64,000 nucleotides of DNA, taken from contig JBDRNV010000002.1 of assembly GCA_043810695.1 (NCBI GenBank), positions 5,015 to 69,014 on the forward strand. Direction: 5' to 3'. Below, piece by piece: positions 1 to 64,000 of this stretch. This stretch comes from Nanobdellota archaeon (GTDB lineage Archaea > Nanobdellota > Nanobdellia > Pacearchaeales > GW2011-AR1). A model generated the notes under the pieces. That model was given only the letters and a program-made list of their open reading frames with translations. It ran no database searches and was not told the origin of the DNA. The position numbers were made by a program, and so were the translations under genes. Numbering within the stretch: position 1 is the first letter of the stretch; every line of letters starts with the position of its first letter.

Positions 1-109
1 AGCGTCAATAGGAGTCCATTTTTCATTAAAAAATCAAGAAATTCCTCTTTAAAAAGATTGCTATACTCTACTTTAGATCATTCTGAAAGCTAAAATCTTG
101 TTCAAAAAG

Positions 110-817
110 CTAAAAAATCGTTATTGTAAAAAGGAAAAGATTAAGGAAGAAGTTTATTGGAATTGTCACCCAGATATTCTCTGTTTTATTATACATAAAA
201 CACATGAGCAAATTTGCCAAAAACATGAAAATAGCAATCTTATAGCCAAAACCAAGGCTAAAAATTCCATATAATAAAGCAGGGAAAATTATAGAACTAA
301 AAATTCCATAATTCTTTTTAATTAAACTCTGAATTCCCCCTCTAAATAATAACTCTTCTGAAAACGCAATTATTGGAAGAATAAAAAAAAGCTCAGAATA
401 TCCTTTAAGCCCAAATAGCCAGCTCCCAGCAATTCCTAAAGCTCCTCCCAAAAGAATTGTTAATGGAAGAAAAGATAGCCCTCTTTTCATATTTCCAAGA
501 CTTATTCTAAATTTTATAGAATAAATTAAAACAAGAAAGAAAAGAATAAGATAAACAACAATAGCTTTTATTGGATAATCAAAATTAACAAATAGCTCTA
601 TAACTCTTATAATTGGCAAAATCATAAAAAGAATTATTAATTTTCCATAATCATTCAATGTTCCTTCTTTAGATAGAACAATCAGACATCCTGTAATTAA
701 TAAGATATAAAGAAAAAACCCAGGCACAGGACTCACATTGATAATTATCTCTGATAAAAGCAAACACAATATCAATAATATTAAAAGATATTTTTTCATT
801 TTAAAATTTAGAAGCAA
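110..817 (-). CDS. CPBP-family (CAAX-type) intramembrane protease
   Basis: Polytopic membrane ORF; 'SEELLFRGG' fits the EExxxR motif of CPBP/Abi proteases. Confidence 0.65.
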   Translation of the reverse strand: MLLNFKMKKYLLILLILCLLLSEIIINVSPVPGFFLYILLITGCLIVLSKEGTLNDYGKLIILFMILPIIRVIELFVNFDYPIKAIVVYLILFFLVLIYSIKFRISLGNMKRGLSFLPLTILLGGALGIAGSWLFGLKGYSELFFILPIIAFSEELLFRGGIQSLIKKNYGIFSSIIFPALLYGIFSLGFGYKIAIFMFLANLLMCFMYNKTENIWVTIPINFFLNLFLFTITIF

Positions 818-983
818 TGTCTATTACCATAATAATAAAGAAGACAACTAATAGAATAATAATCATAGGAAAAAGAGTTTTCTTTATTTTTTTTCCACCC
901 AGCTCTGCTAAAATAAGATATCCTATTAGCAGAACAGTCAAAAATATAGGTGAAATATCTCCTACATTATTCAAAGTTATCAT
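801..983 (-). CDS. small membrane protein, unknown function
   Basis: 60-aa ORF with two hydrophobic helices, overlaps start of downstream CPBP gene. Confidence 0.3.
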   Translation of the reverse strand: MITLNNVGDISPIFLTVLLIGYLILAELGGKKIKKTLFPMIIILLVVFFIIMVIDIASKF

Positions 984-1044
984 TAAATAAACTAAAGATA
1001 TGCTTATTTAAAGTTTTTTTGATTTCTCTCTATAATGAATCAAA

Positions 1045-1077
1045 CAACACCAGTTTCCCATCTTTATCCCTGAGAAA
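1045..1077. repeat. copy a of nuclease-gene 3' end
   Basis: acaacaccagtttcccatctttatccctgagaaa; differs at about 5 of 34 positions from copy b, more diverged from the true end. Confidence 0.7.
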
Positions 1078-1210
1078 TGTCTAAAACATTTTCAATGTTC
1101 TTCAAATCCTGCCATTTAATAAAGAAACATTTAAATAGTTTTGTTATATTAATATTACAATTGTAAATAAAATATTACATATGTAATAAAAAAATAACGC
1201 TAAAGAGAGC

Positions 1211-1735
1211 ATGCTAAATAAATACAGCAGATACAGGGTTTTAAGGGTTTTTTTGCAAAAACCAACAGAAAGTTTTGGATTAAGGGAAATCGGTCGTCTT
1301 AGCAAATTATCTCCACCATCAGTGATTAAGTATCTAAAAGAGTTTGAATTAGATGGGCTAATAATCAAAACAGAAAAAAAAGGAATTCCCTCTTATCAAG
1401 CAGCCAAAGAAAATGAAGATTTTATCTTTTATAAAAAGGTAGATATTTTATATGAACTTCATAGTTCTGGTCTTGTCGACTATTTGTGGCAGAAATTAGG
1501 CCCAAATGCAATAATTTTATATGGAAGCCATGCAAAAGGGGAAGCTGCAGAAAACTCTGACATTGACATATTTATTATAGGAAAAGATAAAGATATTGTT
1601 CTGGCAGAATTTGAGAAAAAATTAGGTAGAGAAATACATTTGATGTTTGATAATAATGTAAAAAACATTCCGAGTGAACTTAAAAATAACCTAATCAACG
1701 GAATTATATTAAAAGGTTATTTTAAGGTGTTTTAA
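1211..1735 (+). CDS. wHTH + minimal nucleotidyltransferase (MNT-type, HEPN/MNT module)
   Basis: 'ILYGSHAKGEAAENSDIDIFIIG' = GS...DxD NTase motif; N-terminal winged-helix-like region; paralog at 2841..3368. Confidence 0.75.
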   Translation: MLNKYSRYRVLRVFLQKPTESFGLREIGRLSKLSPPSVIKYLKEFELDGLIIKTEKKGIPSYQAAKENEDFIFYKKVDILYELHSSGLVDYLWQKLGPNAIILYGSHAKGEAAENSDIDIFIIGKDKDIVLAEFEKKLGREIHLMFDNNVKNIPSELKNNLINGIILKGYFKVF

Positions 1736-2139
1736 TGATAATCAAAGTTTTTCCAGATAAAGAAAAAGCAAAGTCTATTCTAAAAATGGCCAATTCAAGG
1801 GAGCAATTTCTGAAAGACATGGAAAAAATAAAAATTTATTCAACAATAATTACTGAGAATTATTACGAAATAATTAAGGAGCTTTGTATAGCTGTAATCT
1901 TAACTGATGGTTATAAGGCCATTGGAGAAAATGCTCATAAAGAATTAATTGATTTTATGCGAAGATACAAAGAATTCAATGATTTTGAGATAGAAACAAC
2001 CTAGGATCTTAGGATAAGAAGAAATAAAAGCGCCTATGAAGGAAAGCAAATAGAACTAGTTTATCTGGAAAATAACAGGAATACTTTAATTAAGATAATT
2101 TCTAAACTAAAGAAAATTTTAGAGGGAAAACTTGACTAA
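1735..2139 (+). pseudogene. HEPN-domain partner of MNT, interrupted by in-frame TAG at 2002-2004
   Basis: 89-aa ORF stops at TAG; same frame continues 'DLRIRRNKSAYEGKQ...' (HEPN-like R-x-x-RN motif) to TAA at 2137-2139; start overlaps MNT stop (TAATG). Confidence 0.55.
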
Positions 2140-2161
2140 ACAATTATTATCTCTAAAATCC

Positions 2162-2203
2162 TTTTCCACAACACCAGTTTCCCATCTCTGTCCCATAAGA
2201 AAA
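2162..2203. repeat. copy b of nuclease-gene 3' end
   Basis: ttttccacaacaccagtttcccatctctgtcccataagaaaa; 34/41 identical to 3432-3472. Confidence 0.85.
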
Positions 2204-2233
2204 GAAACATTTATAAATAACTTACCATTATTT

Positions 2234-2575
2234 ATGTGTATGAAAATTAGTAAGGAAGACTTGCTTCGCATAAACAAAGGATTTGGAGGAAATCTTAGAA
2301 GCGACTCAAGTCTTGATTTTGCTATTGATAAAATAAACAGCTCAAAATTAGGGTTTTATAATAGATTAGCCTATTTATGGAGAGCAATATTAGTTGACCA
2401 CCCCTTTTCAGATGGTAATAAGAGAACAGCTGTATTTTTAGCATATGCTTTTGCAGAAGAAAGCAAGAAATATGTAGATAGAGATATATTAGTTCATCAA
2501 GCTATTTCAATAGCAAAGAAAAATATCACCAGTATAAGACAAATAGAATGGAGACTTAAAAATGCAATTAAATAA
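2234..2575 (+). CDS. Fic/Doc-family toxin
   Basis: 'HPFSDGNKRTA' = Fic motif HxFx[DE]GNxR; the tracked ORF start at 2132 is a TTG that reads through the repeat, ATG at 2234/2240 is more plausible. Confidence 0.75.
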   Translation: MCMKISKEDLLRINKGFGGNLRSDSSLDFAIDKINSSKLGFYNRLAYLWRAILVDHPFSDGNKRTAVFLAYAFAEESKKYVDRDILVHQAISIAKKNITSIRQIEWRLKNAIK

Positions 2576-2774
2576 AAAAATAATTAATAGGATATTGAAA
2601 AAGAATAAAAAAGCATTTGAAATGCTAGAAAATTACGATAAAACAAGAGAACTTCCATTTCAAAGAAAAAGAATAGATATTACTCTATCAGTGGAAACAC
2701 TAAGAAAACTTAAGGAATTAAAGGAAAAAACAAAAAAATCAATTTCCCAAATTATTGAAGAAAAAATTCAATAG
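2562..2774 (+). CDS. putative ribbon-helix-helix antitoxin-like protein
   Basis: 70 aa; 'RIDITLSVETLRKLKELKEKT' resembles an RHH beta-strand/helix; overlaps Doc stop. Confidence 0.4.
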   Translation: MQLNKKIINRILKKNKKAFEMLENYDKTRELPFQRKRIDITLSVETLRKLKELKEKTKKSISQIIEEKIQ

Positions 2775-2775
2775 C

Positions 2776-2815
2776 TTTTCCAAAAAATCAATTTCCCCTT
2801 CATCCTTCAACAAAA
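2776..2815. repeat. copy c of nuclease-gene 3' end (most diverged)
   Basis: ttttccaaaaaatcaatttccccttcatccttcaacaaaa followed by catttatata. Confidence 0.6.
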
Positions 2816-2840
2816 CATTTATATACCAAAGGGTACTAAA

Positions 2841-3368
2841 ATGTATATTATGGTACAAAGAAGTATACCGAGCTTATTTGCAGTTATTGAAGTCTTCTTT
2901 CAAGAGCCCACAAAAATACATTTTATCAAAGAAATAAGCCGAGAGATAAAACTTGCTCATACTTCTGTGAGAAACATAATAAAATACCTGGAGAAAAATC
3001 ATATAATTGTTAAGAAAAAATCAAAACCATTTGACGGATACACTGCAGATAGAGAGAATGAGGATTTTATCTTCTATAAAAAGGCTTACAATATTTATTC
3101 GTTGAAAGATATAACCCGTGAAATAGTAAATTCTGTTTATCCTTCAGCAATCGTTCTTTTCGGGTCTTATTCTCGCGGAGAAGATGTAGAATCAAGTGAT
3201 ATTGACATATTTGTTCTTTCTAAAGCAAAAAAAGAGATAAATGTCTCCCCATTTGAAAAAAGCCTTAAGAGAAAAATAAATATAATGACTCTCGACAGAA
3301 TTGAAAAACTTGATGAATTAATAAGGAAAAAAATAAATAACGGGACTGTTTTGCATGGTGAAATATGA
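2841..3368 (+). CDS. wHTH + minimal nucleotidyltransferase (second MNT)
   Basis: 'VLFGSYSRGEDVESSDIDIFVLS'; same architecture as 1211..1735. Confidence 0.75.
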   Translation: MYIMVQRSIPSLFAVIEVFFQEPTKIHFIKEISREIKLAHTSVRNIIKYLEKNHIIVKKKSKPFDGYTADRENEDFIFYKKAYNIYSLKDITREIVNSVYPSAIVLFGSYSRGEDVESSDIDIFVLSKAKKEINVSPFEKSLKRKINIMTLDRIEKLDELIRKKINNGTVLHGEI

Positions 3369-3430
3369 TAGAAGACAGAGTATTTAGGATAAACAAAGAT
3401 AAAGAAAGGGCAGAGGATCTTTTTATATAG
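3365..3430 (+). pseudogene. 21-codon remnant of a HEPN partner gene
   Basis: ATGA overlap with MNT stop as in the first pair; 'MIEDRVFRINKDKERAEDLFI*' parallels 'MIIKVFPDKEKAKS..' then ends where the nuclease gene end begins. Confidence 0.4.
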
Positions 3431-4175
3431 ATTTCCACAGCACCAATTTCCCTTTTTCATCCCATAAGAAAATCGTGTCTCCTGTTTCTGTTAAATCTAA
3501 TTCAAAAGAAACTTCTTCTCCGTTGCCCAATGTTTTTTCCTGGAAGATTGTGTTGTTTCTTCCTTCTGCTTTTATTCTCCATCCAGTTATATCACATGAA
3601 AAATCACAGATATTTTCCAATGTCTCAGAATCTTTCAGTATTATGCAAGAAGCACATTTATGCGATGAAGCTTCGCAGAGATTAATATTACTATTAATAC
3701 AGCTATCCCAGGCTTTAGTAAATTCTGAATAATGCTTATCTTTGCCAGAAGGAAAATAATAATTACCAAATCCATTTTCTACCATTTTAATATTAATATT
3801 CTCATTTTCTAAAAAAACATATGCAAGCGTTCTGTAATATTTATCATAGCGCTCTTTTCCAAATTCAAGCAGAACTGTTTTATTGAAAACCAGCTGTTCA
3901 AGAAATTCTTTTGCCTCTAAATAATATAACTCTCCGCGTTCAGGTGTGTTAATTCCTAAAAGCCTTATACTTGTGTCATTAGACTCAATTGTATCTCCAT
4001 CTATAACTCTATTCACAAAAACTTCTTGTCTTGTATCGAGGAAATTATTAAGTGTGTTATCAAGAATAGGATAATTTAATATAAATAGGGCAAGAATAAG
4101 TGCAATTAACAAAATAATATCCCTTTTCCTAATTGACTTTTGAATAACTTTTTTATTTAACATTAATAATTGCAA
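3423..4175 (-). CDS. membrane-anchored staphylococcal-nuclease (SNase) homolog with C-terminal lamin-tail-like domain
   Basis: N-terminal TM; 'VIDGDTIE...IRLLGINTPE' and 'RYDKYYRTLAYVF' SNase motifs; C-terminal 'ITGWRIKAEG...FLWDEKGKLV' LTD-like. Confidence 0.75.
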   Translation of the reverse strand: MQLLMLNKKVIQKSIRKRDIILLIALILALFILNYPILDNTLNNFLDTRQEVFVNRVIDGDTIESNDTSIRLLGINTPERGELYYLEAKEFLEQLVFNKTVLLEFGKERYDKYYRTLAYVFLENENINIKMVENGFGNYYFPSGKDKHYSEFTKAWDSCINSNINLCEASSHKCASCIILKDSETLENICDFSCDITGWRIKAEGRNNTIFQEKTLGNGEEVSFELDLTETGDTIFLWDEKGKLVLWKSI

Positions 4176-4262
4176 TTATTATAATATATAATTATATTTT
4201 GAAGTTGTGAATATATAATTAATCATAATTAAATATATAAATTCATCTTATCCAGGGGTAAT

Positions 4263-4625
4263 ATGAGTATAGCTAATTTAGTATATGTTGAAGCACAATT
4301 GAAAGAATTAGGGATTAAGCGACTTACAAATATAGAAAAAGAAGCACTAAAAAAACAAAATATTATTTATCAAAGACAATATATTGAAGTATCTAAAAAA
4401 ATATCTGAACTTAATAAAAAGATTTCAGAATTGGAAAATACACTTAAAGAAGCTATACCAACAGCACCTGGCACAACATATATTCATCAAGGATATAGTG
4501 GATGTGGATTAAGAGCTGTTGTACAAATAGGAGTAGATGAAGCATCTCCTGTTTATTATTGTTTAATGTGTGATACTGATTTTCAATCAGATATTATATG
4601 GAATCACATAGATAAAGACTTTTAG
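4263..4625 (+). CDS. hypothetical coiled-coil + Cys-motif protein (paralog of 38655..39029)
   Basis: Shares G[IV]KRLT, YIH..(5)..GCG and YYC..CD..FQ with the 124-aa ORF at 38655. Confidence 0.5.
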   Translation: MSIANLVYVEAQLKELGIKRLTNIEKEALKKQNIIYQRQYIEVSKKISELNKKISELENTLKEAIPTAPGTTYIHQGYSGCGLRAVVQIGVDEASPVYYCLMCDTDFQSDIIWNHIDKDF

Positions 4626-4717
4626 CTAAAATCTCTGCTCCTTTTTCCATTAATCTTTTATTAATCATTGCATAATACTATCACAAAGAATTTAAATAAA
4701 TTTATATAACTAATTTT

Positions 4718-5713
4718 ATGCCAGAGATGAGTAATATGATTCTGCTTGCAGATAAGAATTCTAAAGCTTGGAATTTTGCAGAGAAAATTCAAAATTATAT
4801 CTTAACTCAAAAAGGAAATTTGATTCCTCTTCAAGAAGTAGAAATAACTCATTTCAGAAATGGAGAACTTAACGCTCATGTTCCAGAGAATGTTAGAAAA
4901 AAAGATGTTTACTTTATTCACGATTCCACAAAAAATCCACAGGAATGGTGGATAGAACTTATTTTGATAAGAGATCTTTTGCTTTCTTCATCTGCAGGCT
5001 CTATTACTCTTGTTCTTCCAAATATGCTGTATAGCAGGCAGGATAGAAAAGACAAACCTCATGTTCCAATATCAGCCCGAGCTCTTGCAGAATCAATATC
5101 TCAGGGGGTAAGCAGAATTATCACAATGGATTTGCATGCTCCTCAGATTCAAGGATTCTACCCAGCAACAACTCCTTTAGACAATCTTTACAGTTTTCCA
5201 GAAGCTGTTGACTTTCTAAGAAAAAACTTTTATTCAGATTTAGATAATATTGCAATTATTGCTACAGATGCAGGAGGAGCAGGACGTGCAAGAGCTTTTT
5301 TAAAAAAAATGAACAAAATTCAAGAAAAGGATGTTCTAAAACAAAAATATTCTCTTGCTTTAATGGATAAGATAAGGACAAAAACAGGAGAAGTAGAAGA
5401 AATGAAATTAATAGGAGATATTACTAATCAAAATATTTTAGTTGTTGAGGATATTATTGACTCTGGCGGAACATTATGCAAAGCAGCAGAATTATTAAAG
5501 AAAAACGGAGCAAAAAAATTATTCTGCTATGCAACACATGGAATTTTTACAAAAGGCGTATCAGAGCTTTCTAATTGTTATGATGTTATTCTAACAAGCA
5601 ATACTCATTATTCAGAGAACTCAAACGTGAAGATTGTTGATGTTTCCCCTTTATTTGCAGAAGCTGTTTATAGAGCACAAAAAGGACTTTCTATTTCTGA
5701 ATTGTTTGGATAG
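4718..5713 (+). CDS. prs: ribose-phosphate pyrophosphokinase
   Basis: 'FRNGELNAHV', 'RQDRKD', 'VVEDIIDSGGTL' PRPP-synthase motifs. Confidence 0.9.
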   Translation: MPEMSNMILLADKNSKAWNFAEKIQNYILTQKGNLIPLQEVEITHFRNGELNAHVPENVRKKDVYFIHDSTKNPQEWWIELILIRDLLLSSSAGSITLVLPNMLYSRQDRKDKPHVPISARALAESISQGVSRIITMDLHAPQIQGFYPATTPLDNLYSFPEAVDFLRKNFYSDLDNIAIIATDAGGAGRARAFLKKMNKIQEKDVLKQKYSLALMDKIRTKTGEVEEMKLIGDITNQNILVVEDIIDSGGTLCKAAELLKKNGAKKLFCYATHGIFTKGVSELSNCYDVILTSNTHYSENSNVKIVDVSPLFAEAVYRAQKGLSISELFG

Positions 5714-5715
5714 AT
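5679..5715. repeat. prs 3' end (genuine), left copy of a 37-nt perfect direct repeat
   Basis: aaaaaggactttctatttctgaattgtttggatagat, identical to 6528-6564. Confidence 0.9.
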
Positions 5716-5739
5716 ATCTTTTGAATTAAAATTTAGATT

Positions 5740-5760
5740 ATGAGGGTGAAAGGATTCGAC
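5740..5760 (-). pseudogene. fragment of the tRNA-Leu 3' end (T-arm/acceptor)
   Basis: atgagggtgaaaggattcgac vs atgcgggtgaaaggattcgaac at 6573-6594. Confidence 0.7.
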
Positions 5761-5860
5761 AAAAAGGAATTGCGAATTATTATACAAATCTTTAAATATG
5801 TATATTATTTTTGAGCGGTTGTTTAAAATTATATTCCAAAAATAATTCAGGACAAATAAA

Positions 5861-6247
5861 ATGAAATTTAGCTCAACACCAGCGATGCAGGCAATAGGTT
5901 GTGTGACTAGTTTAGTTAGCCTAGGTGCTTTTGCAAGTGGTATTTATCAAGGGATTTCTAATTCAAAAGGTATTGAAATAGAACCAAATACGCTAATATT
6001 AATAAGATATGGCCCTATAGCGCTTAATGGTCTTTTAGGAATTCCTGCAGCACATGCTTTTTCAAGTGATAAAGAAAATTTAGAAGAAATGGTTAATGGT
6101 GCACCACCAAACTTAGATCAACAAGAAGCAGAAGGATGTTCAAAAAGTTATGCAGGTTGCACTTTTCCTTTTATAGGTGTTGTAGCTACATCTCTTATTG
6201 AATATGCTGGTTATTTGGTCGGCGGTGCTATTGGTGCATCAGTATGA
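5861..6247 (+). CDS. Gly/Ala-rich membrane protein, unknown
   Basis: 128 aa, hydrophobic N- and C-terminal segments; ATGA-coupled to yidD. Confidence 0.4.
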   Translation: MKFSSTPAMQAIGCVTSLVSLGAFASGIYQGISNSKGIEIEPNTLILIRYGPIALNGLLGIPAAHAFSSDKENLEEMVNGAPPNLDQQEAEGCSKSYAGCTFPFIGVVATSLIEYAGYLVGGAIGASV

Positions 6248-6507
6248 AACTAGAAAAAATACTTCAATCATTAGAGATATTATCAATTAAAGGATATAAG
6301 AAAACAACTTCTCCTATATACTCTCTTTTAAATTCTTTTAATATCAATCCTTTTCGATGCAGATATACACCTTCTTGTTCACAATATGCTGAACAAGTAA
6401 TCAAAGAATGGGGTGCCTATAAAGGAACGTTTATGGCTTTAAAGAGAATTATGAGATGTAATCCTTATGGTGGATTTGGTTATGACCCTGTTCCTAAGAA
6501 AAAATAA
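6244..6507 (+). CDS. yidD: YidD-like membrane protein insertion efficiency factor
   Basis: 'CRYTPSCSQYAEQVIKEWGAYKGTFMALKRIMRCNPYGGFGYDPVP' matches the conserved YidD core. Confidence 0.75.
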   Translation: MKLEKILQSLEILSIKGYKKTTSPIYSLLNSFNINPFRCRYTPSCSQYAEQVIKEWGAYKGTFMALKRIMRCNPYGGFGYDPVPKKK

Positions 6508-6527
6508 TATGCAAAGGTAGGGGTAGA

Positions 6528-6564
6528 AAAAAGGACTTTCTATTTCTGAATTGTTTGGATAGAT
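6528..6564. repeat. second (non-coding) copy of the prs 3' end
   Basis: 37/37 identity with 5679-5715, stop codon included. Confidence 0.9.
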
Positions 6565-6573
6565 TCAAAGCCA

Positions 6574-6657
6574 TGCGGGTGAAAGGATTCGAACCTTCGC
6601 AGGCACTAAGCCACAAGATCTTAAGTCTTGTCCGTTTGACCGCTCCGGCACACCCGC
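6574..6657 (-). tRNA. tRNA-Leu (anticodon UAA), class II, no encoded CCA
   Basis: Hand fold: GCGGGTG acceptor, anticodon stem CAAGA/TCTTG with loop CTTAAGA, long variable arm, T-arm GAAGGTTCGAATCCTTT. Confidence 0.85.
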
Positions 6658-6798
6658 ATGAATGGCGCCGCTGCGACGTTCATCACGCTACAGCGTTTGT
6701 TGTATTTCTCAGAAGTTATGTTGCTTAAAAAAGTTTCTTATTAACTTAATAGCTTAATTTAGAGCAACCTTTATTAATACTTTATACTTTTTTTCTTT

Positions 6799-8505
6799 AT
6801 GAAAAGAGCTGTGATTAATGTTCTGAAAAAAGCACTGAATTCTAAAGGAGTTCATTATACAGAAGAGCAGATAGAAAAACTTATTGAAATTCCTCCTAGT
6901 TTAGGAATGGGGGATTATGCTTTTCCATGTTTCTCGCTTTCTGATAAATTAAAAGATGATCCTGCTAGAATAGCTATTGAAATAAGAGAAGAAATAGGAG
7001 AACCTTCTGCAACAGAATTTGCAGATATAGAAACAGAAGGTCCTTATTTGAATTTTTTTCTTAATCGAAAAAGTCTTGCAAGACAAACCGTTTGGGATAT
7101 AATAACCTGGAAAAAAAATTATGGAAAAGGAAAATCAGGAAAAAGAAAAAGAACAATGGTTGAATTTCCAAGCCCAAATACAAACAAACCATTGCATTTA
7201 GGACATTTAAGAAACATGGCAATTGGAGAAAGCATTTCAAGAATTCTTGAGTTTAATGGGGAAAAAGTTATACGAGCAAATCTTAATAGCGACAGAGGAA
7301 TTCATATCTGCAAATCAATGCTCGCGTATCAAAAATGGGGAAGAGAAAAAACTCCAGATAAGAAAAAAATAAAATCAGACCACTTTGTTGGAAATTTTTA
7401 TGTTAAATTTGAAAAAAAGAAGAAAAAGAAACTTGAAGAAGAAGCTCAGGAATTGCTTAGAAAATGGGAAGCAGGAGATAAACGAACTCTTCTATTATGG
7501 AAGTTAATGAATAACTGGGCTTTAGAAGGTTTTGCAGAAACTTACAAAAAATTTGGAATAAAGCATGATGTAACTTATTTTGAAAGCAAAATATATTCAA
7601 AAGGAAAAGAAATTATCGAATACGGAATAAAAAAGAGAATATTTGAAAAGTCAAAAAGTGGAGAAACAAAAATTGATTTAAAAAAAGAAGGTTTGGGAGA
7701 AAAAATTCTTTTAAGAAAAGATGGAACAGCTTTGTATATTATACCTGATTTAGCTTTGGCAAAAATAAAATTCAAAGATTATAAACTAAATCGTTCTATT
7801 TATGTAGTCGGTAATGAGCAGGAATATCATTTCAAAGTTTTATTTTCTATTCTCGAAAGATTAGGATTTCGAAAAGAAGGCAAAGAAATGAAGCATCTTT
7901 CATATGGAATGGTTAATCTTCCTTCTGGACGAATGAAATCAAGAGAAGGAATTGTTGTTGATGCAGATGATTTGATTAAAGATGTAAAATCTATTGCAGA
8001 AAAAGAACTTAAAAAAAGAGAAAAACTCCGTAAGACAGAACTCGAAAAAAGAAGTTCTATAATTGCTTTGGCTGCAATAAAATATATGCTATTAAAACAA
8101 GATATAAAGAAAAATATACTTTTCAATCCAAAAGAATCTGTTTCTTTTGATGGTGATACAGGACCATATATTCAGTATAGTTATGCAAGAGCAGGTTCTA
8201 TATTAAAAAAAGCACCTGAACAGAAAAAATTTGAGGTTTATGAACTAGAGGACAAAGAACTTGAGCTTGTAAAAAAACTTTCTCAGTTTCCAGAAGCTGT
8301 TTTGAATGCAGGCAAAAATTTAAATCCAGCAATTATTGCAAATTATTCTTATGAACTTGCTCAAATATTCAACGAATTTTATCATACCTGCAAAGTTATA
8401 GGTTCTGAACAAGAAGCATTTCGACTTACTCTTGTTCAATCTTTCAGGCAAGTAATAAAAAATTCTTTGAAACTGCTAGGAATTGATGTAGTTGAGAAAA
8501 TGTAA
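6799..8505 (+). CDS. argS: arginyl-tRNA synthetase
   Basis: 'PSPNTNKPLHLGHLRN' HIGH region; C-terminal 'YIQYSYARAGSILKKA' anticodon-binding region. Confidence 0.9.
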   Translation: MKRAVINVLKKALNSKGVHYTEEQIEKLIEIPPSLGMGDYAFPCFSLSDKLKDDPARIAIEIREEIGEPSATEFADIETEGPYLNFFLNRKSLARQTVWDIITWKKNYGKGKSGKRKRTMVEFPSPNTNKPLHLGHLRNMAIGESISRILEFNGEKVIRANLNSDRGIHICKSMLAYQKWGREKTPDKKKIKSDHFVGNFYVKFEKKKKKKLEEEAQELLRKWEAGDKRTLLLWKLMNNWALEGFAETYKKFGIKHDVTYFESKIYSKGKEIIEYGIKKRIFEKSKSGETKIDLKKEGLGEKILLRKDGTALYIIPDLALAKIKFKDYKLNRSIYVVGNEQEYHFKVLFSILERLGFRKEGKEMKHLSYGMVNLPSGRMKSREGIVVDADDLIKDVKSIAEKELKKREKLRKTELEKRSSIIALAAIKYMLLKQDIKKNILFNPKESVSFDGDTGPYIQYSYARAGSILKKAPEQKKFEVYELEDKELELVKKLSQFPEAVLNAGKNLNPAIIANYSYELAQIFNEFYHTCKVIGSEQEAFRLTLVQSFRQVIKNSLKLLGIDVVEKM

Positions 8506-8613
8506 TTTGTCGTCAGTAATTTAAATATAAAATTCTAAAAATTTTTATTAATCAAAACTTATTTAAATGATATTTCATTAATTATAAAATAAAAAGGAGG
8601 AGAATAAAGACAA

Positions 8614-9012
8614 ATGGTTAAAGTAAGAATGATGAATGAAGAACTCTTTGCTAAAACTTTAAAAGAGTTCAACGTTGCAGGAGAGCTTATTAGAGCAAGA
8701 CAGGAAGAAAAGCAAGGTCTTTTAGATGAATTCGATAAAGAGTGCAAAAGATTCTTTTTTGGAAAAATTTCAGAGAAAGCTTTGGTATCTTCTGTTAAAA
8801 AGACAAATGACGAATTGCATAGACTTGATAAAGAAACAAGAGAAAATATGTCAAAAGCAAGATCAGCAGGATCCAGAGCATTGGGAATTATTTCAGCTCA
8901 AACACCAGTAGGCTATAGAGCAACTCTTTCAGGACTTTCAGGCGGAAAAAAGAGCGCAAAGAAAAGAAAGAAAAGAAAAGCAAAAAAAGCAAGAAGGAAA
9001 AAGAAAAGATAA
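8614..9012 (+). CDS. hypothetical protein with poly-Lys/Arg tail
   Basis: AGGAGG 14 nt upstream of ATG; C-terminus KKSAKKRKKRKAKKARRKKKR. Confidence 0.4.
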   Translation: MVKVRMMNEELFAKTLKEFNVAGELIRARQEEKQGLLDEFDKECKRFFFGKISEKALVSSVKKTNDELHRLDKETRENMSKARSAGSRALGIISAQTPVGYRATLSGLSGGKKSAKKRKKRKAKKARRKKKR

Positions 9013-9115
9013 TTTTTTTAATTTTTAATTTTTTCCCTTAATTTGTCCAAGCGTAAATTAGTTTTTTATTTATAATATTGTAAATAACAAAAAGGGAGTA
9101 TTTTTTATTTGATTT

Positions 9116-9583
9116 ATGGGAAGAATATCTCTTTATAAAATTGAAGGATTTGAATCTCCAAAATATAATTTTAGAATTTCTTTACTTGATAGTTTTGTAA
9201 AAATTATATCAAAAAAAGAATTATCTAAAGATTTTTATGAAAATATCATTGAAGAAGGAAAGTATCTTATCAAACAAAATTTTTCAGCGCCCCTTATACC
9301 TAATTATGAACCATATATTTTTTCAAAAAATGAAAAAGGAAATCTTACTTATCTTTTAAATTCTGTAAGAATTCCAAAAATTCGAAAAGAAGCACCTGTT
9401 CTTGACATTTACTATAATTTTGATTTAAAAATTTCAAACTCTGAAGAATATATTGATTATTTTTCACATAACATCGATAACTGGATGCAAGCTTCCACAT
9501 TGCTTCTTCTTTGGTTAAAATGGATAAGTAATGTGAATTTAGAATTAAAACATAAACAAGGGGATTTAATTATAAAAATTTGA
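9116..9583 (+). CDS. hypothetical protein
   Basis: 155-aa ORF, no recognised motif. Confidence 0.35.
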   Translation: MGRISLYKIEGFESPKYNFRISLLDSFVKIISKKELSKDFYENIIEEGKYLIKQNFSAPLIPNYEPYIFSKNEKGNLTYLLNSVRIPKIRKEAPVLDIYYNFDLKISNSEEYIDYFSHNIDNWMQASTLLLLWLKWISNVNLELKHKQGDLIIKI

Positions 9584-9592
9584 GAAATCTAA

Positions 9593-10399
9593 TTATTTTA
9601 TAGACTTCATTTCTCTCCAGGCAAGTTCAAACAATTGCTCAAGCGCCTGAGCAAAGAATTCTGTGTTTATCCAAACACCAATATCATAGTTTGGATGGAA
9701 TTTTTCATCATCAAGGAGCATGAACATAAGCTGGGTGGAATCAATTACTGTAAATCTTGCCTTGAATTTTTCTATATTTTTTACTTCTGCAACTTTTTTG
9801 AATTCTCTTGCAACTTTTATATTATTATTGTTTATTGGTGCAGCTATCCTTATTTTTACCCCTCTTTTTTTACATTTTTCAAGACTTGGCATTAATACTT
9901 CTAATTTTCTATTAAGCCCTTCAGCTGTTGTCATGATTGTTATTGTTTCTTCAGCGTCTCTTATCATCATATCAAGATGATTGTAAAGATTTTGTCTTCC
10001 TTTAAGACTTCCAGATAAATCAGAAGGCTCTACAAATTTCACTCCTTTTGTAAAGAGTGAGGTTAGTTCCTCAAGAACCTCGTCATTTTTCAGAGCTTCA
10101 AGTCTTTTGGATCTTTCTTTTGCCTCAACCATAAGATTTTTCTTTGCTCTTTCAACAACTTCTGTAGGTTTTAATGCGAAGAATTTTATAGGTTTGCCAA
10201 GCTTCATGACAATAAACCCTTTCTTTTCAAGGCTTTCAAGGATATCATATGTTCTTGAACGTGGAACATCAGAAATACTGCTCAATTCCCCGGCTGTTGA
10301 AGTTCCCCTCGAGAGAAGGGCTGTCCATACCTTAACTTCATATAAATTCAAATCAAAAATTTTTCTTAATCTGCTTAAAAATTCTTCCTTTATTATCAT
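9593..10399 (-). CDS. trmB: TrmB-family transcriptional regulator
   Basis: 'YEVKVWTALLSRGTSTAGELSSISDVPRSRTYDILESLEKKGFI' wHTH typical of TrmB. Confidence 0.75.
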   Translation of the reverse strand: MIIKEEFLSRLRKIFDLNLYEVKVWTALLSRGTSTAGELSSISDVPRSRTYDILESLEKKGFIVMKLGKPIKFFALKPTEVVERAKKNLMVEAKERSKRLEALKNDEVLEELTSLFTKGVKFVEPSDLSGSLKGRQNLYNHLDMMIRDAEETITIMTTAEGLNRKLEVLMPSLEKCKKRGVKIRIAAPINNNNIKVAREFKKVAEVKNIEKFKARFTVIDSTQLMFMLLDDEKFHPNYDIGVWINTEFFAQALEQLFELAWREMKSIK

Positions 10400-10465
10400 T
10401 TTATTATTTTTTATAAGGGTGCATCTTTTTAAAGATTGTTATGATAAAAGAGTAACCTAAAGGGA

Positions 10466-13345
10466 TTACCCGCTGGTAATGATAATTATTATGCCTCTTT
10501 TATCTCTTATATTAAAAGAGATTTTGTTTTTAAATTTTTCCTTTAAATGAATAGTATCGAGGATGTTTTTTATTTCAATCTCCAATTTTTTTGAGTTTGT
10601 TCTCTCTTTTATAAAAGATTTTTGCGTTTCCAATATTTTTTTGAAATCTCCGTCGGTAATTATAATCAGCTCCACACTGTCTTTTTTCTGTAAACCAATT
10701 TTTTTTCTGAAATCCTGTACTTTTCTTGATAACTCGCGCGCATAACCTTCTGCTTCAAGTTCAGGAGTTAGTTTAACGTCTAATGTTATACCCAAAGAAT
10801 CTAATTTAGGAACTTTATCAAAATAAACTTCCTTAACATTTAATTGAGATTTAATTAATTCTTTAATATCATTACTAATATCAAATTTAGCAGAAATATT
10901 TGCTGATTTTAATGGCCATTTTAAACCAATTTTAGCAGTTTCTCTTTCATATAACCCTTTTTCAATTATCCCAAATACATTTTCAAATTCTCCTTCTAAT
11001 TTTTTATTAATCTTCTTTACATCTGCTTTTGGCCAGGAACACAAATGAACACTTTCTTCTCTAACAATTTTCTTTTTTCTCAAATCCTGCCATACTGCTT
11101 CTGTTAAAAAAGGAATAATTGGAGAACAAATTTTAATTAGAACTGCATAAACTTCTTTTAAAACATAAAGACAAGATTTATCTTCATTTGCTATTCTATC
11201 TCTTACAAATTTGATATATCTCCTGCTTAAATCATTCAACCAAAAATCTTGTAATAATCTAGTAGCTGTAAAGTAGCGCATTTCTCCAATTTCTTTTGTT
11301 GCATTTTTTATAAGAGAATTTAATTTTGATAAAATCCATTTGTCTTCTACTTTGGATATTTTAGTTTTACTTTTATTTTCAATAAGCCGGCTTATATTGA
11401 ATAAAATATTTAGATTATTTTGCGGTTCTTTGATAACCTTAAATCCAAATCTTAGTTCAGAAGCAGGATCTTGCAGGCAGTATAATAATCGCATTGGATC
11501 TGCCCCCATTTTTTCAACAGCGTCGTTAAACCATATTACATTTCCTTTGCTTTTATGCATTTCTTCTCCATTTTCATCTTTTACAGATTCATATCCTAAA
11601 ATTGATTTAAATGGAGCCTTGCCTGTTATTGTTACAGAAGCCCACATTAAAGCATTAAACCATCCCCTGTATTGCCCGGGCAGATTTTCAGAAATAAAGT
11701 CAGCAGGAAACCATTTTTTCCAATATTTTTTATCATTTAAATAATTCAAAGTTGAAAATGGAACAATTCCAGCATCAATCCATGCATCTCCTGTATCAGG
11801 TATTCTTTGAACTTCTTTTCCGCATTTTTTGCATTTAATCTTTATTTCATCTATCCATGGACGGTGTATTTCTTGAAGAGCATCTACTTTCTTTTTATCA
11901 ACAGCTGATTCTCTTAATTCTTTTAAATTTCCAGCAACAAAAATTTCTCCGCATGTGCATTCCCAGATTGGCAAAGGCAACCCCCAAAATCTTTTTCTTG
12001 ATATAAGCCAATCATCCATATTTTCAAACCAATCTTCCTGCCTTATTTTTCCATATTCAGGATACCATTTAATTTTCTTATTTTCACTAATTAGCTTATT
12101 TCGAATTTCCTTGCATTTTATATACCACTCATCAACCAACCTAAAAACTAATTCTTCACCGCATCTCCAGCAGTGAGGATATCTATGAGAATAATTTTCT
12201 ATCTTATACACAAATCCTCTTTTTTCCATGTCTTGCATTACTTCTTTATTAACTTCTGAATATTTTTTATTGCTGAAATTTGAATAATCATTTCCATAGA
12301 AACCCATTTCATTTAATGGAGATATTGAAGGTAGTTTCAATTTTTTTCCTAATTGATAGTCTTCTGAACCGCATCCAGGAGCGCAGTGCACGATTCCTGT
12401 TCCTTCTTCTTCAGAAGCAAAATCCCATAATACAACTTTATGAGGAGAATCTTTTTGCTGTTTTAAGTAAGAATAAGGCATTTCATATTTTATTCCTTCA
12501 AGTTCTTTTCCTTTTTTTCTTTCAATAATTTTGTAATTCCCTTTTATTTCTTCAAGTCTTTTTTCAGCAAGCCAGTAATATTCATCCTCCTGCTTTATTT
12601 TTACATAATCAATCTTTTCATTTACAGCTATAACAACATTTGCAGGAACAGTCCATGGAGTAGTTGTGAAAATTAAGAAATATTCTTTTTTCTTTCCAAG
12701 AACAGGAAATCTCATAAATAATGCTTTATGGCTTACCTCCCAATATCCTTCTGTTACTATATCATGCTTTGAACTTGCTGTCCCGCATCTCCAGCACCAC
12801 GGCACAGCATCTTTTCCTTTATACAACCAGCCCTTGTCATAATATTTTTTCAATAAAAACCAGTTATGTAAATTGTTATTTTTAGACATCGTATAATAAC
12901 TATTCTTCCAATCCATCCATTGCCCAAGTTTTAGAGATTGTTCTGTCTGTATAGCTGAGAATTTTTCAACTCTTTTCTTGCATGATTTTACAAAATTAAG
13001 AACCCCAAATCTTTCAATATCTTCTTTATTTTTTAATCCCAAATCTTTTTCTTCTTCTCTTTCAACCCATAATCCCTGACAATCAAAACCATTTTGCCAC
13101 CTTAAATCATAACCATTCATAGCCTTAAATCTAAGAAATAAATCTTTGTAGGTTCTTCCTCTTGCATGATGAACACCCATCGGGTTATTCGCAGTTATAG
13201 GTCCATCAATAAAACTACACCTTTTCTTACCCCTATTTTTCTTAACTAGTTTTTTAAATATTTTGTTTCTTTCCCAAAATTTCCTTATTTCTTCTTCTAT
13301 TTGTTTAAAGTTGTACATTTTACAAAACATAAACAAATCACTCAT
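10466..13345 (-). CDS. ileS: isoleucyl-tRNA synthetase (type 2)
   Basis: 'DGPITANNPMGVHHA' (GPxTAN..G.HH), 'WCWRCGT', 'MHKSKGN' KMSKS variant; real start may be ATG at 13318 (MYNFKQ). Confidence 0.8.
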   Translation of the reverse strand: MSDLFMFCKMYNFKQIEEEIRKFWERNKIFKKLVKKNRGKKRCSFIDGPITANNPMGVHHARGRTYKDLFLRFKAMNGYDLRWQNGFDCQGLWVEREEEKDLGLKNKEDIERFGVLNFVKSCKKRVEKFSAIQTEQSLKLGQWMDWKNSYYTMSKNNNLHNWFLLKKYYDKGWLYKGKDAVPWCWRCGTASSKHDIVTEGYWEVSHKALFMRFPVLGKKKEYFLIFTTTPWTVPANVVIAVNEKIDYVKIKQEDEYYWLAEKRLEEIKGNYKIIERKKGKELEGIKYEMPYSYLKQQKDSPHKVVLWDFASEEEGTGIVHCAPGCGSEDYQLGKKLKLPSISPLNEMGFYGNDYSNFSNKKYSEVNKEVMQDMEKRGFVYKIENYSHRYPHCWRCGEELVFRLVDEWYIKCKEIRNKLISENKKIKWYPEYGKIRQEDWFENMDDWLISRKRFWGLPLPIWECTCGEIFVAGNLKELRESAVDKKKVDALQEIHRPWIDEIKIKCKKCGKEVQRIPDTGDAWIDAGIVPFSTLNYLNDKKYWKKWFPADFISENLPGQYRGWFNALMWASVTITGKAPFKSILGYESVKDENGEEMHKSKGNVIWFNDAVEKMGADPMRLLYCLQDPASELRFGFKVIKEPQNNLNILFNISRLIENKSKTKISKVEDKWILSKLNSLIKNATKEIGEMRYFTATRLLQDFWLNDLSRRYIKFVRDRIANEDKSCLYVLKEVYAVLIKICSPIIPFLTEAVWQDLRKKKIVREESVHLCSWPKADVKKINKKLEGEFENVFGIIEKGLYERETAKIGLKWPLKSANISAKFDISNDIKELIKSQLNVKEVYFDKVPKLDSLGITLDVKLTPELEAEGYARELSRKVQDFRKKIGLQKKDSVELIIITDGDFKKILETQKSFIKERTNSKKLEIEIKNILDTIHLKEKFKNKISFNIRDKRGIIIIITSG

Positions 13346-13394
13346 TTTTAATGTTTTTGATAACTAATATAAATACAAAATCTCTCTCTAATTT

Positions 13395-13931
13395 ATGTGG
13401 GAAATAATACTTGTAATTTTAATACTATCTTGTCTTTTTGTAATGTCTTGGTTTCTTATGATTCCTTGGTTTTTTGGAGCGCCCTATGATATTACAAGAA
13501 AAAAAGCCCTGAAAAATATAATAAAATTAACAAATCTTCAATCAAAAGATAAAATTGCAGAATTAGGTTCTGGAGATGGAAGAATTTGTATTGCTTTAGC
13601 TAAGAAAAATCCAAAAGCAAAAATTTATGGTTTTGAAATAAACCCTTTTTTAGTTTTTATATCCAGAAGAAAAATCCGAAAATTAAATCTTCAAAATCAA
13701 ATAAAAATTTATTGGAAAAATTTCTTTAAAGTCAATCTAAAAGACTTTAACAAAATAGTCTTTTTTCAATTTCGTTCAATAATCCCAAGATTAGAAGAAA
13801 AATTCAGAAAAGAGCTAAAAACTGGTACAAAGATAATTTCTCATAACTGGCCTTTGCTTAATTGGAAAGCTAAAAAACAATTAGGTAAAAAGCATTTATT
13901 AGAAGGAATTGTTTATTTATATGAAAAATAA
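13395..13931 (+). CDS. class I SAM-dependent methyltransferase with N-terminal TM
   Basis: 'IAELGSGDGRICIALA' motif I. Confidence 0.6.
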   Translation: MWEIILVILILSCLFVMSWFLMIPWFFGAPYDITRKKALKNIIKLTNLQSKDKIAELGSGDGRICIALAKKNPKAKIYGFEINPFLVFISRRKIRKLNLQNQIKIYWKNFFKVNLKDFNKIVFFQFRSIIPRLEEKFRKELKTGTKIISHNWPLLNWKAKKQLGKKHLLEGIVYLYEK

Positions 13932-14639
13932 TTATTTTTCAAAATTCTTTAGAAAATCGCTTTCAACATAATGAAGTTTTAATGAAGGAATAATTAGACA
14001 AAATGGCTTTTCTATCTTTTTTGTTTTTAGTTTACTAATATCTCCATAATAAACTTTGAAATTATCTGTTCCTAATTGTGAGCAAACAATTATTTTATCC
14101 AGCTTAATTTTATATTTATCACCATTTTTAATTAATTTCTCTAAAGCATTCTTAAAATTCAAGCCAATATCAATTAAAATTAATGAATGTGCTTCAATGC
14201 TTAAATTTTGCTTAACAATGTTCATATAACTATCTGCTTCAAAACTTGGCATGCTTGTTATTTTTCCAAATTTGTAAATTTGAAGTCCTGTTTCTCCAAT
14301 CGCATCTAAAATAGAAGCATTATGAAAAACTTTTAAGTTAATTCCCTGCTTTTCAGCTTCCTCAAGTATTGAAACATGAGTGGTGGCGACTAAAGGTGAG
14401 CCATAAACCAGCAAAGCAATATCTATTTTTTTTGCTTCATCTAAAAATTTTAAACTCTCTACAAATCCCCTGTCTGCAGAAATAATTTTCTTTTTGATTA
14501 CTTCTTCTAATTTTTCAAAAGAATATGGAAAATCCACTGTGTAATTTTCAAGATAAATCTTTTTGCATTTTTTTAGTACTTCAAGACTCTGCTGTGAAAT
14601 TCCTTTTTCATTTAAACCCAAACCAATAAGATATAGCAT
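13932..14639 (-). CDS. dph5: diphthine synthase
   Basis: 'MLYLIGLGLNEKGIS...IYLENYT' tetrapyrrole-methylase-type N-terminus typical of Dph5. Confidence 0.8.
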   Translation of the reverse strand: MLYLIGLGLNEKGISQQSLEVLKKCKKIYLENYTVDFPYSFEKLEEVIKKKIISADRGFVESLKFLDEAKKIDIALLVYGSPLVATTHVSILEEAEKQGINLKVFHNASILDAIGETGLQIYKFGKITSMPSFEADSYMNIVKQNLSIEAHSLILIDIGLNFKNALEKLIKNGDKYKIKLDKIIVCSQLGTDNFKVYYGDISKLKTKKIEKPFCLIIPSLKLHYVESDFLKNFEK

Positions 14640-14875
14640 TATTTCTTTAAACTCCTGCTTGTAACTATTGCTATAAAAAGAAAACTAAATAATAAAATAT
14701 CATTTCCAATTATTAAACTTATAACCGCTCCGATTATACTAAAAACTATTATTAATCTAAACCATTGCTTACCTGATTTTAATTCTTCTTTCGTAAGCTT
14801 TGCCAGCCAATTTCCTAAGAAAATTCCTAATATAATAATTATAATTCCTATTGTAATTTTTATTATGTTCTGCAT
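14639..14875 (-). CDS. small membrane protein
   Basis: 78 aa, two TM helices. Confidence 0.35.
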   Translation of the reverse strand: MQNIIKITIGIIIIILGIFLGNWLAKLTKEELKSGKQWFRLIIVFSIIGAVISLIIGNDILLFSFLFIAIVTSRSLKK

Positions 14876-14974
14876 AATATAATCAGAAAAAAGACATTAA
14901 TAAATTATTTGGGTGAATAGTTGCGATATGTTATATAAAACTTTTTATACTCCTAAAAGATTCCAACTAAAATA

Positions 14975-15355
14975 ATGAAAGCAATATTATGTAATGATGG
15001 GGATTTGGAAATAATTCTCGAAACTGAAACAGAAGTAAAATCATTGAAATCTACTAAACTTGTATGTGATATTAATAGAGAAGGAGGAGAACCAATAAAA
15101 AAATCAATAAATACCGTTCTAACATTAAGTTATAATCCTGAAGGCAAATATAAAGATGGAATTAAAATTGAGCCAGCAGATGTTCCTTTTGTTGGTTGTA
15201 ACACAACTACAATAAGCATAGATACTTTAAGATATAATATTTTATCAAATAAATTTTTAACAGAGAGAAAAATTGGAACATCAAGAGGACGCCAGCATAT
15301 TGGAATTTATTCTCCTGGTGAATTCACTCCTTTTGCTCCATCTCAAAACATTTAA
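14975..15355 (+). CDS. hypothetical protein
   Basis: 126-aa ORF only. Confidence 0.35.
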   Translation: MKAILCNDGDLEIILETETEVKSLKSTKLVCDINREGGEPIKKSINTVLTLSYNPEGKYKDGIKIEPADVPFVGCNTTTISIDTLRYNILSNKFLTERKIGTSRGRQHIGIYSPGEFTPFAPSQNI

Positions 15356-15393
15356 ATATAATCTCCATTATTTTGTTATAAGAGGTTAAAAAG

Positions 15394-15678
15394 ATGTTAT
15401 CAGAGATACCAAAAAAACTGGAAAAAGTAAAAAAAGAAGATATAGATAAAGAAATATTGCGAGCAGGAATAATAGCAGAGCTTGACGCTGTAAATCTTTA
15501 TGAACAAATGGCAGCAATGACGGAAAATAAAAATATTAAAAAACTTCTTCTAGATATAGCAAAAGAAGAAAAGACACATATTGGAGAATTCCAGGCTTTA
15601 TTGCTTGAATTAGATTGGGAACAAAAAAAAGAGTTGGAAGAAGGTAAAAAAGAAGTAGAAAAATTAAAAAGAGAATAA
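15394..15678 (+). CDS. small ferritin-like/rubrerythrin-family protein
   Basis: 'AELDAVNLYEQMA' and 'AKEEKTHIGEF' (ExxH) helices. Confidence 0.5.
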   Translation: MLSEIPKKLEKVKKEDIDKEILRAGIIAELDAVNLYEQMAAMTENKNIKKLLLDIAKEEKTHIGEFQALLLELDWEQKKELEEGKKEVEKLKRE

Positions 15679-15697
15679 TTAAGCGCAATTTGAAAGC

Positions 15698-16093
15698 ATG
15701 AAAAAAAAGATTAGCAAAATTATTTATTGGACACCAAGAATTCTATCAATAATATTTATTCTATTTTTAATGCTATTTTCATTAGATATTTTTGAAGGAA
15801 ATTATGGATTCTGGGGAACAATTTTAGGATTATTTATGCATAATATTCCAGCACTTATTCTGCTGGCTGTTCTGATAATCTCTTGGAAACATGAAATAGT
15901 CGGTGGAATTGTTTTTATTTTAGCTGGATTAGGTTATACTTGTCTAATTATGTTTAGAGTAGTAGCTTCTGATTTTGCCGAATTGTACATGTTATTTTGG
16001 TCTTTAATAATTGCAGGACCTGCATTTCTCATAGGAATTTTATTTTTAATGAACTGGTTCGAAAAGAAAAAACACCATAAGTCGCGCAAGTAA
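15698..16093 (+). CDS. membrane protein, unknown
   Basis: 131 aa, four hydrophobic helices. Confidence 0.4.
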   Translation: MKKKISKIIYWTPRILSIIFILFLMLFSLDIFEGNYGFWGTILGLFMHNIPALILLAVLIISWKHEIVGGIVFILAGLGYTCLIMFRVVASDFAELYMLFWSLIIAGPAFLIGILFLMNWFEKKKHHKSRK

Positions 16094-16150
16094 AAGAATA
16101 TTAGTCTAAACCTCAACAAAATTTAAAACTTATAGAGTTCTTGTAGAATC

Positions 16151-16951
16151 ATGCCATATGAAAAATTTCTTATAGTTGCGAGCAAGCTTGACAAAGCAGG
16201 AATAAATATAACAACACAATTAAGCCAGTTCGGAGACTTCAGATTTTATCTTGTAGACAATGAAATAATCTATACAGAGAATCTTGATTTGGAGAAGATT
16301 AATTCTTATGATTTTATTATTTTTGCTTCAAAACATAAAGCAGAAGCCAGCAAAAAAACACTTTCTATTCACGCTCCTGGAAACTGGCGTTCTGCAGATT
16401 ATGGAGGAGAGAAGGAAAAAATATGTAAAAGCTCTGCCTTATTTTTTAAACATATTTTTGAGAAATTAAATTCAAATGCAGAACAATACAATCTTAAGGA
16501 TTACAAAATAACAATGGAGGCAACACACCACGGCCCTTTTATTGATAAACCATGTATATTCATAGAAATAGGTTCTACTGAAAACGAATGGACAGACAGA
16601 AAAGCTGCATTTATTATAGCAAAAACAATATCAGAAGCAATCAATGATTTTAAAGAAAATCCTTATAGCGAAATAGCAATTGCAATAGGCGGACCACATT
16701 ACTGCCCTAATTTCAACAAAATTCAGGCATCTTCAAATATAGCTATCTCTCATGTAATTCCAGGTTATGTTTTTCCATTAACAGAAGAAATGGTAAAAGA
16801 GGCTTTGGAAAAAACAGAAGAAGAAATTGATTTTATTCTTCTTGACTGGAAAGGACTTGGTCGGGCAGAACACAGGCAAAAAATTCTAGATATACTTGAT
16901 AAATTATATGTTCAATACAGAAAAACAAGCGAGATTTCTAAAGGAGACTAA
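16151..16951 (+). CDS. dtdA: archaeal-type D-aminoacyl-tRNA deacylase
   Basis: 'MEATHHGP' and 'GGPHY' motifs of DtdA. Confidence 0.75.
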   Translation: MPYEKFLIVASKLDKAGINITTQLSQFGDFRFYLVDNEIIYTENLDLEKINSYDFIIFASKHKAEASKKTLSIHAPGNWRSADYGGEKEKICKSSALFFKHIFEKLNSNAEQYNLKDYKITMEATHHGPFIDKPCIFIEIGSTENEWTDRKAAFIIAKTISEAINDFKENPYSEIAIAIGGPHYCPNFNKIQASSNIAISHVIPGYVFPLTEEMVKEALEKTEEEIDFILLDWKGLGRAEHRQKILDILDKLYVQYRKTSEISKGD

Positions 16952-17004
16952 TCTATTTATTGATATATAAGAATATTAATAAATATCTTTGGTTTTGCAT
17001 TGAT

Positions 17005-17319
17005 ATGTCATTGGTTAGGATAGTGGATAGGGATGGTTCAGAATTTGAGTTAATAGTCAATAAAAAAGATCCAAAGAAACAAAAAGAGTTTTTAGAAAAT
17101 ATTCCAATACCTAAAGGATACAATAGAATTGAAGTTAGAAAAGGTTATAGGATTATTCTAGTAGAGCTTAGACAATATGATTCTCAAAGTATAGCAAATT
17201 ATAAATCAAAGATGAATAAAATACACAAAAAGAACATGGCAAAGCTTAATGCTTCGCGTAGAGCAATATATTACGCAGTGCAAGAAGACCGCAAGAGAAG
17301 AATACTAAATTATCAATAA
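17005..17319 (+). CDS. hypothetical basic protein
   Basis: Tracked ORF begins at a TTG (16960); first ATG is 17005. Confidence 0.35.
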   Translation: MSLVRIVDRDGSEFELIVNKKDPKKQKEFLENIPIPKGYNRIEVRKGYRIILVELRQYDSQSIANYKSKMNKIHKKNMAKLNASRRAIYYAVQEDRKRRILNYQ

Positions 17320-18471
17320 TTAATTTATCACTTTTCCGTTTTCATAGACAAGCATGCTTCTTCTTCTTAACTCTTTAAAAAAAGGCTCGACAGGGACAAT
17401 TTCTTCAGGAGCATAGCTTCCTGGCTGTGTTATTACTTTACCAAATATCATCTGCGCAATTATACTTGCAGGCATACCTGTATCTATGTTGCATCCTGCA
17501 TCTTCCCATCCTTTCAATGGCGGAACAATACATTCCATAAGAATTTCTTTATTTTTTCCTTTATGTTTTCCTTTCATCAAAACCCACAAATTTTCAGTTT
17601 CTTTATAGCCAAGAGGATATTTTATTCTCTTAAGAACTTCTGTAAGAAATTCATTTGGTTTTATCTTCATTCCTCTAAAATCAATTAATTTTTCGCTTCC
17701 AAATCCTAACTCAAGCATAGCAAGTAGCTTTTCTGTTGAATGCTCTGGAAAACCAGCATAAAATTCAAGATTTTTTATTCCCTTATTTTTACAATATTCA
17801 TAAAAAGTATATGTCTCTGGATGATGCCCTACCTTAATTTGTTTTTGTTTTCCTATTGCTCTATGATAAACAATTTCAGCTGAATCAAGTGGTTTTACTA
17901 CTTCTATTTTGCCATTATGCAAATAAGGAGCATTCATAGTAAATTCTCCCAATATACTTTGTATTGAAAATGGAACAACAAATTTTTTTATGTTTGAATC
18001 CCATGAGAAACCAACTTTAACAGTATCAATTGTGTCAAACTTTTCATAAGCATATCTTAACATAACATCTCCTATTCCAGGAACACTTCCACAGCCAGTT
18101 ATATGTATCAGCCCTTTTTTCTTTAACTTATTATTCATAGCTAATTGTTTTTTTAGAATTGGAATATCAGAACCCAAATCAATTGAATGAACCCCAACTT
18201 CTGCAAACATTTTTAATGCTTTAAAATTAAAATCACCTTCTGCGCAGTTTATTACAACCTTTGCCCCTGAATTTTTTATAATTTTTTTGGATTTTTCCTC
18301 TTCCTTTAAATCAAGATAAGCAAAAGAGGTTTTCTTATTTTTTAGCAAATCTTTAACTCTGTTTTCATCTCTTCCACATAAGAGCACTGAATAACCGCAT
18401 TTTAACAAATCTTTAGTTACTATTCTTCCTTGCATTCCTGTTGCTCCAATCACACAAAAATCAAATTTCAT
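17320..18471 (-). CDS. saccharopine-dehydrogenase-family NAD(P)-binding oxidoreductase
   Basis: 'FCVIGATGMQGRIV' Rossmann N-terminus, size and layout of the family. Confidence 0.6.
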   Translation of the reverse strand: MKFDFCVIGATGMQGRIVTKDLLKCGYSVLLCGRDENRVKDLLKNKKTSFAYLDLKEEEKSKKIIKNSGAKVVINCAEGDFNFKALKMFAEVGVHSIDLGSDIPILKKQLAMNNKLKKKGLIHITGCGSVPGIGDVMLRYAYEKFDTIDTVKVGFSWDSNIKKFVVPFSIQSILGEFTMNAPYLHNGKIEVVKPLDSAEIVYHRAIGKQKQIKVGHHPETYTFYEYCKNKGIKNLEFYAGFPEHSTEKLLAMLELGFGSEKLIDFRGMKIKPNEFLTEVLKRIKYPLGYKETENLWVLMKGKHKGKNKEILMECIVPPLKGWEDAGCNIDTGMPASIIAQMIFGKVITQPGSYAPEEIVPVEPFFKELRRRSMLVYENGKVIN

Positions 18472-18522
18472 TTTTCCTCTTTTTTATTTATTTTAATATT
18501 AACAAATTTGATTTTAAATATA

Positions 18523-19815
18523 TTATGCCTTGAAATATTCTCGAAGATGGCTAAGCGCGAAAGTTACTCTTTTTCCAAGAATTTGTTGTATAAATCCAGA
18601 AAAAAAGAATTTTCTATCTTTTCTTAAAAATTGTGATAAATTTTCAACCTTTTTTGAGTTCATTGCTCTTCTTGCTATATAATCTCCACAAAATGCAGCC
18701 CAATTTAAACCAGCACATCCCATTGCGTATTGAATAAATTTACTGTTTTTATCATAGTCTACAATTGGTATTAAATCTTGAGTTACATCAATTAATCCAG
18801 ACCAATAATTGCTAAAACTTACATCTTTTATTTCTGGAAAATTTTTCTTTAATTTATTAATAAATTTTTCTATAACCCTAGGTGCCTTATAGGATTTTGG
18901 ATAATAAGTTGACCATGGAGAAGAACCTCCAACAAGAAGCCTATTTCCGTTTATAATACGATAATGAATGTAAAGAAGAGAAGTATCCCAACACATTAAC
19001 TCTTCTTCTGGAAATAAACTTTTTATTTCTTTTTTGTTTAGTGGTTCACTTACAGCAAGGTAAGTTTGAACGTGATATAATTTTTTTGAAATATCTTCAT
19101 TGAATTCTGTTTTCATTTTATCTATGCAGATAAGTATATTTTTTGCTTTAATAGAACCAAGATGAGTCTTTGCAGTATTTCCTTCAATTTTATGTACTTC
19201 ACTATTCTCATAAATTTTAACTCCTTTTTTAAGAAGTAACTTTTTCATTTCTTGACAGTATGCAAAAGAATTTATTCCATAAGAACCAGGATATCTTAAT
19301 GCAAAATTATAATCTTTTCCAGGATGTACCTTTTTAAGAGTTTTCGCATTATATAAAGAATATTCTTCTCCTTTTTCTTCTCTTATTTTTGCCTCTTCTT
19401 TTATCCATTTATCATGAGATTTTTTTGCAGCAAGATATAAAGCATCTTGTTTTCTTAAATCACAATTAAAATGATGTCTTTTTGCAGTATTTATAATTAG
19501 ATTAACTCCTTTTACAGGAATATTATAAATTATTTTTGCGTTTTTTTCACCATAGGTGGCAATTAATTGGGCTATATCACTTTCACTTTCAGGCACTAAA
19601 AAACCAGCACTTTGTCCTGAAGAACTTTCACCAATTGTGCTTTTTTCAAGAAGAACAATTTTTTTTCCACTGTGAGTAAGCTTTAATGCAGCATGAAGTC
19701 CTGTAAAACCTCCTCCAATAACAAGATAATCTGTTTTAATACTTTTTTTAAGTTGTGGACAATAAGGAGTTTTTATATCCAAAGAACTAGTATGCAGCCA
19801 GTTTTCATATAACAT
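18523..19815 (-). CDS. FAD-dependent oxidoreductase (DAO family)
   Basis: 'DYLVIGGGFTGLHAALKL' dinucleotide-binding motif. Confidence 0.7.
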   Translation of the reverse strand: MLYENWLHTSSLDIKTPYCPQLKKSIKTDYLVIGGGFTGLHAALKLTHSGKKIVLLEKSTIGESSSGQSAGFLVPESESDIAQLIATYGEKNAKIIYNIPVKGVNLIINTAKRHHFNCDLRKQDALYLAAKKSHDKWIKEEAKIREEKGEEYSLYNAKTLKKVHPGKDYNFALRYPGSYGINSFAYCQEMKKLLLKKGVKIYENSEVHKIEGNTAKTHLGSIKAKNILICIDKMKTEFNEDISKKLYHVQTYLAVSEPLNKKEIKSLFPEEELMCWDTSLLYIHYRIINGNRLLVGGSSPWSTYYPKSYKAPRVIEKFINKLKKNFPEIKDVSFSNYWSGLIDVTQDLIPIVDYDKNSKFIQYAMGCAGLNWAAFCGDYIARRAMNSKKVENLSQFLRKDRKFFFSGFIQQILGKRVTFALSHLREYFKA

Positions 19816-19856
19816 AAAATCACCTTTAAGTTTTTAAGAAAATTTAATATATAAAT

Positions 19857-20444
19857 TTATTCTATTAATTCGAGTTTTAATACAGAGATTGTTTCAAAGA
19901 AAAACTTTTTTTCAGAGATTTTTTTAAATTTATATCCAAGCTTATTGAAATCTATCTCTTCTGCTAAAGAACTTACTACCAATAATAAAATTCCGTTTTT
20001 ATTAAGATGATTTTTAGCTTGATTTAGAAACTCTATTATTATTTCATTTCCTCTTTTGCCACCTGTTGTGTTTTTTCTTGAATCTCTTGGTTCTCTTTTA
20101 TCTTCTGGCAAATAAGGAGGATTAAATGCAATAACATCATATTGTAAGGGAACCAAGTTTCCCTTTACATTCAACCTTCCTTTAAATGCTTCGAATAAAT
20201 TAGATTTAATACAATTAAAACCTAATAATCTACAATAATTTACAGCATTAATATTTATATCACAACTAAAAATCTTCTGTTTTAAAATATCGCTTTCTCC
20301 AGCTGATTTTAGATTAATGCCAGAACCAGCGCCAATTTCAAGAAATTTTAAATCAGGATTTTTAATTAATAATTTTGGAATTTCACTTTTAATTGTTTCA
20401 GATAAAAGATAGGAATCTTCTGCTGGTTCATATATTAAAGTCAT
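19857..20444 (-). CDS. HemK/Mtq2-like N5-glutamine methyltransferase
   Basis: 'LEIGAGSG' and 'IAFNPPYLP' (NPPY). Confidence 0.7.
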   Translation of the reverse strand: MTLIYEPAEDSYLLSETIKSEIPKLLIKNPDLKFLEIGAGSGINLKSAGESDILKQKIFSCDININAVNYCRLLGFNCIKSNLFEAFKGRLNVKGNLVPLQYDVIAFNPPYLPEDKREPRDSRKNTTGGKRGNEIIIEFLNQAKNHLNKNGILLLVVSSLAEEIDFNKLGYKFKKISEKKFFFETISVLKLELIE

Positions 20445-20449
20445 AAGAA

Positions 20450-20587
20450 CGCCTCAGGCAGGAATCGAACCTGCGAACCCCGAAGGGTCGGGATCTTTGC
20501 GTTTTCTCCAATAAAGGAGATGTCGTAAGAAGAACCTTGGTTCTTTTTACTTAGCAATCCCGTGCAATACCATTATGCGACTGAGGC
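20450..20587 (-). tRNA. tRNA-Ser (anticodon GCU) with ~57-nt intron
   Basis: Hand fold: GCCTCAG acceptor, CGGGA/TCCCG anticodon stem, loop TTGCTA|A, long variable arm ACCCTTCGGGGTTC, T-arm GCAGGTTCGATTCCTGC; 138 nt minus 81 nt mature. Confidence 0.75.
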
Positions 20588-20638
20588 ATAAAAATAAAGA
20601 GTAATTGTTAAGTTTTAAAAGTTATTGTTGAAAGAAAA

Positions 20639-20730
20639 TAGCAGGGGAAGGATTTGAACCTCCGACCTCGGGGTTTCCCTTACAATATTAATATGGGCCC
20701 CGCGACCACTCCAAGCTGGTCCACCCTGCT
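20639..20730 (-). tRNA. tRNA-Met (CAU), probable initiator, with ~17-nt intron
   Basis: A1:U72 acceptor end (AGCAGGG/CCCTGCT), G-C-rich anticodon stem CGGGG/CCCCG, CAT in loop, T-arm GGAGGTTCAAATCCTTC. Confidence 0.65.
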
Positions 20731-20871
20731 ATTATATGGTATCTGGAATTCTTTATCTTACTCTAATAAAATTTAACGAAATTCACTTATAAAGGTTTCT
20801 TTTATAGAAAAAATCTAATCCCTTTTTAGAAGTTAGAAATACTTAAAAACAAATAAATTTTCTTTTACCTT

Positions 20872-21543
20872 ATGATTCAATTAATTCTTGGTATTGATGA
20901 TGCAGGAAGAGGTCCTGTTATTGGTCCAATGGTTCTTGCTGGCTGCCTTATTAACAAAGAAATCGAAAAAGAATTTAGAGCTACCGGAGTAAGAGACAGC
21001 AAACAACTGACTCAAAAAAGACGAGAATTTCTTGAAAAAATAATAAAAGAAAAGGCAATTGCCTTTAGTATTCAGATTATGTCTCCTGATGAAATAGATG
21101 GCAAAAATAAAGATGGTATAAATCTGAATGATGTTGAAGCAATAATGGCGTCTAATATTATAAATGAAATAAACAAAGGATTCCAGAAAATAAAAGTTGT
21201 ACTTGATTGCCCCTCTCCAAACAGAATTAGATGGAGAGATACTGTAAGAACAAAAATAAAAAATCTTTCAAATCTTGAAATTGTTTGCGAGCACAAAGCA
21301 GATGTAAATCATGTAGCTGTTTCAGCTGCTTCAATTCTTGCGAAAACAGAACGAGAGAGGCAAATGGATAAATTAAAAGAAGTCTATGGAAAAGATATTG
21401 GTTCTGGTTACACCTCTGATCCATTAACTAAAAAGTTCCTTGAAAAAAATGTTAAAAGCCAAAACCACCAAAAAATATTTAGAAAATCATGGAAAACCTG
21501 GAAAAAAGCCAATTCAAATTCAACCCAAAAAAAACTTTGTTGA
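20872..21543 (+). CDS. rnhB: ribonuclease HII
   Basis: 'GIDDAGRGPVIGPMV' and 'ADVNHVAVSAASILAK'. Confidence 0.85.
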   Translation: MIQLILGIDDAGRGPVIGPMVLAGCLINKEIEKEFRATGVRDSKQLTQKRREFLEKIIKEKAIAFSIQIMSPDEIDGKNKDGINLNDVEAIMASNIINEINKGFQKIKVVLDCPSPNRIRWRDTVRTKIKNLSNLEIVCEHKADVNHVAVSAASILAKTERERQMDKLKEVYGKDIGSGYTSDPLTKKFLEKNVKSQNHQKIFRKSWKTWKKANSNSTQKKLC

Positions 21544-21576
21544 AAATTTTATTTTAATAATTAAACTGAATTCTAG

Positions 21577-21912
21577 TTACTCTCTTTTGAAAATTTCACA
21601 TAATCTTGTTTCAACTTCTTTTATTTTTTCTTTTTTTAAAGAACCAAACTTATAAGATACTATTGTTTTTCTAAGTGTGAATAATCTAGATGGTCTTATA
21701 AAACTTTTGATTTTTAAATTTCCTAATCTTAAGTCTTTTTGGAATAATAAAATTTTATCTTTATCTGGCCTGTCTTTTGTGGTAATTTGACAAAGAATTA
21801 TATCATCCCCTTCTAAATTAGCAACAACCAAAGCAGGTCTTTTTATGGTAGATGTTAAATCAGAAAAGGGAAAATAAGTAACTACAATATCTCCTTTTAC
21901 AAATCTTTCCAT
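21577..21912 (-). CDS. mazF: PemK/MazF-family toxin
   Basis: 'VKGDIVVTYFPFSDLTSTIKRPALVV' SH3-like N-terminus of MazF/PemK. Confidence 0.7.
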   Translation of the reverse strand: MERFVKGDIVVTYFPFSDLTSTIKRPALVVANLEGDDIILCQITTKDRPDKDKILLFQKDLRLGNLKIKSFIRPSRLFTLRKTIVSYKFGSLKKEKIKEVETRLCEIFKRE

Positions 21913-22130
21913 GCTTCATTGTCCTCCTTACTTAGCCAATCAATTGCTAGTAATCTTTGGTCGGCTAATATAGGGGATTTTTCATATTTATTATCATCTT
22001 TGTCAAGATGTTCCATTTGTTTTATTCTTTTTTCAATAACTTTTCTGACAAAATCACTCCATTTTATTTCAGAATATCTTTTCATTTTCTTATATATATC
22101 ATCATTAATTGATAAGGTTATATTTGTCAT
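21897..22130 (-). CDS. cognate antitoxin (putative)
   Basis: Overlaps toxin start by 16 nt; tracked start 22136 is TTG, ATG at 22130. Confidence 0.5.
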   Translation of the reverse strand: MTNITLSINDDIYKKMKRYSEIKWSDFVRKVIEKRIKQMEHLDKDDNKYEKSPILADQRLLAIDWLSKEDNEAWKDL

Positions 22131-22134
22131 AACC

Positions 22135-22156
22135 AAATAAGTGGTACCACTTATTT
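22135..22156. promoter_or_regulatory. perfect 22-nt palindrome overlapping the TATA-like box of the mazEF-like operon
   Basis: aaataagtggt|accacttattt directly upstream of the antitoxin ATG. Confidence 0.5.
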
Positions 22157-22248
22157 AAACTTTTCTGAAGGCTATGTCAATTCAGTTACTTCTATAAAAT
22201 TGCAACAAAATAGAAATATTTAAATACCTTTTATTTCTTTAAAAATGC

Positions 22249-23049
22249 ATGGAAACCGAGAATCTGGGATATGTTAAAGGATTGGGAGAAATTCATAGAA
22301 TTAATGCTCCATTTGTAGTGCAATTGGGAGCTTTTAGAGAAATAGGAATAAAGGCACCTGTAAGCGTAAGAGATACTTCTTTAATAAGGCTCAGCGGAAA
22401 ATCCACAGAAGGAACAAGGACATGTCACGCTCCTGTTTACCTTAAGAATTCTCCTACAATAGTTGCGAGAATGTCTCCTTTGGTAAGAAATTTAGGAATG
22501 GCACAAAAAGCAGTGAATGCTCACAAAAGCAGTGAATATCCTGTTTTTGGTAGCTCGATTTATGCCCAGTGGGAAAAGATTGCAAAACAGGACAAGGGAA
22601 AGAAGCCTGAGAAAAGAAGGGCAATCATACTTCCTGAAAGAAAAGATTTTGACATACATAGGGATTCAGACGAAGCAGAATTTTTCTGGCAGGACAAAAG
22701 AAAAGAATATTTTAAAAGATTTGTTTCAGCAGATAAAGTCATAGCGTATCAAATCGACCCAGAAACGGTTGATTCTCAAGATGGAGCAATTGTGAATTAT
22801 CTCTGGTTCGACGATCCCGAGGATGGTTCTTACTTGTACCTTAGGAGCAGGAGCTTGTACTATGACGACAGGGCTTTCGGGGTGTTGGAGAAAACCAGCG
22901 AAGCTGGTTTGCAAAAAATTTCAGGAAATTTGGTCAGGCATTATACTCAAAGAGAAGCAAAAAAATATACTAATATTCTTCAGGATGTTATGTCTGGAAA
23001 AACAGGAACTTCAAAATTAGAAAAAGTGCTTAAGCATTTTAAAAAATAA
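22249..23049 (+). CDS. DGR-type variable (target) protein candidate
   Basis: Contains the variable repeat 22801-22872 near its C-terminus; locally higher G+C by eye than neighbours. Confidence 0.6.
   Translation: METENLGYVKGLGEIHRINAPFVVQLGAFREIGIKAPVSVRDTSLIRLSGKSTEGTRTCHAPVYLKNSPTIVARMSPLVRNLGMAQKAVNAHKSSEYPVFGSSIYAQWEKIAKQDKGKKPEKRRAIILPERKDFDIHRDSDEAEFFWQDKRKEYFKRFVSADKVIAYQIDPETVDSQDGAIVNYLWFDDPEDGSYLYLRSRSLYYDDRAFGVLEKTSEAGLQKISGNLVRHYTQREAKKYTNILQDVMSGKTGTSKLEKVLKHFKK
22801..22872 (+). other. variable repeat (VR) of a diversity-generating-retroelement-like pair
   Basis: 72-nt ungapped match to 23310-23381; 10 of 11 mismatches lie at adenines of the other copy. Confidence 0.75.
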
Positions 23050-23309
23050 AAACAGAAAGCAATTTAAACATAAGTTTCTTTTTTTATCTGCCTTGACTCT
23101 TATTTGAAGCATATGTACAAAAACATATGCTGGTGAGAATAATAGAAAGGCCACACGCCAGTTTATTAAGGCATTATTCAAGTTTATTTTAAGTCATAAA
23201 ATTCAGAAGCGACTTGCGAGAAGCTTCGGTGCGCAAATTAAATTTTGCTGTGTGCAGGCAAGATTCCTGACGTGAAAATTATTCATGAGATAAATTGGCT
23301 ACAAAAAGT

Positions 23310-23381
23310 CTCTGGTTCAACAATCCCGAGAATGGTTCTAACTTGAACCTTAGGGACAGGAACTTGAACAATGACAACAGG
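23310..23381 (+). other. template repeat (TR), non-coding
   Basis: AAY-rich (reads LWFNNPENGSNLNLRDRNLNNDNR); the tracked ORF 23295..23480 is probably not a gene. Confidence 0.75.
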
Positions 23382-23577
23382 AACAGCTATGCTTTTGGAA
23401 TGGCCTTAAGTCAGGGCATTTTATATTTAGCATTAAAATTATTAATCATTCTTACATTAATCTTTAAAAATCCCGAATAGTTCTTTTTATAATCATGCAA
23501 TTAAAAAGGGAAGTTGAATGTGGTAAATTAAAGGAGGTTGACTGTTAAGGAACCTTGGTGCCTTACAGTGTCTTACA

Positions 23578-26442
23578 ATGGCTTACATAAAAAAACTGGT
23601 GATACATGGCTTTAAGAGTTTTCCAAGAAAAACAGAGATTCCTTTTACAAAAGGAATAAATATAATTTTAGGCCCGAATGGCTCTGGAAAATCAAACGTA
23701 TCTGATGCTTTATGCTTTGTTCTGGGAAGACTAAGCATTAAATCAATGCGTGCTGCAAAAGCAGGCAATTTAATTTTTATGGGAACAAAAGAAGCCTCTC
23801 CTGCAAAAGAAGCCTCTGTTGAAATAATTTTTGATAATTCAGATAAAACATTTTCTTTGGATAAAAATGAAATAATTATTAAGAGAATTGTAAGAAGAAA
23901 CGGGCAAAGCATTTACAAAATTGATAATGAAACAAAAACAAGACAGGAAGTTCTTTCTTTGCTTGCTCAGGCTGGAATAGATCCACAAGGATTTAATATT
24001 ATTCTTCAGGGAGAGATACAGAGTTTTGTGAGAATGCAGCCAGAAGATAGAAGAACAGTAATTGAAGAAGTTGCAGGAATATCTGTTTATGAATCAAGAA
24101 AAGAAAAGTCACTTCACGAGCTTGAAAAGACAGAAGACAGACTTAAAGAAATCAGCTCTATTCTCAGAGAGAGAACTTCTTATTTGAATAATCTTGAAAA
24201 AGAAAGACAGCAGGCACTAAGATTCAAGAAACTTGAGGCAGATATAAAAAAGTTTAGAGCAAGTATAATCTATTTCAACCTTCATAAAAAAAGAAAAGAA
24301 AATGAGAAAATAAACTCTGATATAGAACAAAGAAATAATGAAATAGAAAAAATAAAGAAAGTAATCATTGGAATTGAAACAGAAACAAAAAATTTTTCTT
24401 TTAAAATAGATAACATAAATTCTGAAATACAAAAATCTACAGGACTTGAACAGGAAAAACTTAATCAAGAAATAGCCAATTTAAGGGCAGAACTTGCAGG
24501 GCTTAATGTAAAACTTGAAAACCAAGAATCAAGACTTTCTAATTTATTAAAACAAAAAGAAGAATTCCAAAAATCGCTGAAAGAATCAGAGCTTTCAATA
24601 AAAGAGCTTCAGAAAGAGTCTCCTACACCAGAAAGAAATGCAAAAGAAATAGAGGAAAAAAAGAAAGAACTTGAGAAGCTTGAAGAAAAAAGAAAAAAAT
24701 TCTACATGATTAAATCAGAAATAAACTCTGTCAAAGAAAGAATTGAAGATAAAAATTCTCTTCTTCAGAATTATACAAACGAATCTAATTTTTTAATAAA
24801 GCAAATTGAATCCCTTTCAATACAAATTTTTGATAAAAAAGCAAATTCTGAAAAACTAGGCAGGTTTAAAATCTCTTTATCAGAAAAAAAAGAATTCCTT
24901 AATAGTTTAGTAAAAAAAGAAATAGAACTTGAAAAAAATAGTTCTATTAATTTATCAGAAATAGAAAATCAAAAAAGAATTATAGAAAAAATATCAAAAT
25001 TAGATATATGTCCTGTATGTAAAAGCAAAATAACTCCAAAACATATGGAAGAAATAAAAAAAGAAATCATCCCCCACATAGAATCTTTAAAAAAGACAAT
25101 AGAATCCTCTGATTCTGAATTAAAAACAATATATCAGAAAAAAGAAATAATAATAAAAGATATCGATGAACTAGCTCAGCAGATATCAAAAACAGATACA
25201 GATCTAAATAAACTTTCAAATATAAATGATAAAAAAAATCAGATTAAAATTTTATATGAAAAATTAGAAAATCTAAAAAAAGAGCTAGCAGAATTAACTA
25301 AGAAAAAAACTAATCTTGAAAGAATTTTTGAAACAGACTCTAATATAGAGCAAAAATATGAGACTTTGAAAATAGAAGTTCAGGAAATATCTCTAAGAAC
25401 CAAAAAAACACTAAAATCAGAAGTTGAATTTAAACAGAGAGAAATTGAAAGAATAAAAATTTCTTTGAAACAAATATCTCGGGAAGAGACTGATGCAAAT
25501 GAAGAATTATTCTCTCTTAAGAAAATATTTGAAGAAAAGAATAAAATTTTAACCAAAAAAAGACAGCAGGAAGAAGAATTAAATAAAAAATTCGAAGAAA
25601 TGCTTTCTGAAAAAGAGAGATTGCAGAAAAAAATAAGAGAAAAAGAAACAGATACTCTTTCAAAAAAACATGCAATTCATATTATAGAACTTGAAATAAA
25701 TGAATTCAAAATTGAAAAAGCAAGAGTTGATGCAGAGATAGAGAATTTTGAAACAGAGATGCTTGAATTTTCAAATGTTGAAATAATAAAGACAAATAAG
25801 GATGTTCTGGTTGAAAGGCTTGCTAAATCACAGGAAATTATTTCAAGAGTAGGAACTGTCAATCTCCGCTCCCTTGAAGTTTATGATTCAATAAAAAAAG
25901 AGTATGATGTTGTAAAAGAAAAAGCAGGAATAATAGAAAAAGAAAAAGATAATATATTAAAAGTAATACATGAAATAGATGTAAAAAAGAAAAAATCATT
26001 TATTCAGACACTTAAAAAAATAAACGAGCTTTTTTCAAGAAATCTATCTCAATTGATTCCAAAAGCAGAGGTTTTCCTTGAGCTTGAAAACAACCAAAAC
26101 CCGTTTGAACCAGGTTCTGGAGTTCAGATAATTGTAAAGACAGGACACGGGAAATACTTTGATGTTAAATCTCTTTCAGGAGGAGAACAGACTCTTGTTG
26201 CTCTCTCGCTTATATTTGCGATTCAGGAATATCGTCCTTACTACTTTTATCTTCTAGACGAAATTGATGCAGCTCTTGACAAAAGAAATTCAGAAAGGCT
26301 TGCCGGGCTTCTTAACAAATACATGCTTAATGGGCAGTATATAGTTATCACACACAATGATGAAATTATTTCAAAGGCAACAAATCTTTATGGAATAAGT
26401 ATGCATGATGGAATTTCTAAAATTATTAGTCTTAAAGTGTAG
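23578..26442 (+). CDS. smc: SMC-family ATPase with central CxxC in place of a hinge domain
   Basis: SMC head motifs 'GPNGSGKSN', 'ILQGEIQSF', 'EEVAGISVYESRK', 'LSGGEQTLVALSLIFAIQ', 'LLDEIDAALD'; CPVC at aa 478-481 of 954 (25009-25020). Confidence 0.8.
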   Translation: MAYIKKLVIHGFKSFPRKTEIPFTKGINIILGPNGSGKSNVSDALCFVLGRLSIKSMRAAKAGNLIFMGTKEASPAKEASVEIIFDNSDKTFSLDKNEIIIKRIVRRNGQSIYKIDNETKTRQEVLSLLAQAGIDPQGFNIILQGEIQSFVRMQPEDRRTVIEEVAGISVYESRKEKSLHELEKTEDRLKEISSILRERTSYLNNLEKERQQALRFKKLEADIKKFRASIIYFNLHKKRKENEKINSDIEQRNNEIEKIKKVIIGIETETKNFSFKIDNINSEIQKSTGLEQEKLNQEIANLRAELAGLNVKLENQESRLSNLLKQKEEFQKSLKESELSIKELQKESPTPERNAKEIEEKKKELEKLEEKRKKFYMIKSEINSVKERIEDKNSLLQNYTNESNFLIKQIESLSIQIFDKKANSEKLGRFKISLSEKKEFLNSLVKKEIELEKNSSINLSEIENQKRIIEKISKLDICPVCKSKITPKHMEEIKKEIIPHIESLKKTIESSDSELKTIYQKKEIIIKDIDELAQQISKTDTDLNKLSNINDKKNQIKILYEKLENLKKELAELTKKKTNLERIFETDSNIEQKYETLKIEVQEISLRTKKTLKSEVEFKQREIERIKISLKQISREETDANEELFSLKKIFEEKNKILTKKRQQEEELNKKFEEMLSEKERLQKKIREKETDTLSKKHAIHIIELEINEFKIEKARVDAEIENFETEMLEFSNVEIIKTNKDVLVERLAKSQEIISRVGTVNLRSLEVYDSIKKEYDVVKEKAGIIEKEKDNILKVIHEIDVKKKKSFIQTLKKINELFSRNLSQLIPKAEVFLELENNQNPFEPGSGVQIIVKTGHGKYFDVKSLSGGEQTLVALSLIFAIQEYRPYYFYLLDEIDAALDKRNSERLAGLLNKYMLNGQYIVITHNDEIISKATNLYGISMHDGISKIISLKV
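26401..26442. repeat. smc 3' end (genuine), left copy
   Basis: 42 nt, 41/42 identical to 26471-26512. Confidence 0.9.
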
Positions 26443-26470
26443 CATAACTTCGTCCAAGCTTGGCCGTCGT
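26443..26470. repeat. 28-nt near-palindromic element (CCAAGCTTGG core)
   Basis: cataACTTCGTCCAAG|CTTGGCCGTCGT; related elements at 56115-56153 and 52339-52366. Confidence 0.7.
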
Positions 26471-26512
26471 ATGCATGATGGAATTTCTAAAATTATTAGT
26501 CTTAAAGTATAG
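26471..26512. repeat. second copy of smc 3' end
   Basis: atgcatgatggaatttctaaaattattagtcttaaagtatag; followed by a TATA-like ttatatac and the RelBE-like cassette. Confidence 0.9.
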
Positions 26513-26548
26513 AAAACCTTATATACTATAGTTAGTTATATAGTTACT

Positions 26549-26782
26549 ATGGATACAACAATACAAATAAGCAAAGAACTTTTAGGAAAATTACAAAAAA
26601 TGAAGATGCATAATAAAGAAAGTTACGAGGATATAATTTGGGATTTAATAGAAGATAGAATGGAACTCTCTGAAGAAACAAAAAGGGATATTGCAGAATA
26701 TGAAATAGATTTAAAGAAAGGAAAATCTAGAAAATTCCATAAATGGGAAGATGTTAAAAAGGAGCTAAATCTAAATGTATGA
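26549..26782 (+). CDS. antitoxin of RelE/ParE module (putative)
   Basis: 77 aa, overlaps toxin start by 8 nt. Confidence 0.55.
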   Translation: MDTTIQISKELLGKLQKMKMHNKESYEDIIWDLIEDRMELSEETKRDIAEYEIDLKKGKSRKFHKWEDVKKELNLNV

Positions 26783-27026
26783 AATAATTCTTTCAGAAAA
26801 AGCTAAAAAACAATTAAAAAAATTAAATAAATTAACTCAGGAAAGAATAGGTTCTGTTATTGAAAGAATAAAAATTCGTCCGTTTTCTTACGATATAAAA
26901 AAACTTCAAGGAACATCTTATTACAGAGCAAGAGTGGGTGAATATAGAATTATTTTAGATATTCAACAAAATAAGTTAATTATTATTGTAATAGAAATAG
27001 GACATAGAAAAAATATTTATGATTAA
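26775..27026 (+). CDS. relE: RelE/ParE-family toxin
   Basis: 'YYRARVGEYRIILDI...IIVIEIGHRKNIY' typical RelE C-terminal half. Confidence 0.75.
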   Translation: MYEIILSEKAKKQLKKLNKLTQERIGSVIERIKIRPFSYDIKKLQGTSYYRARVGEYRIILDIQQNKLIIIVIEIGHRKNIYD

Positions 27027-27028
27027 AA

Positions 27029-27322
27029 TTAATTCGTAGAATATTTGCTAATTATTGGCTCACTATAAAATTCATATAATCTATTATCCCCACTTACAAC
27101 ATTAATTGCCTGTATTGTTCTCTGCCTTTGTTCTTTAGGTATAGAATCTAAAATTCTTTCCAACTCATTAGCCTTTTTTTGTTGCTCTCGTTTAAATTTC
27201 TCTGATTCCTCTCTCTGTGTTTCTCTTATGTTTTTGACGATTTTATATGATGAAGTAACAAATAATATTCCACATGCTAAAATTCCACCCCCACAAATAT
27301 AATTCAAAATTTCATTTTCCAT
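27029..27322 (-). CDS. small membrane + coiled-coil protein
   Basis: N-terminal TM, charged helix. Confidence 0.35.
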   Translation of the reverse strand: MENEILNYICGGGILACGILFVTSSYKIVKNIRETQREESEKFKREQQKKANELERILDSIPKEQRQRTIQAINVVSGDNRLYEFYSEPIISKYSTN

Positions 27323-27418
27323 TGATTAAAATTAGATTCTATAGTTTAAATATTTTATTAAAATTTAAACTTTTAAGTTAATCTATAGAAATATAAAGAT
27401 AAAAAGATTTATTCAAAA

Positions 27419-28033
27419 ATGAACAAATCAGAACTAATAGAACAGCTAAAAAGAATGGGTTTTTCAGAAAAAATCCTTGAGGCTTTTTCTTTAATTAAAA
27501 GAGAAAAATTTGTTTCAGAAGAGCTTCAAAAAAAAGCTTATGATGACACAGCTCTTCCTATTGGACACGGACAAACAATTTCTCAGCCATATACAATTGC
27601 TTTAATGCTTTCAGAACTGGATTTAAAAGAAGGACAAAAAATACTTGAAATAGGCTCTGGTTCTGGTTATGTTCTTGTACTTCTTTCCTATATACTTGGA
27701 CAAAAGAGTAAAATATTTGGGTTAGAAGTGATAAAACAGCTTGCAAAAAAATCAAAAGAAAATCTTGAGGATTATGGAAATATAAAGATTTACAATAAAA
27801 ATGGTTTTAACGGATTGCCTGATGAAGCACCTTTTGATAGAATTCTTATTAGTGCAGCTGCCCGTGAAATTCCAAAGAAAATTTTAAATCAGCTTAAGGA
27901 TGGTGGAATTCTTGTTGCTCCCAAAGGGCCTGTTTTTGAGCAGAATATTGTTGTGATTCAGAGACAAGGAGACAAATTTGTTACAAAAACAGAAATTCCT
28001 GGTTTTGTCTTTGTGCCGTTTGTTGAAGGGTAG
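27419..28033 (+). CDS. pcm: protein-L-isoaspartate O-methyltransferase
   Basis: 'GHGQTISQPYTIALMLSEL' and 'ILEIGSGSGY'. Confidence 0.85.
   Translation: MNKSELIEQLKRMGFSEKILEAFSLIKREKFVSEELQKKAYDDTALPIGHGQTISQPYTIALMLSELDLKEGQKILEIGSGSGYVLVLLSYILGQKSKIFGLEVIKQLAKKSKENLEDYGNIKIYNKNGFNGLPDEAPFDRILISAAAREIPKKILNQLKDGGILVAPKGPVFEQNIVVIQRQGDKFVTKTEIPGFVFVPFVEG
28001..28033. repeat. pcm 3' end (genuine)
   Basis: 20-nt core tttgtgccgtttgttgaagg (28010-28029) is identical to 28713-28732. Confidence 0.85.
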
Positions 28034-28070
28034 AAAGATTTAAGTATATACAAGTATTACATGTATTACA

Positions 28071-28322
28071 ATGGACGATGCCATAATATCTTTAAGAGTA
28101 GACAAAGAACTTAGAAAGAAAATGAGAGCGCAGGAGGAAGTTAACTGGAGTGCTATCTTAAGAAGAGCTATAATGGAAAATATTGAAAATAAAGAAAAAG
28201 TTGATTTGGAAAAAAGAAAAAAAGCCATAGAGGCAATGGATAAACTTAGAAAATCCAGGGCATTTGACCATGGCAAAAATAGCACATTAAGAATAAGAGA
28301 ATGGAGAAACAAGAGAAGGTAA
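28071..28322 (+). CDS. vapB: VapB-like antitoxin
   Basis: 'ISLRVDKELRKKM' RHH-like N-terminus; overlaps PIN gene. Confidence 0.6.
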   Translation: MDDAIISLRVDKELRKKMRAQEEVNWSAILRRAIMENIENKEKVDLEKRKKAIEAMDKLRKSRAFDHGKNSTLRIREWRNKRR

Positions 28323-28708
28323 TAGATGCTTCAGTAATAGTTAAATGGTTTCTTGATGAAGAAAATTCTGATACTGCAAGAATATTAAGGTCGGAATTAG
28401 CAAAAGAAAATTTAATATTGATTGTTCCTGATTTATTATTCTTAGAAGTCTTAAATACTTTAAGATATAAAATGGTGAAAAAAGATGATCTAATAAAGGC
28501 TAATGAGATACTGGCTGGACTGAGTTTAAAGACAGTAAGAGTAAATAAAGAAATTATGTCAAAGACAATAGAAAACTCTGTGAAATACAAAATAACTATT
28601 TACGATGCCTTGTACATCACATTGGCACAAATTCATGGGACATTTTTGGTAACTGCAGATAAAGAACTGTATAAAGTTCCTAATGTGATTGCCTTGGAGA
28701 AGGTTTAG
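28301..28708 (+). CDS. vapC: PIN-domain VapC toxin
   Basis: 'VIDASVIVKWFLDEE' N-terminal acidic PIN motif; later 'YDALYITLA'. Confidence 0.75.
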   Translation: MEKQEKVIDASVIVKWFLDEENSDTARILRSELAKENLILIVPDLLFLEVLNTLRYKMVKKDDLIKANEILAGLSLKTVRVNKEIMSKTIENSVKYKITIYDALYITLAQIHGTFLVTADKELYKVPNVIALEKV

Positions 28709-28736
28709 AGTTTTTGTGCCGTTTGTTGAAGGAGAA
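28702..28736. repeat. copy of pcm 3' end closing the vapBC cassette
   Basis: ggtttagagtttttgtgccgtttgttgaaggagaa. Confidence 0.85.
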
Positions 28737-28745
28737 TTTATCTTT

Positions 28746-28970
28746 TTATGAAAGAGCTATAGATATCATTGTTCCAGAAATTAACATACCATTGTATAAA
28801 TATAATGTTGCTTCTCTTATCTTTTTTTCCTTTGCATGTTCTTTAAAATTTGATTCTTCATAAACTCTTGAACAATAATTAACTATGCCATAAACAGGAA
28901 TAAAATCTTTAGATTGTAATTTATAATAAGGCTTTGATTTTTTTGTTCTGTTTTCTAAATTTTCTGCCAT
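28746..28970 (-). CDS. small C-terminally anchored protein, MAENLEN paralog 1
   Basis: Shares the first 7 codons and upstream nt with 28973..29185. Confidence 0.4.
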   Translation of the reverse strand: MAENLENRTKKSKPYYKLQSKDFIPVYGIVNYCSRVYEESNFKEHAKEKKIREATLYLYNGMLISGTMISIALS

Positions 28971-28972
28971 TT

Positions 28973-29185
28973 TTATTTTAATAAAAGATATCCTATAGAA
29001 AATAATATATCATTACATACAATTATTCCCAAACTTCTTTTTAAAGGATTAATTAACTCTTTTATAGATTTGGCATTTTCACCGCATCTTTTGGCATGTC
29101 TATAAATTCCATAAAGAGGTATTAAATCAGGATTAGGATGTATTTTATAAAATTCCTTTGCCCCATTTTCTAAATTTTCTGCCAT
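28973..29185 (-). CDS. small C-terminally anchored protein, MAENLEN paralog 2
   Basis: Tandem paralog; 'IPLYGIY' vs 'IPVYGIV'. Confidence 0.4.
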   Translation of the reverse strand: MAENLENGAKEFYKIHPNPDLIPLYGIYRHAKRCGENAKSIKELINPLKRSLGIIVCNDILFSIGYLLLK

Positions 29186-29188
29186 TTT

Positions 29189-29485
29189 TTAAAGTTCAGC
29201 TAATCTTATATCAAATTTTTTTTCTAATTTTGATTTTGTTTTCCTGCACCCATCTTCTTCTCCGGTTATATCAACAAAAATTTCAGGTGAGGTCTCATAT
29301 CCTATTATTATAACAGTTGTATTTCCTAATTTCTCTCCAAAATGATAAATAGATCCAATATTAGTTCCCATTTGTATTTTATGCCTAATTATTTGTATAG
29401 CATCTCCAAATGCTTTTCTGATATAACTTCCAGTAGTCAACTCTTTTTCTCTTTTTCCAATAGCCATATATCTTATATTTTCCAT
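29189..29485 (-). CDS. hypothetical protein
   Basis: 98-aa ORF 3 nt upstream of the paralog pair. Confidence 0.35.
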   Translation of the reverse strand: MENIRYMAIGKREKELTTGSYIRKAFGDAIQIIRHKIQMGTNIGSIYHFGEKLGNTTVIIIGYETSPEIFVDITGEEDGCRKTKSKLEKKFDIRLAEL

Positions 29486-29548
29486 CTTATCTCTTCATAA
29501 AAAGAAAGAGAGAAAGTTAAATAAAAAAATAAAAAATAAAAAAGGAAT

Positions 29549-30793
29549 TTAGTAATAACTTTCTCCGAATTCTTCAGTTTTTCTTGGTTTCTTTCCAATC
29601 AGTATAATTAACACGACTAGCAATACAATAAAGATTATTGCCAATACAACTGTTAAAACAACGATTGGGCTTGTAGCACTTTTTCCTTCAAAAGTTTTGC
29701 TGAAGTTAACTGTATCAACCAGTGATCCATCTGAAGCAAATATACTTATAGAATAAGCATATGTTCCAGCGACATCTGCGGTTGCATCAACTGTAACTGT
29801 TTTGCTTGAACCTGCAGCAACTGCAACAAGGCTCTCACTCAAACTTACAGATACTCCACTAGTTGTCTGTGGAACAAGTCTGTAAACAACCAATTCATTT
29901 GTAGGATTTACAATAAGAAGCTGGTTTCCAGATACAATAAAGTTTCCTTCAGAAAAAGCGTTTTTGATAAAGACTTGAACAGTTTTACTTTCTACAACAT
30001 CTCCGTTCTCAACCTTTACCTCAAGGGCGTAGACACCTGATTTGGCATCATAAGGAAGCTGAACAAATACTCTTCCAGATGTAGTTTCTCTGTCATCTTC
30101 ATTACACTTTCTTTCAATGTCAACACCGTAGTTTTCTATTGCATCATATCGGTCATCACATTCAAGTGCAACAAGATCTCCAAAGAAAGCTGTTCTTTCT
30201 AGATTCAATGCAGAAATTCTAACAGTAACAAATAAGTCATTAAGGTCATTGTAACCTTTATTCTTCAAAACAATATCTACAGGGAAATTTTCTCCTGCAT
30301 TAAGTGTTTGAGGAATACTTATTGACATTATATCTGCGTTGTAAGATTCTCTCTGTATTCTCAACTGATAAGTTTTTTCTGATTTGTAGCCGCTTCCACT
30401 TATCTTAACGTTAAGATCAACAAAGTCACTAAGTTCGTCTGCAAGATCAAATGGAACATCAAGTCTTAAAGACTTGCTGTATCTCTGTCCTGATTCAACG
30501 TCAAAAGGTGCTGTTTCTGCATTAACATCTTTCTTATCGCCTTCTATTTCTACTTCTACTGTAATATCAGATGCATTAACAGCTGATCTAAACTCAACTC
30601 TTATAAGTATTGAGTCTCCAACAACAATTGCTGGATTGAAATTAGCAAGAGTTCCATCAACTTCTGTTTGGATTCCTCCACAACCTACAACCTCTTGAGC
30701 ACTTACAGTACTAATAAGAAATAAAACGCTTACAAGCAATACCAAAAAAGCTAAAAGCTTTTTCATATTCATCTTGTTTTTCTCGTTTTTCAT
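29549..30793 (-). CDS. secreted cell-surface (S-layer-like) protein with C-terminal TM anchor
   Basis: Signal peptide ..STVSAQE, beta-rich Ig/CARDB-like body, 'IVVLTVVLAIIFIVLLVVLIILIGKKPRK' anchor; G+C visibly above neighbours. Confidence 0.5.
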   Translation of the reverse strand: MKNEKNKMNMKKLLAFLVLLVSVLFLISTVSAQEVVGCGGIQTEVDGTLANFNPAIVVGDSILIRVEFRSAVNASDITVEVEIEGDKKDVNAETAPFDVESGQRYSKSLRLDVPFDLADELSDFVDLNVKISGSGYKSEKTYQLRIQRESYNADIMSISIPQTLNAGENFPVDIVLKNKGYNDLNDLFVTVRISALNLERTAFFGDLVALECDDRYDAIENYGVDIERKCNEDDRETTSGRVFVQLPYDAKSGVYALEVKVENGDVVESKTVQVFIKNAFSEGNFIVSGNQLLIVNPTNELVVYRLVPQTTSGVSVSLSESLVAVAAGSSKTVTVDATADVAGTYAYSISIFASDGSLVDTVNFSKTFEGKSATSPIVVLTVVLAIIFIVLLVVLIILIGKKPRKTEEFGESYY

Positions 30794-30950
30794 ATTTATT
30801 TTTTGTCAAAAGACTAAGTCTTTTGTTAGTTTTACAAACCTAAAAATCCCTTATAAACTTTATGGTGATAACATGTAATATTAATTTAATAGTACTAAAT
30901 GTGAGTAACAATTAGTTAAAAAGCTTTTTCCGACGAAAATAAATAAATTT

Positions 30951-31184
30951 TTATTTTATTTTAAGATATTTATAACCTTCTGGTTCTAAGCTATAATCCA
31001 CTTTTCCATCTTTAAAATGTCTTTCTTCTATTAGATTTTTTTCTTCAAGCTCTATTAATATCAATTTTAATTCTTTCCAAGAAAATTTTATGTTTTTATC
31101 TTCTAATTGTTTCTTTAATTCTAAAAATGTTAAGCCTTCTTCCCCTTTAAGAATTTGCAATATATTAAATTTTAAATCTGTCAT
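30951..31184 (-). CDS. small winged-helix DNA-binding protein
   Basis: 'ILQILKGEEGLTFLELKKQL...' wHTH pattern. Confidence 0.45.
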   Translation of the reverse strand: MTDLKFNILQILKGEEGLTFLELKKQLEDKNIKFSWKELKLILIELEEKNLIEERHFKDGKVDYSLEPEGYKYLKIK

Positions 31185-31223
31185 AATTTAAAAAATGTTT
31201 AATAGATAATAAACTTTACTATT

Positions 31224-32015
31224 TTAGGATAAGTTTCTTTCCTTTATGTCCTCGTAAATTTTAACCCCCAAAACAGAATCTTTTACAGGAGCAGGGCTTT
31301 CATTTATTATAACATTCTCTTTGTCCGTCGGCAAATTCAATATTAATTCTTTCAGATCATTTTCAGGAGTTTCTTTATGATATTTTTCTCCTTTCTCTCC
31401 ATATTCTATTCCTGAAAAATGTATATGCATTTCTTTGTATTTGCTGAATTTTTTTAGAGTTTCTTCAAAATTATATTTTTTTTCTCTTGCTAAAATATGT
31501 GCAAAATCTATGCAAAAACTGCATCCTGTTTCTTCACATAATTTAAGAATTTCATCAACACTTCCAAAAACATTTACTTTTCCTGTTGTTTCAGGCGCTA
31601 ACTTAGGAGAGTATTTTCTTGCCTTTATTTCAGCCTGTAAATTATTAATCTCATTTTTTATTTTTTCATATGTTTCTTTTTTATCTTTTTTTCCATAATA
31701 TCCAGGATGAAAAACAACCCTATAAGCGTCAAGCAATGTTCCAATCTCACAACATTTAAGAATTCTTTCCTTACTTTTTTCAACCTTTTCCTTATCCTCT
31801 GAATTAAGGTTTATCCAGTAAGGAGCATGTATGCTTAACTTTATTCCTAATTTTTTTGCAGCCTTTCCTATTCTGACTGCATCTTCTTTTTCCTTTATGT
31901 ATATACCATAAGTGAACGCTATCTCGCATGCTTCCAAGCCAAGTTCATTATATTTTTCAAGATTATAAACAGCTTCCTTCACACCGCCTAATCCAGCTGG
32001 CCCGAATTTTATCAT
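31224..32015 (-). CDS. AP-endonuclease-2 / xylose-isomerase-like TIM-barrel protein (Nfo-like)
   Basis: 'SIHAPYWINL', 'VVFHPGYY', 'IDFAHI' metal-ligand pattern. Confidence 0.55.
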   Translation of the reverse strand: MIKFGPAGLGGVKEAVYNLEKYNELGLEACEIAFTYGIYIKEKEDAVRIGKAAKKLGIKLSIHAPYWINLNSEDKEKVEKSKERILKCCEIGTLLDAYRVVFHPGYYGKKDKKETYEKIKNEINNLQAEIKARKYSPKLAPETTGKVNVFGSVDEILKLCEETGCSFCIDFAHILAREKKYNFEETLKKFSKYKEMHIHFSGIEYGEKGEKYHKETPENDLKELILNLPTDKENVIINESPAPVKDSVLGVKIYEDIKERNLS

Positions 32016-32065
32016 GACCTCTCAAGAACAATAATCAATAAAAAGGTTTGTGTAGGTTTGATATT

Positions 32066-32302
32066 ATGGGAGAACAAAAACAACTAGAAGAAATGGGTTT
32101 AGGAGAATTGGTTAATGTATTAGTTACATTAAAAGATGAATTTAGGGGAAGAATAGTGGATGAAAATCATCCCCGCCCAGAAACATGGGAAAAATATGGT
32201 GGAATTCATGCATATAATGAAGGAATTCGGAGAGAATATAAGCACCGACGAGAAGTATTAATTTTAGAGCTAAATAAAAGAGAACAAAGTTATTCTAGAT
32301 AA
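32066..32302 (+). CDS. hypothetical protein
   Basis: Tracked start 32048 is TTG; ATG at 32066. Confidence 0.3.
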   Translation: MGEQKQLEEMGLGELVNVLVTLKDEFRGRIVDENHPRPETWEKYGGIHAYNEGIRREYKHRREVLILELNKREQSYSR

Positions 32303-32377
32303 AAAAAGCATTCAAAAAATATAACAAATCGGGTTAAAATAGGTTAGATAGATTCTAAAACACTTTTTAAATTAACA

Positions 32378-34873
32378 TTAAGTTGCAAGACGTAAGAGAG
32401 GAAATGTCTTAATATATTTACAAGAACCATCTAACATACATGTAAAACCGCTTTGACAACTACAAATATAACATTTATTGATCAATATTCCTGTGTCTGT
32501 ACAATATTTTGGACTTGTTGTAGAACATCTATTAAAAGGTGTACCATCTAAACAAGAACCAGTAATTATACTAAAGATTCCTTCTTGATTAGACTCTGCA
32601 TATCTACTTTCATTATCAAAAAACTTGCAGTTCCAGGTATAAGTAGTGTTGCTAGTTGGATTAAAGCTCTTATTAAATGTTTGGACACTAAATTTTCCGC
32701 TAATTATTCTAGTCTCGCTTAAAACAGGACCTATACCAGGAGTGTCTACCCATAATTCAACCTTGTTTAAATTTTTATCATCACTAGCATTACACTTAAA
32801 AAAGATTTTCAACGGATTCATAAAGCTCTGGTTCAATGGTGAAATTAGTTTAACTATTGGTGGTTCATTAGGTTCAATACTCTGGCAATTTAGATTATCG
32901 CTTGAAACATATGGACCTAATGCTCCATTAGAATCATCACAATCTTTTTCTGCTTTACAAAATAAAGGACATGTATCTGGTTTTTCATCTGTGATTCCCC
33001 AATTGCAATATTCATCATTATCATTATCCACGCATCTTATTTCATTAGTGAATCCTTCTGGCCAATAATTAGAATCTGTAGGAGGAGTATAAGGCCCAAT
33101 ATTTAATGTACCATCTGCTAAATTACCAAGAGATAATGCTATTTTTGTATATCCATTTTCTCCCCATTCACTGCCCCAACTATTTTTAAATATCCAGTAA
33201 TTATCTCCTTGACTTGGAGTATATTCAGATATTTCTGTAAAATAACCATTATTTGATGCACTGCATTCTAATTCGCCTTCAATTAAAGGTTGTTTAGGCT
33301 GACATTGGTTGTTAATACACATTTCATTAATTCCACAAGGTGAATAATAATCCCAGTTTATTGTCCATTCATTATTACCAGGCGATAATTCCTGACAAAA
33401 ATAAGTATAAACACCGCTATAATTCCAATCTTCAAGATATGTATCTACACACACATTCATAGATGCTCCAAGATTACTGCACACTTTATTCATACATTCT
33501 TTTGTTGCATTGCATAATTGATCAAAACTGCAGTTTTGAATAGTTTTCCAGTCACTTCTTCCATTATATCCAACTAATACCATTGCATGATTCCAAGATT
33601 TAATATCGCTGAATAATGGGCCTTTTTCTATTAACAATTTTTTGAATTCTTCTTCTGAAGGATCAATTGTTTGTTTTGGACAAGTAGGAGTACCAAAAGA
33701 ACTCATAAATTTATAATCGTGGAAATCAGAATTTTTCCAAATTCTATTTTGCCAATCACTACATATATATTCTGTATTACAATAATCTGGATTAATATCT
33801 CTTTGAACATATGGATCACATGCTTCATCAGAAATACCATGCTGGCTTATTACACAAGAAGTATAACCAGGATAACACATATTATCTCCTGAACATTCAG
33901 GATAAACTCCAAAGCTCATACCTATTGGTAATGTTGTTTCACTAATACAATCTACTAATTGCTGCTCAGAAAGATCTGTATCAACATGTTGATTATTATA
34001 AACATTGATTTGTGATTCTATAGCACCTATTGTAGCAAATGCCCAACAAGTTCCTGCACTACCTTGATTTTTTATAGATGTTAACCAATTTTCACCATGT
34101 ACATTTCTCCAATCCCATGAATCTGGAACAATTATATCTGACGTAGATTCTATTGATTGTTCACCATCTGATTTTAGAACAAAGATTCCTCCTTTATAAT
34201 ATTCAAATCCTTGAAGATTAGGTAAATATTCAGGAACTATCCCCTCTTGATTTCTAAACAAATTTTTCTTCTCCCCATAACTTAATTTAGATACAGAAGT
34301 TTCTCCAGCAATCCAAGAATTTTGAATACTATTAATTGCATCAATTTTAAATTTGATTTGGCTTTCTAATAATTCTTCTGCAGACATTATTGTATTAATT
34401 TTTTTATCAGCAGTCAAATAATTAATAGAATTCAAAACAAGTTTAGCATTTTCAATTTGAATCTTTAATTTTTTTGGAGCTATTGAATTTAAAATACAAG
34501 TTTCTGAACAGAGATTATTAATACTAAATAATTTTCTAGGTTCAATAGCAGGATAAGATTCAAAAATCAGATATTCGTGATTATTTTCATCAACTAAAAT
34601 AATTCGAACAAGACTATAATCAGAATAAAATTCAATATTAGCATTTAGAGATAAAGATTTTATATCTGAATTAATATTTAAACAAATAATTTTATTTGAA
34701 AGGGCTATCTGATTGATATTTAATGCAGACAAAGAATCACTAGTTGGAATATTAAAAATTGAAGAAGTTTTGCTAATGTCATCTTCAACAGAAGAAGATA
34801 CTATAGCTTGAACATAAATCAAATTAAAAATAATAAAAAATACAGGCAAAATATAAATTGATTTAATTTCCAT
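32378..34873 (-). CDS. secreted papain-like (C1) cysteine protease with Cys-rich and Ig-like C-terminal domains
   Basis: Signal peptide; '[17 protein letters not shown]' catalytic Cys motif; 'HAMVLVGY' His motif; '[12 protein letters not shown]'. Confidence 0.75.
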
Positions 34874-34980
34874 TTTATAATTAAAGTATAAAATAGTATA
34901 TTATTTAAAGATTTATATAAAAATTCTTAAGAAACTCTTATTATAACAATATCTAAAAACTCTTCTTTAATAAAAATACA

Positions 34981-35244
34981 ATGATAACTCTGGAAGATAG
35001 AACTGAACAAATTTCAACTCTTAAAGAAAAGTGTATTGATGATAAAGAACATCAGCTTGAGTCATTTATTTATGAGGGTCAAAAAAGTGATTTTGAAGAT
35101 GTTTGTGCAAAGTGCGGGGATTTTAAGATAAATATTCCTTTGATTTGTTTTCGTAAAGGTTTATTGCATTATATTGATTCTCCAAGATATCAAGATTTAT
35201 CAGAGTATTCGGAGCATATAAAAAAGAAGAATAAAATTATATAA
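34981..35244 (+). CDS. hypothetical protein
   Basis: 87-aa ORF, 3' end overlaps fabD 3' end. Confidence 0.3.
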   Translation: MITLEDRTEQISTLKEKCIDDKEHQLESFIYEGQKSDFEDVCAKCGDFKINIPLICFRKGLLHYIDSPRYQDLSEYSEHIKKKNKII

Positions 35245-36160
35245 TAACTCTCTTCTCTAAAACTTCAATTCTTTTATCCTGATAATCTCTTTGTAATAAT
35301 TTTGTTTGGATATCTCCAGAACCAGATTCTGCAAATGTCTTAAATCCATCTTGAATTGATTTTTCTAAAGATTGTCTCCACTTTACTGCTCCACATATTT
35401 GCTTAACTAACATATCTTTAATTTGATTAGGTTCATAAACATAATCAGCACAAAAATTTGCTATATAAGGTATTAAAGGTTTCTTAATTAGAACCTCGCT
35501 TAATTCTTCTTTCATACGCATTGCGGCCGGTTTCATAAGTTCTGAATGGAACGGCCCTTCAACCTTAAGGTATCTTATTCTTGATACATCTTTATTGCTT
35601 TTAAGATAACTAACTGCTCTAATTACAGCGTCATTATTTCCAGAAATTACTATTTGAGAAGAAGAATTTATATTCGCAACTTGAACAATATTCTCCTTTA
35701 ACGAACATTTTTTACAAGCATCATAAACCAAATTTAAATTATTAGTTATAATCACAGCCATATGAGAAGTTTTATCCATTTTAGTTTCATTAGGAATACA
35801 TTCATTCATTAGTTTAGCTCTTATTTTTACTAATTTTATTGCATCTTCTAACAATAAAGCACCAGAAGCAACTAAAGCAGAATATTCACCAACTGAATGC
35901 CCGATGGTTAATGAACAAGGAATATATTTTTTCAGTGCAAAGAAATATGCCAAATTGGAGAGTAAGATAGCGGGCTGACAATTAATTGTTTTCGTTAATT
36001 CTTCTTCCGGACCTCTAAACATTAAATCAGTAATATCAAATCCTAAAACTTTATTACCAATTAGAAAAATTTTTCTAGATAAGGGATATTTATCATAAAT
36101 ATCTTTTCCCATTCCAACATTGTGCGATCCTTGACCAGGAAATACATAACAGACTTTCAT
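35237..36160 (-). CDS. fabD: malonyl-CoA:ACP transacylase-like acyltransferase
   Basis: 'VFPGQGSHNVGMG' and 'GHSVGEYSALV' (GHSxG nucleophile elbow). Confidence 0.75.
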   Translation of the reverse strand: MKVCYVFPGQGSHNVGMGKDIYDKYPLSRKIFLIGNKVLGFDITDLMFRGPEEELTKTINCQPAILLSNLAYFFALKKYIPCSLTIGHSVGEYSALVASGALLLEDAIKLVKIRAKLMNECIPNETKMDKTSHMAVIITNNLNLVYDACKKCSLKENIVQVANINSSSQIVISGNNDAVIRAVSYLKSNKDVSRIRYLKVEGPFHSELMKPAAMRMKEELSEVLIKKPLIPYIANFCADYVYEPNQIKDMLVKQICGAVKWRQSLEKSIQDGFKTFAESGSGDIQTKLLQRDYQDKRIEVLEKRVII

Positions 36161-36308
36161 AAAATAGATAAGAAAGGAGAAGATAAAAAGGTTTTGAATT
36201 GATTTGTTGAATCATCTTATTGTATAAATATTTATGTCTGAGTTAAATAAGTTGTTAGTTATTAAGATAATAATATCAAATCAAAAAATTCAACAACTAA
36301 AGACCCAA

Positions 36309-36346
36309 CAGATTAATATTAATGTCTGTTGTTGCCGAAAGTCTTA
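36309..36346. repeat. copy of dnaG 3' end
   Basis: acagattaat...tgtctgttgttgc vs acagactaat...tgtctgttgttgc at 36967-37002 (7-nt gap). Confidence 0.7.
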
Positions 36347-36380
36347 AAAACTTCGAAACTCTGTTATAATTATATACGCT

Positions 36381-36403
36381 CATCCTTGCTTCGGCAAGGG
36401 ATG
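36381..36403 (+). promoter_or_regulatory. UUCG-tetraloop hairpin in the leader of the NYN gene
   Basis: catccttgc-ttcg-gcaagggatg (9 bp, one bulge) between TATA-like ttataattatata and the ATG at 36416. Confidence 0.45.
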
Positions 36404-36415
36404 GGCATTATTTAA

Positions 36416-36961
36416 ATGAAAAGGGTTGCTGTTTTTATAGATGGTAACAATTTTTATTTTGGCTTAAGAAAATTATACGGCAAAAATAAAAGTTTAAAGT
36501 ATTTTGATTTTGAAAAATTCTCTCAATTTTTGGCAGGAAAAGATAAGGTTGTGGATATCTATTATTATAATGCTTTACTTGATAAGGAGCATAATCTAGG
36601 GAAATATAAGAGTCAAAAAGAATTTCTTGAAAAACTAAAAGAAACCCCTAATTTACATCTTGTTCTGTGTAAATTACTTAAAAGGAACATAACTGGAACA
36701 GACAAATTCTATTACATAATAAAGGAAGATGATATAAATATGGCTGTAGATATGGTGGAAAATGCCTACGATGATAATTTTGATATTTCCATTCTTGTAT
36801 CTGGTGATGGTGATTTTGTTCCAGCAGTCCGTTCTGTAAAGAAAAAGGGAAAAATTGTAAAAAATATTTACTTCAAAAATAGCTCATCAAGAAATCTTAA
36901 AAGTTTCTGTGATGAATCTTTTGATTTAACAAAAGAGATATTAGATAAATTCTTTAATTGA
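36416..36961 (+). CDS. NYN/LabA-like nuclease-domain protein
   Basis: 'VAVFIDGNNFYFGL' and 'ILVSGDGDFVPAV' NYN acidic motifs. Confidence 0.7.
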   Translation: MKRVAVFIDGNNFYFGLRKLYGKNKSLKYFDFEKFSQFLAGKDKVVDIYYYNALLDKEHNLGKYKSQKEFLEKLKETPNLHLVLCKLLKRNITGTDKFYYIIKEDDINMAVDMVENAYDDNFDISILVSGDGDFVPAVRSVKKKGKIVKNIYFKNSSSRNLKSFCDESFDLTKEILDKFFN

Positions 36962-36963
36962 AA

Positions 36964-38127
36964 TTACAGACTAATCAGTTTTATTTTAGTGTCTGTTGTT
37001 GCAAAATTCTTAGCAATAATTAACTGGCATTTTGCGTCTGCTGCAGCATTCAATATCGGCATTGTTGCAGTGCCATCAACAGATAGCGCATAAATTTCCT
37101 TTAGTTTTTTTAAAGAGGAAACCAGGCTTTTTCCAGAAACTTTTTTTATTTCATTCATCTCTTTATCAAGAATTATAGCTTTTTCTTTTCCAGAATTTTC
37201 TTTGAATATTTGTTTTAGTTTTTCCTCTTCATTTTCATTAGTGCTTGAAGCAGTTTCTTCATTATTTCTTTTATTATAATTAGTTTGATAAGGAGCCCTG
37301 GAGAGATATCTCCTTTTGGATAAAAATTCCCCAACAGAAATTTTTTTCCTTAAATTCATTAATATCTCTTTTCCTGTAAGCTCTTCAACTTCCTTTCCAT
37401 CTGGAGCAACAACAATGTATTTTATTCTTGCGTTATCTAATACATTTTTTATTATAAGTTCTCCTCCTCTATCTCCATCAACAAAAAGAATTATATCTTT
37501 TTCTTCGCTTAATTTTCTAATACTGTCAGGAAGTTTTGTGCCATTCATTGCAACAACATTTTTTACGCCAGCTCTTATAAGATTTAATACATCTGCACGG
37601 CCTTCAACAACAATTATCTCTTGTTCAGACAATTCTCCACAAGGCAGTTTTTCCTCTCCATATTCTTTTACTTCTGCTACTCTCGCAGAGTCTTTGATTT
37701 CTTTTGAAATTTCTCTTGAGTCTGTCTTGCCGCTTATCTCAGACATTAGTTTTTTGGCTCTTTCAATTATGTAATCTCTTTTGCTGCCTCTAACATCTTC
37801 AATTCTTTCTACTTCAACCTGTGCGTCACAAGGACCTATCTTTTCAATTGTCTCAACAGCAGCTGCAATAAGAGTTGTTTCTGATTGGTCAAGAGCTGTT
37901 GGAACTTTTATTGTTCCTGTAGTTGTCTTGTCTTTTCTTTCAATTTCAACCTCTATTCTTCCAATCTTTCCCTCTTTCTGCAGTTCTCTCATCTCAAGAT
38001 CAGCGCCAAGCAAACCTTCTGTCTGGCCGAAAATAGCTCCTATTATATCTGGCTTTTCCAAGGCACCTTCTACTCTAAAATTTGCATGTATCATATATTT
38101 TATAGATACAGGACTTATTTTTGCCAT
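36964..38127 (-). CDS. dnaG: archaeal DnaG primase (TOPRIM)
   Basis: 'YMIHANFRVEGALEKPDIIGAIFGQTEGLLG' N-terminus, 'IVVEGRADV' and 'LFVDGDRGG' TOPRIM motifs. Confidence 0.85.
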   Translation of the reverse strand: MAKISPVSIKYMIHANFRVEGALEKPDIIGAIFGQTEGLLGADLEMRELQKEGKIGRIEVEIERKDKTTTGTIKVPTALDQSETTLIAAAVETIEKIGPCDAQVEVERIEDVRGSKRDYIIERAKKLMSEISGKTDSREISKEIKDSARVAEVKEYGEEKLPCGELSEQEIIVVEGRADVLNLIRAGVKNVVAMNGTKLPDSIRKLSEEKDIILFVDGDRGGELIIKNVLDNARIKYIVVAPDGKEVEELTGKEILMNLRKKISVGEFLSKRRYLSRAPYQTNYNKRNNEETASSTNENEEEKLKQIFKENSGKEKAIILDKEMNEIKKVSGKSLVSSLKKLKEIYALSVDGTATMPILNAAADAKCQLIIAKNFATTDTKIKLISL

Positions 38128-38416
38128 TTTCTTTGTTTTTTTGTTTCAATTTAATTAAAATAAAGTCAAAATGACTTTATAGAGAAATATACTTAATTTG
38201 AAATTTTAACTCCAAATTCTTTTCTTCACTAACTTCCAACAATAAAGCATGAATGCTAAATGAATGTGATAATATGTGAATAAATAAATTCAATATATCT
38301 CTCTTAATTATCTAATTATCCTGCTTTTTAAGGCTTTCTGTAAATTTTCTAGTGCATAAAGTGGTTTTTTAATAATATTTAGAACATTTTATAAAAGAGA
38401 TTATTTTTTATTATTT

Positions 38417-38605
38417 ATGAAAGATATACATAAATATGGAATAGGTTTTTGGATAGGAGCCCTTGTCTATAGTTTGATAAACATGATTTTCAATCTTAAT
38501 CATGTTCTCCAGAGTAATATCCTAATGTATAACTATGAGATAGCAGGAATTGCTGTTCTTGGCTTAATTTTAAATATAGTTTTAATGAAAAGGGCTAAAA
38601 GGTAA
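38417..38605 (+). CDS. small membrane protein
   Basis: 62 aa, two TM helices. Confidence 0.3.
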   Translation: MKDIHKYGIGFWIGALVYSLINMIFNLNHVLQSNILMYNYEIAGIAVLGLILNIVLMKRAKR

Positions 38606-38623
38606 TTATTGAATACTTTTCTC

Positions 38624-38649
38624 AATCAATTCCAACCATTTATTAAAAG
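38624..38649. repeat. 26-nt direct repeat, left
   Basis: aatcaattccaaccatttattaaaag; 25/26 identical to 39117-39142. Confidence 0.85.
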
Positions 38650-38654
38650 CTTAA

Positions 38655-39029
38655 TTATATAGCTGATTGCACCCCACTATATCTCAAATCATCTGGATCA
38701 AGTTGAAAATGCTTATCACAATAAACACAATAATACAAATCTTCTCCACCTGTATTTTTTTCTAATTTTAAAACAGTTTTAAATCCACATCCACCAATAT
38801 CTGAATCATGAATATATTCTGCTTCAAGTATAGAAGGCAATTTTTTCTCTAATTTAGCTTCAATTTCTGATATTTGTTTTCTTAGATCATTTAAAGCTAA
38901 TTTTTCATTTTGATATATTCTTATTTTTTCATCAAATTCTTTTTTTTCTTCAGTTGTTAATCGTTTAACTCCCATCATCCTAAGTCTTTCATTTACATAA
39001 GCTTCATTTCTTCCAGCCATAATACTCAA
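38655..39029 (-). CDS. hypothetical coiled-coil + Cys-motif protein (paralog of 4263..4625)
   Basis: Shared GVKRLT / YIH..GCG / YYC..CD..FQ pattern; bracketed by 26-nt direct repeats. Confidence 0.5.
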   Translation of the reverse strand: MSIMAGRNEAYVNERLRMMGVKRLTTEEKKEFDEKIRIYQNEKLALNDLRKQISEIEAKLEKKLPSILEAEYIHDSDIGGCGFKTVLKLEKNTGGEDLYYCVYCDKHFQLDPDDLRYSGVQSAI

Positions 39030-39116
39030 GAATATTAATATTCTTTAAAAGGATTTATGTTAATTATTATATCTAAAAAAGATAAAATTTAGATTATAAT
39101 TTTAACTTGATAATCT

Positions 39117-39142
39117 AATCAATTCCAACCATCTATTAAAAG
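39117..39142. repeat. 26-nt direct repeat, right
   Basis: aatcaattccaaccatctattaaaag. Confidence 0.85.
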
Positions 39143-39200
39143 TTTTAAATTCTAATTTTACCACACAAATCTTTAAATAAGAAACCAATTATTTATTTTT

Positions 39201-39614
39201 ATGACAATTGAAGAAGTTGTTAAAAGAACTACAATAGAATTTCCCCAAAAGATTAGTTTCAGTCAGGTAGAAGATTTAATTAAGCATATAGCAAAGGAAC
39301 TGCCTGCAAATATTCATTATGACTTTTTATCTCATACAGATGTTGGATATTCTTTTGGTACTGAAGAACTTGTTAAAAATACATTAAAATCACCAGTGAC
39401 TGGAAGAATAATCAAGGTTAAAGAGCCTTTAATCTTTGGTTCTTTTAGCTTTATAAATTCAAAACAAGATATTTTTAGCTCTTCGTCAATGCAATTCCAT
39501 CTTGGACATGACTGGGAACTTGAAAAATATAGTCCAAAAGTTAGAAAATTATGGGATGATGTAAAGAAGATAGTAGATGAATATTTTGAAATACAGAATT
39601 ATGGGACATGGTAA
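39201..39614 (+). CDS. hypothetical protein
   Basis: 137-aa ORF. Confidence 0.35.
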   Translation: MTIEEVVKRTTIEFPQKISFSQVEDLIKHIAKELPANIHYDFLSHTDVGYSFGTEELVKNTLKSPVTGRIIKVKEPLIFGSFSFINSKQDIFSSSSMQFHLGHDWELEKYSPKVRKLWDDVKKIVDEYFEIQNYGTW

Positions 39615-39656
39615 AAAAGCTGGTAAATAAATACTTCTAGAATGAACATTAGATTA

Positions 39657-40214
39657 TTACATTTCTCTGCTTTTTAATAAAAAATATTCTTTTCTTCTTC
39701 CCAACTGTTCGTATAAATTCAGGAGTTTTTCTTTCAACTCTATTCTTTCAGGATTACTAATTTTCATTTCAATGAGTTTTTCATAAGCTTTTACAGCATG
39801 AATCTTTTTGGAATTTTTTTCAAAAGTCTCTGCTTGTTGTTTGTAAAGATTCTTCATTGTTGAATAAATCTCATTTCTTTGCATTGAATTTGCCTCTGCC
39901 ATTGCTTTTTTCATTGATTCTTCTGCTTTATCAAATTCAGCAGCTCTTATGCATAGTTCTGCTGCTCTCATAAAATGTTTTATTTTTTCTACAAATGTTA
40001 CTGAAAAAGTGCTTACGCTTTCATAATTTTTTGCAGCATCTTTTAACATATCTACTTTCTCATAAATATCTGCAAGTTTAAGATAAGCAAATTTTTTCAT
40101 ATCCATGCTAAGAGGTTCTTTAAGAAATCTTGTAAGATAATCTATCTGGACATAATCTCCTTTTCCAGCAAGCTCTTTTTCTATCTCGCTTTTTGTCATC
40201 CCTTTGCGCAGCAT
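39657..40214 (-). CDS. hypothetical all-helical (TPR-like) protein
   Basis: 185-aa ORF, repeated A/E/K-rich helices. Confidence 0.35.
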   Translation of the reverse strand: MLRKGMTKSEIEKELAGKGDYVQIDYLTRFLKEPLSMDMKKFAYLKLADIYEKVDMLKDAAKNYESVSTFSVTFVEKIKHFMRAAELCIRAAEFDKAEESMKKAMAEANSMQRNEIYSTMKNLYKQQAETFEKNSKKIHAVKAYEKLIEMKISNPERIELKEKLLNLYEQLGRRKEYFLLKSREM

Positions 40215-40442
40215 AAATTAAGAATAAAAGTTTAGTATTTAAGGATTATGGATATTTTCTTATATTAGAATATTAAAAGTATAATAGAATCGTACTCATT
40301 AAAACATAAGAATTCTTTTAAACCAATTATTTTTCTATTAATTAACAAAGAATTCACCAATCCCCTAAGCGTTTAGTTTTACTAAACGATTTTATAGAGA
40401 ATATAAAAATTAATTTTTTAACTCGGCTACGCTTAAACGAGT

Positions 40443-41729
40443 TCAGTTCTTCTTCTTAACAATCTCTGTGCATATTCCAGCTGCAACTGTCTGTCCTGCA
40501 TCTCTTACTGCAAATCTGCTCATGAACGGATTTTCCTTTTGTGTTTCAAGACAGAGATTTCCTTGAGGCCTTATTCTTACTTTTGCGCTGTCTCCGTTTT
40601 TCAGGAAATCAGGGCTTTTCTTTATTGATTCACCGCTTCTAGGGTCAATCTGGTCAATTAATTCAACAAATTGGCATGGAACCTGCGCTGTGTGAACATG
40701 GAATACAGGAGTGTACCCTTTAGCCAAAACAGACTGATGATTTATTACAGTGATTGTTGCAATAAATTCCTCAACAATATTTGATGGTTTTGCAGCATCA
40801 CATATAACATCTCCTCTTGCAATATCTTTTTTTCCAACTCCACGAATGTTTATACCAACATTATCTCCTGCATCTGCCTGTGAAAGAGTTTCATGATGCA
40901 TTTCTATTGTTTTAACCTCTCCTTCAATTCCTTTTCCAGTTCTTCCAGGCAATACTATAACTTTTTGTCCTGTCTTCATAATTCCTGTTTCAATCTTTCC
41001 AACAGGCACTGTTCCTATTCCTGTAATTTCATAAACATCTTGTACAGGCATTCTCAAGGGCAATTCAGTAGGCATTTTTGGCTGAGGGAACTGATCAAAC
41101 TGCTCTTGAATTGTTGGTCCTTTGTACCACGCCATTTTATCTGATTTTTTTGAAACATTATCTCCTTTTAATCCAGAGCAAGCAATAAATGTAGTTGTAT
41201 CTGAATTTATTCCCACACCCTGAAGTAATTTACCTACTTCTTCTTTAGTCTTATTGAATTTGTCTTCACTATATTCAACAGCATCCATTTTACTGATTGC
41301 AACTGCAACATTTTTCACACCCATTGTTCTAAGAAGCCATAAATGTTCTGTTGTCTGAAGCTGTACACCATGTGTAGCAGCAATAACCAAGAAAGCAGCA
41401 TCTGCCTGGCTAGCTCCTGTAATCATGTTTTTAACAAAGTCCCTGTGCCCTGGAGCGTCAATTATTGTTATTTGGTATTTCTGTGTTAATATTTTTCGAT
41501 AAGCAAGATCAATTGTAACTCCTCTTTCTCTTTCCTCTTTGATTTTATCCATTATATAAGCGAATTCAAAACCAATTTTTCCGTGTTTTTCAGTTTCCTG
41601 TTTTAATTTTACCATTTCCTGCTCTGAAACAAGACCTGTATCAAAAAGAAGTCTTCCTACTATTGTCGATTTTCCTGCATCGACATGCCCAACGAAGATA
41701 ACATTCATATTTGGTTTTTCTTTTGCCAT
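40443..41729 (-). CDS. tuf: translation elongation factor aEF-1alpha
   Basis: 'VGHVDAGKST', 'DAPGHRDF', 'NKMD'-type 'SKMD'; tracked start 41738 is TTG, ATG (MAKEKP) at 41729. Confidence 0.9.
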   Translation of the reverse strand: MAKEKPNMNVIFVGHVDAGKSTIVGRLLFDTGLVSEQEMVKLKQETEKHGKIGFEFAYIMDKIKEERERGVTIDLAYRKILTQKYQITIIDAPGHRDFVKNMITGASQADAAFLVIAATHGVQLQTTEHLWLLRTMGVKNVAVAISKMDAVEYSEDKFNKTKEEVGKLLQGVGINSDTTTFIACSGLKGDNVSKKSDKMAWYKGPTIQEQFDQFPQPKMPTELPLRMPVQDVYEITGIGTVPVGKIETGIMKTGQKVIVLPGRTGKGIEGEVKTIEMHHETLSQADAGDNVGINIRGVGKKDIARGDVICDAAKPSNIVEEFIATITVINHQSVLAKGYTPVFHVHTAQVPCQFVELIDQIDPRSGESIKKSPDFLKNGDSAKVRIRPQGNLCLETQKENPFMSRFAVRDAGQTVAAGICTEIVKKKN

Positions 41730-41764
41730 TTTTCTCAATGAAAATTTTAGTAATTATGTAAAAA

Positions 41765-41788
41765 AAATTGTATTTAAAAATGTTTTGG
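41765..41788 (-). promoter_or_regulatory. conserved BRE/TATA promoter motif upstream of tuf
   Basis: minus strand CCAAAACATTTTTAAATACAATTT; same motif at 55638-55661 and 57765-57788. Confidence 0.6.
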
Positions 41789-41809
41789 TTAAAAATTTAT
41801 TATTGCCTT

Positions 41810-42376
41810 CTAAATTTCAAACTCACTTTTACCTCTTTTTAACTTTTTTACCAAAAAAATGCTTAAATCACTTATAAAATAACCCAGAATAAGTCCTGCT
41901 ATTACGTCGCTTAGATAATGCATTCCAAGATAAACTCTTGAAAATATGATTAATATTGTCATAGCTATCCAGATATATAATAATATTTTGTTAAATTCAA
42001 AAAATCTTATTATAGAAGCGCTTGCTGTTGCATGCCCGCTTGGAAAACTTCTGTTTATATCTTCTGCTCCAAGATCTGAAAAATCAAATTTTGCAAAAGG
42101 TCTTGGTCTTGCAACAATTATTTTAATCAGCTGAGTTGTTCCCAAATAAAGTATAAATGTTAACAGCATTGGTAGAATTTTGTCTTTTTGCCTGAACACA
42201 AGCAAAATAACTAGTACAAATGCAAATAATAAATATCCTTCTATATTATGAATAAATACTGATAAATTATCAAGAAAGAGTAATCTATTATTTACAAAAA
42301 AGTTTGCAATAATATTATCTAGGAAAAAAGAGATTATTAGCAAAATTATTCCAATAAAATAATAAACCTTCTTCAT
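41810..42376 (-). CDS. PAP2-family membrane phosphatase
   Basis: 'SFPSGHATASA' and 'SRVYLGMHYLSDV'. Confidence 0.8.
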   Translation of the reverse strand: MKKVYYFIGIILLIISFFLDNIIANFFVNNRLLFLDNLSVFIHNIEGYLLFAFVLVILLVFRQKDKILPMLLTFILYLGTTQLIKIIVARPRPFAKFDFSDLGAEDINRSFPSGHATASASIIRFFEFNKILLYIWIAMTILIIFSRVYLGMHYLSDVIAGLILGYFISDLSIFLVKKLKRGKSEFEI

Positions 42377-42439
42377 AAACTAATAAATTTTTATTAATTT
42401 AAATACCTTATTAAAAGAAAGTTTTATAATCTAAAAAAG

Positions 42440-43216
42440 ATGGTTAATAATATGTTTAAGAAAATTAAAGGAGGGCTGATTTTTATATTTATAACTTTAT
42501 TTTTATTTGTAGTTTTATTAACAAATTTAACTACTGCTCAAGATGTTAATTATTCAAACTTTAAAGTGTTATATGATATTAGGGAGGATGTATCCTGGCA
42601 AAATGGGCAATTTATAGACATAGTCTTAACCAACGGCTCAATAATACTTTTTGATGCTTCACTTGATGAATATGAAATTGAAGCCTGTAAATTAACTTTA
42701 ACAAATGTCCAAAAAACAACAAGAATTATAGGTGTTTTTTCTTTAGAATGTTTTGATCAAAATGCTCGACCATTTTCATTAACAAAGGGAACTAATAGGG
42801 AAATAGATGTTAATTATGATGATTTAAGTGATATAGTCTTATATTTTAAAAAAATGGATATAAGAACTGATAAAGTCACAATTAGCATTAGAAAAGCTGT
42901 TGAACTCGAGAAAGACAACAGCGGCCTTATACTTACACTAATTATAATCGCAACATTAATTTTAATTGGCTTAGATTCTTATTATTATATTAAAATTAAT
43001 AAAAATCATTATAATAAAATTAAAGAAATGCTTATACAATTAGAGAATCATTTATCTTTAAAAGATTATGAAAAAGCTAAATCTTTGCGTGATGAAATGA
43101 ATAGTCTATATAAAGGACTAACAAGAAAACAGAAAAAAAACTTTAATCAACAAATTTCAGAATTATTTAAGCAATTTAAAAATGAAGAAGATATTATTAG
43201 CAAAAGTAAATTGTAA
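42440..43216 (+). CDS. membrane protein, unknown
   Basis: N-terminal signal/TM, mid TM, C-terminal coiled coil. Confidence 0.35.
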   Translation: MVNNMFKKIKGGLIFIFITLFLFVVLLTNLTTAQDVNYSNFKVLYDIREDVSWQNGQFIDIVLTNGSIILFDASLDEYEIEACKLTLTNVQKTTRIIGVFSLECFDQNARPFSLTKGTNREIDVNYDDLSDIVLYFKKMDIRTDKVTISIRKAVELEKDNSGLILTLIIIATLILIGLDSYYYIKINKNHYNKIKEMLIQLENHLSLKDYEKAKSLRDEMNSLYKGLTRKQKKNFNQQISELFKQFKNEEDIISKSKL

Positions 43217-43411
43217 ATATTTTTTCTTTAATTATGAAAAAAAAGGGTTGAATAATTACTCTTAGTTGCTCTGATTGAAAGGAGAGCACAGCGTGGCAAA
43301 ATCAGAAGGATTTTGCGTTCAGAATTCAGATGTTATTGATATTAACTCCTAAGTAGTAAGTCCTCCAAAGATTTATAAAGATAAGGTTTACACTGAATAT
43401 AAGAGATTAAA

Positions 43412-43774
43412 ATGGATAGAACAAATATTATAATTGCATTATCCCAGCATCAAGATATACAGAAAGATGTTGATGCTTTAGTATGTAGAATAACTGAAAT
43501 TGGAAAAAGAAATCCAATGGTTGATAGGCTTACAAACGTTATTGATGCTGAAAAAAAAGTAATAAACTTTATTAACGATTCTGAAAAAATTTGGAAAGAT
43601 ACAAATAGGGCAGGGTTATATGCTTCTGCACATATAAAAGATTATATTATTTCTTTTAAAGAATATGAAAGATTATGGGCTTCAAGAAAAAAGGAAGGAA
43701 CTCCGGAAAAGGATTGGTATAAGATGCAAATTGAATTAGCTGAATATATTAGCAATTTTTCGTTGAATATATAA
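43412..43774 (+). CDS. hypothetical protein
   Basis: 120-aa ORF. Confidence 0.3.
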   Translation: MDRTNIIIALSQHQDIQKDVDALVCRITEIGKRNPMVDRLTNVIDAEKKVINFINDSEKIWKDTNRAGLYASAHIKDYIISFKEYERLWASRKKEGTPEKDWYKMQIELAEYISNFSLNI

Positions 43775-43800
43775 AATTAAGAGAAATTCCACCAAGCTGG

Positions 43801-46800
43801 TTAAAGATACTTTTTCATAACCTGGTTTAATAAATTAATCCTCTGTTTTATTAATCCGGCTTTTTTGTCATCCCAATTAAACCTTAAATTTTTTATTAGT
43901 TGTTCTATTCTAATCAATTCACTTCTTAATTCTAACACAATTTTATTTTCACCTAATTTTTTCTTAACTTCTTTATAATTTTTCAAAATTTCATTATAAG
44001 GCTTTTCCACTTCTACATATTTCGCTCTCTCTACATTTGCCTCATTAATTGATTTTTCTATTACTTCTTCTTTAATCAACTTTGGTCTAGTCATGCTAAT
44101 ATTAGGATATTTAGCTATTATTGGCTGTAATGCAGAATCAATATTGTTTAAAACAGCTTCTAATTTTACAAAATCACCACTAATTAAAATATCACAAGCT
44201 TTTTTATAATTATATTCTAAATCTTCGTAATTAAGAATAGACCCTCTTAAATCTATATTGTATTGTCTTAAAACATCTAATTGATATCTTATATCTTCAA
44301 CTTTATTACTGTAATAATTATACCTCTTTAATTCCTCATCACTTAATCTCTTTGTTGCATGCAGTATTGGCCTGACAACCATAAAATAAGGCCTGCCTTT
44401 ATTATATTCTGCATTGACAAACATCCCTGTACCAACAGGAGCCCTTACCAATGCGCCAGAGATTTTTTCACCAAAATTATCCTTAATTCTATTTAAGTCA
44501 TTTTCATAACGAGTACGCATTTGAATTTCTGTAGAAATATTAGCTTTTATTTCACCAATAAAGTCGCTTGAAACCTGCGATATTAAAACCATTCCAATTC
44601 CCCATTTTCTGAACTCTCTTATACCTCTTTCAATTTGTACAAATCCTTTTCCTTTACCTCCAAATTTCTCAAGCAATCTATGGACTTCATCATAAACTAA
44701 AAGTACTTTTAATTTATCGCTTTCTGTAGGTTGTAATGCGAAAATTTCACGAACAGTATTAGCAATAAATAAATCCATAGCATCTGGTTCAAGTTTGTTT
44801 AGACAATAAATTGTTATACTGCCTTCTTTTCCTTCTTTATTTTTTTCTCTTAATAAATCTCTAACATTTATTTTTTCTCTTGGATCTTCAATCATCTCAA
44901 TTTTTCCTGAAAACGATCTTGCAGCATTGTTAGTTAATCCAAATTCTGCATATTGATTAAGCATTTTTGGTTCTTGGCACTTTTTTAAAAACCCTGTCCA
45001 TTGTGCAGAAGGATCAAATACAATAACATGAGTGCCCCTCATTAAAGCTCCTTCACAAATTGCTTGTGCGCAGATAGTTTTTCCGCTGCCTGTTGAACCA
45101 GATACAATAGTGTGTAATTTCAAAGATTCTAAATTAACATAGGCTTTTTTATCTGATTCTGCAATTTTTCCAATTATGGCGCTTCTTAAACCAGGTTTTG
45201 GTAATAGATTATAATCAATGTCAACTTTATATTTTAAAGCTTCTTTTCTTTTTTTCTCCATTAGTTTTCTGTAATAGATTATTCCGCTTGTTGTTAAACC
45301 TGCAAGTATTAAGAATAAAGCATAATAAGTTAATTTTATTCCTAAAAACTTTCGAGTTTTTAAGAAATCTAGAGCAACCTGAAAAATATTTTTTTTAATC
45401 TCAAATGTATCAATAGCATCGGTTAATTTATCTCCATCATAAATAACTACTGCTTCTATGAGATATTTTCCTTTAGTTAGAAGAGATAATGGTTGTATTG
45501 TTTTTTGAGTTGAACTTGTTGAATAAAACTCTGCAAAATCAGAATCTTGTGCTACTACCTCTCCTTTATAATTTCTAACTGTATAATCAATTAAAGCCTC
45601 TATTTTTGTCATTTTTCCTAAATTAATCAGTTGTGTTGTTAATAATATGCCTCCATCCTGTGTTATTGTAAGAAATTGAACATTAGCATTTAAGAGCTGG
45701 TCCTCTTCTGTTAATTCTTCTATATTCAGAGTAACTGGAAATTTAACTTTTTTATTTAAATTAATAGCTTCATTAACAGCATCAATAACCATGTTGCCCA
45801 CATATGTTTTAATTTCAACATTGCTAGGAATTTTAACAAATATTTTTACTATTTCTGTTCCAAATCCTGCCAGATTAATTTCTTTTTTTTCAAAATCAAT
45901 AAATTCAGCAACACCACCATCATCACTAATTTTAAATTTAATGTTTTCAGTAATTTTGTTTATAAATTTAAGAGTGTATTCTCTGTTTTCTCCTGGATGA
46001 AGTGTTGCTGTCATCAACGTGGTTTCTATTCTAAACTCATCTGTTTCATAAATGCCTTTTTCTGTTAAACCTTCACCTGTTTCATTATCAAGACCAAAGC
46101 ATCCAGGACATACTTCTGTTAATGCAAATGCTCCAATTTTTTCATCTTTGTCGAAATCTACAGAAGCTGTATAAATTGTTTCATTTAATATCATTCCACT
46201 TTCTTGATCATAACCAATCCAATCACTATCAACACAAATTTTATTTTCAAAATCCCAGCTAGGACAATGAAGAATCATTAAATTGTTAATATCAACCTTC
46301 AAATTTTCGACTAAATTTCTATAATTAAAACTAATTGTCTTAGGATAAAGTTGATTATTATTAGAAATAACAGCTAAGGTTTTTACTTTTATTGGTTCTA
46401 TGTCCACTGGAAGCTCTTGTGAAATAGCAGGGCTTTCTCCAAATGCTGTAATAAAACCAGTTATATCCTGATCAAAAAGAACATCATGATAAGCAACACT
46501 ATCACCTGATAATTCTGGATTTTCTGTATTTTTAATAATTACATTATATTCTCCAGAATCAATATCTTTTGAATAATCTCCATTTGGCGGTGTGCTTGCA
46601 AATGAAAAAGATTTTCCTTGTATTAATGAATTAATATCAAAACTTGCAATCTTGCCTTTTTCTAAATAATCAACGTCTTTTATACTACCACTAAATTTAA
46701 TTTTATCAGCAAATGTAAATTCAAATGTTCTTTCAGCAGAATTACTATTTTCATCTACAGCTGAGAAAACTAATTTATGTTTTTTATCTTTATCAACAAG

Positions 46801-49050
46801 TGTTGTTGACAGTTCTTCAGATTGCCACACATCTACAAATTTAGCTTGATCTGTATCATAATAAGTATCATGGTTAAAACTAACTGGTATAGAAGTTCCA
46901 TTTGGAAAGGTTAATTGTCCACTACCAGAAGTTGTTCCAGTTACATCTCTTGTTGTAACAGTTATTTCAATAAACTTAATTAAATTATCTTGTTTTTGCC
47001 AATCACCTGTATCTAAAAAAGGATCAATAATAGGAGGTGTTATATCTTTATATTTAATTACTTCACGAACAACTTTTTCTAAATCAAGAATAGTCCCATC
47101 TGCATTATATGTTAATTTAATTCTTGCATCATATTTTCTACCATCTTCTAAATTTCTAGATTTTTCACCAAGATAAGGATAACATTTTATTATGGGAGAT
47201 GATTTATAAGTTAAATCTTGTCCGTAAAAACAAGATTCCTCATTACCTGCTTTATCTATTATTAAAATATTACTAAAATTAGTTATATTAGAAGTTTTAT
47301 CAACTGTGCCTAAATATGCTTTTGTTTCTATATTAATGGGCTGTGGATTATTTTTATCATATTCCTCATATGGTGGTAAAGGTGTTAAAGTTAAATTTAA
47401 ATCAAGAACTCTTAAAGTAAAAGAAACTGTTTTTTCATATGTTGAATAGCAAACACTTGTTCCAAAAAAACAAGGAAGAATTTTTATATTAATTAAATTA
47501 TTTCCAGAGGATAGATTTTTAGAAGTAATTTCTAGAGTTTTTTTACCACCGTTATTACTAACAGTAATTTTATTATAATTATAATCTAGAAAACTCCTCC
47601 CCCCTGAGAAATTAAAATCAAAAGCCATCTCGCCATTATTAGTTATTGTTATACCTGGTAATCTTGCTTCTGAATCTGTTAACACATATTGGTCTGGATA
47701 AGGATTAGGACTAAAACTAAAATCAATTTGTGGAATTAAATTAACATTCAATACAACGCTTGCTCCAGGTATATCAACACCTGATTTTTTAGCTTTAAAT
47801 GTTATTGTACATTGCGGATTTGTAATACCTGATAAACTTCCTGTAAACTTTACAGTTAATGGAAATTGTTGAGTTCCTGATAATTCCCTATCTTCTAAAT
47901 TAAAAGTTTCTAAACCACTAATCTCAAAATTTAAATTTCTACATTTTTCTTCCACAATATATTCCAATTCAACATCTGTTAATTTATTAATCATTGTTGC
48001 TATTAAATTTGTACGTAAGATAACACTTTTTCCCACCCCTGATTTTAAATCTAAGGGGTTATTATCCAAGGTAAGTGAAAGTGTATATGTATTTTGATTA
48101 ACTTCTTTTTGTCCTAATCCCCCATCTTTACAATTTGAATTTACGTAACCAGCTCTACCTCCAGAAACATCAATTAAACTTTTTATTGTATCATTACTTT
48201 TACTAGATTCAATATAATTTATTATAACAAAACCACCACTACCTCCACCACTACAAACACCATCAAAACCAGAATCATATTGTCCATTACCTCCTTTAAC
48301 ACTAATAAAACCTGATATTGCTAATTTAGATGTAGCTATACTTATTTTACCACCACTACCACCACCTGCAACATGATAACCCTCTTTTCCTCCATTTCCT
48401 CCATTAGCTAGAATTGAACAACCTAAATCAATATTTACTTCTGACGCAGAAATTTCTATTTTTCCTCCACCATTTCCCCCACTTGGTTGATTTAAATAAA
48501 GTGAACAACTACTTAATCTTCTAGGTTCTCCACCTCCTCTACCATAAGAACAATAATTTTGAATACCTCCTTTACTTCCAGGAAAAATATCTACATCAGA
48601 TGTACAGTGCCAACAACCATTTCCTCCATCATTAACAAAACCAGAACCACCACAAGCCCGCGCAGTACTACAACAATTTTCAGCACCACAACCATCTATT
48701 CGTGCAACTCCTCCTTTGTAACCCTTACCACTAGCATCTATTTTAGAATTATAAGAAAGACTAAGTTTGTTAACATATATTTTAAAGTTTCCTTCTAAAT
48801 TACCACCTTGTAAATTAAGCTCTGCATTTGGCGCATCAATAATACATTCACCAGGTGTATCTCCAAGATATTCTGTAGAAACTGTTACACCTGATTTAAT
48901 ATTTATTATGGTTGTACCTGCTGGAATAAATAATTTACCAGAACAAGTGGTAGTTGAAACAGTATAAGTCTGCGCACTAACATTTTGCACAGAAGCAACT
49001 AAAAAAATTATAAAACTTATTAGAAATATAAAAATTATTTTATTTTTCAT
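43801..49050 (-). CDS. giant fusion protein: secreted Gly-rich beta-helix + Ig-like ectodomain, one TM helix, cytoplasmic HerA/FtsK-type P-loop ATPase
   Basis: Signal peptide ..VQNVSAQ; GGNGG/GGGSGG repeats; TM 'YYALFLILAGLTTSGIIYY' (~45271-45330); Walker A 'GSTGSGKT' (~45076-45099); Walker B 'LLVYDEVHRL'; 'REFRKWGIGMVLISQ' HerA-like. Confidence 0.7.
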   Translation of the reverse strand: MKNKIIFIFLISFIIFLVASVQNVSAQTYTVSTTTCSGKLFIPAGTTIINIKSGVTVSTEYLGDTPGECIIDAPNAELNLQGGNLEGNFKIYVNKLSLSYNSKIDASGKGYKGGVARIDGCGAENCCSTARACGGSGFVNDGGNGCWHCTSDVDIFPGSKGGIQNYCSYGRGGGEPRRLSSCSLYLNQPSGGNGGGKIEISASEVNIDLGCSILANGGNGGKEGYHVAGGGSGGKISIATSKLAISGFISVKGGNGQYDSGFDGVCSGGGSGGFVIINYIESSKSNDTIKSLIDVSGGRAGYVNSNCKDGGLGQKEVNQNTYTLSLTLDNNPLDLKSGVGKSVILRTNLIATMINKLTDVELEYIVEEKCRNLNFEISGLETFNLEDRELSGTQQFPLTVKFTGSLSGITNPQCTITFKAKKSGVDIPGASVVLNVNLIPQIDFSFSPNPYPDQYVLTDSEARLPGITITNNGEMAFDFNFSGGRSFLDYNYNKITVSNNGGKKTLEITSKNLSSGNNLINIKILPCFFGTSVCYSTYEKTVSFTLRVLDLNLTLTPLPPYEEYDKNNPQPINIETKAYLGTVDKTSNITNFSNILIIDKAGNEESCFYGQDLTYKSSPIIKCYPYLGEKSRNLEDGRKYDARIKLTYNADGTILDLEKVVREVIKYKDITPPIIDPFLDTGDWQKQDNLIKFIEITVTTRDVTGTTSGSGQLTFPNGTSIPVSFNHDTYYDTDQAKFVDVWQSEELSTTLVDKDKKHKLVFSAVDENSNSAERTFEFTFADKIKFSGSIKDVDYLEKGKIASFDINSLIQGKSFSFASTPPNGDYSKDIDSGEYNVIIKNTENPELSGDSVAYHDVLFDQDITGFITAFGESPAISQELPVDIEPIKVKTLAVISNNNQLYPKTISFNYRNLVENLKVDINNLMILHCPSWDFENKICVDSDWIGYDQESGMILNETIYTASVDFDKDEKIGAFALTEVCPGCFGLDNETGEGLTEKGIYETDEFRIETTLMTATLHPGENREYTLKFINKITENIKFKISDDGGVAEFIDFEKKEINLAGFGTEIVKIFVKIPSNVEIKTYVGNMVIDAVNEAINLNKKVKFPVTLNIEELTEEDQLLNANVQFLTITQDGGILLTTQLINLGKMTKIEALIDYTVRNYKGEVVAQDSDFAEFYSTSSTQKTIQPLSLLTKGKYLIEAVVIYDGDKLTDAIDTFEIKKNIFQVALDFLKTRKFLGIKLTYYALFLILAGLTTSGIIYYRKLMEKKRKEALKYKVDIDYNLLPKPGLRSAIIGKIAESDKKAYVNLESLKLHTIVSGSTGSGKTICAQAICEGALMRGTHVIVFDPSAQWTGFLKKCQEPKMLNQYAEFGLTNNAARSFSGKIEMIEDPREKINVRDLLREKNKEGKEGSITIYCLNKLEPDAMDLFIANTVREIFALQPTESDKLKVLLVYDEVHRLLEKFGGKGKGFVQIERGIREFRKWGIGMVLISQVSSDFIGEIKANISTEIQMRTRYENDLNRIKDNFGEKISGALVRAPVGTGMFVNAEYNKGRPYFMVVRPILHATKRLSDEELKRYNYYSNKVEDIRYQLDVLRQYNIDLRGSILNYEDLEYNYKKACDILISGDFVKLEAVLNNIDSALQPIIAKYPNISMTRPKLIKEEVIEKSINEANVERAKYVEVEKPYNEILKNYKEVKKKLGENKIVLELRSELIRIEQLIKNLRFNWDDKKAGLIKQRINLLNQVMKKYL

Positions 49051-49185
49051 GAATCATCCTCTTTTTAAATAAGATTATAACTAAAATATACTCGATTAAT
49101 TTAAATAGTTTTGGTTTTTATATACAATTAGATTAACAAAACTTAAAAACTTAAATATACATCTTGCTATAAAGGTTAAATAAAG

Positions 49186-51723
49186 ATGCCAAATAAAAAA
49201 AAGAGTGGAAAAATAAGAGTTTTAAATAATATAACAAAAAAAAATCAAGATACTAAAACAAAATCAAAAATTCCTCTAATTTTATTATTGTTATTTTTTG
49301 GTGCTATTATAATCTTATTATTTTATATTCAGTATAAACCAAAAATGACAGGATTTGCTGTATGTGTTGTAGATGGTTTTTGTAATAGCCCAATTGAAGA
49401 TTATTTTAACTGTCCAACAGATTGTTTACCTGCATGTCCTAATGCAGTATGTGAAGTTCCAGCAGAATACAGTTGTGGTGGTGCAGCCTGTGTTGCAGAT
49501 TGCGGTGCTTGTGGTACAATAGCACTCTCTATTACTTATCCAAGTAATAATCAGTATGTTCCTTCTTCTTCAATAACCGTTACAGGAACTTCAAATAATA
49601 CAAATGAGGTAAGAATTAAACTTAATTTAGACCCTGATAGTCGAGTTTGTTTTGGAGCTGTTGGAACTTGTAACTCTTGGAATAAAATTTTATTTTTGAA
49701 TCTTGGAAGTAATACCATAGAAGTTTCCGCTAGTAACGGAGGTGAACTAATACCTTATCTTTCAAGAACAGTATATTATGATCCAACACCCCCAACAATT
49801 ACTATAAATTCACCTTCAAATGCATCTAATGTAAGTTCTAGTCCAATAAATATTAATGGTGTAGCTAGTGATAATGTTAATCTAAATAAAGTTGAATTAA
49901 GAGTTAATGGTAAAACATGGGAATTAGCTTCTGGAACAACTTATTGGAATAGAGGAATGTATTTAGATAGTGGAATTAATTATATAGAAGCAAGAGCAAC
50001 AGATGGTGCTGGAAATACTCAAATCGCAGCTATAACTCTTTACTATAATGTTCCACCAATTCCAACAAATCTTATTGCAAACACAATATCAACAACACAA
50101 ATAAATTTAAGTTGGACAGATGTAGATTCTGAATTAGATTATTATATTGAAAGATCTTCAGATGGAATTAATTTTGCTCTAATTGATGTTGTTAATGCAA
50201 ATATTATCTCTTATTCAAGTACAGGCTTAACAGTTAATACACAATACTGGTATAGAATAAAAGCTCATAATAATGCAGGAAATTCTTCTTATTCAGGTAT
50301 CGCTACAGCCACAACTTTTGCAGTACCTCCTCCTTCTGTAACTCTAATTACTCCCTTAGATAATAAAATATCTCAATCTCCAGTAAGTTTTTCTTGTAGT
50401 TCTAGCAACACCGACTTAGTTAGTATGTCTTTGTATGGACAATGGAACACAGGATGGCATTTAGAAGAAACTCAAAGTTGTACTCTTGGACAAGCTTGTT
50501 CAATTAATTTTATTAATAAACCAATTTCCGACGGAACTTATAATTGGAACTGTCAAGCATGTACATTAGAAGTTTGTGGATTTGCTATTTTTAATAGAAC
50601 AATTATAATAGACACAACAAATCCAGTTGTATCTTTTATTGATCCAACACCTTTAAATGATGAATTTGTAACTAGAACCTGGATTAATATGTATGTTTCT
50701 GTTACAGAATTAAATGAAGCAAATATAACTTTTAATTTATATGATTCAAATTCAATACGAATAAATTCAACTACTTTTTTTACTTCTTTTGATAGAAGTA
50801 TAGCTTTTATTAATTTAAGTTATGGAAATTATAGTTATGATGTGGTTGTAATTGATAGAGCAAATAATATTGGTAGTACAGAAAGAAGAATTATACGTCT
50901 GCAAGAACCAGTTCCAGTTCCAGGTGCTCCTAACATAACTTTTGTTTATCCAACACCTGATAATTTTAAATCACAATCTGAAACAAGTGCTATTATTAAT
51001 GTAACTGTAAATGATACTGTTAGTGAAATAAAAAATTGTACATTAAGATGGAATAATGCTAATTTTTCGATGACTAAAGTTGGTTCTGGTTTAAATGTGA
51101 GTTGTTATCTTCAAAAAACTTCTTTATTGCCTGGAAGTTATATTTACTCTGTTTATTCTACAAATTCGCAAAATATCACAGGAATGAGCGAAGAAAGACT
51201 TTTGCATGTTGTAGGTGAGGATATAACCACAGGAGAACCTGTATTTGAATTGCTTACTACAGTTATTTCTGGAAGTAATTTTGTTAACGAGAGTATTTTA
51301 TCTTTAATTGAAATTAGTACAGGAACTTCAGAACCAATTACTGTTGGATTAAGTTATATTATAATGGACGAAAATGAAATGCCATTTTATAAAGAAAATG
51401 ACAATATTAAAATAACAGGTGGCTTAATAATAAATAAATGGTTTACAGCTCCAGCTGAAAATGGAAATTATAGGCTAAGAGTTATTTTAGATTATAAAAA
51501 TCTAGAAAAAGAATCAGAAGATAGATTTAGTGTTGGTTCTAGAATTATACCAAAAATAGAACCTAGCATTTGGAATGTTATAATATCAGTAATTATTATT
51601 ATTGCAATTGTTTTTGGATTAAGATTATTAGGTCCAATCGGTGCATTGCATGAGAAAAAGAAAAAATCAAATTCATCTGAGAATAATAAATCAGATACTT
51701 CTTCAGAGAAAAAATCTTCCTAA
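49186..51723 (+). CDS. bitopic cell-surface protein with Cys-rich, Ig-like and fibronectin-III domains
   Basis: N-terminal TM, 'CNSPIEDYFNCPTDCLPACPNAVC', FN3 'INLSWTDVDSELDYYIERSSDG..YWYRIKAHN', C-terminal TM. Confidence 0.65.
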   Translation: MPNKKKSGKIRVLNNITKKNQDTKTKSKIPLILLLLFFGAIIILLFYIQYKPKMTGFAVCVVDGFCNSPIEDYFNCPTDCLPACPNAVCEVPAEYSCGGAACVADCGACGTIALSITYPSNNQYVPSSSITVTGTSNNTNEVRIKLNLDPDSRVCFGAVGTCNSWNKILFLNLGSNTIEVSASNGGELIPYLSRTVYYDPTPPTITINSPSNASNVSSSPININGVASDNVNLNKVELRVNGKTWELASGTTYWNRGMYLDSGINYIEARATDGAGNTQIAAITLYYNVPPIPTNLIANTISTTQINLSWTDVDSELDYYIERSSDGINFALIDVVNANIISYSSTGLTVNTQYWYRIKAHNNAGNSSYSGIATATTFAVPPPSVTLITPLDNKISQSPVSFSCSSSNTDLVSMSLYGQWNTGWHLEETQSCTLGQACSINFINKPISDGTYNWNCQACTLEVCGFAIFNRTIIIDTTNPVVSFIDPTPLNDEFVTRTWINMYVSVTELNEANITFNLYDSNSIRINSTTFFTSFDRSIAFINLSYGNYSYDVVVIDRANNIGSTERRIIRLQEPVPVPGAPNITFVYPTPDNFKSQSETSAIINVTVNDTVSEIKNCTLRWNNANFSMTKVGSGLNVSCYLQKTSLLPGSYIYSVYSTNSQNITGMSEERLLHVVGEDITTGEPVFELLTTVISGSNFVNESILSLIEISTGTSEPITVGLSYIIMDENEMPFYKENDNIKITGGLIINKWFTAPAENGNYRLRVILDYKNLEKESEDRFSVGSRIIPKIEPSIWNVIISVIIIIAIVFGLRLLGPIGALHEKKKKSNSSENNKSDTSSEKKSS

Positions 51724-51728
51724 TAGAA

Positions 51729-51760
51729 CTATTGGTTTTCACTGATGTCTTCCGATGTCT
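51729..51760. repeat. copy B3 of the aEF-2 3' end
   Basis: ctattggttttcactgatgtcttccgatgtct; closer to B1 than to the genuine end. Confidence 0.65.
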
Positions 51761-51852
51761 TTTTTCTGAAAAACCATTGTAGGGTTTTATTGATTTTTCT
51801 GGAAGTACTTTTTTTAGTATATTTTTTAAATAACAATTTATTATAGAATTAT

Positions 51853-52062
51853 ATGAAATTGAAAAATATTAAATCAAAAGAGGTTATTAAGATTTTAGAA
51901 AAGAATGGTTTTGAAATTAAAAGACAAACAGGAACACATGTTATTTTAAAGAATAATGGAAAAATGGTTGTTGTTCCAATTCATCATAAAACTATTCCAA
52001 CAGGAACTTTAAAAAGTATAGAAAAACAATCAGAAATTAATTTTAGAGAAATAATCGGGTAA
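51853..52062 (+). CDS. hicA: HicA-family toxin
   Basis: 'KSKEVIKILEKNGFEIKRQTGTHVIL' YcfA/HicA pattern. Confidence 0.75.
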   Translation: MKLKNIKSKEVIKILEKNGFEIKRQTGTHVILKNNGKMVVVPIHHKTIPTGTLKSIEKQSEINFREIIG

Positions 52063-52276
52063 TCATTAAGGGTTCTTCCTTTTTCAAAAGTTCTTTTTTT
52101 TCAGGGGCTTCTTCCAACAAAAGCCTAATAGCATTTTTGAGATTATCAAAAGCCTTATCAATAGTCTCTCCAAAATCACCCACTCCCAATTCAACAGCTT
52201 CAACTACAAAAATTTTAGTTCCATCACTTAATTCTTCTTCATGTATAGAAACATTGCAGGATAATTTTTCTTCCAT
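52043..52276 (-). CDS. hicB: HicB-like antitoxin
   Basis: 'FVVEAVELGVGDFGETIDKAFDNLKNAIRLLLEE' UPF0150/HicB-like; convergent with hicA and overlapping it. Confidence 0.55.
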   Translation of the reverse strand: MEEKLSCNVSIHEEELSDGTKIFVVEAVELGVGDFGETIDKAFDNLKNAIRLLLEEAPEKKELLKKEEPLMITRLFL

Positions 52277-52306
52277 ATTTAAAATAAAATTCCAGAATAT
52301 TTAAGG

Positions 52307-52338
52307 TTATTGGTTTTCGGCCAAACCCTTCCTCTGCT
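52307..52338. repeat. copy B2 of the aEF-2 3' end
   Basis: ttattggttttcggccaaacccttcctctgct; 23/32 vs 53380-53411. Confidence 0.65.
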
Positions 52339-52366
52339 TTGACTTTTAGGCGAAGTAACTAAAGGC
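52339..52366. repeat. degenerate copy of the near-palindromic element
   Basis: minus strand GCCTTTAGTTACTTCGCCTAAAAGTCAA vs rps7-locus GGCTTTCATTACTTCGCCCAAGCTTGGTCAA. Confidence 0.6.
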
Positions 52367-52402
52367 TTATTGGTTTTCACTGAGGCCTTTACGTTGCCTC
52401 AT
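52367..52402. repeat. copy B1 of the aEF-2 3' end
   Basis: ttattggttttcactgaggcctttacgttgcctcat; 27/36 vs 53380-53415. Confidence 0.75.
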
Positions 52403-52413
52403 TCTAAAATCAA

Positions 52414-52713
52414 CTAAGAAAGTAGCTCATCTAATTTTTTTCTAATCATCTCTTCTATTTTTTCACCAAACATTTTTGCTACAAAAGGTAATTTTCCTTC
52501 TAAACTAATTTGCTTATCTTTTAAATGAATTTGTCCACTAGTTTTAAATCCCATAACTTTCATACTAAAATTCATTTGAGTACAGTCAAGATTCCAATTT
52601 AATTGAGAGTCACTTATTTTATCAGAATATTCTTCTTGTAACTCTGGCAGAAGTTTATTTATTCGTTCATATGTTTCTTGAATTGTTAAATTATGAAGAT
52701 AATCTATTCTCAT
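52414..52713 (-). CDS. hypothetical protein (faint resemblance to PHA-granule-region proteins)
   Basis: 99-aa ORF; 'GKLPFVAKMFGEKIEEMIRKKLDELL' tail. Confidence 0.3.
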   Translation of the reverse strand: MRIDYLHNLTIQETYERINKLLPELQEEYSDKISDSQLNWNLDCTQMNFSMKVMGFKTSGQIHLKDKQISLEGKLPFVAKMFGEKIEEMIRKKLDELLS

Positions 52714-52796
52714 ATTTTTATATAAAAACTTTTGTTTATAAGATTTATGAATTATTTTTCTTTAACAAAATTTTGCTGATTTTCTGATTGATGAAA

Positions 52797-53378
52797 TTAT
52801 TTATTTTTAATTATTTTAATAAATCTACAAGCGTCATAAATATTTTCTGCTATAAACTTTGCCCTGGTTTTTTCAATTTCTTTCTCATTTCTTTTTACAA
52901 GTATTCCTGTCATTTTAAGTTTTTCTGCAAGTAGTAAATCAGATTCTCTATCACCTATAACATAAGAGTTCACAAAATCTATATCATATTCTCCCTTCAA
53001 AGAATCTATCAAGCCTGTTTTTGGCTTTCTGCATGTGCAAATTTCTTCTGAAGTATGTGGACAAAAAAGCCATTTTTCAATTGTAATACCATGTTTACCA
53101 AATTTATCTGTTAAGATATTCTCAATCTTATTGTATAATTCTATTGTTAATGTACCCCTATTAATTGCATCTTGATTGGTGATAATGAAAATAGTATAAC
53201 CCATATTAATCATTTTCTTAAGGCCTTTAATCGCATTTGGTAAAATATGTAATTTAGAAATTGAATCTACATCAGCATCTGAAGTATTTTTCCTTCTTAA
53301 ACTGCCGGGTTCTTCTACAATTGTTCCATCCCTGTCTAAAAATATCGCTTTTATGGAAAATTTTTTATTATTTATCAT
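52797..53378 (-). CDS. HAD-IIIA phosphatase (GmhB/histidinol-phosphatase-like)
   Basis: 'IFLDRDGTIV', 'CPH...CTCRKPKTG' Zn loop, 'VIGDRESD'. Confidence 0.7.
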   Translation of the reverse strand: MINNKKFSIKAIFLDRDGTIVEEPGSLRRKNTSDADVDSISKLHILPNAIKGLKKMINMGYTIFIITNQDAINRGTLTIELYNKIENILTDKFGKHGITIEKWLFCPHTSEEICTCRKPKTGLIDSLKGEYDIDFVNSYVIGDRESDLLLAEKLKMTGILVKRNEKEIEKTRAKFIAENIYDACRFIKIIKNK

Positions 53379-53379
53379 T

Positions 53380-55569
53380 TTACTGATTCTCGCTCAAACC
53401 CTTACGTTGCCTTATCTTTCTTACAATGTCTGGCTGAAGGCTTGCAGGAACTTTTTCAAACAGCTGGTCTAACAAAGACGATGTTCCTCTTCCTTCTGTC
53501 GCGCTTCTTAAATCACTGCTCCACCCAATCATTTCTGCGACAGGAAGTTTTGCTTTCATGTCTGCTTGTGTACCTTCTTGTCTTACTTCAAGCATCTGTC
53601 CTCTTTTTCCTCCAACTAATTTTGTAACAGCACTTAAGAATTTATCAGGCATTTCTATAAGATAAATCTGTATTGGTTCAAAAAGATAGGCATTTGCTTT
53701 TTTCATTGCTTCTACAATTGCTTCTCTTACAGCAGGATAAACCTGTGCAGGCCCTCTGTGAATTGCATCTTCGTGAAGTCTTGTATCTACAAGTGAAACC
53801 CTAAGTTTTATACAGGGTTCTCTTGCTAAAGGTCCCTGGTTAATAACCATTTCAAATGCATCAAGAACCATTTCAATTACTTCTCCTATATGAACCTCTC
53901 CTCTTGTTTCATCAAGAAAAATATTTCCTTTGTAAATATCTCTTACATTTCGTATTGTATCACCAGACCATCCTAATTTTGAAAGAACATTTGCAATTTC
54001 CTCATTTTTTTTCTTAATTCTTCCTTCTCTTAATTCTCCGCTTTTTATTGCCTTGTATACTTCATCTTCAAGAGGCTCAACTTTCATATAAAAGCTGTTA
54101 TGTTTATTAGGGCTTCTTCCTTCTATTTCAGGAGATTCTCGACCTATTGTTTCTCTGTAAACTATGATTGGAGAAGAGGTTTTAACATCAAGTCCTTTTT
54201 CTGTTTTAATTCTGTTTTCTATAATCTCAAGATGAAGTTCTCCCATTCCAGACATAAGGCTCTCTCCTGTTTGCTCGTTTATTTCTATTTTTATGGAAGG
54301 GTCTTCTTTTGCAACTTTTTTTAGAATCTCAACAAGCTTTGGAAGGTCAGATGTTTTTGTAACTTCAATTGCTTTTGTTATAACTGGTTCAAAAATATGT
54401 TTGAGTTCTTCAAAAGAAGTTTCTGGTTCAATTGTTACTGTTTCTCCTGCTTCACCAGTAACACCTGCTATTGCCAAAACATTTCCACATCCTATTTCTT
54501 CAAGCTGTTCAGGCTTTATTCCATTATAAATAAATACCTGCTGTATTTTCTGTCTTTTTTTTGCAAGATTTAGATAGACTTCCATCCCTTGTTTTAATGT
54601 TCCTGAGAATAATCTTCCAGCTGAAATCTCTTTTCCAGACTTTGGGTCTATTACAATTCTTGTTATAACAAATGCTGGTTTTCCTTTTGGATCGCAGTTT
54701 ATAAGGGATTTTCCAAAATCACTATTTAAATCTCCTCTCCATATTTTTGGAATTCGATATTTTTGTGCTTCCAGAGGGCTTGGAAGGTGCTTAACAACCA
54801 TATCCAGAAGAACTTCATAAAGAGGAGCATTTTTCCAGCACCATTCTTTTCTTTCAGCATCTGACATTTCATAAAGATTGAAAATATCTTTAAAAGTTAT
54901 TTTTTTCTTTTGCATAAAAGGAACAGAAAGCGCCCAGTTTTCTCTTGCAGAACCAAAAGCAACGCTTCCGTCTTTTATATCAACTTCCCACTTTTTCTTG
55001 AATTCAGATTCTGCAATATTATTAATTAATTTATTGAAGTCTTCATATATTTTTATGAATCTTTGCTGCATCTGCTCTGGCGTTAGTTTAAGCTCTTTAA
55101 TTAGCCTGTCTACTTTATTGATGAACAAAACAGGTTGTACCCTTTCTCTTAATGCTTGTTTTATAACAGTCTCTGTCTGAGGCATTATTCCTTCAACAGC
55201 ACATACAAGAACAATTGTTCCATCAATAGCCCTCATCGCTCTTGTAACATTTCCAGAGAAATCCACATGTCCTGGTGTATCAATAAGATTAATCAAATAC
55301 TCATCTCCATGAAATTCATGAACCATTGAAACGTTTGCAGCATCAACTGTCAATAATCTCTCCTGTTCGTCTGCATGCTGCCAGGTTGCCATACCTGCTT
55401 CCAAATCTCCTGCAGATTTTACAGCCATAAATCCAGAAGCAGCGAGAAGATTATCTGTCATTGCCGTCTTGCCATGATGAATATGTGCAGAAGTTGCAAT
55501 ATTACGAATATATTTTTGTTCTCTGCTAAGTCTCTGAATTTTCTTGAACTGTGTTTCTTTCTCTACCAT
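53380..55569 (-). CDS. fusA: translation elongation factor aEF-2
   Basis: 'SAHIHHGKTA', 'DTPGHVDF', diphthamide loop 'HEDAIHRGPAQV'. Confidence 0.9.
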   Translation of the reverse strand: MVEKETQFKKIQRLSREQKYIRNIATSAHIHHGKTAMTDNLLAASGFMAVKSAGDLEAGMATWQHADEQERLLTVDAANVSMVHEFHGDEYLINLIDTPGHVDFSGNVTRAMRAIDGTIVLVCAVEGIMPQTETVIKQALRERVQPVLFINKVDRLIKELKLTPEQMQQRFIKIYEDFNKLINNIAESEFKKKWEVDIKDGSVAFGSARENWALSVPFMQKKKITFKDIFNLYEMSDAERKEWCWKNAPLYEVLLDMVVKHLPSPLEAQKYRIPKIWRGDLNSDFGKSLINCDPKGKPAFVITRIVIDPKSGKEISAGRLFSGTLKQGMEVYLNLAKKRQKIQQVFIYNGIKPEQLEEIGCGNVLAIAGVTGEAGETVTIEPETSFEELKHIFEPVITKAIEVTKTSDLPKLVEILKKVAKEDPSIKIEINEQTGESLMSGMGELHLEIIENRIKTEKGLDVKTSSPIIVYRETIGRESPEIEGRSPNKHNSFYMKVEPLEDEVYKAIKSGELREGRIKKKNEEIANVLSKLGWSGDTIRNVRDIYKGNIFLDETRGEVHIGEVIEMVLDAFEMVINQGPLAREPCIKLRVSLVDTRLHEDAIHRGPAQVYPAVREAIVEAMKKANAYLFEPIQIYLIEMPDKFLSAVTKLVGGKRGQMLEVRQEGTQADMKAKLPVAEMIGWSSDLRSATEGRGTSSLLDQLFEKVPASLQPDIVRKIRQRKGLSENQ

Positions 55570-55637
55570 TTTTTTCTCCAGAGGAGAGAGTGGACGGACT
55601 TTGTTCGTACTCTTTCAGCCATATTATATTGAATCAA

Positions 55638-55661
55638 AAAATTGTTTTTAAATGTTTTTGG
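55638..55661 (-). promoter_or_regulatory. conserved BRE/TATA promoter motif upstream of aEF-2
   Basis: minus strand CCAAAAACATTTAAAAACAATTT-type motif. Confidence 0.55.
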
Positions 55662-55708
55662 TGTTGAATAATACAAGAATTTAAAAAGAAAATAAAGAAA
55701 ATACATCA

Positions 55709-56089
55709 ATGAAAAAAATATTAATACAAGATAGATTTTCTACTGATAGTCATATTGATTCATTAAAGAATCTTTTAGAGTTGGAGTTTAAGGATAAACA
55801 AATTGAATTCAATCTTGTTTTCTGTTTGAGAGGCGCTAAATTTCCTATAATCGATTACAATTTAATTATTTCACACCCACCTATTTTTGATAATTGCTGT
55901 GTTCCATTGATTGAACAAGCTGTTAGAAAGAATGTTCCTGTTGTTTTTAGATATCATACTAAATATCCTCATGGTAATGAAATAGAAGCCATAGCTCAAA
56001 ATCTTGGGATGGATATAAACTATAGTAGTAGTGGAAATTGGAGAGAAGTATATGGTAATATAATCAAAAAGTTTATAGAAAAAGATTAA
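55709..56089 (+). CDS. hypothetical protein (cassette ORF, antisense to the ribosomal operon)
   Basis: 126-aa ORF whose stop abuts the rps7-end copy. Confidence 0.4.
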   Translation: MKKILIQDRFSTDSHIDSLKNLLELEFKDKQIEFNLVFCLRGAKFPIIDYNLIISHPPIFDNCCVPLIEQAVRKNVPVVFRYHTKYPHGNEIEAIAQNLGMDINYSSSGNWREVYGNIIKKFIEKD

Positions 56090-56114
56090 TTATCGTGCGC
56101 TATCTACCTGCTTT
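56090..56114. repeat. degenerate copy of the rps7 3' end
   Basis: ttatcgtgcgctatctacctgcttt vs ttatcgtgccgagtcggcttgcttt at 56154-56178. Confidence 0.6.
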
Positions 56115-56153
56115 ACTTTGACCAAGCTTGGGCGAAGTAATGAAAGCCGACAA
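56115..56153. repeat. 39-nt near-palindromic element (CCAAGCTTGG core)
   Basis: ACTTTGACCAAG|CTTGGGCGAAGT (10/12 arm pairs) plus aatgaaagccgacaa. Confidence 0.7.
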
Positions 56154-56774
56154 TTATCGTGCCGAGTCGGCTTGCTTTTCAGATTCAATTTTCTTTTTAA
56201 CAGCAAAGCTTTCTTGATTTCCTTCAGAAGCAAGCATTATTTCTTCTGCAATTCCCTGAGCAAGATCTTTTTTCTTGCCGAATGCTTTTTCAGAAGCACC
56301 ATGAATAATATGCTTTAAAGCAAGATTTACTCTTCTTAAAGGAGATACGTCAACTGCCTGGGGATATCTTGCTCCACCATATTCTATTACTGTTATTTCA
56401 TCTCTTGGTGCAGAATTTTCAACAGCTTTTATGAGAATCTCTATAGGATTTTTTCCTGTTTTTTTTGCTATTTGTTCAAAAGCATCAAGTACAATCCCTG
56501 TATTTTTTGAATATTTTCCAGTTGAAGTCCCAACCATAAGTTTATGTTTTTTTCCTCTATGCCCTGCAACACCTATTTTATTTATCAGCCTTTCAACTAT
56601 ATTGACTTTTGTCTGCCCGAATTTCTGAACATTTCTTCCATGGCTTTTCAGAGCCAGCTTTGGAGTTAGGTTTATCGCATCCTTAAGTCCTACATCTTTT
56701 ACCTGAATTCCTTCTGTCTCATATAAATCAAAAATTTTGAATGTAAGTGGCTGTATGTTTTTTTGTTCTGTCAT
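56154..56774 (-). CDS. rps7: 30S ribosomal protein S7 (uS7)
   Basis: 'VNIVERLINK', 'IEYGGARYPQAVDVSP.RR' conserved uS7 blocks. Confidence 0.9.
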   Translation of the reverse strand: MTEQKNIQPLTFKIFDLYETEGIQVKDVGLKDAINLTPKLALKSHGRNVQKFGQTKVNIVERLINKIGVAGHRGKKHKLMVGTSTGKYSKNTGIVLDAFEQIAKKTGKNPIEILIKAVENSAPRDEITVIEYGGARYPQAVDVSPLRRVNLALKHIIHGASEKAFGKKKDLAQGIAEEIMLASEGNQESFAVKKKIESEKQADSAR

Positions 56775-56775
56775 T

Positions 56776-56997
56776 TTATCTTGATGTTAATGGAGTTTTT
56801 CTTTCAGATATAATTATTTTTGTTTTTAAATTTAGATAAAGAATTCGAGATCCTTTATTTATATCAAATTCATTTACAACATATAAATTATCTCCTCTTT
56901 CTTCTACTTTTATGAGTTCATCATATCTGTCTTCTTCTTCATTTATTCTGCTTGTTTTTCCTTCTCCACGCAAAATTTTATCTAGGAATCTTGTCAT
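56776..56997 (-). CDS. unknown 73-aa protein embedded between rps12 and rps7
   Basis: 1-2 nt spacers to both neighbours. Confidence 0.45.
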   Translation of the reverse strand: MTRFLDKILRGEGKTSRINEEEDRYDELIKVEERGDNLYVVNEFDINKGSRILYLNLKTKIIISERKTPLTSR

Positions 56998-56999
56998 TT

Positions 57000-57320
57000 T
57001 TATGCTCCCATCTTACTATTTAATTCGGAATGATAACTTTTTTGCTGAACAAAATCTTTTATGTTAGTAAAGTCTTCTCCAAAATCCATTTTATATTCAT
57101 TTACTTTTATTTTATCCTTGTATATATAAACAATACTAGTTCTAAATTTAGTTCTATCTTTTCTTTCTAAAATTAAGAAACCACTTCCCATATCAATCAA
57201 TTGGTTTGCTGTATGATAAATATGCGGAATTAATTCTTCTAATTGTTCAGCCCCAAAAATATTTTCAACACCTACTAATTCCTCATATAAGTCCTCTGTT
57301 GTGTTTTCTAAATTAATCAT
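57000..57320 (-). CDS. unknown 106-aa protein embedded between rps12 and rps7
   Basis: ATGA start/stop overlap with rps12. Confidence 0.45.
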
Positions 57321-57739
57321 CTTCTACCCTTCTCTATCTTGCCTTTTACAAGCAAATGCAAAGACTGGTCATTTACATGAATAACTTTAAATCGAACACC
57401 TGGAATATCTCCTTTTGTTCTTCCTTGTTTTCCGCCTATTCTTTCAATCATTACTTCATCATGCTCATCAAGAAATCTCTGCGCAAGATTTCCAGGAATA
57501 AACGCTGTTACAAATTTTCCATTTTTTGTAAGCTGAACCTTGCAGCATTTTCTCATCGCAGAGTTTGGCTGTTTTGCTTCTTTCTGGATTTTTTGTATGA
57601 CAATTCCCTTTGCCTGATTTGCCCCTTCAAGCGGATCTGCTTTTGCATAAAGCCCGAGAGTTTTCACCTTGTAATGCCTATCACTCCATCTAAATTTCTT
57701 TCTGTTTTTCTTAAGTTTTAATGCGTTTTTTAATCCCAT
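57317..57739 (-). CDS. rps12: 30S ribosomal protein S12 (uS12)
   Basis: '[28 protein letters not shown]'. Confidence 0.9.
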
Positions 57740-57764
57740 TTTATTACCTTATAATACAATTGAG

Positions 57765-57788
57765 AAATTGCTTTTTAAATGTTTTTGG
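57765..57788 (-). promoter_or_regulatory. conserved BRE/TATA promoter motif upstream of rps12
   Basis: minus strand CCAAAAACATTTAAAAAGCAATTT, ~35 nt before the ATG. Confidence 0.6.
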
Positions 57789-57845
57789 AAAGAATTTATT
57801 GATAAAAGTAAAAACATTTAAGAATAATCTCATGTTTAATAAGAA

Positions 57846-58736
57846 ATGAAAATTCTTTTGATTGGTTGTGGTCTCACTGGCGGCGCAATTGTTTCAAATC
57901 TCATTAGATTAAATAATGTAAAAGAAATCTCTCTATATAGCAGAACCTTAAAAAGTGCTAAGAGATTAGCATTTTCTCTAAATAATAAAAAAGTAAGTGT
58001 TATTAATAATCTTGAGAATATAAAAAACTCCGATTATATAATAATTGTTTTATCAGGAATGAGTGATAGCGCGAGAGAAGAAAGCATATTCAAAAGTAAG
58101 ACAACGTATGAAGTTCGCCAGGATGAACTAAAATATAATTTAGGAGCAATAATTGGAATAGAAAGTTATCTAAAGAAAACTTCTCCTAAAACTAAAATAA
58201 TTGTGGTAACAAATCCTGTTGATGAAATCACCAATTATCTTAGAATAACTCTCAATAACAAAGATATTCTTGGATTTGGATTAGATTTGGATTCTAAAAG
58301 ATATTCAAGGATTCTTGGGAAATCTGTTTTGTGTATAGGAACACATGGAAAAGCTATTCCTTTAATAAATTCTGATTCAGAAAAAAATTATAATCTTTTA
58401 TATAAAAAAGTTGATTTAGAATTGATGGATTATATAAGAAGAAACGGCATTCCACACCAAGCAGCAGGAGAATCTTTTGCAAATTTCTTTTCTAAACTTA
58501 CTTCAAATAAAAAAGAAATAATTCATGTTTCTTATTATCTAAAAAAAGAATTTTTAGGAGTTAAGGACATCTCTATTTCATTACCCTTTATTGTAAGCAA
58601 AGGGAAAATTCTTGGGATAGCAAAAATAAAAGTTAATAATATAGAAAAAAGAAAATTTCTGAATTTAGCTAGTGATCTAAAAAAATCAGTAGATCATATA
58701 CTTCTAACACACGAGAAACTTATTGGTTACAAATAA
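57846..58736 (+). CDS. lactate/malate-dehydrogenase-family protein (divergent)
   Basis: 'MKILLIGCGLTGGAI', 'VVTNPVD', 'LDSKRYSR', 'GTHG' at the catalytic-His position. Confidence 0.6.
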   Translation: MKILLIGCGLTGGAIVSNLIRLNNVKEISLYSRTLKSAKRLAFSLNNKKVSVINNLENIKNSDYIIIVLSGMSDSAREESIFKSKTTYEVRQDELKYNLGAIIGIESYLKKTSPKTKIIVVTNPVDEITNYLRITLNNKDILGFGLDLDSKRYSRILGKSVLCIGTHGKAIPLINSDSEKNYNLLYKKVDLELMDYIRRNGIPHQAAGESFANFFSKLTSNKKEIIHVSYYLKKEFLGVKDISISLPFIVSKGKILGIAKIKVNNIEKRKFLNLASDLKKSVDHILLTHEKLIGYK

Positions 58737-58742
58737 GAATTT

Positions 58743-59156
58743 TCAAACCACTCTAAACTCTTTTCCAAAAAAATTTTCGATGATTTTCTGCATTTCCAGA
58801 AGCCTTCTTTTGTTTCTTCCTATTAGAGCAGCCTTGTTGCTTCCACCTGCGATTATGATTTCATTATTTTTTACTTCCAGATTCTTGAAATTTACAGGAC
58901 TTACAATTGCTCTAATAAAAGTTTCCGCGTTATGAATTCCTTCTGGATATACCACAACCTTTATTCTTCTGCTAAGAATCCTGCTCATTTCTTTTATATT
59001 TCTGCCATTTTCTCCTATTGCCTTTGACAAAAGATATCTTGGAACACAAAAAAATATTGCTTCGTTGTATCTGAAACAGAATCTTGTTCTTATCTTCATT
59101 ATTTTTTCAAATAAATTTAGATAACGCATTTCCTGCATATCAATTGTTTTAACCAT
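58743..59156 (-). CDS. nusA: archaeal NusA-like KH-domain protein
   Basis: 'YLNLFEKI...LLSKAIGENGRNIKEMSRIL' two-KH layout, operon position. Confidence 0.75.
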   Translation of the reverse strand: MVKTIDMQEMRYLNLFEKIMKIRTRFCFRYNEAIFFCVPRYLLSKAIGENGRNIKEMSRILSRRIKVVVYPEGIHNAETFIRAIVSPVNFKNLEVKNNEIIIAGGSNKAALIGRNKRRLLEMQKIIENFFGKEFRVV

Positions 59157-59310
59157 TTTTTGAATATGAATTATTAATGTCCAATCCAGTCATTTAATGA
59201 TAAGCAACATCTATATTAACTTAACTTTAATTCTTTACTATAGCTATATAATTCCCGTAATCTTTTAATTTAATCATATTAAAATATTAATTTAAATCTA
59301 TTAATCCTCT

Positions 59311-62300
59311 TTATTTATCTATCTCATCTATAATCTCTTTTTTTGCAGCCTTTTTCTCAGAATCCTTCTTTGTTAATGGACCAACTACTTTAACAAAAAG
59401 TCCTGGAAGTCCTGTTCCTATAGGGACAGGCTGATTTAATATTACATTTTCTATAACACTTGTGAGCTGATCTTTGCTTCCTTTTATTGTTGCATTTACA
59501 AACTGCTTTACAGGTGTTTCGAAAGTTGCTCGTGCAAGTATCGATGATTTTTGTGCAATAATTCCTATTCTAGTTACCCCCTTTACTTCTCCTGTGTTTG
59601 TCATGGCATCTGCAACAAACTTTAAATGTCTTTTATCTATATTCAAGCCTTGAACATTCAAAACATCTTGAATTTCATTTATTATAAGCTGTCTTGCAGC
59701 CTCTATCCCAAATACAATTGCAACTTCATGGAGATCATTTGAAATTAATAGATTTGGGTCAACTTCTTTCATCTCAAGCATTTTCTTGAGATTTGTTCCA
59801 AGTGTCATTATAATATAATCTCTATCCTTTTTAACTATGAGAACTTGTCTTATTCCTTTGACACCTGAAATTCTTGTCTTCTTGAGTTTTTCCTTAAGTT
59901 GATAGATTTCTTTAAAGCTCATTTCAGATGCATTTAGAACTATTAAATCTCCTTTTTCTTTTGCACTAAATCCTAGCTCCTGAAGTCTTTCAACAATTGT
60001 TTTTAGAGAAACATGTGTTTGCCTAATTCCCTCCTTGTCTATTTTTATTTCTATTTTTTTGTTGCTAAAATCAAGGTCAATTTCAGAGGCAATGTCTTTT
60101 ATTGTTATCTCTTTAATCTTTTCAGCAAAAACTCTGGAATCATTTTCATTATTATATTCTTTTTTCAGATATACTTCCATCTTTGGAGATGAGGGTTTTT
60201 TTCTGGCATCAAAAATTTCTATAAGTCTTGGAAGACCCTGAGTTACCTGCATCTCAGAAATACCAGCGAAGTGGAAAGTTCTTAAGACCATTTGCGTTGA
60301 AGGCTCTCCAAAACTTTGTGCAGTTATTACTCCTATAGCCTCCCCAGGTTCTAATTCTCCATTTATATGAAGCTTTGAAACATCTAAACCATCGTCTCCG
60401 TATATAAACTGGATAATGTTGTTGTTGCTGTCTCTTATTGTTCCGTCATATTCTTTTCTCAAATCCTGCAAGGCATTTGCAAGCCTTCTGTACAAATATC
60501 CAGACTTAGGAGTTCTTAATGCAGTATCCATAAGTGTTGCTCTTCCAGTCATTGCTCCGAAGAAAAATTCATCAGGCCTTAGCCCTTTTATAAATGGACT
60601 TCGTATGAATCCTTTTGCTCTAGGAGATAAATCTCCTTCTTTGAAACAAGAAAGTGTTCTGTTTACATAACCTAAATCAATTCTTTTTCCTTCTAAATCC
60701 TGCTGCCCTACACAGCAAGCCATTTGAGTTATATTAAGCATGTTCCCTCCTCCTCCTGATCTTATCATATGAGTTACAGGATTTTCTTCTGGGAATTCTT
60801 TCTTTACAACCTCTCCTATTTTTGTTCTTATTTCATTCAAAACTTTTAGTATTTTGATTTCCCTTGATTCTTCTTTACTTTTTCCCTGTATTATTTCAAG
60901 TGTTCCTTTATTGTACGCGTCTATTATTTCTTTTGTTTTTTCTTCTGCCTTTTTTATTATTTCTTCACCGCTTTCTATTACTTTTTGTTCTACATCAAGA
61001 TCTCCCAAAGAAATAGTAATTCCGGTATCTGTAAGATAATTTTTCCCAAGATTAAATGCTTTTTTGATAGTTTCAAAAGAAGTTGTTCTTCCGAATTTCT
61101 TATCAATTTCTTTTATTAATAATCCATCTTCATCACCAAAAAGTCCTTTATCTATAATTCCTTTGATTATTTGCCCTTCGTGTATTTTCACCTTGTCTCT
61201 TATAAAGTTTATTTTTGGAAGTATTTCTGAGAAAATTTCTGTTCCCAAAACTGTTTTTTTGGAAAACTGTTTATTAACTCCTGATTTGTAAAGAATCTGA
61301 TTTGCATCTTCTCTTGAAAATTCCTTTAATCCAAGAAGATATCCTCCTGTTATTGCGTCGCTTATGCATCCTACCCAGTTTGTATTATTCTTTGGAGAAA
61401 AAAGATTTTTTTTGACTTCAAGTATAACTTTTGCTTCAGCTCTTGCTTCCTCTGTCTGAGGGCTGTGAATGTTCATTTCATCACCGTCAAAATCAGCGTT
61501 GTATGGTGTTGCAACAGCAGGATGCAGCCTAAATGTTCTTCCTGTCAGAACTTTTACATAATGAGCCATAAGACTTCCTTTATGAAGACTTGGATGTCTA
61601 TTGAATAAAACAATATCTCCATTTTCAAGATGTCTTTCAACTTTATAACCAGGTGTAAGCTCATTAATTACTTCTTCTTTCAATTCATTAGTTATCTTTT
61701 TTCTTTTTCCGTCAGGTCGTATAACATAATTTGCTCCAGGATATTCAGAACCGCTTTGTATAAGTTTTTTTAATCTCTCAATATTTAAGTCATTGACTGT
61801 TTCTGCAACAGTAACTGTTTTTGCAATTTCATAAGGAACTCCTACTTCATTAATTTCTATTGATGGATCAGGCGAGATAACTGTTCTTCCTGAATAATTT
61901 ACTCTTTTACCAGCAAGATTTTTTCTTATTCTTCCTTCTTTTCCTTTAATTCTTTCTGAAATTGTTTTTAGTGGCTGCCCGCTTCTATGTCTTGCAGGAG
62001 GAATTCTTGCAACACTATTATCAAAAAAAGTTGTAATATGAAACTGAAGCAAATCCCACAAATCTTCTATAATGACTTCAGGAGCTCCTGCATTAAGATT
62101 TTCCCATAGTCTTTGATTTGCTCTTATAATATCTGAAAGCTTGTGCGTTAAATCATCTTCGCTTCTTTCACCAGATTCAAGTATGATGCTTGGTCTTACA
62201 GTAACAGGAGGAACAAGAAGAGCTGTCAGAACAGCCCATTCAGGCCTGAAGTTCTTTGGATTTATTCCTATTTTTACAAGCTCTTCGTCCGGAATATTTA

Positions 62301-62796
62301 CAAGTATTTCTCTTATCTCTGTTGGAAAAATTCTTGTTTTTCCTTTATAAAAAGTTGTAGGTTTATCAAGACGAATTTTTTCCTGGGTTGTGTTGCAATG
62401 AGGACATTTTTTTGAATCCTTTGCTTTCTTTACTCTCTGGCTTGGAGTATTTTTTTCAATTTCTTTTTCAGTAAGCATTAATTTCCAGCAGTTGCTGCAG
62501 AAAGCTCTTAGACATAATTCAATTACAGGAATATATTTAAGATGAACAACAGCTCTTGCAAGGTCAATGCTTCCAGAATGTCCTAAACATTCTTTCAATC
62601 TTCCTCCGCATGTTCGACATCTCACACCAGGATCAATTGCACCAAGCCTTAAATCCATTAATCCTCCGTCAACAGGATATCCATCTATATCATAAAGCTC
62701 AGGAGTTACAATCTTTGCAACAGAGATTTTTTTTATCTTGTCAGGACTAAGCAGAGAAAATACTATTTCCTTTATGTTTTTTTTAATCGGTTTCAT
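59311..62796 (-). CDS. rpoA: RNA polymerase largest subunit, A' and A'' parts in a single ORF
   Basis: 'NADFDGDEMN' active site (A' part) and trigger-loop 'GEAIGVITAQSFGEPSTQMVLRTFHFAG' (A'' part) in the same frame; no separate A'' gene downstream. Confidence 0.8.
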   Translation of the reverse strand: MKPIKKNIKEIVFSLLSPDKIKKISVAKIVTPELYDIDGYPVDGGLMDLRLGAIDPGVRCRTCGGRLKECLGHSGSIDLARAVVHLKYIPVIELCLRAFCSNCWKLMLTEKEIEKNTPSQRVKKAKDSKKCPHCNTTQEKIRLDKPTTFYKGKTRIFPTEIREILVNIPDEELVKIGINPKNFRPEWAVLTALLVPPVTVRPSIILESGERSEDDLTHKLSDIIRANQRLWENLNAGAPEVIIEDLWDLLQFHITTFFDNSVARIPPARHRSGQPLKTISERIKGKEGRIRKNLAGKRVNYSGRTVISPDPSIEINEVGVPYEIAKTVTVAETVNDLNIERLKKLIQSGSEYPGANYVIRPDGKRKKITNELKEEVINELTPGYKVERHLENGDIVLFNRHPSLHKGSLMAHYVKVLTGRTFRLHPAVATPYNADFDGDEMNIHSPQTEEARAEAKVILEVKKNLFSPKNNTNWVGCISDAITGGYLLGLKEFSREDANQILYKSGVNKQFSKKTVLGTEIFSEILPKINFIRDKVKIHEGQIIKGIIDKGLFGDEDGLLIKEIDKKFGRTTSFETIKKAFNLGKNYLTDTGITISLGDLDVEQKVIESGEEIIKKAEEKTKEIIDAYNKGTLEIIQGKSKEESREIKILKVLNEIRTKIGEVVKKEFPEENPVTHMIRSGGGGNMLNITQMACCVGQQDLEGKRIDLGYVNRTLSCFKEGDLSPRAKGFIRSPFIKGLRPDEFFFGAMTGRATLMDTALRTPKSGYLYRRLANALQDLRKEYDGTIRDSNNNIIQFIYGDDGLDVSKLHINGELEPGEAIGVITAQSFGEPSTQMVLRTFHFAGISEMQVTQGLPRLIEIFDARKKPSSPKMEVYLKKEYNNENDSRVFAEKIKEITIKDIASEIDLDFSNKKIEIKIDKEGIRQTHVSLKTIVERLQELGFSAKEKGDLIVLNASEMSFKEIYQLKEKLKKTRISGVKGIRQVLIVKKDRDYIIMTLGTNLKKMLEMKEVDPNLLISNDLHEVAIVFGIEAARQLIINEIQDVLNVQGLNIDKRHLKFVADAMTNTGEVKGVTRIGIIAQKSSILARATFETPVKQFVNATIKGSKDQLTSVIENVILNQPVPIGTGLPGLFVKVVGPLTKKDSEKKAAKKEIIDEIDK

Positions 62797-63047
62797 TTGA
62801 TATTTTTAAGGATATCATAAATTTTTACTAAAGTATTATAATTTTTTAAATTACCACCAGCATTAATTGGATTTGGTATTTGTGCGCTTATATAATGAAA
62901 TTTTCCTTTTGTATCTTGTCCTTGCATATTTACAGATATATCTCCACTAGGAAGCACTTCAATTTCTAAAAAACATCGTGCTTTTCCATCTTCACCTATT
63001 AAACTTCCTTCCAAAGACATTAAATTTAATCTTCTTTGCTTGTTCAT
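62793..63047 (-). CDS. unknown 84-aa protein between rpoB and rpoA
   Basis: ATGA overlap with rpoA start; 3 nt after rpoB stop. Confidence 0.4.
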   Translation of the reverse strand: MNKQRRLNLMSLEGSLIGEDGKARCFLEIEVLPSGDISVNMQGQDTKGKFHYISAQIPNPINAGGNLKNYNTLVKIYDILKNIK

Positions 63048-63050
63048 TTT

Positions 63051-64000
63051 TTACTCATATTTATTTTTTAATCCAAATGTTGTATGAATGTGAAGCCCCT
63101 GCAACTCTTCAACAAGAAGTTTGAATGCATATGAAACCTCAACAGATTCAACATCCTCGCTGTTGCATACAGAGCATATTCTCTTGTCCCTAATATTGTC
63201 ATCTATTGCAATTGAACCACAGTGCAAACATATTGGAAGAACAACTTTGTCAGAGTCATATCTTTCTTTCAAAAGAAGAGAAGCACCATGTGCGACAAGC
63301 GCTTGTTGTTCCATTTCTCCTAGTCTTAATGCTCCACCTCTTGAACGCCCCTCAATAGGCTGTCTTGTAAGCAAAGCAACTTTTCCAGAAGCTCTTCCAT
63401 GCAGTTTATTTGCAACCATATATTTAAGTTTAAGATAATATAAATTTCCGATAAATATTTTCGCTTCCATCTTTTTCCCTGTTATTCCAGAATACATTGT
63501 TTCTTTACCATCATATCTAAATCCTATATCCTGCAACTGCTCTTCAAGTTCGTTTTTGCTTACTCCTGAAAAAGCTGTCCCATCAATTATTTCTCCTTTA
63601 AGACAGCCTACTTTTCCAGCAAGCAATTCAAGTAGATAACCAACAGTCATTCTGCTTGGAAGTCCATGCGGATTAAATATAACATCTGGTCTGATTCCTT
63701 TTGAAGTGAATGGAATATCTTCTTCATTAGCTATAAGACCAACTACCCCTTTCTGTCCGTGTGAAGTTGCAAATTTGTCTCCAATTTCAGGTATTCTTAC
63801 ATCACGTGTTTTTACTTGAACTATTTTGTTTCCATCTTCATCTTTTGTTATCAATACTAATTCAATAGTTCCTTTTTCTTCCTGTTTCATAGATATACTT
63901 GATTCTTTCTTTGTTCTTATTGAAATCTCTCTTGCTTCTGACAAGAACTTTGGAGGACTCATTTTTCCAATCAATACTTCTCCTTCGCTAATTTCTGCCT
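63051..64000 (-). CDS. rpoB: RNA polymerase subunit B, C-terminal part (runs off the window)
   Basis: 'GDKFATSHGQKGV', 'GLPSRMTVG', 'GGALRLGEME', C-terminal CxxC..CxxC. Confidence 0.9.
   Translation of the reverse strand, partial: AEISEGEVLIGKMSPPKFLSEAREISIRTKKESSISMKQEEKGTIELVLITKDEDGNKIVQVKTRDVRIPEIGDKFATSHGQKGVVGLIANEEDIPFTSKGIRPDVIFNPHGLPSRMTVGYLLELLAGKVGCLKGEIIDGTAFSGVSKNELEEQLQDIGFRYDGKETMYSGITGKKMEAKIFIGNLYYLKLKYMVANKLHGRASGKVALLTRQPIEGRSRGGALRLGEMEQQALVAHGASLLLKERYDSDKVVLPICLHCGSIAIDDNIRDKRICSVCNSEDVESVEVSYAFKLLVEELQGLHIHTTFGLKNKYE

Follow-up and report, generated by a model that had tools for sequence, protein, structure and literature searches.

The plasmid-borne avd-TR-brt cassette of the Bordetella phage diversity-generating retroelement (DGR) acts in trans. 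The closest described relatives of the locus reported here are the DGRs of DPANN archaea with AvpA-like variable proteins. For these, homologues of AvpA were counted as DGR-associated only with a reverse transcriptase (RT) and a template nearby (Handa 2016, PMC5006420). Separation from the RT was reported for DGRs of Treponema and of the Legionella type with remote targets (Wu et al. 2018, PMC5758913) and for loci in Thiohalocapsa PB-PSB1 that are incomplete (Dore et al. 2024, PMC10907252). The RNA motif RT-16 was defined by its nearness to RT genes and its function was left open; RT-10 was the sole motif tied to a DGR in that study (Weinberg et al. 2017, PMC5737381).

The window, i.e. the whole 64-kb stretch of DNA analysed, contains a gene with a variable repeat (VR) and a downstream, non-coding template repeat (TR). 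This pair is a DGR target and template, because adenine-specific mismatches, an AvpA fold, a conserved hairpin, an RT-16 RNA and RT-linked homologues are found together. The DGR interpretation of an earlier note on this DNA was thus upheld on every testable feature except the adjacency of an RT. We read the locus as a working DGR module without an RT of its own, in which a self-contained template RNA and its target are served by an RT encoded elsewhere. The probability of this reading is put at roughly two in three. The features of the locus are collected in Table 1.

Table 1 Features of the target gene and the template RNA (positions of the window)
Feature	Position	Strand	Remarks
Target gene, 266-aa variable protein	22249-23049	+	ORF; no Pfam match
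Variable repeat (VR)	22800-22872	+	Adenine-templated variable positions 22810-22870
IMH-like invariant VR 3' end, GCTTTCGGGGTG	22873-22884	+	Codes for the conserved AFGV strand
Target-site hairpin, AAACCAGC-GAA-GCTGGTTT	22892-22910	+	8-bp stem, GAA loop, about 20 nt past the VR
TATA-like box, TTTAAA	23063-23068	+	26 nt before pairing begins in the RNA; putative promoter
Closing helix, 5' arm, TGCCTTGACT	23089-23098	+	Pairs with 23409-23418 (MFE fold)
RT-16 RNA (Rfam RF03019)	23091-23307	+	Structured scaffold directly 5' of the TR
Hairpin of the earlier note	23109-23130	+	Apical extension of RT-16 stem P1; insertion in the P1 loop (cmscan alignment)
Clamp helix, 5' strand, AAGGCCA	23147-23153	+	Directly 5' of the invariant CACGCC core of RT-16; pairs with 23401-23407
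Template repeat (TR)	23309-23381	+	24 adenines, mostly in AAY codons
In-frame 9-nt TR insertion, AACAGCTAT	23382-23390	+	Not in the VR, not in the TRs of relatives
IMH*-like TR 3' end, GCTTTTGGAA	23391-23400	+	
Clamp helix, 3' strand, TGGCCTT	23401-23407	+	Begins at the first base past the terminal AA of the TR
Closing helix, 3' arm, AGTCAGGGCA	23409-23418	+	Followed by a T-run at 23419-23428

Repeat pair and target protein

A gapless repeat of 72 nt had been claimed for the gene and the intergenic copy. The ungapped alignment comprises 73 nt, one nucleotide more, and contains the 11 mismatches described for it. Ten of these are located at adenines of the intergenic copy (TR positions 23319, 23322, 23331, 23340, 23346, 23356, 23362, 23367, 23370 and 23376; six A to G, four A to T). 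The single non-adenine mismatch, A22846 in the VR versus G23355 in the TR, was likewise recovered. For random mismatches, at least ten of 11 at A have a hypergeometric probability of P = 2.8e-5 (24 A among the 73 nt of the TR block), whereas, counted from the gene copy, just one mismatch falls on an A. The AAY codons of the intergenic copy were found as reported (LWFNNPENGSNLNLRDRNLNNDNR; gene, LWFDDPEDGSYLYLRSRSLYYDDR).

The template carries the 9 extra nucleotides of the earlier description, and homology picks up again 3' of this block (VR GCTTTCGGGGTG, TR GCTTTTGGAATG). The TR tail AACAGCTATGCTTTTGGAATGGCC matches 23/24 nt of the TR tail of L052, a locus that serves a different target family. 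Position 23396 is T in the TR, and C in the VR and in the TR of the relative L002. Both this C-to-T change and the insertion are missing from the VR of the window and from that of a near-identical strain (L001). As the insertion is absent from the VR, no homing has occurred since it arose, if cDNA transfer spans the whole TR 3' end. These two unmirrored changes, together with the one non-adenine mismatch, would fit a freshly orphaned cassette, in which an RT elsewhere was relied upon until recently, this RT or the template allele is now dead, decay is at an early stage and the VR alleles reflect past activity. We regard such an orphan as unlikely. The insertion preserves the frame, and it may have arrived as one patch from a paralogous TR instead of by random decay.

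The target protein belongs to a family of approximately 265-aa proteins of Pacearchaeota/Nanoarchaeota with 27 homologues. Among these, the scaffold is fixed and the block NYLWFxxPxxxSxLxxxxRxLxxxxRAFGVL is hypervariable. No database record of exactly this target protein was found. A C-type-lectin-like fold, considered before, was supported by an AF2 model (pLDDT 90.4), for which the best PDB fold match was the DGR variable protein AvpA (5ioo_A; Foldseek E 8.7e-6, probability 1.0, TM 0.52/0.63; second-best match E 1.6). AvpA is a Nanoarchaeota DGR variable protein and the only solved relative of the target protein. With a profile of 28 family members, no PDB chain was matched at E <= 1. Of the AvpA motifs GxxVVVYAH, HPxxxPFxG and RFxGV, the last is the only one with a resembling element, the RAFGV strand. 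Since sequence similarity to AvpA is lacking, the proteins form a separate family with the same fold, and the kinship is at the level of fold and architecture only. The product is a predicted surface-type binding protein.

At the 3' boundary of the repeat, the TR reads GGAATG and the VR GGGGTG. The combination GGGGT/GGAAT (VR/TR) occurs in nearly all of about 50 pairs examined, and CGGGT/CGAAT in a second target family; the exceptions are GGAG in L009 and a few other variants. At two template adenines almost all VRs have G, so these sites lie outside the mutagenised stretch. A hairpin with GAA loop is present at a similar offset past the VR in eight further loci (L003, L008, L009, L010, L011, L015, L016 and L018), and the stems differ in sequence among them by compensatory changes. 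The same kind of hairpin is known from the tail of AvpA (Handa 2016, PMC5006420). Asymmetric IMH/IMH*-like ends with a hairpin past the VR are a DGR feature, and a corresponding function may be ascribed to them here.

Template RNA

The non-coding stretch 23089-23418 of about 330 nt consists of an RT-16 scaffold followed by the TR. The only RT-16 match in the window (76 bits, gathering score 50; E 5e-10) covers model positions 1-158 of 158. A perfect 8-bp hairpin, noted earlier without assignment to a known RNA, is present (GCATATGT/ACATATGC at 23109-23116/23123-23130) and is part of this scaffold. Another hairpin, CATGCC-GAGA-GGCATG, is found at this position in L002.

Two long-range helices close the stretch and set the 3' end of the TR beside the RT-16 core. 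The arms of the closing helix covary across loci, e.g. GCCCTGAC/GTCAGGGC, GCCTCGACC/GGTCGAGGC, GTCTTAGCAG/CTGCTAAGAC and TCCTGAAAA/TTTTCAGGA. The duplex energy was -15.7 kcal/mol with the own partner versus -10.9 kcal/mol with the partners of other loci (P = 2e-10). Scoring by the longest helix was dropped because it was swamped by AT-rich chance helices; duplex energies and an anchor-based pair count were used instead. For the clamp helix, 96.9% canonical pairing over 7 pairs was determined in the 49 listed loci, anchored on conserved motifs and not on pairing, compared with 80.7% (maximum 84.7%) for permuted partners and 23-48% for shifted registers. One clamp pair covaries with zero exceptions (T-A in 25, C-G in 24 loci). 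The RNA of the window forms 7/7 clamp pairs and a closing helix of 10 bp, with a fold z-score of -4.69. All structural elements of the RNA are intact, which argues against an orphan in decay.

The spacing of the TATA-like box recurs with 25-30 nt in about 20 related loci with unambiguous 5' arm; the automated distance is partly reliable, as an inner helix was sometimes taken as the arm. The T-run behind the closing helix may serve as terminator.

Variation among strains

Three VR alleles were found in near-identical strains (window, L001 and L007), which otherwise differ by about 0.1-0.2%. Compared with the TR of the window, 10/11 mismatches of the window, 14/14 of L001 and 6/6 of L007 are at TR adenines, in total 30/31. 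The contigs of L001 and L007 end before their own TR. The adenines are changed to G, T and C. The sequence of L001 is 98.7% identical overall, with divergence in the first 600 nt or so; beyond this part, 4/4702 differences were counted outside the VR and 17/73 inside (Fisher P 1e-28). L007, whose contig stops within the VR like that of L013, shows 8 differences in about 3500 nt of flank and 5 in the 29 nt of variable sequence covered, all at TR-adenine sites. Except for position 22846, the allele differences are limited to such sites. The comparison of alleles shows that the locus was rewritten recently. The turnover of the VR is far above background divergence, so that an orphaned cassette would have had little time for decay.

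An origin without a retroelement, by a duplicated gene fragment or gene-conversion tract with an adenine bias from AT-rich drift, was weighed as well. Drift towards A/T does exist at the genomic G+C content of 30%. Against it, 30 of the 31 mismatches in the three alleles affect adenines of a single copy, with changes to G, T and C, and the adenine-specific pattern recurs in about 45 independent loci among the matches listed. A DGR is also indicated by the match to RT-16, by the fold resembling AvpA and by homologues with a linked RT, and the probability of a non-retroelement origin is negligible.

Reverse transcriptase and gene order

The reported lack of an RT was confirmed. By tblastn with three RTs that adjoin homologous targets, the best E was 2.6 across the 64-kb window, and no RVT domain was detected by Pfam in the 29 ORFs scanned. 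Neither the approximately 22 kb upstream of the target gene nor the approximately 40 kb downstream of the template in the window contain an RT, and the serving RT was not located in this stretch. The absence of an Avd-like ORF had been claimed for the whole window; it holds for the ORFs scanned, which are those within about 5 kb of the locus.

In loci with homologous targets and a linked RT (L003/L004, L018/L030 and L028), the target is followed by RT-16, the TR and an RVT_1 RT, in this order. Their RTs are DGR-type with the motifs LGNLTSQ and YVDD, and no Avd was called between target and RT. At E < 1e-40, the cognate RT clade comprises more than 7595 sequences, all of 62-76% identity, of which none was linkable to the genome of the window. 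In contrast, L002, with a target of 64% identity, shows the same order as the window (RNase HII, target, TR, SMC) and no RT within +/-10 kb. The RT is also missing at L008, L009, L011 and L125. The absence of the RT at the locus is therefore old.

Destruction of RTs of this clade does occur, as an orphan would require: 35 aa of the N-terminus remain in L015, a C-terminal fragment in L081 and only residues 225-341 in L146. Furthermore, the genome bin JAYENS01 contains an RT-less cassette (L077) and the truncated RT locus L146. Unlike in L015, no RT remnant was found between TR and SMC in the window.

RT-less loci in DPANN archaea

Loci for comparison were collected from DPANN species-representative genomes by an exact 20-mer from the RT-16 core, with at least 49 loci listed, and pairs were retained with up to 2 non-A mismatches per 45 nt. 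This combination of 20-mer and mismatch filter would miss cassettes in advanced decay. A locus was termed RT-less if the 8-kb stretch read for it contained no RT; genome bins can be incomplete or mixed. This was the case for 11 of about 49 RT-16 loci listed with at least 1.9 kb of downstream sequence, and two more contained RT fragments only. About one quarter of the RT-16 loci listed are thus without adjacent RT.

Adenine-specific VR/TR pairs were detected in 10 of the 11 RT-less loci among the matches listed. Non-adenine mismatches amount to 11/925 in RT-less and 8/1195 in RT-linked loci (P 0.25), and 57% and 56% of the adenine sites are changed, respectively, both among the matches listed. 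With RT-16 profiles trained on RT-linked loci only, the score of RT-less loci was 76.2 bits, compared with 76.1 bits for RT-linked loci that had been held out (P 0.97). Non-A mismatches are not enriched in the RT-less class as a whole, contrary to what orphans in decay would suggest. In one target family (L034, L038, L045, L063, L069, L076, L077, L085 and L143) only RT-less loci were found among the matches listed. The RT-less state is a class and not an accident.

The genes downstream of RT-less templates code for SMC, Mre11/Rad50, tRNA synthetases and ribosomal proteins. As these housekeeping neighbours are mutually unrelated, a hidden conserved enzyme that could substitute for the RT was ruled out there. 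In the genome bin JAHIEH01, the RT-less cassette L063 occurs together with L144, a cassette with a linked RT, which makes it plausible that an RT is shared between cassettes.

The position of RT-less cassettes amid housekeeping genes would also suit an RT supplied by a mobile element (virus or plasmid) that is present only sometimes, while the chromosome retains RNA and target. According to Handa (2016, PMC5006420, citing ANMV-1), archaeal viruses carry DGRs. However, 0/19 stretches matching the 20-mer in a collection of 2.9 million viral contigs were true RT-16, and RT-linked RT-16 loci reside on long contigs of the chromosome, among them CP061211.1, a closed genome of 710 kb. A supply by mobile elements is considered improbable. 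A viral origin of RT-16 itself was rejected, as none of these pattern matches was genuine.

Proposed mechanism and significance

The earlier note had left the choice between an RT encoded elsewhere and a decaying orphan. The evidence favours the former, since the VR alleles of the strains differ almost only at TR adenines, the RT-less order is common to the relative of 64% identity, and the class of RT-less cassettes is no less intact than that with a linked RT. The latter keeps a small probability for the template allele of the window.

For a module served by an RT elsewhere, the following course is proposed. The stretch 23089-23418 would be transcribed independently, from the TATA-like box 26 nt upstream to the T-run behind it. 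A DGR-type RT from another site of the genome, probably of the abundant DPANN clade of 62-76% identity that adjoins the TR in related loci, would bind the RT-16 scaffold, start the cDNA where the 3' end of the template is clamped, and misincorporate opposite template adenines. The cDNA would then replace the VR up to the invariant GGGGTG boundary, aided by the GAA-loop hairpin about 20 nt downstream. As outcome, about a dozen residues of the ligand-binding face would be rewritten.

In DPANN archaea, DGR 'satellites' without an RT may form a class that is both stable and common, each composed of a target and an independently transcribed RNA of RT-16, own template and 3' clamp. RT-16 and clamp would be a portable handle, by which one genomic RT acts on several templates. 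For this generalisation the chances are about even. If it is true, one RT can be shared among several templates. RT-anchored surveys require a repeat within 1 kb of the RT (Roux 2021, PMC8144416) and therefore miss the RT-less class. If scaffold-bearing templates often live apart from the RT, the hypervariable proteins of very small symbiotic archaea are undercounted. The orphan Rfam motif RT-16 gains a concrete role as scaffold of the DGR template RNA and can serve as RT-independent probe for DGR templates. The covarying clamp, which sets the template 3' end against the conserved core, provides a testable model of the cDNA start site.

Comparison with known systems

In the DGR RNA of BPP-1 (TR and spacer, RT-10 motif), as in the RNA described here, a structured RNA flanks the template and seems to position its 3' end for the start of the cDNA. 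The IMH/IMH* asymmetry and a hairpin past the VR are common to both. In contrast to BPP-1, the scaffold is located upstream of the TR and not between TR and RT, and no Avd gene is adjacent, neither here nor in RT-linked relatives.

The match to Rfam RT-16 (RF03019) is full-length and above the curated threshold, but lies directly 5' of a DGR template with no adjoining RT. Nucleotides that form the local P1 in Rfam have a second, covarying partner in the sequence immediately past the TR. This long-range partner is outside the Rfam model.

With the DPANN DGRs of AvpA-like proteins (Paul et al. 2015 and 2017, as cited elsewhere; Handa 2016, PMC5006420), the locus shares adenine-specific differences and AAY-rich templates. 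Further common features are a protein of C-type-lectin fold and about 260 aa with internal VR and a tail of about 50 aa in which the hairpin lies, a non-coding TR behind the target gene and, in related loci, the same RT clade. Here, however, no RT is present beside the TR or in 64 kb.

A single RT presumably serves non-adjacent sequences in the remote or trans-acting DGRs described by Wu et al. (2018, PMC5758913) and Dore et al. (2024, PMC10907252), as is proposed here. The remote part of those systems is usually a VR matching an RT-adjacent TR, whereas the remote element of this locus has its own TR and scaffold; different template RNAs would therefore have only the RT in common. Furthermore, the arrangement described here persists across species.

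Repeat pair and target protein

The earlier note had described a template repeat (TR) and a variable repeat (VR) in the manner of diversity-generating retroelements (DGRs), and this pair is present. The two copies form an ungapped 73-nt alignment that contains 11 mismatches. Ten of these lie at an A of the intergenic copy (the gene has G at six and T at four) and one does not (TR G23355 versus VR A22846), exactly as claimed. With 24 A per 73 nt of TR, at least ten of 11 mismatches at A have a probability of 2.8e-5. Among the A of the gene copy, a single one is mismatched. The extra 9 nt reported 3' of the TR block were also found, and homology restarts behind them (TR GCTTTTGGAATG, VR GCTTTCGGGGTG).

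Features of the cassette and its neighbourhood (window coordinates)
Feature	Position	Strand	Remark
tRNA match (Rfam)	20450-20587	-	45.9 bits; 138 nt for 71-position model
MazF/PemK toxin	21577-21912	-	pair directly upstream of target gene
Small ORF	21897-22136	-	upstream of toxin, overlapping
VR	22800-22872	+	within CDS 22249-23049
Target-site hairpin	22892-22910	+	AAACCAGC-GAA-GCTGGTTT; ~20 nt 3' of VR
Closing helix	23089-23098 with 23409-23418	+	absent from Rfam model
RT-16 RNA (Rfam RF03019)	23091-23307	+	full-length match; 76 bits versus gathering score 50
8-bp hairpin	23109-23130		tip of RT-16 stem P1 (Rfam alignment)
Clamp helix	23147-23153 with 23401-23407	+	absent from Rfam model
TR	23309-23381	+	intergenic gap preceding SMC gene
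Extra 9 nt	23382-23390		
End of SMC gene	26400-26442		last 43 nt, stop codon included
Repeat of SMC end	26469-26511		69 nt downstream; one mismatch
VapB/DUF7557-ParE pair	26549-27026		toxin-antitoxin

For the 266-aa target product no Pfam match was obtained. Its 27 homologues, each about 265 aa and, where named, all from Pacearchaeota or Nanoarchaeota genome bins, share a hypervariable block (NYLWFxxPxxxSxLxxxxRxLxxxxRAFGVL) set in a fixed scaffold. The proposed check for a C-type-lectin-like fold was run with AlphaFold2 on this alignment. The model was confident (pLDDT 90.4); it has two helices at the C-terminus, and residues 216-230 are disordered. Its only significant PDB match was AvpA (5ioo_A), a variable protein of a Nanoarchaeota DGR (E 8.7e-6, probability 1.0; second-best match E 1.6). 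AvpA has a C-type-lectin fold, with the VR at residues 181-203 and a 46-residue tail whose DNA contains the target hairpin (PMC5006420). The window protein shares this VR-then-tail layout, and the GAA-loop hairpin after the VR is kept in eight homologous loci with differing stem sequences. Since no sequence-level similarity to AvpA was found, the target is a separate family sharing the fold.

Distant family members with 38-41% identity (L005/L019, 10001-10828; L020-L023; L027) have no nearby TR or reverse transcriptase (RT); they may serve as remote targets or may once have been DGR loci. At L005, weak RT-like tblastn matches flank the gene (E 0.013 at 9646-9783, E 1.1 at 10879-10932). Three truncated members (P0012, P0016, P0021) have Asn-rich, TR-like ends (e.g. 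WFNRPDYESNLNFRNRNLNNNNRALGMTLC), which are probably assembly joins of VR to TR or VRs newly overwritten by unmutated template.

Reverse transcriptase at related loci

A canonical RT-bearing version of the element exists, because in L003/L004 (the closed 710-kb Pacearchaeota genome CP061211.1), L018/L030 and L028 the target is followed by RT-16, TR and directly by an RVT_1 protein of 336-352 aa with LGNLTSQ and YVDD. More than 7595 proteins belong to this RT clade at E < 1e-40, the best 120 being 62-76% identical to the query. The earlier statement that the window lacks an RT holds: tblastn of the 64 kb with these RTs gave a best E of only 2.6, and Pfam on 29 window ORFs returned no RT, with housekeeping genes and two toxin-antitoxin pairs found.

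The RT absence at the window locus is old. The relative L002, with a 64% identical target, has the same order of RNase HII, target, TR and SMC, and no RT was found within 10 kb on both sides. L008, L009, L011 and L125 carry a TR without RT, and in L015 RT residues 23-57 alone remain after the TR.

Some differences concern the neighbouring genes. L002 lacks the MazF/PemK pair at the corresponding position; in the near-identical strain L001 the equivalent of the small ORF has an RHH_12 match. The SMC gene of L002 (11179-15609, 1476 aa) contains an intein (Intein_splicing, LAGLIDADG_3), unlike the window SMC (954 aa). The duplicated SMC end, preceding a toxin-antitoxin pair, looks like the trace of an insertion event there. 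The Rfam tRNA match, not called by ARAGORN, may be an archaeal tRNA with an intron.

Recent activity

In L001 (ENA assembly) 17 differences to the window were counted in the 73 nt of the VR and four in 4702 nt outside, leaving out its divergent first ~600 nt (Fisher P 1e-28). Against the window TR, 14 of 14 mismatches of this allele are at adenines. L001 carries the template G at the site of the window's non-adenine mismatch, which is thus a change on the VR side. The second near-identical strain, L007 (JGI metagenome), has eight differences in ~3500 nt outside the VR and five within the 29 variable nt that the contig covers. All five are at TR-adenine sites, as are six of six mismatches to the window TR. 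The contigs of L007 and L013 break off within the VR; heterogeneous sites tend to give assembly breaks of this kind. Three VR alleles among strains otherwise about 99.8-99.9% identical show homing since the strain split, and this homing came long after the departure of the RT. An RT encoded elsewhere serving the cassette is the reading we favour, with a probability of about two thirds.

The 3' part of the window TR bears the 9-nt in-frame insertion and a C-to-T change, both absent from the VRs of the window and L001. Nearly every VR examined has a fixed G at both adenine positions of GGAA, which places the transfer boundary between 23379 and 23397; the insertion falls inside this interval. If transfer passes through it, no homing has occurred in the window strain since it arose and the TR allele may be newly disabled. 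This would speak for a TR allele or lineage just orphaned, which we regard as unlikely beside service by a distant RT. The TR tail AACAGCTATGCTTTTGGAATGGCC (23382-23405, insertion included) is identical in 23 of 24 nt to the template tail of L052 (ASMP01000002.1, Nanoarchaeota SCGC AAA011-D5), whose TR serves another target family. Because of this match, insertion and C-to-T change could be one patch from a paralogous template, a lead and not a result; it also hints at exchange between templates and a second cassette in the window genome.

RNA between target and template

The RT-16 match, the only one in the window, lies between the target stop codon and the TR, and the hairpin described before was found within it. 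Proximity to RT genes gave the motifs RT-1 to RT-19 their names; a DGR tie was given for RT-10 only, the rest being speculative (PMC5737381). No functional studies of RT-16 were found in the literature.

Two long-range helices were detected that close the RNA. The 5' strand of the clamp is the 7 nt abutting the invariant CACGCC core, its 3' strand the first 7 nt past the terminal AA of the TR. With segments anchored by conserved motifs and not by pairing, 96.9% of clamp pairs were canonical across 49 loci versus 80.7% with permuted partners (maximum 84.7%, 300 trials) and 23-48% in shifted registers. One pair covaries without exception (T-A 25, C-G 24). As the clamp uses nucleotides that the Rfam model pairs locally in P1, the two pairings may alternate. 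The closing-helix arms have many distinct sequences with complementarity retained (duplex energy -15.7 kcal/mol with their own and -10.9 with other loci's partners, P 2e-10). The 334-nt stretch folds at -97 kcal/mol (z = -4.69), and its MFE structure contains both helices. A TTTAAA box lies 26 nt ahead of the 5' arm (25-30 nt in about 20 loci), and a T-run directly follows the 3' arm.

These helices, box and T-run suggest that an RNA of about 330 nt is transcribed separately, and its structure would hold the TR 3' end against the RT-16 core. Judging by the spacer of the Bordetella phage element, this would be the likely place for cDNA synthesis to begin. We infer that the RNA is transcribed, bound by RT and primed.

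Within the target family the core-to-TR distance is 166-235 nt in RT-less versus 115-156 nt in RT-linked loci. The longer stretch (23227-23290; same place in L002, L009, L010, L011 and L015) owes its extra length to two covarying hairpins (CAGGC...CCTG or CGAGC...CTCG; CATGAAA...TTTCATG), and may reflect shared descent or adaptation to the lack of a cis RT.

RT-less cassettes as a class

GTDB species representatives were scanned with a 20-mer of the RT-16 core, giving at least 119 stretches. Among the matches listed, about 49 were true RT-16 loci in DPANN genomes; in about 33 the RT begins about 200 nt past the core. Eleven, each followed by 1.9 kb or more of sequence, had no RT within the 8-kb stretch, a call made on genome bins that can be incomplete; L081 and L146 had RT fragments only. 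An adenine-specific VR/TR pair was present in 10 of the 11 RT-less loci listed. RT-less and RT-linked loci, both selected with a 20-mer and a pair filter biased toward well-preserved loci, were alike in non-adenine mismatches (11/925 and 8/1195, P 0.25), in adenine sites changed (57% and 56%) and in scores against profiles trained on RT-linked RT-16 alone (76.2 bits, held-out RT-linked 76.1 bits, P 0.97).

Genes 3' of RT-less templates are unrelated (SMC, Mre11/Rad50, tRNA synthetases, ribosomal proteins). Bin JAHIEH01 holds an RT-less (L063) and an RT-linked cassette (L144), bin JBDKJQ01 two RT-less cassettes with different target families (L076, L125). Supply of the RT by a mobile element appears improbable; a search of the viral collection with the same 20-mer yielded no true RT-16.

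A second target family (~207-226 aa; L034, L038, L045, L063, L069, L076, L077, L085, L143) has its VR at the extreme C-terminus and TRs ending ...TTTTC[GT]AATAG. It spans nine species-level genomes with unrelated housekeeping neighbours, and no member among the matches listed has an adjacent RT.

Comparison with known systems

It is already known that DPANN archaea carry DGRs, and AvpA-type targets and remote VRs have likewise been described (PMC5006420, PMC5758913); use of RT and/or TR in trans was argued for incomplete Thiohalocapsa loci (PMC10907252). In large surveys a repeat had to lie no more than 1 kb from an RT (PMC8144416), so that they cannot detect an RT-less element. From the known DPANN DGRs and remote VRs the element described here differs in bringing its own template and RNA scaffold without an RT, and in being kept across species while still turning over.

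Follow-up and report, generated by a model that had tools for sequence, protein, structure and literature searches.

Comparative sequence evidence places the duplicated stop region at the end of the smc gene among the copies of a conserved module found in tiny (DPANN) archaea of one group. In this module, a complete gene end with its stop codon is followed by an imperfect hairpin and then by one or two extra copies of the last 13 codons (8 in the gene for ribosomal protein S7), each with a stop codon of its own. As judged from substitution patterns, selection keeps both the hairpin and the recoded copy of the gene tail, and no known mechanism fully explains why.

The window (the whole 64-kb stretch of DNA that was analysed) carries this architecture at two genes, smc and rpS7 (Table 1). 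At the former, positions 26399–26442 recur at 26469–26512 with a single mismatch (G26439 versus A26509) that reads GTG in one copy and GTA in the other and is synonymous; no copy of the repeat appeared in 100 dinucleotide shuffles. The 28 nt between the 42-nt units, CATAACTTCGTCCAAGCTTGGCCGTCGT, have a G+C content of about 54% versus 29% in the window, their arms (ACTTCGTCCAAG and CTTGGCCGTCGT) are complementary at 9 of 12 positions, and the core CGTCCAAGCTTGGCCG is called a palindrome by repeat analysis. In this hairpin, the 5′ base carries the smc stop codon and the 3′ base the AUG with which copy 2 begins, with the frame of copy 2 shifted by one relative to smc (homologues of which carry the name chromosome segregation protein SMC in Pacearchaeota and Nanoarchaeota MAGs). 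All that the original prediction had described here was seen again, namely a stop-region duplication with one mismatch around a G+C-rich near-palindrome of 28 nt, and so was the toxin–antitoxin cassette that it placed after the second copy, with an antitoxin-like ORF and a ParE/RelE-family toxin beginning 36 nt downstream. Immediately upstream of smc lies a DGR (VR 22801–22872, TR 23310–23381) whose mismatch pattern is adenine-confined.

Table 1. Features of the two modules and their surroundings in the window.
Feature	Position	Strand	Description
smc gene, host of module 1	23578..26442	+	954 aa; SMC_N head domains; Pfam SMC_N 2.9e-52
smc copy 1 (functional smc end)	26399..26442	+	GT + last 13 codons MHDGISKIISLKV + TAG
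smc spacer, imperfect hairpin	26443..26470	+	CAUA-ACUUCG-U-CCAAGCUUGG-C-CGUCGU
smc copy 2	26471..26512	+	Stand-alone 13-codon mini-ORF (ATG...TAG), encodes the same MHDGISKIISLKV
Antitoxin-like ORF	26549..26782		DUF7557/VapB-like; starts 36 nt after smc copy 2
ParE/RelE-family toxin	26775..27026		Downstream of smc module
Ribosomal protein S7 gene, host of module 2	56154..56774	-	Pfam Ribosomal_S7 1.3e-34
S7 copy A	56152..56178	-	..KQADSAR* + TT; G+C-rich codons
S7 X′ segment	56139..56151	-	GUCGGCUUUCAUU on S7 strand; complementary to copy A start (13 nt, 85%)
S7 palindrome, second copy of motif	56115..56138	-	ACUUCGCCCAAGCUUGGUCAAAGU on S7 strand; 0 expected by chance
S7 copy B	56088..56114	-	Encodes KQVDSAR*; A+T-rich recoded codons

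The whole smc structure is identical in a separate MEGAHIT contig (ENA ERZ27247121, L001) and is, given this independent assembly, no assembly artefact. An origin as an artefact or look-alike (assembly error, vector or linker, a DGR TR/VR pair, or a one-spacer CRISPR-like array) could draw on short 10-mer matches to loxP and pUC (ATAACTTCGT, which we take to resemble loxP, and AAGCTTGGC..CGTCGT, which presumably resembles pUC), on the DGR directly upstream of smc, and on a layout that is formally repeat–spacer–repeat; we consider it extremely improbable, as the identical second assembly is joined by orthologous modules in MAGs from many studies. The same two observations rule out vector or linker contamination. 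Differences between the module copies involve all four bases, are synonymous and are not adenine-specific, unlike those of the window's real DGR, which excludes a DGR off-target event or TR/VR pair, while a CRISPR-like mini-array is excluded because the repeats are conserved at the level of the peptide and diverge by up to 31% in nucleotides. The module does resemble a DGR in having a nearby repeat of a gene's 3′ portion and a hairpin that follows the copy in the gene; it differs in its synonymous changes, in a 42-nt repeat that contains a stop codon, and in having no associated RT.

The window contains a further copy of the palindrome at the rpS7 3′ end, again between duplicated gene-end sequences. 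Across its 64 kb, the motif has these two matches only, both lying between the duplicated stop regions of essential genes, which is the outcome that the original prediction set out as favouring its idea. The presence of a near-identical hairpin at two unrelated genes implies that it has been copied between sites at least once. The duplications measure 44 nt at smc (coding unit 42) and 27 nt at S7, and both start at a codon boundary and take in the stop. The S7 C-terminus reads ...QADSAR* in 119 of 120 homologues among the matches listed (KSADSAR in the remaining one). Within copy A, AAGCCGAC pairs with the X′ segment downstream, placing the stop codon in a 14-nt loop; the relative L126 has the same copy A sequence despite differing flanks, and the X′ segment is kept there and, in degenerate form, in L128. 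Copy B is recoded (GTA GAT AGC versus GCC GAC TCG in copy A), differs from its L126 counterpart by 3 synonymous and 0 non-synonymous changes, and carries a V residue found in 0 of 120 functional S7 tails among the matches listed. It has no AUG; a UUG lies in frame inside the hairpin. The L126 hairpin displays a C–G to U–A compensatory change and a sense-strand G·U wobble, the S7 spacer differs in length by 1 nt between the window and L126, and partial deletion derivatives occur among S7 relatives. Besides the toxin–antitoxin pair, other accessory genes also lie near modules, just downstream.

The module layout is present in approximately 16 of 58 related smc ends (about a quarter, in Pacearchaeota and Nanoarchaeota). 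Seven further smc modules were found in metagenomes, where most matches of the pattern scan were unrelated to the module; a pattern scan of viral_contigs gave chance matches only. Copy number in smc modules reaches three (L103 has three intact copies), and copy 2 always starts with exactly ATG(C/T)A(C/T)GA, its AUG lying 28–32 nt past the stop, at the other base of the hairpin. Across modules, the repeat period is 70, 71, 72, 73, 74, 100 or 133–135 nt and the frame offset varies, hence the copies hold no conserved frame relation. Spacers in the approximately 25 modules span 26–172 nt and contain no ORF, and no cargo lies between the copies in any of them. The distribution is patchy, with many losses and most relatives lacking the module; a decaying second copy is seen in about a third of modules (L010, L016, L024, L031, L090, L096), tandem arrays occur, and the module is structurally polymorphic within a species (L002 versus L003). 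The Hainich groundwater wells are the source of L002, L003, L028/L105, L037/L120 and L103. In the window and in L015, the copies are identical or nearly so. Each clade has its own hairpin types, module types agree with the SMC tree, and inheritance of the module across genera is mostly vertical.

Both the spacer and the second copy are under strong purifying selection. Between L028 and L037, 45 of 89 four-fold sites differ versus 0 of 30 spacer positions (P ~ 7e-10), with 7 synonymous and 0 non-synonymous changes in copy 1 and 8 and 0 in copy 2, such that spacer, copy 1 and copy 2 have been kept in place over saturating synonymous divergence; between L028 and L032, the spacer differs at 2 of 31 positions (P ~ 5e-12). 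Orthologous second copies exhibit 17 synonymous and 0 non-synonymous changes (P ~ 3e-13; random change in copy 2 is expected to be only 18% synonymous), and copies compared within genomes differ by 45 synonymous changes and 1 non-synonymous. Lineage-specific residues are common to both copies (T in L049, a terminal L in L028 and L037). Serine codon families often differ between the two copies, and the codon family of serine 1 flips often among single-copy orthologues. Copy 2 of L107 is identical to the functional end of module-free L009 at 40 of 42 positions, compared to only 31 of 42 for L107 copy 1, and the single end of L020 resembles a chimera of the two L019 copies.

These patterns bear on the idea that the module is a cargo-less transposon or MITE with its target-site duplication, or else a scar after cargo loss, now neutrally decaying. 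Direct repeats surround the palindrome at two sites, toxin–antitoxin and other accessory genes lie just downstream, and some second copies decay, all of which would suit such an origin; we nonetheless regard it as very unlikely, because duplication length is not fixed, because there are no dispersed copies (two in 64 kb, and no hairpin outside smc ends in 834 kb of related DNA), because none of about 25 modules holds cargo, and because the module is common to genomes with saturated four-fold sites and its spacer and second copy are under purifying selection. No transposase domain was detected in the 64-kb window, and the unequal duplication lengths and synonymous recoding of the copies are unlike a transposase target-site duplication. 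The suggestion in the original prediction of a mobile or recombinogenic unit is supported in part (a discrete palindrome, at two sites, copied at least once); its alternative, an excision scar left by lost cargo, is not supported, in view of the lack of any relative with cargo, of selection on the spacer and copy 2, and of mostly vertical inheritance.

Known elements with related features part from the module on similar grounds. An integrated element bounded by attL and attR was rejected, given spacers without ORF, cargo or integrase and the failure to find a third, distant repeat copy at either DNA or peptide level. Integrative elements whose att site overlaps the 3′ end of a tRNA or protein gene generate direct repeats, one of which keeps the gene intact, and share with the module a gene 3′ end present twice, an intact gene, and successive events that can give tandem arrays; the module repeats, in contrast, are only 26–172 nt apart with no integrase or cargo anywhere, its copies are synonymously recoded, and its displaced copy and spacer are under long-term purifying selection. 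REP and IS200/IS605 hairpins are imperfect palindromes, dispersed intergenically, that are recognized as single-stranded DNA by a Y1/HUH enzyme. The module has a comparable imperfect hairpin with conserved mismatches, but its copies are not dispersed and no TnpA or RAYT was seen in the window.

Orthologous smc spacers retain the ends CATGACTYCG...CGTCGT, the apical stem being changed by compensatory substitutions, and the imperfect hairpin keeps conserved mismatches (Y·Y, as U·C or C·U). The 5′ end of each spacer, whether short or long, is complementary to the opening codons of the copy that follows, which places the stop and restart codons at the hairpin base. Folding energies of the sense and antisense strands are similar, so that action as RNA, not single-stranded DNA, rests on one G·U pair. 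No Rfam 15 family matched at gathering score, nor did the long spacers match Rfam; a C/D-box sRNA was rejected (permissive Rfam matches were sub-threshold, E 0.2–1, and driven by UGAUGA-like codons), as was an antisense ORF across the module, whose reading frame is closed. Pairing of the spacer 5′ arm with upstream LYGVS codons (a 7-nt match in L003, 10-nt in L032) is not kept in L028, L037 or the window, and may be coincidental.

An archaeal intron (BHB or other), whose removal would join smc to copy 2 with copy 1 serving as an exon mimic for unspliced mRNA, would account for two coding copies and a conserved spacer structure; the window has intron-containing tRNAs, and DPANN archaea possess broad-specificity splicing endonucleases. 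Using BHB geometry calibrated on the window tRNA-Ser intron (a 4-bp helix, then a 3-nt bulge cut after the second nucleotide, on both strands), threading the smc and S7 hairpins by hand yielded no BHB whose excision would take out the stop codon; the best BHB-like fold combines a 3-bp helix with bulges of 2 and 3 nt and lies entirely past the stop. Two redundant copies should, moreover, not both remain under selection, and we hold splicing to be highly doubtful. Continuity by read-through or frameshifting is excluded by varying repeat periods and by the 1-nt difference between the S7 spacer and that of L126. Bypassing of the gene 60/byp type is excluded in smc, where the codon before the restart frame is CGU and the last sense codon is Val, Ile or Leu; in S7, an in-frame CGN codon does exist.

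We tentatively favor, with considerable reservation, a model in which the repeated terminal mini-ORF is itself decoded, its start being linked to the stop codon by a structured RNA hairpin. The hairpin would most likely act as RNA on the sense strand, with the full-length ORF's stop positioned at its 5′ base and the opening codons of the following copy (in smc, the AUG) in its 3′ base; a terminating ribosome, with the hairpin unwound, would be delivered to the next copy, which would be decoded via termination–reinitiation or hairpin-assisted sliding. Translation of the extra copy, action of the hairpin as RNA and the reinitiation route are what we infer from sequence. In favor of the model stand the two sites in the window with their common hairpin, the recurrence of the layout among relatives along the SMC tree, the selection on spacer and extra copies, the residues common to both copies, the synonymous-only changes in S7 copy B despite its unusual V, the compensatory pair and G·U of the S7 hairpin, and the placing of stop and restart codons at the hairpin base. 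Any benefit would be dispensable, because most relatives lack the module and the second copy is decaying in about a third. There is no Shine–Dalgarno-like motif before the restart, reinitiation leaves the systematic serine codon-family difference between copies unexplained, and the absence of an AUG from S7 copy B (the UUG being the sole in-frame candidate) argues against its decoding. CaMV-type ribosome shunting across a hairpin base is eukaryotic, and termination–reinitiation is a form of translational coupling; the module is like both in that a stable hairpin directly follows a stop and carries a restart codon at its 3′ base, yet in no case of either known to us does translation resume on a duplicate of the final codons of the upstream ORF. 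In an extended form, to which we give limited credence, the hairpin after the stop would hand ribosomes to recoded tail copies to yield free C-terminal tail peptides (of SMC and S7) or an alternative tail, with divergence of the copies itself selected against recombination. We know of no role for a free peptide that has the same sequence as the C-terminus of a protein.

The main alternative, in our estimate rather unlikely, is a site-specific insertion that is selfish and compensates for itself, of the homing or immunity type. Here, a small hairpin element would enter a highly conserved gene directly before its last 13 codons, bringing or making replacement codons and a stop that leave the host protein unchanged; loss would proceed by recombination between copies and regain by recombination or a trans-acting enzyme, and both copies would still look coding since each is at times the functional end. 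Both targets are essential and highly conserved genes, and SMC of the same clade also hosts inteins (P0012, P0024, P0031). The patchy distribution with its many losses, tandem arrays and L002/L003 polymorphism is consistent with such an element, as are the closeness of L107 copy 2 to the L009 functional end, the chimera-like L020 end, frequent serine-1 codon-family flips among single-copy orthologues, the S7 partial deletion derivatives, and the (nearly) identical copies in the window and L015, which would be expected after a recent event. On the other side stand the lack of any nuclease, recombinase, transposase or RT in the element or the 64-kb window, the absence of the hairpin elsewhere in 834 kb of related DNA, and the persistence in L028 and L037 of the whole module in place across saturating synonymous divergence; S7 copy B, moreover, carries a V absent from the functional S7 tails among the matches listed, and has therefore probably never served in turn as the functional end.

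A further point for the selfish insertion is the precedent of recoded homology regions in the T4 MobA element, where MobA and the gene 60 bypass cassette place a structured insert with a stop and stem-loops harmlessly in a highly conserved gene, the insert-derived homology region diverges from the target, and the element outlasts endonuclease loss (bioRxiv 10.1101/2022.08.31.505936). The module is similarly a small structured insert with a stop, an unharmed protein and a diverged homology region. Unlike T4 gene 60, it is not bypassed (the duplicated tail completes the ORF before the insert) and smc has no matched take-off and landing codons; unlike MobA, which is of phage, its host is archaeal and no endonuclease was found. 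In Allomyces atp6, with its endonuclease ORF, the insert reportedly brings a replacement C-terminal segment that displaces the resident one, as Paquin et al. are said to have described in 1994. There too, the end of the coding sequence is present twice, and the resident version persists downstream without being translated, but the displaced copy is a pseudogene and the insert has an endonuclease gene, whereas the module has no ORF and its displaced copy is intact.

In either reading, decoded copy or selfish insertion, the module has been missed entirely by gene callers and annotation pipelines: a duplicate of the last 13 codons past a stop, with no fixed frame and untranslated in appearance, behaves as coding sequence across genera. 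Were it a selfish insertion, no smaller self-compensating element would be known than this enzyme-less pairing of a hairpin with a recoded gene tail; it would also account for the odd codon-family flips at conserved gene ends. Were the copy decoded, it would point to a translation event, so far undescribed, in DPANN archaea, a group in which gene expression has to our knowledge hardly been studied, and would add a new class of micro-peptides with links to chromosome segregation and the ribosome. The module offers a compact, testable 70-nt system.

The original prediction of a repeated smc stop region held up: the end of the SMC reading frame recurs with a single synonymous mismatch, and the two 42-nt coding units lie only 28 nt (CATAACTTCGTCCAAGCTTGGCCGTCGT) apart. 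The repeat never arose in 100 shuffles, and a separate MEGAHIT contig (ENA) carries a structure identical throughout. The predicted toxin–antitoxin cassette 3′ of this module (gene end with stop, hairpin spacer, further copy of the last codons and stop) is likewise present, as a DUF7557/VapB-like antitoxin with a ParE/RelE-family toxin. The window has a G+C content of ~29% and contains intron-bearing tRNAs, and its SMC clusters with Pacearchaeota/Nanoarchaeota (DPANN) MAGs.

Features of the window and their positions
Feature	Position	Strand	Description
smc copy 1	26399-26442		GT + final 13 codons + TAG of 954-aa SMC ORF
smc copy 2	26469-26512		Repeat of copy 1, one synonymous mismatch
Second palindrome	56115-56138	-	3′ end of ribosomal protein S7 gene
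S7 copy A	56152-56178	-	KQADSAR*, genuine gene end
S7 copy B	56088-56114	-	KQVDSAR*
126-aa ORF	55709-56089	+	No Pfam match; between rpS7 and EF-2
DGR region	22249-23400		Directly 5′ of smc
DGR target ORF	22249-23049		VR at 22801-22872
DGR TR	23310-23381		72-nt span
RT-16 RNA (Rfam)	23091-23307		76 bits
CGCTCATCCTTGCTTCGGCAAGGGATGGGCA hairpin	36377-36407		UUCG loop, G+C-rich; 5′ of NYN-domain gene
Adjacent intron-containing tRNA genes	20450-20587; 20640-20730	-	
Toxin–antitoxin and related cassettes	1211-3368; 21577-21912; 26549-27026; 28071-28708		

No transposase, integrase, reverse transcriptase or nuclease domain was found in the 64-kb window, the module holds no cargo, there is no distant third copy, and the duplications at smc and S7 are of unequal length. 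Several familiar explanations could be rejected. A bulge–helix–bulge intron (geometry calibrated on the window's own tRNA-Ser intron) offers no placeable splicing motif that would remove the stop codon; a translational hop lacks matched hop codons in smc; and Rfam yields only sub-threshold C/D-box matches. Nor are the copies a template/variable repeat (TR/VR) pair, their differences not being adenine-directed, unlike those of the true diversity-generating retroelement (DGR) adjoining smc, whose TR has A at all but one of 13 mismatches. A hairpin, AAACCAGCGAAGCTGGTTT, lies ~20 nt 3′ of that VR. Since the RT-16 RNA lies directly against TR on the 5′ side and no RT gene occurs in the 64-kb window, the RT-16 motif appears to be the 5′ scaffold of the DGR's template RNA.

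Further elements accompany these. The CGCTCATCCTTGCTTCGGCAAGGGATGGGCA hairpin is identical in the distant genome L056, ~100 nt 3′ of smc, and may therefore be a conserved small RNA or terminator-like element. One of the tRNA genes, tRNA-Ser(GCU), has a 57-nt intron within a canonical BHB, and its CAU-anticodon neighbor a short one (ARAGORN found neither, Rfam only the first). The window is unusually rich in toxin–antitoxin and related cassettes (MazF/PemK, DUF7557 antitoxin with ParE/RelE, PIN/VapC toxin, two MNT-like nucleotidyltransferase genes and a Fic/DOC gene), several directly adjoining housekeeping genes. In three SMC homologues of this clade (P0012, P0024 and P0031; 1465–1487 aa), an intein bears a LAGLIDADG endonuclease domain, marking smc as a recurrent selfish-element target in these archaea.

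The nearest relatives (85–86% amino-acid identity, Hainich groundwater) share the window's layout, and the site is empty in a 76% relative. Modules occur at ~16 of 58 readable ends (64 smc loci fetched from GTDB genomes), and scanning metagenomes for a DNA pattern brought seven more. Copy 2 invariably starts with ATG(C/T)A(C/T)GA, at the Met codon. In short spacers (28–32 nt) the ends (T)CATG(G)ACTYCG...CGTCGT are retained, and the apical stem varies by compensatory substitutions (CCAAGCTTGG, AAAC..GTTT, TGAATT..AATTCA, CGCGAG..CTCGCG) beside a conserved pyrimidine–pyrimidine mismatch. Long spacers (91–172 nt; L014 5934–6105; L019, L024, L049; L031, 3′ of copy 2) form a second class, possibly an undescribed structured RNA, with a conserved GCGATTTY..GAGG..AAATCGC hairpin, a GAACC..GGTTC hairpin and no Rfam match. 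In L103 two distinct spacers separate three intact copies, and an array rearrangement separates L002 from L003, of one species.

Within the window there is one further CCAAGCTTGG with ACTT.G/CG.AGT arms, again at a duplicated stop region, that of S7; across all ORF ends of the window and 834 kb of related DNA, such duplication is confined to these two genes. The S7 copies differ six times within 9 nt, five differences being synonymous (including a TCG/AGC serine switch), and the V of copy B appears in 0 of 120 functional S7 tails. The module is common to the window, L123 (97% amino-acid identity) and L126 (89%), with partial remnants only in L124 and L128 and none in L127 or L129. Relative to the window, copy A of L126 is unchanged and copy B carries three synonymous changes, the only substitutions behind the S7 statistics; the frame relation is not conserved because the L126 spacer is 1 nt longer. 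In its hairpin a C-G pair has become U-A by compensatory change and the sense strand forms a G.U, a single wobble pair which suggests that the hairpin may act on the sense strand, as RNA rather than DNA. The 126-aa ORF, inserted in reverse orientation within the conserved S12-S7-EF2 operon, has its stop adjoining copy B; it is found in module-bearing L123 and L126 and missing from L124/L125, L127, L128 and L129.

Types of smc module track the SMC tree with many losses (orthology inferred from MAG contigs and a neighbor-joining tree). Between L028 and L037, 45 of 89 four-fold sites differ but 0 of 30 spacer positions (P~7e-10), with seven synonymous and no non-synonymous changes in copy 1 and 8/0 in copy 2; for L028 and L032 the values are 39/59, 2/31 (P~5e-12), 7/5 and 6/3. 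Orthologous second copies show 17 synonymous versus 0 non-synonymous changes (P~3e-13), against an 18% synonymous share for random substitutions, and copies within a genome differ by 45 and 1. Lineage-specific residues are common to both copies, and serine codon families frequently differ between them; about one third of second copies are visibly in decay. Copy 2 of L107 matches the functional end of L009, which has no module, at 40/42 positions, and the single smc end of L020 resembles a chimera of both L019 copies, consistent with loss via inter-copy recombination. The module is thus maintained by selection and inherited mostly vertically, and its original interpretation as a cargo-loss scar falls away, whereas that of a mobile or recombinogenic unit is partly supported.

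The main rival to translation of the extra copy, which we rate only a little lower, is a selfish, self-compensating insertion cycling through recombinational loss and regain, each copy periodically serving as the functional end. Patchy distribution, arrays, chimeric ends and the parallel with the T4 MobA element favor such cycling, but no enzyme was found, L028 and L037 co-retain the parts over a long time, and the V of S7 copy B sits poorly with it. Translation is the most direct reading of a low dN/dS in a copy beyond the ORF, and the hairpin geometry (stop codon at the 5′ base, first codons of the next copy in the 3′ base) suggests a ribosome that terminates and then reinitiates or slides. 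Judging from sequence, we tentatively propose that the extra copy may be decoded in this manner: a ribosome would terminate at the stop on the 5′ base, and reinitiation or sliding would then bring it to the first codons of the next copy on the 3′ base.

Follow-up and report, generated by a model that had tools for sequence, protein, structure and literature searches.

Canonical SMC proteins dimerise through a hinge of approximately 150 amino acids, whereas Rad50 dimerises through a CxxC zinc hook at the apex of its coiled coil. We found evidence that the hinge is replaceable only in engineered chimeras, namely B. subtilis Smc(Zh), which carries the P. furiosus Rad50 zinc hook instead of its hinge and permits normal growth in rich medium (Bürmann et al. 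2017, PMC5344682), and a yeast Rad50 carrying the MukB hinge. Zinc hooks are also present in the ASRPs (ClsN/coalescin, Sph1/2), a group of archaea-specific SMC-related proteins (PMC9389158), and marine actinobacteria encode 'hinge-less' SMC variants made up of an SMC head and a coiled coil, with no hinge and explicitly without a CxxC (PMC12153180).

Here we describe an smc gene from a 64-kb stretch of archaeal DNA (hereafter the window) whose 954 amino acid product is laid out as an SMC head, a long antiparallel coiled coil and a putative zinc-hook apex, without a hinge. It is most likely the SMC protein that organises the chromosome in a tiny DPANN archaeon of Pacearchaeota type. With canonical Smc-ScpAB (TIGR02169/TIGR02168) it shares a full SMC head in which no ATPase motif is missing, arm strands of approximately 300 residues, the chromosomal position of the hinge-type smc in related DPANN and a close relative that encodes ScpA; it differs in that a 13-residue CPxC loop replaces the PF06470 hinge, scpA is not adjacent and ScpB was not found in the loci searched. 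As in the Rad50/SbcC hook (PF04423; 1L8D, 6ZFF), its antiparallel coiled coil bears a CxxC at the apex, in the context CP[VIL]C...T.EH..E, but its head is not of Rad50 type and no Mre11/SbcD gene lies nearby. The architecture of SMC head, SMC arms and Rad50-type hook is identical to that of Smc(Zh), which is however a laboratory construct, whereas the protein described here is natural, ancient, lineage-wide and under purifying selection. The ASRPs resemble it in being archaeal and in combining a head of the SMC superfamily with a coiled coil bearing a zinc-hook motif, but they are shorter and form a separate head family (NF045487, which it matches at 102 bits where the cut-off is 300), while the window protein nests inside canonical SMC. 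The hinge-less actinobacterial variants are bacterial and are nearer to four hookless Pacearchaeota SMCs described below than to the window protein. No report of a natural hook-bearing SMC was found in the literature searched, and such a chimera has so far been described only as a laboratory construct.

Overall architecture

The features of the gene are collected in Table 1. A preliminary description made from the letters alone had noted the length of the product, its three cysteines with a central CPVC, head motifs of SMC type and a middle with no glycine-rich hinge, and all of these observations were reproduced at the same coordinates. The cysteines are residues 46, 478 and 481, only four glycines (265, 289, 308 and 428) occur within residues 168-758, and Pfam SMC_hinge (PF06470) has no match in the protein at E<=1. 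An assembly artefact or a truncated gene was ruled out by the recurrence of the same length and motif in more than 120 independent clusters at 90% identity, drawn from NCBI, JGI, ENA and Logan. Deposited homologues bear the plain annotation 'chromosome segregation protein SMC'.

Table 1 Features of the hook-type smc gene in the window
Feature	Residues	DNA position	Strand	Basis or remarks
smc gene, 954 aa		23578..26442	+	ORF call; Pfam SMC_N = residues 3-947; NCBIfam SMC_prok_A 494 bits
N-terminal half of ATPase head	1-170	23578..24087	+	Walker A, R58, Q-loop Q144
Walker A GPNGSGKS	32-39	23671-23694	+	Motif search
Ascending coiled-coil strand	171-473	24088..24996	+	AlphaFold2; predicted breaks 345-350, 416-423
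Apex loop, proposed zinc hook, KLDICPVCKSKIT	474-486	24997..25035	+	CPVC at 25009-25020
Descending coiled-coil strand	487-826	25036..26055	+	AlphaFold2; breaks ~587-589, 606-608, 730-740, 759-764
C-terminal half of ATPase head	827-954	26056..26439	+	Matches C-terminal halves of PDB Smc heads
Signature LSGGE	866-870	26173-26187	+	Motif search
Walker B/D-loop YLLDEIDAALD	891-901		+	Motif search
H-loop H926	C-terminal head half		+	Motif search

Head domain

The protein has a complete and genuine SMC ATPase head. Each of the motifs listed in the preliminary description was located where expected, with ILQGEIQSF starting at residue 142, EEVAGISVYESRK at 163, LSGGEQTLVALSLIFAIQ at 866 and LLDEIDAALD at 892, and in an alignment of 19 divergent family members residues G32, N34-N40, R58, Q144, L866-E870, D894, E895, D897 and H926 do not vary. 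The assignment of the head to SMC rather than Rad50 was borne out by NCBIfam scores and by PDB sequence matches. Among NCBIfam models the protein scores 494 bits with SMC_prok_A and 489 with SMC_prok_B, 102 with ASRP and at most 94 with the Rad50 models, the cut-offs of which are 700-1087. In the PDB the Pyrococcus Smc head 5xei, a structure that aligns with residues 1-309, is matched at 344 bits, and Rad50 structures reach at most 53 bits. A head-only tree, free of Rad50 sequences, places the protein among DPANN SMCs. A Rad50 orthologue was ruled out by the head scores. The whole protein does miss the equivalog cut-offs (494 against 729 bits for TIGR02169 and 489 against 567 for TIGR02168), as expected because the hinge is missing; both models align in two separate segments, with the highest-scoring one at residues 3-471, and the score therefore owes nothing to the hinge region.

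Coiled-coil arms

AlphaFold2 predicts an antiparallel coiled coil of approximately 300-340 residues per strand (helices 170-473 and 487-826), the ascending strand being made up of helices 170-344, 351-415 and 424-473, with pLDDT mostly 80-90 along the arms. The length of the arm is near-canonical, with the apex at residue 478; in the nearest hinge-type relative the hinge begins at residue 503. The preliminary view that no recognisable hinge fold occupies the centre held, in that the model consists there of a helix (424-473), a loop (474-486) and a second helix (487-586), and PF06470 matches none of the 19 divergent hook family members, compared with scores of 107-115 bits in the nearest hinge-bearing sister SMCs. 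When the protein is aligned with the hinge-type relative P0151, the hinge block of the latter (approximately residues 500-690) faces only ISKLDICPVCKSKITPKHMEEI. Across the approximately 550 amino acids of coiled coil the only invariant positions in the 19 sequences, which are 36-64% identical, are G289, C478, P479, C481 and A715. The heads of the full-length AlphaFold2 model are of poor quality, pLDDT falling under 50 in places, and a Foldseek search of this model against the PDB returned generic SMC complexes only, which are uninformative on the apex.

Evolutionary placement

In the head-only tree the hook SMCs and four hookless, hingeless derivatives form one clan, recovered in 100/100 bootstraps of the head sequences and nested among hinge-type DPANN SMCs. 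A scan of contigs with a profile of the family alignment returned, among the matches listed, only hinge-type SMCs at no more than 42% identity. The window smc lies between RNase HII and PCMT, close to translation genes, in a neighbourhood of conserved core genome, and the order RNase HII ... smc ... PCMT is common to the hook and hookless loci; in the nearest hinge-type locus RNase HII is likewise upstream of smc. The hook smc is the positional orthologue of the hinge-type smc in related lineages. The four hookless proteins, at 779-804 amino acids, share both clan and locus with the hook type, which indicates that the apex link can be lost and may not be essential in the clade.

The apex

At the tip of the arms a 13-residue loop between two long helices holds C478-P-V-C481. 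A model of the fragment 430-530 folds as a helix-loop-helix with a pLDDT of 94, and its best PDB match in Foldseek is the P. furiosus Rad50 zinc hook 1L8D (TM 0.82/0.81); a helical hairpin is a generic fold. Sequence profiles point in the same direction, with weak scores: Pfam Rad50_zn_hook (PF04423) matches residues 461-506 with an E-value of 9e-4 and 19.4 bits, under its cut-off of 24.3, and finds 6 of the 19 divergent members (best E 5e-6). When the centre was searched by profile against the PDB, as the preliminary description had proposed, the top matches were exclusively the P. furiosus Rad50 hooks 1L8D and 6ZFF, at a weak E-value of 0.011. The likeness to Rad50 extends past the two cysteines, with CPvCkskiTkeHleei facing CPVCGRELTDEHREEL of P. 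furiosus Rad50. The question raised there of whether relatives keep the CxxC has a clear answer, as CP[VIL]C is found at the same central position in 120/120 of the closest homologues and CPxC in all 34 hook-type representatives obtained by clustering at 50% identity, down to approximately 36% identity to the window protein. CPxC is the sole conserved feature of the arm centre in the divergent alignment, and C478, P479 and C481 are invariant in both the close family and the divergent set. Neither T486 nor H489 varies in the close family; in the divergent set position 489 is taken by Tyr, Glu, Ala and others. The earlier proposal of an SMC/Rad50 chimera is therefore upheld as a description of the architecture only, not of an actual recombination with rad50.

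Conservation of this kind could also reflect a local structural or redox element, either an intramolecular metal site completed by the nearby His489 or a disulfide, in place of a zinc hook between protomers, in which case dimerisation would depend solely on contacts between arms, between heads and with the kleisin. Such a reading would accommodate the hookless, hingeless orthologues from the same clan and locus as well as the invariance of T486 and H489 in the close family, but it is unlikely to be correct. Only two cysteines are present at the apex, a Cys4 site needs more than one chain can offer, and His489 is the residue that varies among divergent members. P. furiosus Rad50 moreover shares CPVC....T.EH, the best structural match is its hook, and the zinc in 1L8D is presumably bound by four cysteine ligands supplied by two Rad50 chains.

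Kleisin and nuclease partners

No ScpA, ScpB, Mre11, Rad50 or second SMC is encoded among the scanned window ORFs of at least 135 amino acids and our local ScpA and ScpB HMMs have no match in the window, in line with the initial remark that no ScpA/ScpB or Mre11 gene adjoins smc. Three candidates for hidden kleisins near smc (a 266-aa ORF in the window, a 285-aa ORF in locus L008 and a 209-aa ORF in locus L007) found no support. In order to reach the archaeal kleisins, scpA seeds were taken from the contig profile scan with the family alignment; a homology search from a non-DPANN seed reached 21 proteins, none of them from DPANN, and the DPANN scpA was found by a DNA-pattern scan for the motif DPWDIDI in AT-rich codons. 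It lies at approximately 37.2 kb on the JGI contig Ga0452210_004644 (40,630 bp) and encodes ScpA P0434 (PF02616, matched at 49.8 bits where the cut-off is 24.6 and over positions 1-230 of the 232 in the profile); the top ScpA matches are named Pacearchaeota or Nanoarchaeota. The same contig carries at 1.3-4.2 kb, 33 kb away, the hook SMC P0014, which is 70% identical to the window protein. The presence of scpA on the contig of so close a relative indicates that the hook SMC is not kleisin-less. The local ScpB HMM finds nothing in the window, the hook loci and the Pacearchaeota-type scpA loci, and the same model detects ScpB beside scpA in other archaeal lineages. That ScpA was seen on a relative's contig only and that the clan includes hookless SMCs were both counted against the explanation as a zinc-hook Smc.

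Mre11/SbcD is absent from the window and from within 10 kb of the hook-SMC genes (loci L001-L004 and L213-L215), and neither rad50 nor mre11 was found in 1.7 Mb of lineage loci, which make up a small part of each genome. This, together with the Rad50-like apex, is what a functional substitute for Rad50, or a dual-purpose SMC/Rad50, might be expected to show; rather than acting as a condensin, its hook would tether DNA ends, bridge complexes in trans or pair with the hook of a genuine Rad50. We consider this very improbable given that the head is of SMC type with Rad50 models at no more than 94 bits, the gene is the positional orthologue of a hinge-type smc, a nuclease gene adjoins smc in none of the loci examined and the relative keeps ScpA on the same contig. 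Membership of another SMC-like family with a zinc hook or a role in defence (ASRP/ClsN/Sph, Lamassu LmuB, Wadjet JetC or MADS mad3) is scarcely credible and was ruled out by the NCBIfam and PADLOC scores, for although a zinc hook is found in the archaeal ASRPs (PMC9389158) and PADLOC returned mad3 as its best match at 155 bits and LmuB at 75, these values are far under the SMC_prok_A score, the ASRP score is below its cut-off, the protein has 954 residues against the 593 positions of the ASRP model, and the core-genome neighbourhood contains no defence partners.

Discussion

Taken together we think it probable that the gene, present in single copy, encodes the housekeeping Smc of a DPANN archaeon of Pacearchaeota type, and that within the lineage a Rad50-like zinc hook has taken the place of a hinge of approximately 190 residues. 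Judging from the sequences and structural models, the protein most likely operates as a housekeeping Smc-ScpA complex dimerised through zinc. Two protomers would each supply two cysteines to one tetrahedral Zn2+, giving a constitutive dimer at the apex as in Rad50, and ATP would engage the two heads. ScpA would then connect one head at its neck with the other at its cap to produce a closed Smc-kleisin ring, which may load on the chromosome and translocate along it or compact it in the manner of canonical Smc-ScpAB. With a zinc hook in place of the hinge, and with ScpA, in the housekeeping SMC of a whole free-evolving lineage, the hinge fold would not be required in nature, just as B. subtilis Smc(Zh) does without it.

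A bolder and more doubtful reading is that the apex dimerisation module of an essential SMC is interchangeable and even dispensable within an archaeal order, the hinge having given way to the hook once and the hook having then been lost in several sublineages. Loss of the hook would have occurred by symmetric deletion of approximately 150 residues at the apex, leaving hookless SMCs with arms, heads and kleisin as their only means of staying together. If this were true SMC function would need neither hinge-specific DNA binding nor hinge opening, and where present the hook could allow Rad50-like behaviour, for example a connection between complexes in trans or pairing with Rad50 itself.

A zinc-hook housekeeping Smc blurs the architectural border that divides SMC from Rad50 in annotation and surveys. 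The survey in PMC5344682 gathered SMCs via hinge alignments and would on that account miss hook SMCs. The hook, hookless and hinge orthologues of these sister lineages constitute a ready set of natural proteins with which to probe the role of the hinge.

An SMC-type ATPase head

The 954-residue product of the smc ORF contains only three cysteines (residues 46, 478 and 481) and sequence inspection placed the CPVC and all of the head motifs quoted in the preliminary description as listed in the table. Pfam SMC_N covers residues 3-947, and the NCBIfam models SMC_prok_A and SMC_prok_B score 494 and 489 bits respectively against 102 bits for ASRP and at most 94 bits for the Rad50 models, with the protein scoring below the NCBIfam equivalog cut-offs. 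Each SMC_prok model matches in two stretches, the best being residues 3-471 against model positions 1-478, and the score thus owes nothing to the part of the models that describes the hinge. The best PDB sequence match is the Smc head of Pyrococcus yayanosii (5xei, 344 bits, E 1e-101), PDB Rad50 heads reach no more than 53 bits and the defence models of PADLOC fall well short of the SMC scores (mad3 155 bits, LmuB 75 bits). At the level of sequence the head is therefore that of a genuine SMC, as first proposed, and its catalytic motifs are invariant throughout the family alignment.

Coordinates of the features discussed (window positions unless stated otherwise)
Feature	Position	Strand	Remarks
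smc ORF	23578-26442	+	954 aa
CPVC	25009-25020	+	residues 478-481, arithmetic centre of the protein
Walker A; Q-loop segment; LSGGE; Walker B/D-loop	residues 32; 142; 866; 892		head motifs
Rfam tRNA	20450-20587	-	138 nt, 45.9 bits; not called by ARAGORN
Small overlapping gene pair	21577-21912 and 21897-22136	-	between RNase HII and smc
266-aa ORF	22249-23049		between RNase HII and smc
Rfam RT-16 RNA (RF03019)	23091-23307	+	full model, 76 bits (gathering score 50); in 528-nt gap directly upstream of smc
Short ORF	23295-23480		weak repeat of the LWFDDPEDGS motif of the 266-aa ORF
Small overlapping gene pair	26549-27026	+	77 and 83 aa; downstream of smc
Overlapping gene pair	28071-28708	+	83 aa and 135-aa PIN-domain protein; downstream of smc
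1749-aa ORF	43801-49050	-	HerA/DUF87-type ATPase region at residues ~1290-1545
Hookless smc, locus L005	10001-12415 of locus
Hook smc (P0014)	1344-4199 of Ga0452210_004644
scpA (P0434)	~37208-38092 of Ga0452210_004644

A hook-like loop at the apex

The middle of the protein had been described as lacking a glycine-rich hinge, and in agreement with this residues 168-758 hold just four glycines and no Pfam match to SMC_hinge (PF06470) was found even at E<=1. A full-length AlphaFold2 model, built from a 41-sequence alignment, predicted the heads poorly and the arms confidently (pLDDT 80-90), with helices at 170-344, 351-415 and 424-473, a 13-residue apex loop (474-486) and further helices at 487-586, 590-605, 609-729, 741-758 and 765-826. 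This model has no globular domain in the centre; instead of the hinge fold that would have spoken against a hook, residues 430-530, modelled separately, form a predicted helix-loop-helix with a pLDDT of 94.

The top match of this fragment model among 350,542 PDB chains is the Pyrococcus furiosus Rad50 zinc hook 1L8D (TM 0.82/0.81, rmsd 3.2 Å), and a second structure of that hook, 6ZFF_B, gives a TM of 0.79. The same two were the top PDB sequences for a profile of the apex region (1L8D, E 0.011; 6ZFF, E 0.039), a search that the preliminary description had suggested, and the profile alignment pairs iCPvCkskiTkeHleei of the hook SMCs (SMC head with a CPxC apex) with KCPVCGRELTDEHREEL of the PDB Rad50 hook. 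Pfam Rad50_zn_hook matches residues 461-506 weakly (E 9e-4, 19.4 bits against a cut-off of 24.3). In so short a region with a generic fold, the structural and profile matches are each weak taken alone, but they are mutually consistent.

Conservation and origin of the hook

It had been asked whether relatives keep the CxxC. The best 120 homologues (64-100% identity, 935-963 aa), named 'chromosome segregation protein SMC' and originating from Pacearchaeota or Nanoarchaeota MAGs, all carry a central CP[VIL]C; three more contain inteins. An exhaustive search through 1.84 billion representatives clustered at 50% identity found CPxC in 34 (x = L, V, T, M, K, F or I), to which all full-length proteins aligning end to end belong, down to ~36% identity. 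Across 19 aligned sequences (36-64% identity), ~550 aa of arm contain no invariant residues other than G289, C478, P479, C481 and A715; SMC_hinge matches none of these 19 and Rad50_zn_hook matches six, with a best E of 5e-6.

Inteins of ~520-530 aa with a LAGLIDADG domain occur in five hook SMCs of 1465-1487 aa (P0012, P0024, P0031, P0122 and P0128), inserted in the Walker A P-loop directly after GPNGSGK and ending in HN followed by S.

Next in similarity after the hook SMCs are four hookless SMCs of 779-804 aa that have no hinge and no cysteine motif (P0141, P0143, P0144 and P0146, at least one from Pacearchaeota). They are followed by hinge-type SMCs, 943-1194 aa long and in some cases named Woesearchaeota, which score 107-115 bits on PF06470. 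When the head residues alone are used (393 columns, 85 sequences), a neighbour-joining tree joins hook and hookless SMCs in a single clan in 100/100 bootstraps, and this clan is nested within the hinge-type DPANN SMCs. Hookless SMCs form their own group in 0/100 bootstraps and are scattered among the hook SMCs, which suggests that the hook was lost secondarily and repeatedly. Aligned with hook SMCs they have a ~150-residue deletion centred on the hook. In P0151, the closest hinge-type relative, the hinge starts at residue 503; opposite this block of nearly 200 residues the window SMC has ISKLDICPVCKSKITPKHMEEI.

Genomic neighbourhood

The window is core archaeal chromosome, encoding RNA polymerase subunits, EF-2, EF-1alpha, S7, S12, IleRS, ArgRS and RNase HII. 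Around hook smc genes the succession RNase HII, smc, PCMT is preserved, both on contigs of 324-609 kb and on three others. At the hookless locus L005 RNase HII lies just upstream of smc and PCMT a few kb upstream, and RNase HII is likewise upstream of the nearest hinge-type smc. Hook, hookless and hinge-type smc are therefore positional orthologues, which argues that the apex was replaced inside a single gene and against a paralogue.

The RNase HII-smc interval (21577-23480) varies among relatives. Its 266-aa ORF had no match in Pfam, PADLOC or phage searches, and the 2-kb region around it has the window's maximum G+C (0.34), equalled by 62001-64000. The strong RT-16 match is part of an insertion, since the corresponding stretch in relatives is just ~40-130 nt long or holds another small gene. 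Both gene pairs downstream of smc look like toxin-antitoxin modules and were not found at the same position in the relatives' loci compared. Elsewhere in the window, the tRNA is probably an intron-containing archaeal tRNA, and the C-terminal ATPase region is the only recognisable part of the 1749-aa ORF, whose first ~1290 residues gave no match in domain and PADLOC searches.

A probable kleisin partner

No scpA, scpB, mre11, rad50 or second smc was found in the 64-kb window, consistent with the absence of adjoining partners first noted, nor within 10 kb of smc in the relatives' loci examined. A search for scpA elsewhere in the genome had been proposed, and for a close relative the gene was found. 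Using archaeal smc-scpA loci from a genome scan as seeds, the N-terminal DPWDIDI motif of ScpA was scanned as an AT-rich DNA pattern against metagenomes, yielding 76 ScpA ORFs on AT-rich contigs, and their profile retrieved 4,580 ScpA proteins. PF02616 is present in all of the best 120 of these, and the few among them that carry an organism name are labelled Pacearchaeota or Nanoarchaeota. For one of these 120, P0434 (294 aa), the PF02616 match (49.8 bits) covers profile positions 1-230 of 232, which confirms a complete kleisin; it is encoded on the same 40,630-bp contig, JGI Ga0452210_004644, as P0014, a hook SMC with CPIC that is 70% identical to the window SMC.

ScpB adjoins scpA in other archaeal lineages and was not found next to it in the Pacearchaeota-type scpA loci searched. 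DPANN ScpA proteins (loci L091-L210 and L211) fall into two groups, of ~235-260 aa and ~270-390 aa, both with a conserved S24e, S27, Rpo7/Spt4, diphthamide synthase and HisRS neighbourhood and without an adjacent scpB; many other archaea have contiguous smc-scpA-scpB.

Proposed mechanism and significance

Hook SMCs combine an SMC head, arms of near-canonical length and an invariant CPxC apex resembling the Rad50 hook in sequence and predicted fold; their gene is orthologous to hinge-type smc and ScpA is encoded in a close relative's genome. With an SMC head, no hinge and an invariant CPxC, the proposal of an SMC/Rad50 chimeric architecture that may dimerise by zinc hook is supported, and we regard the finding as real. 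Two protomers would hold one Zn2+ between them with four cysteines and so be constitutively dimerised at the apex; with ATP-driven head engagement and bridging by ScpA, this dimer may form a Smc-kleisin ring that acts on the chromosome. This mechanism is strengthened by Bacillus subtilis Smc, which supports normal growth with its hinge exchanged for the P. furiosus Rad50 hook, its function still depending on arm geometry (PMC5344682). For Rad50, too, hook and hinge are reported to be exchangeable (PMC6969161, PMC7752040).

The window SMC is an Smc orthologue and would work like Smc in Smc-ScpAB; one defining feature, the hinge, is missing. Rad50 and ASRP have the hook as well but differ in the type of head, and unlike the hinge-less actinobacterial SMCs already described the window SMC has a CxxC (PMC12153180). 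No description of a naturally occurring zinc-hook SMC was found in the full-text literature searched, which covers a minority of subscription journals. Being the equivalent in nature of an engineered chimera, the hook SMC is of solid interest to those who study SMC proteins, and it is accompanied by sister lineages with hinge, hook or neither.
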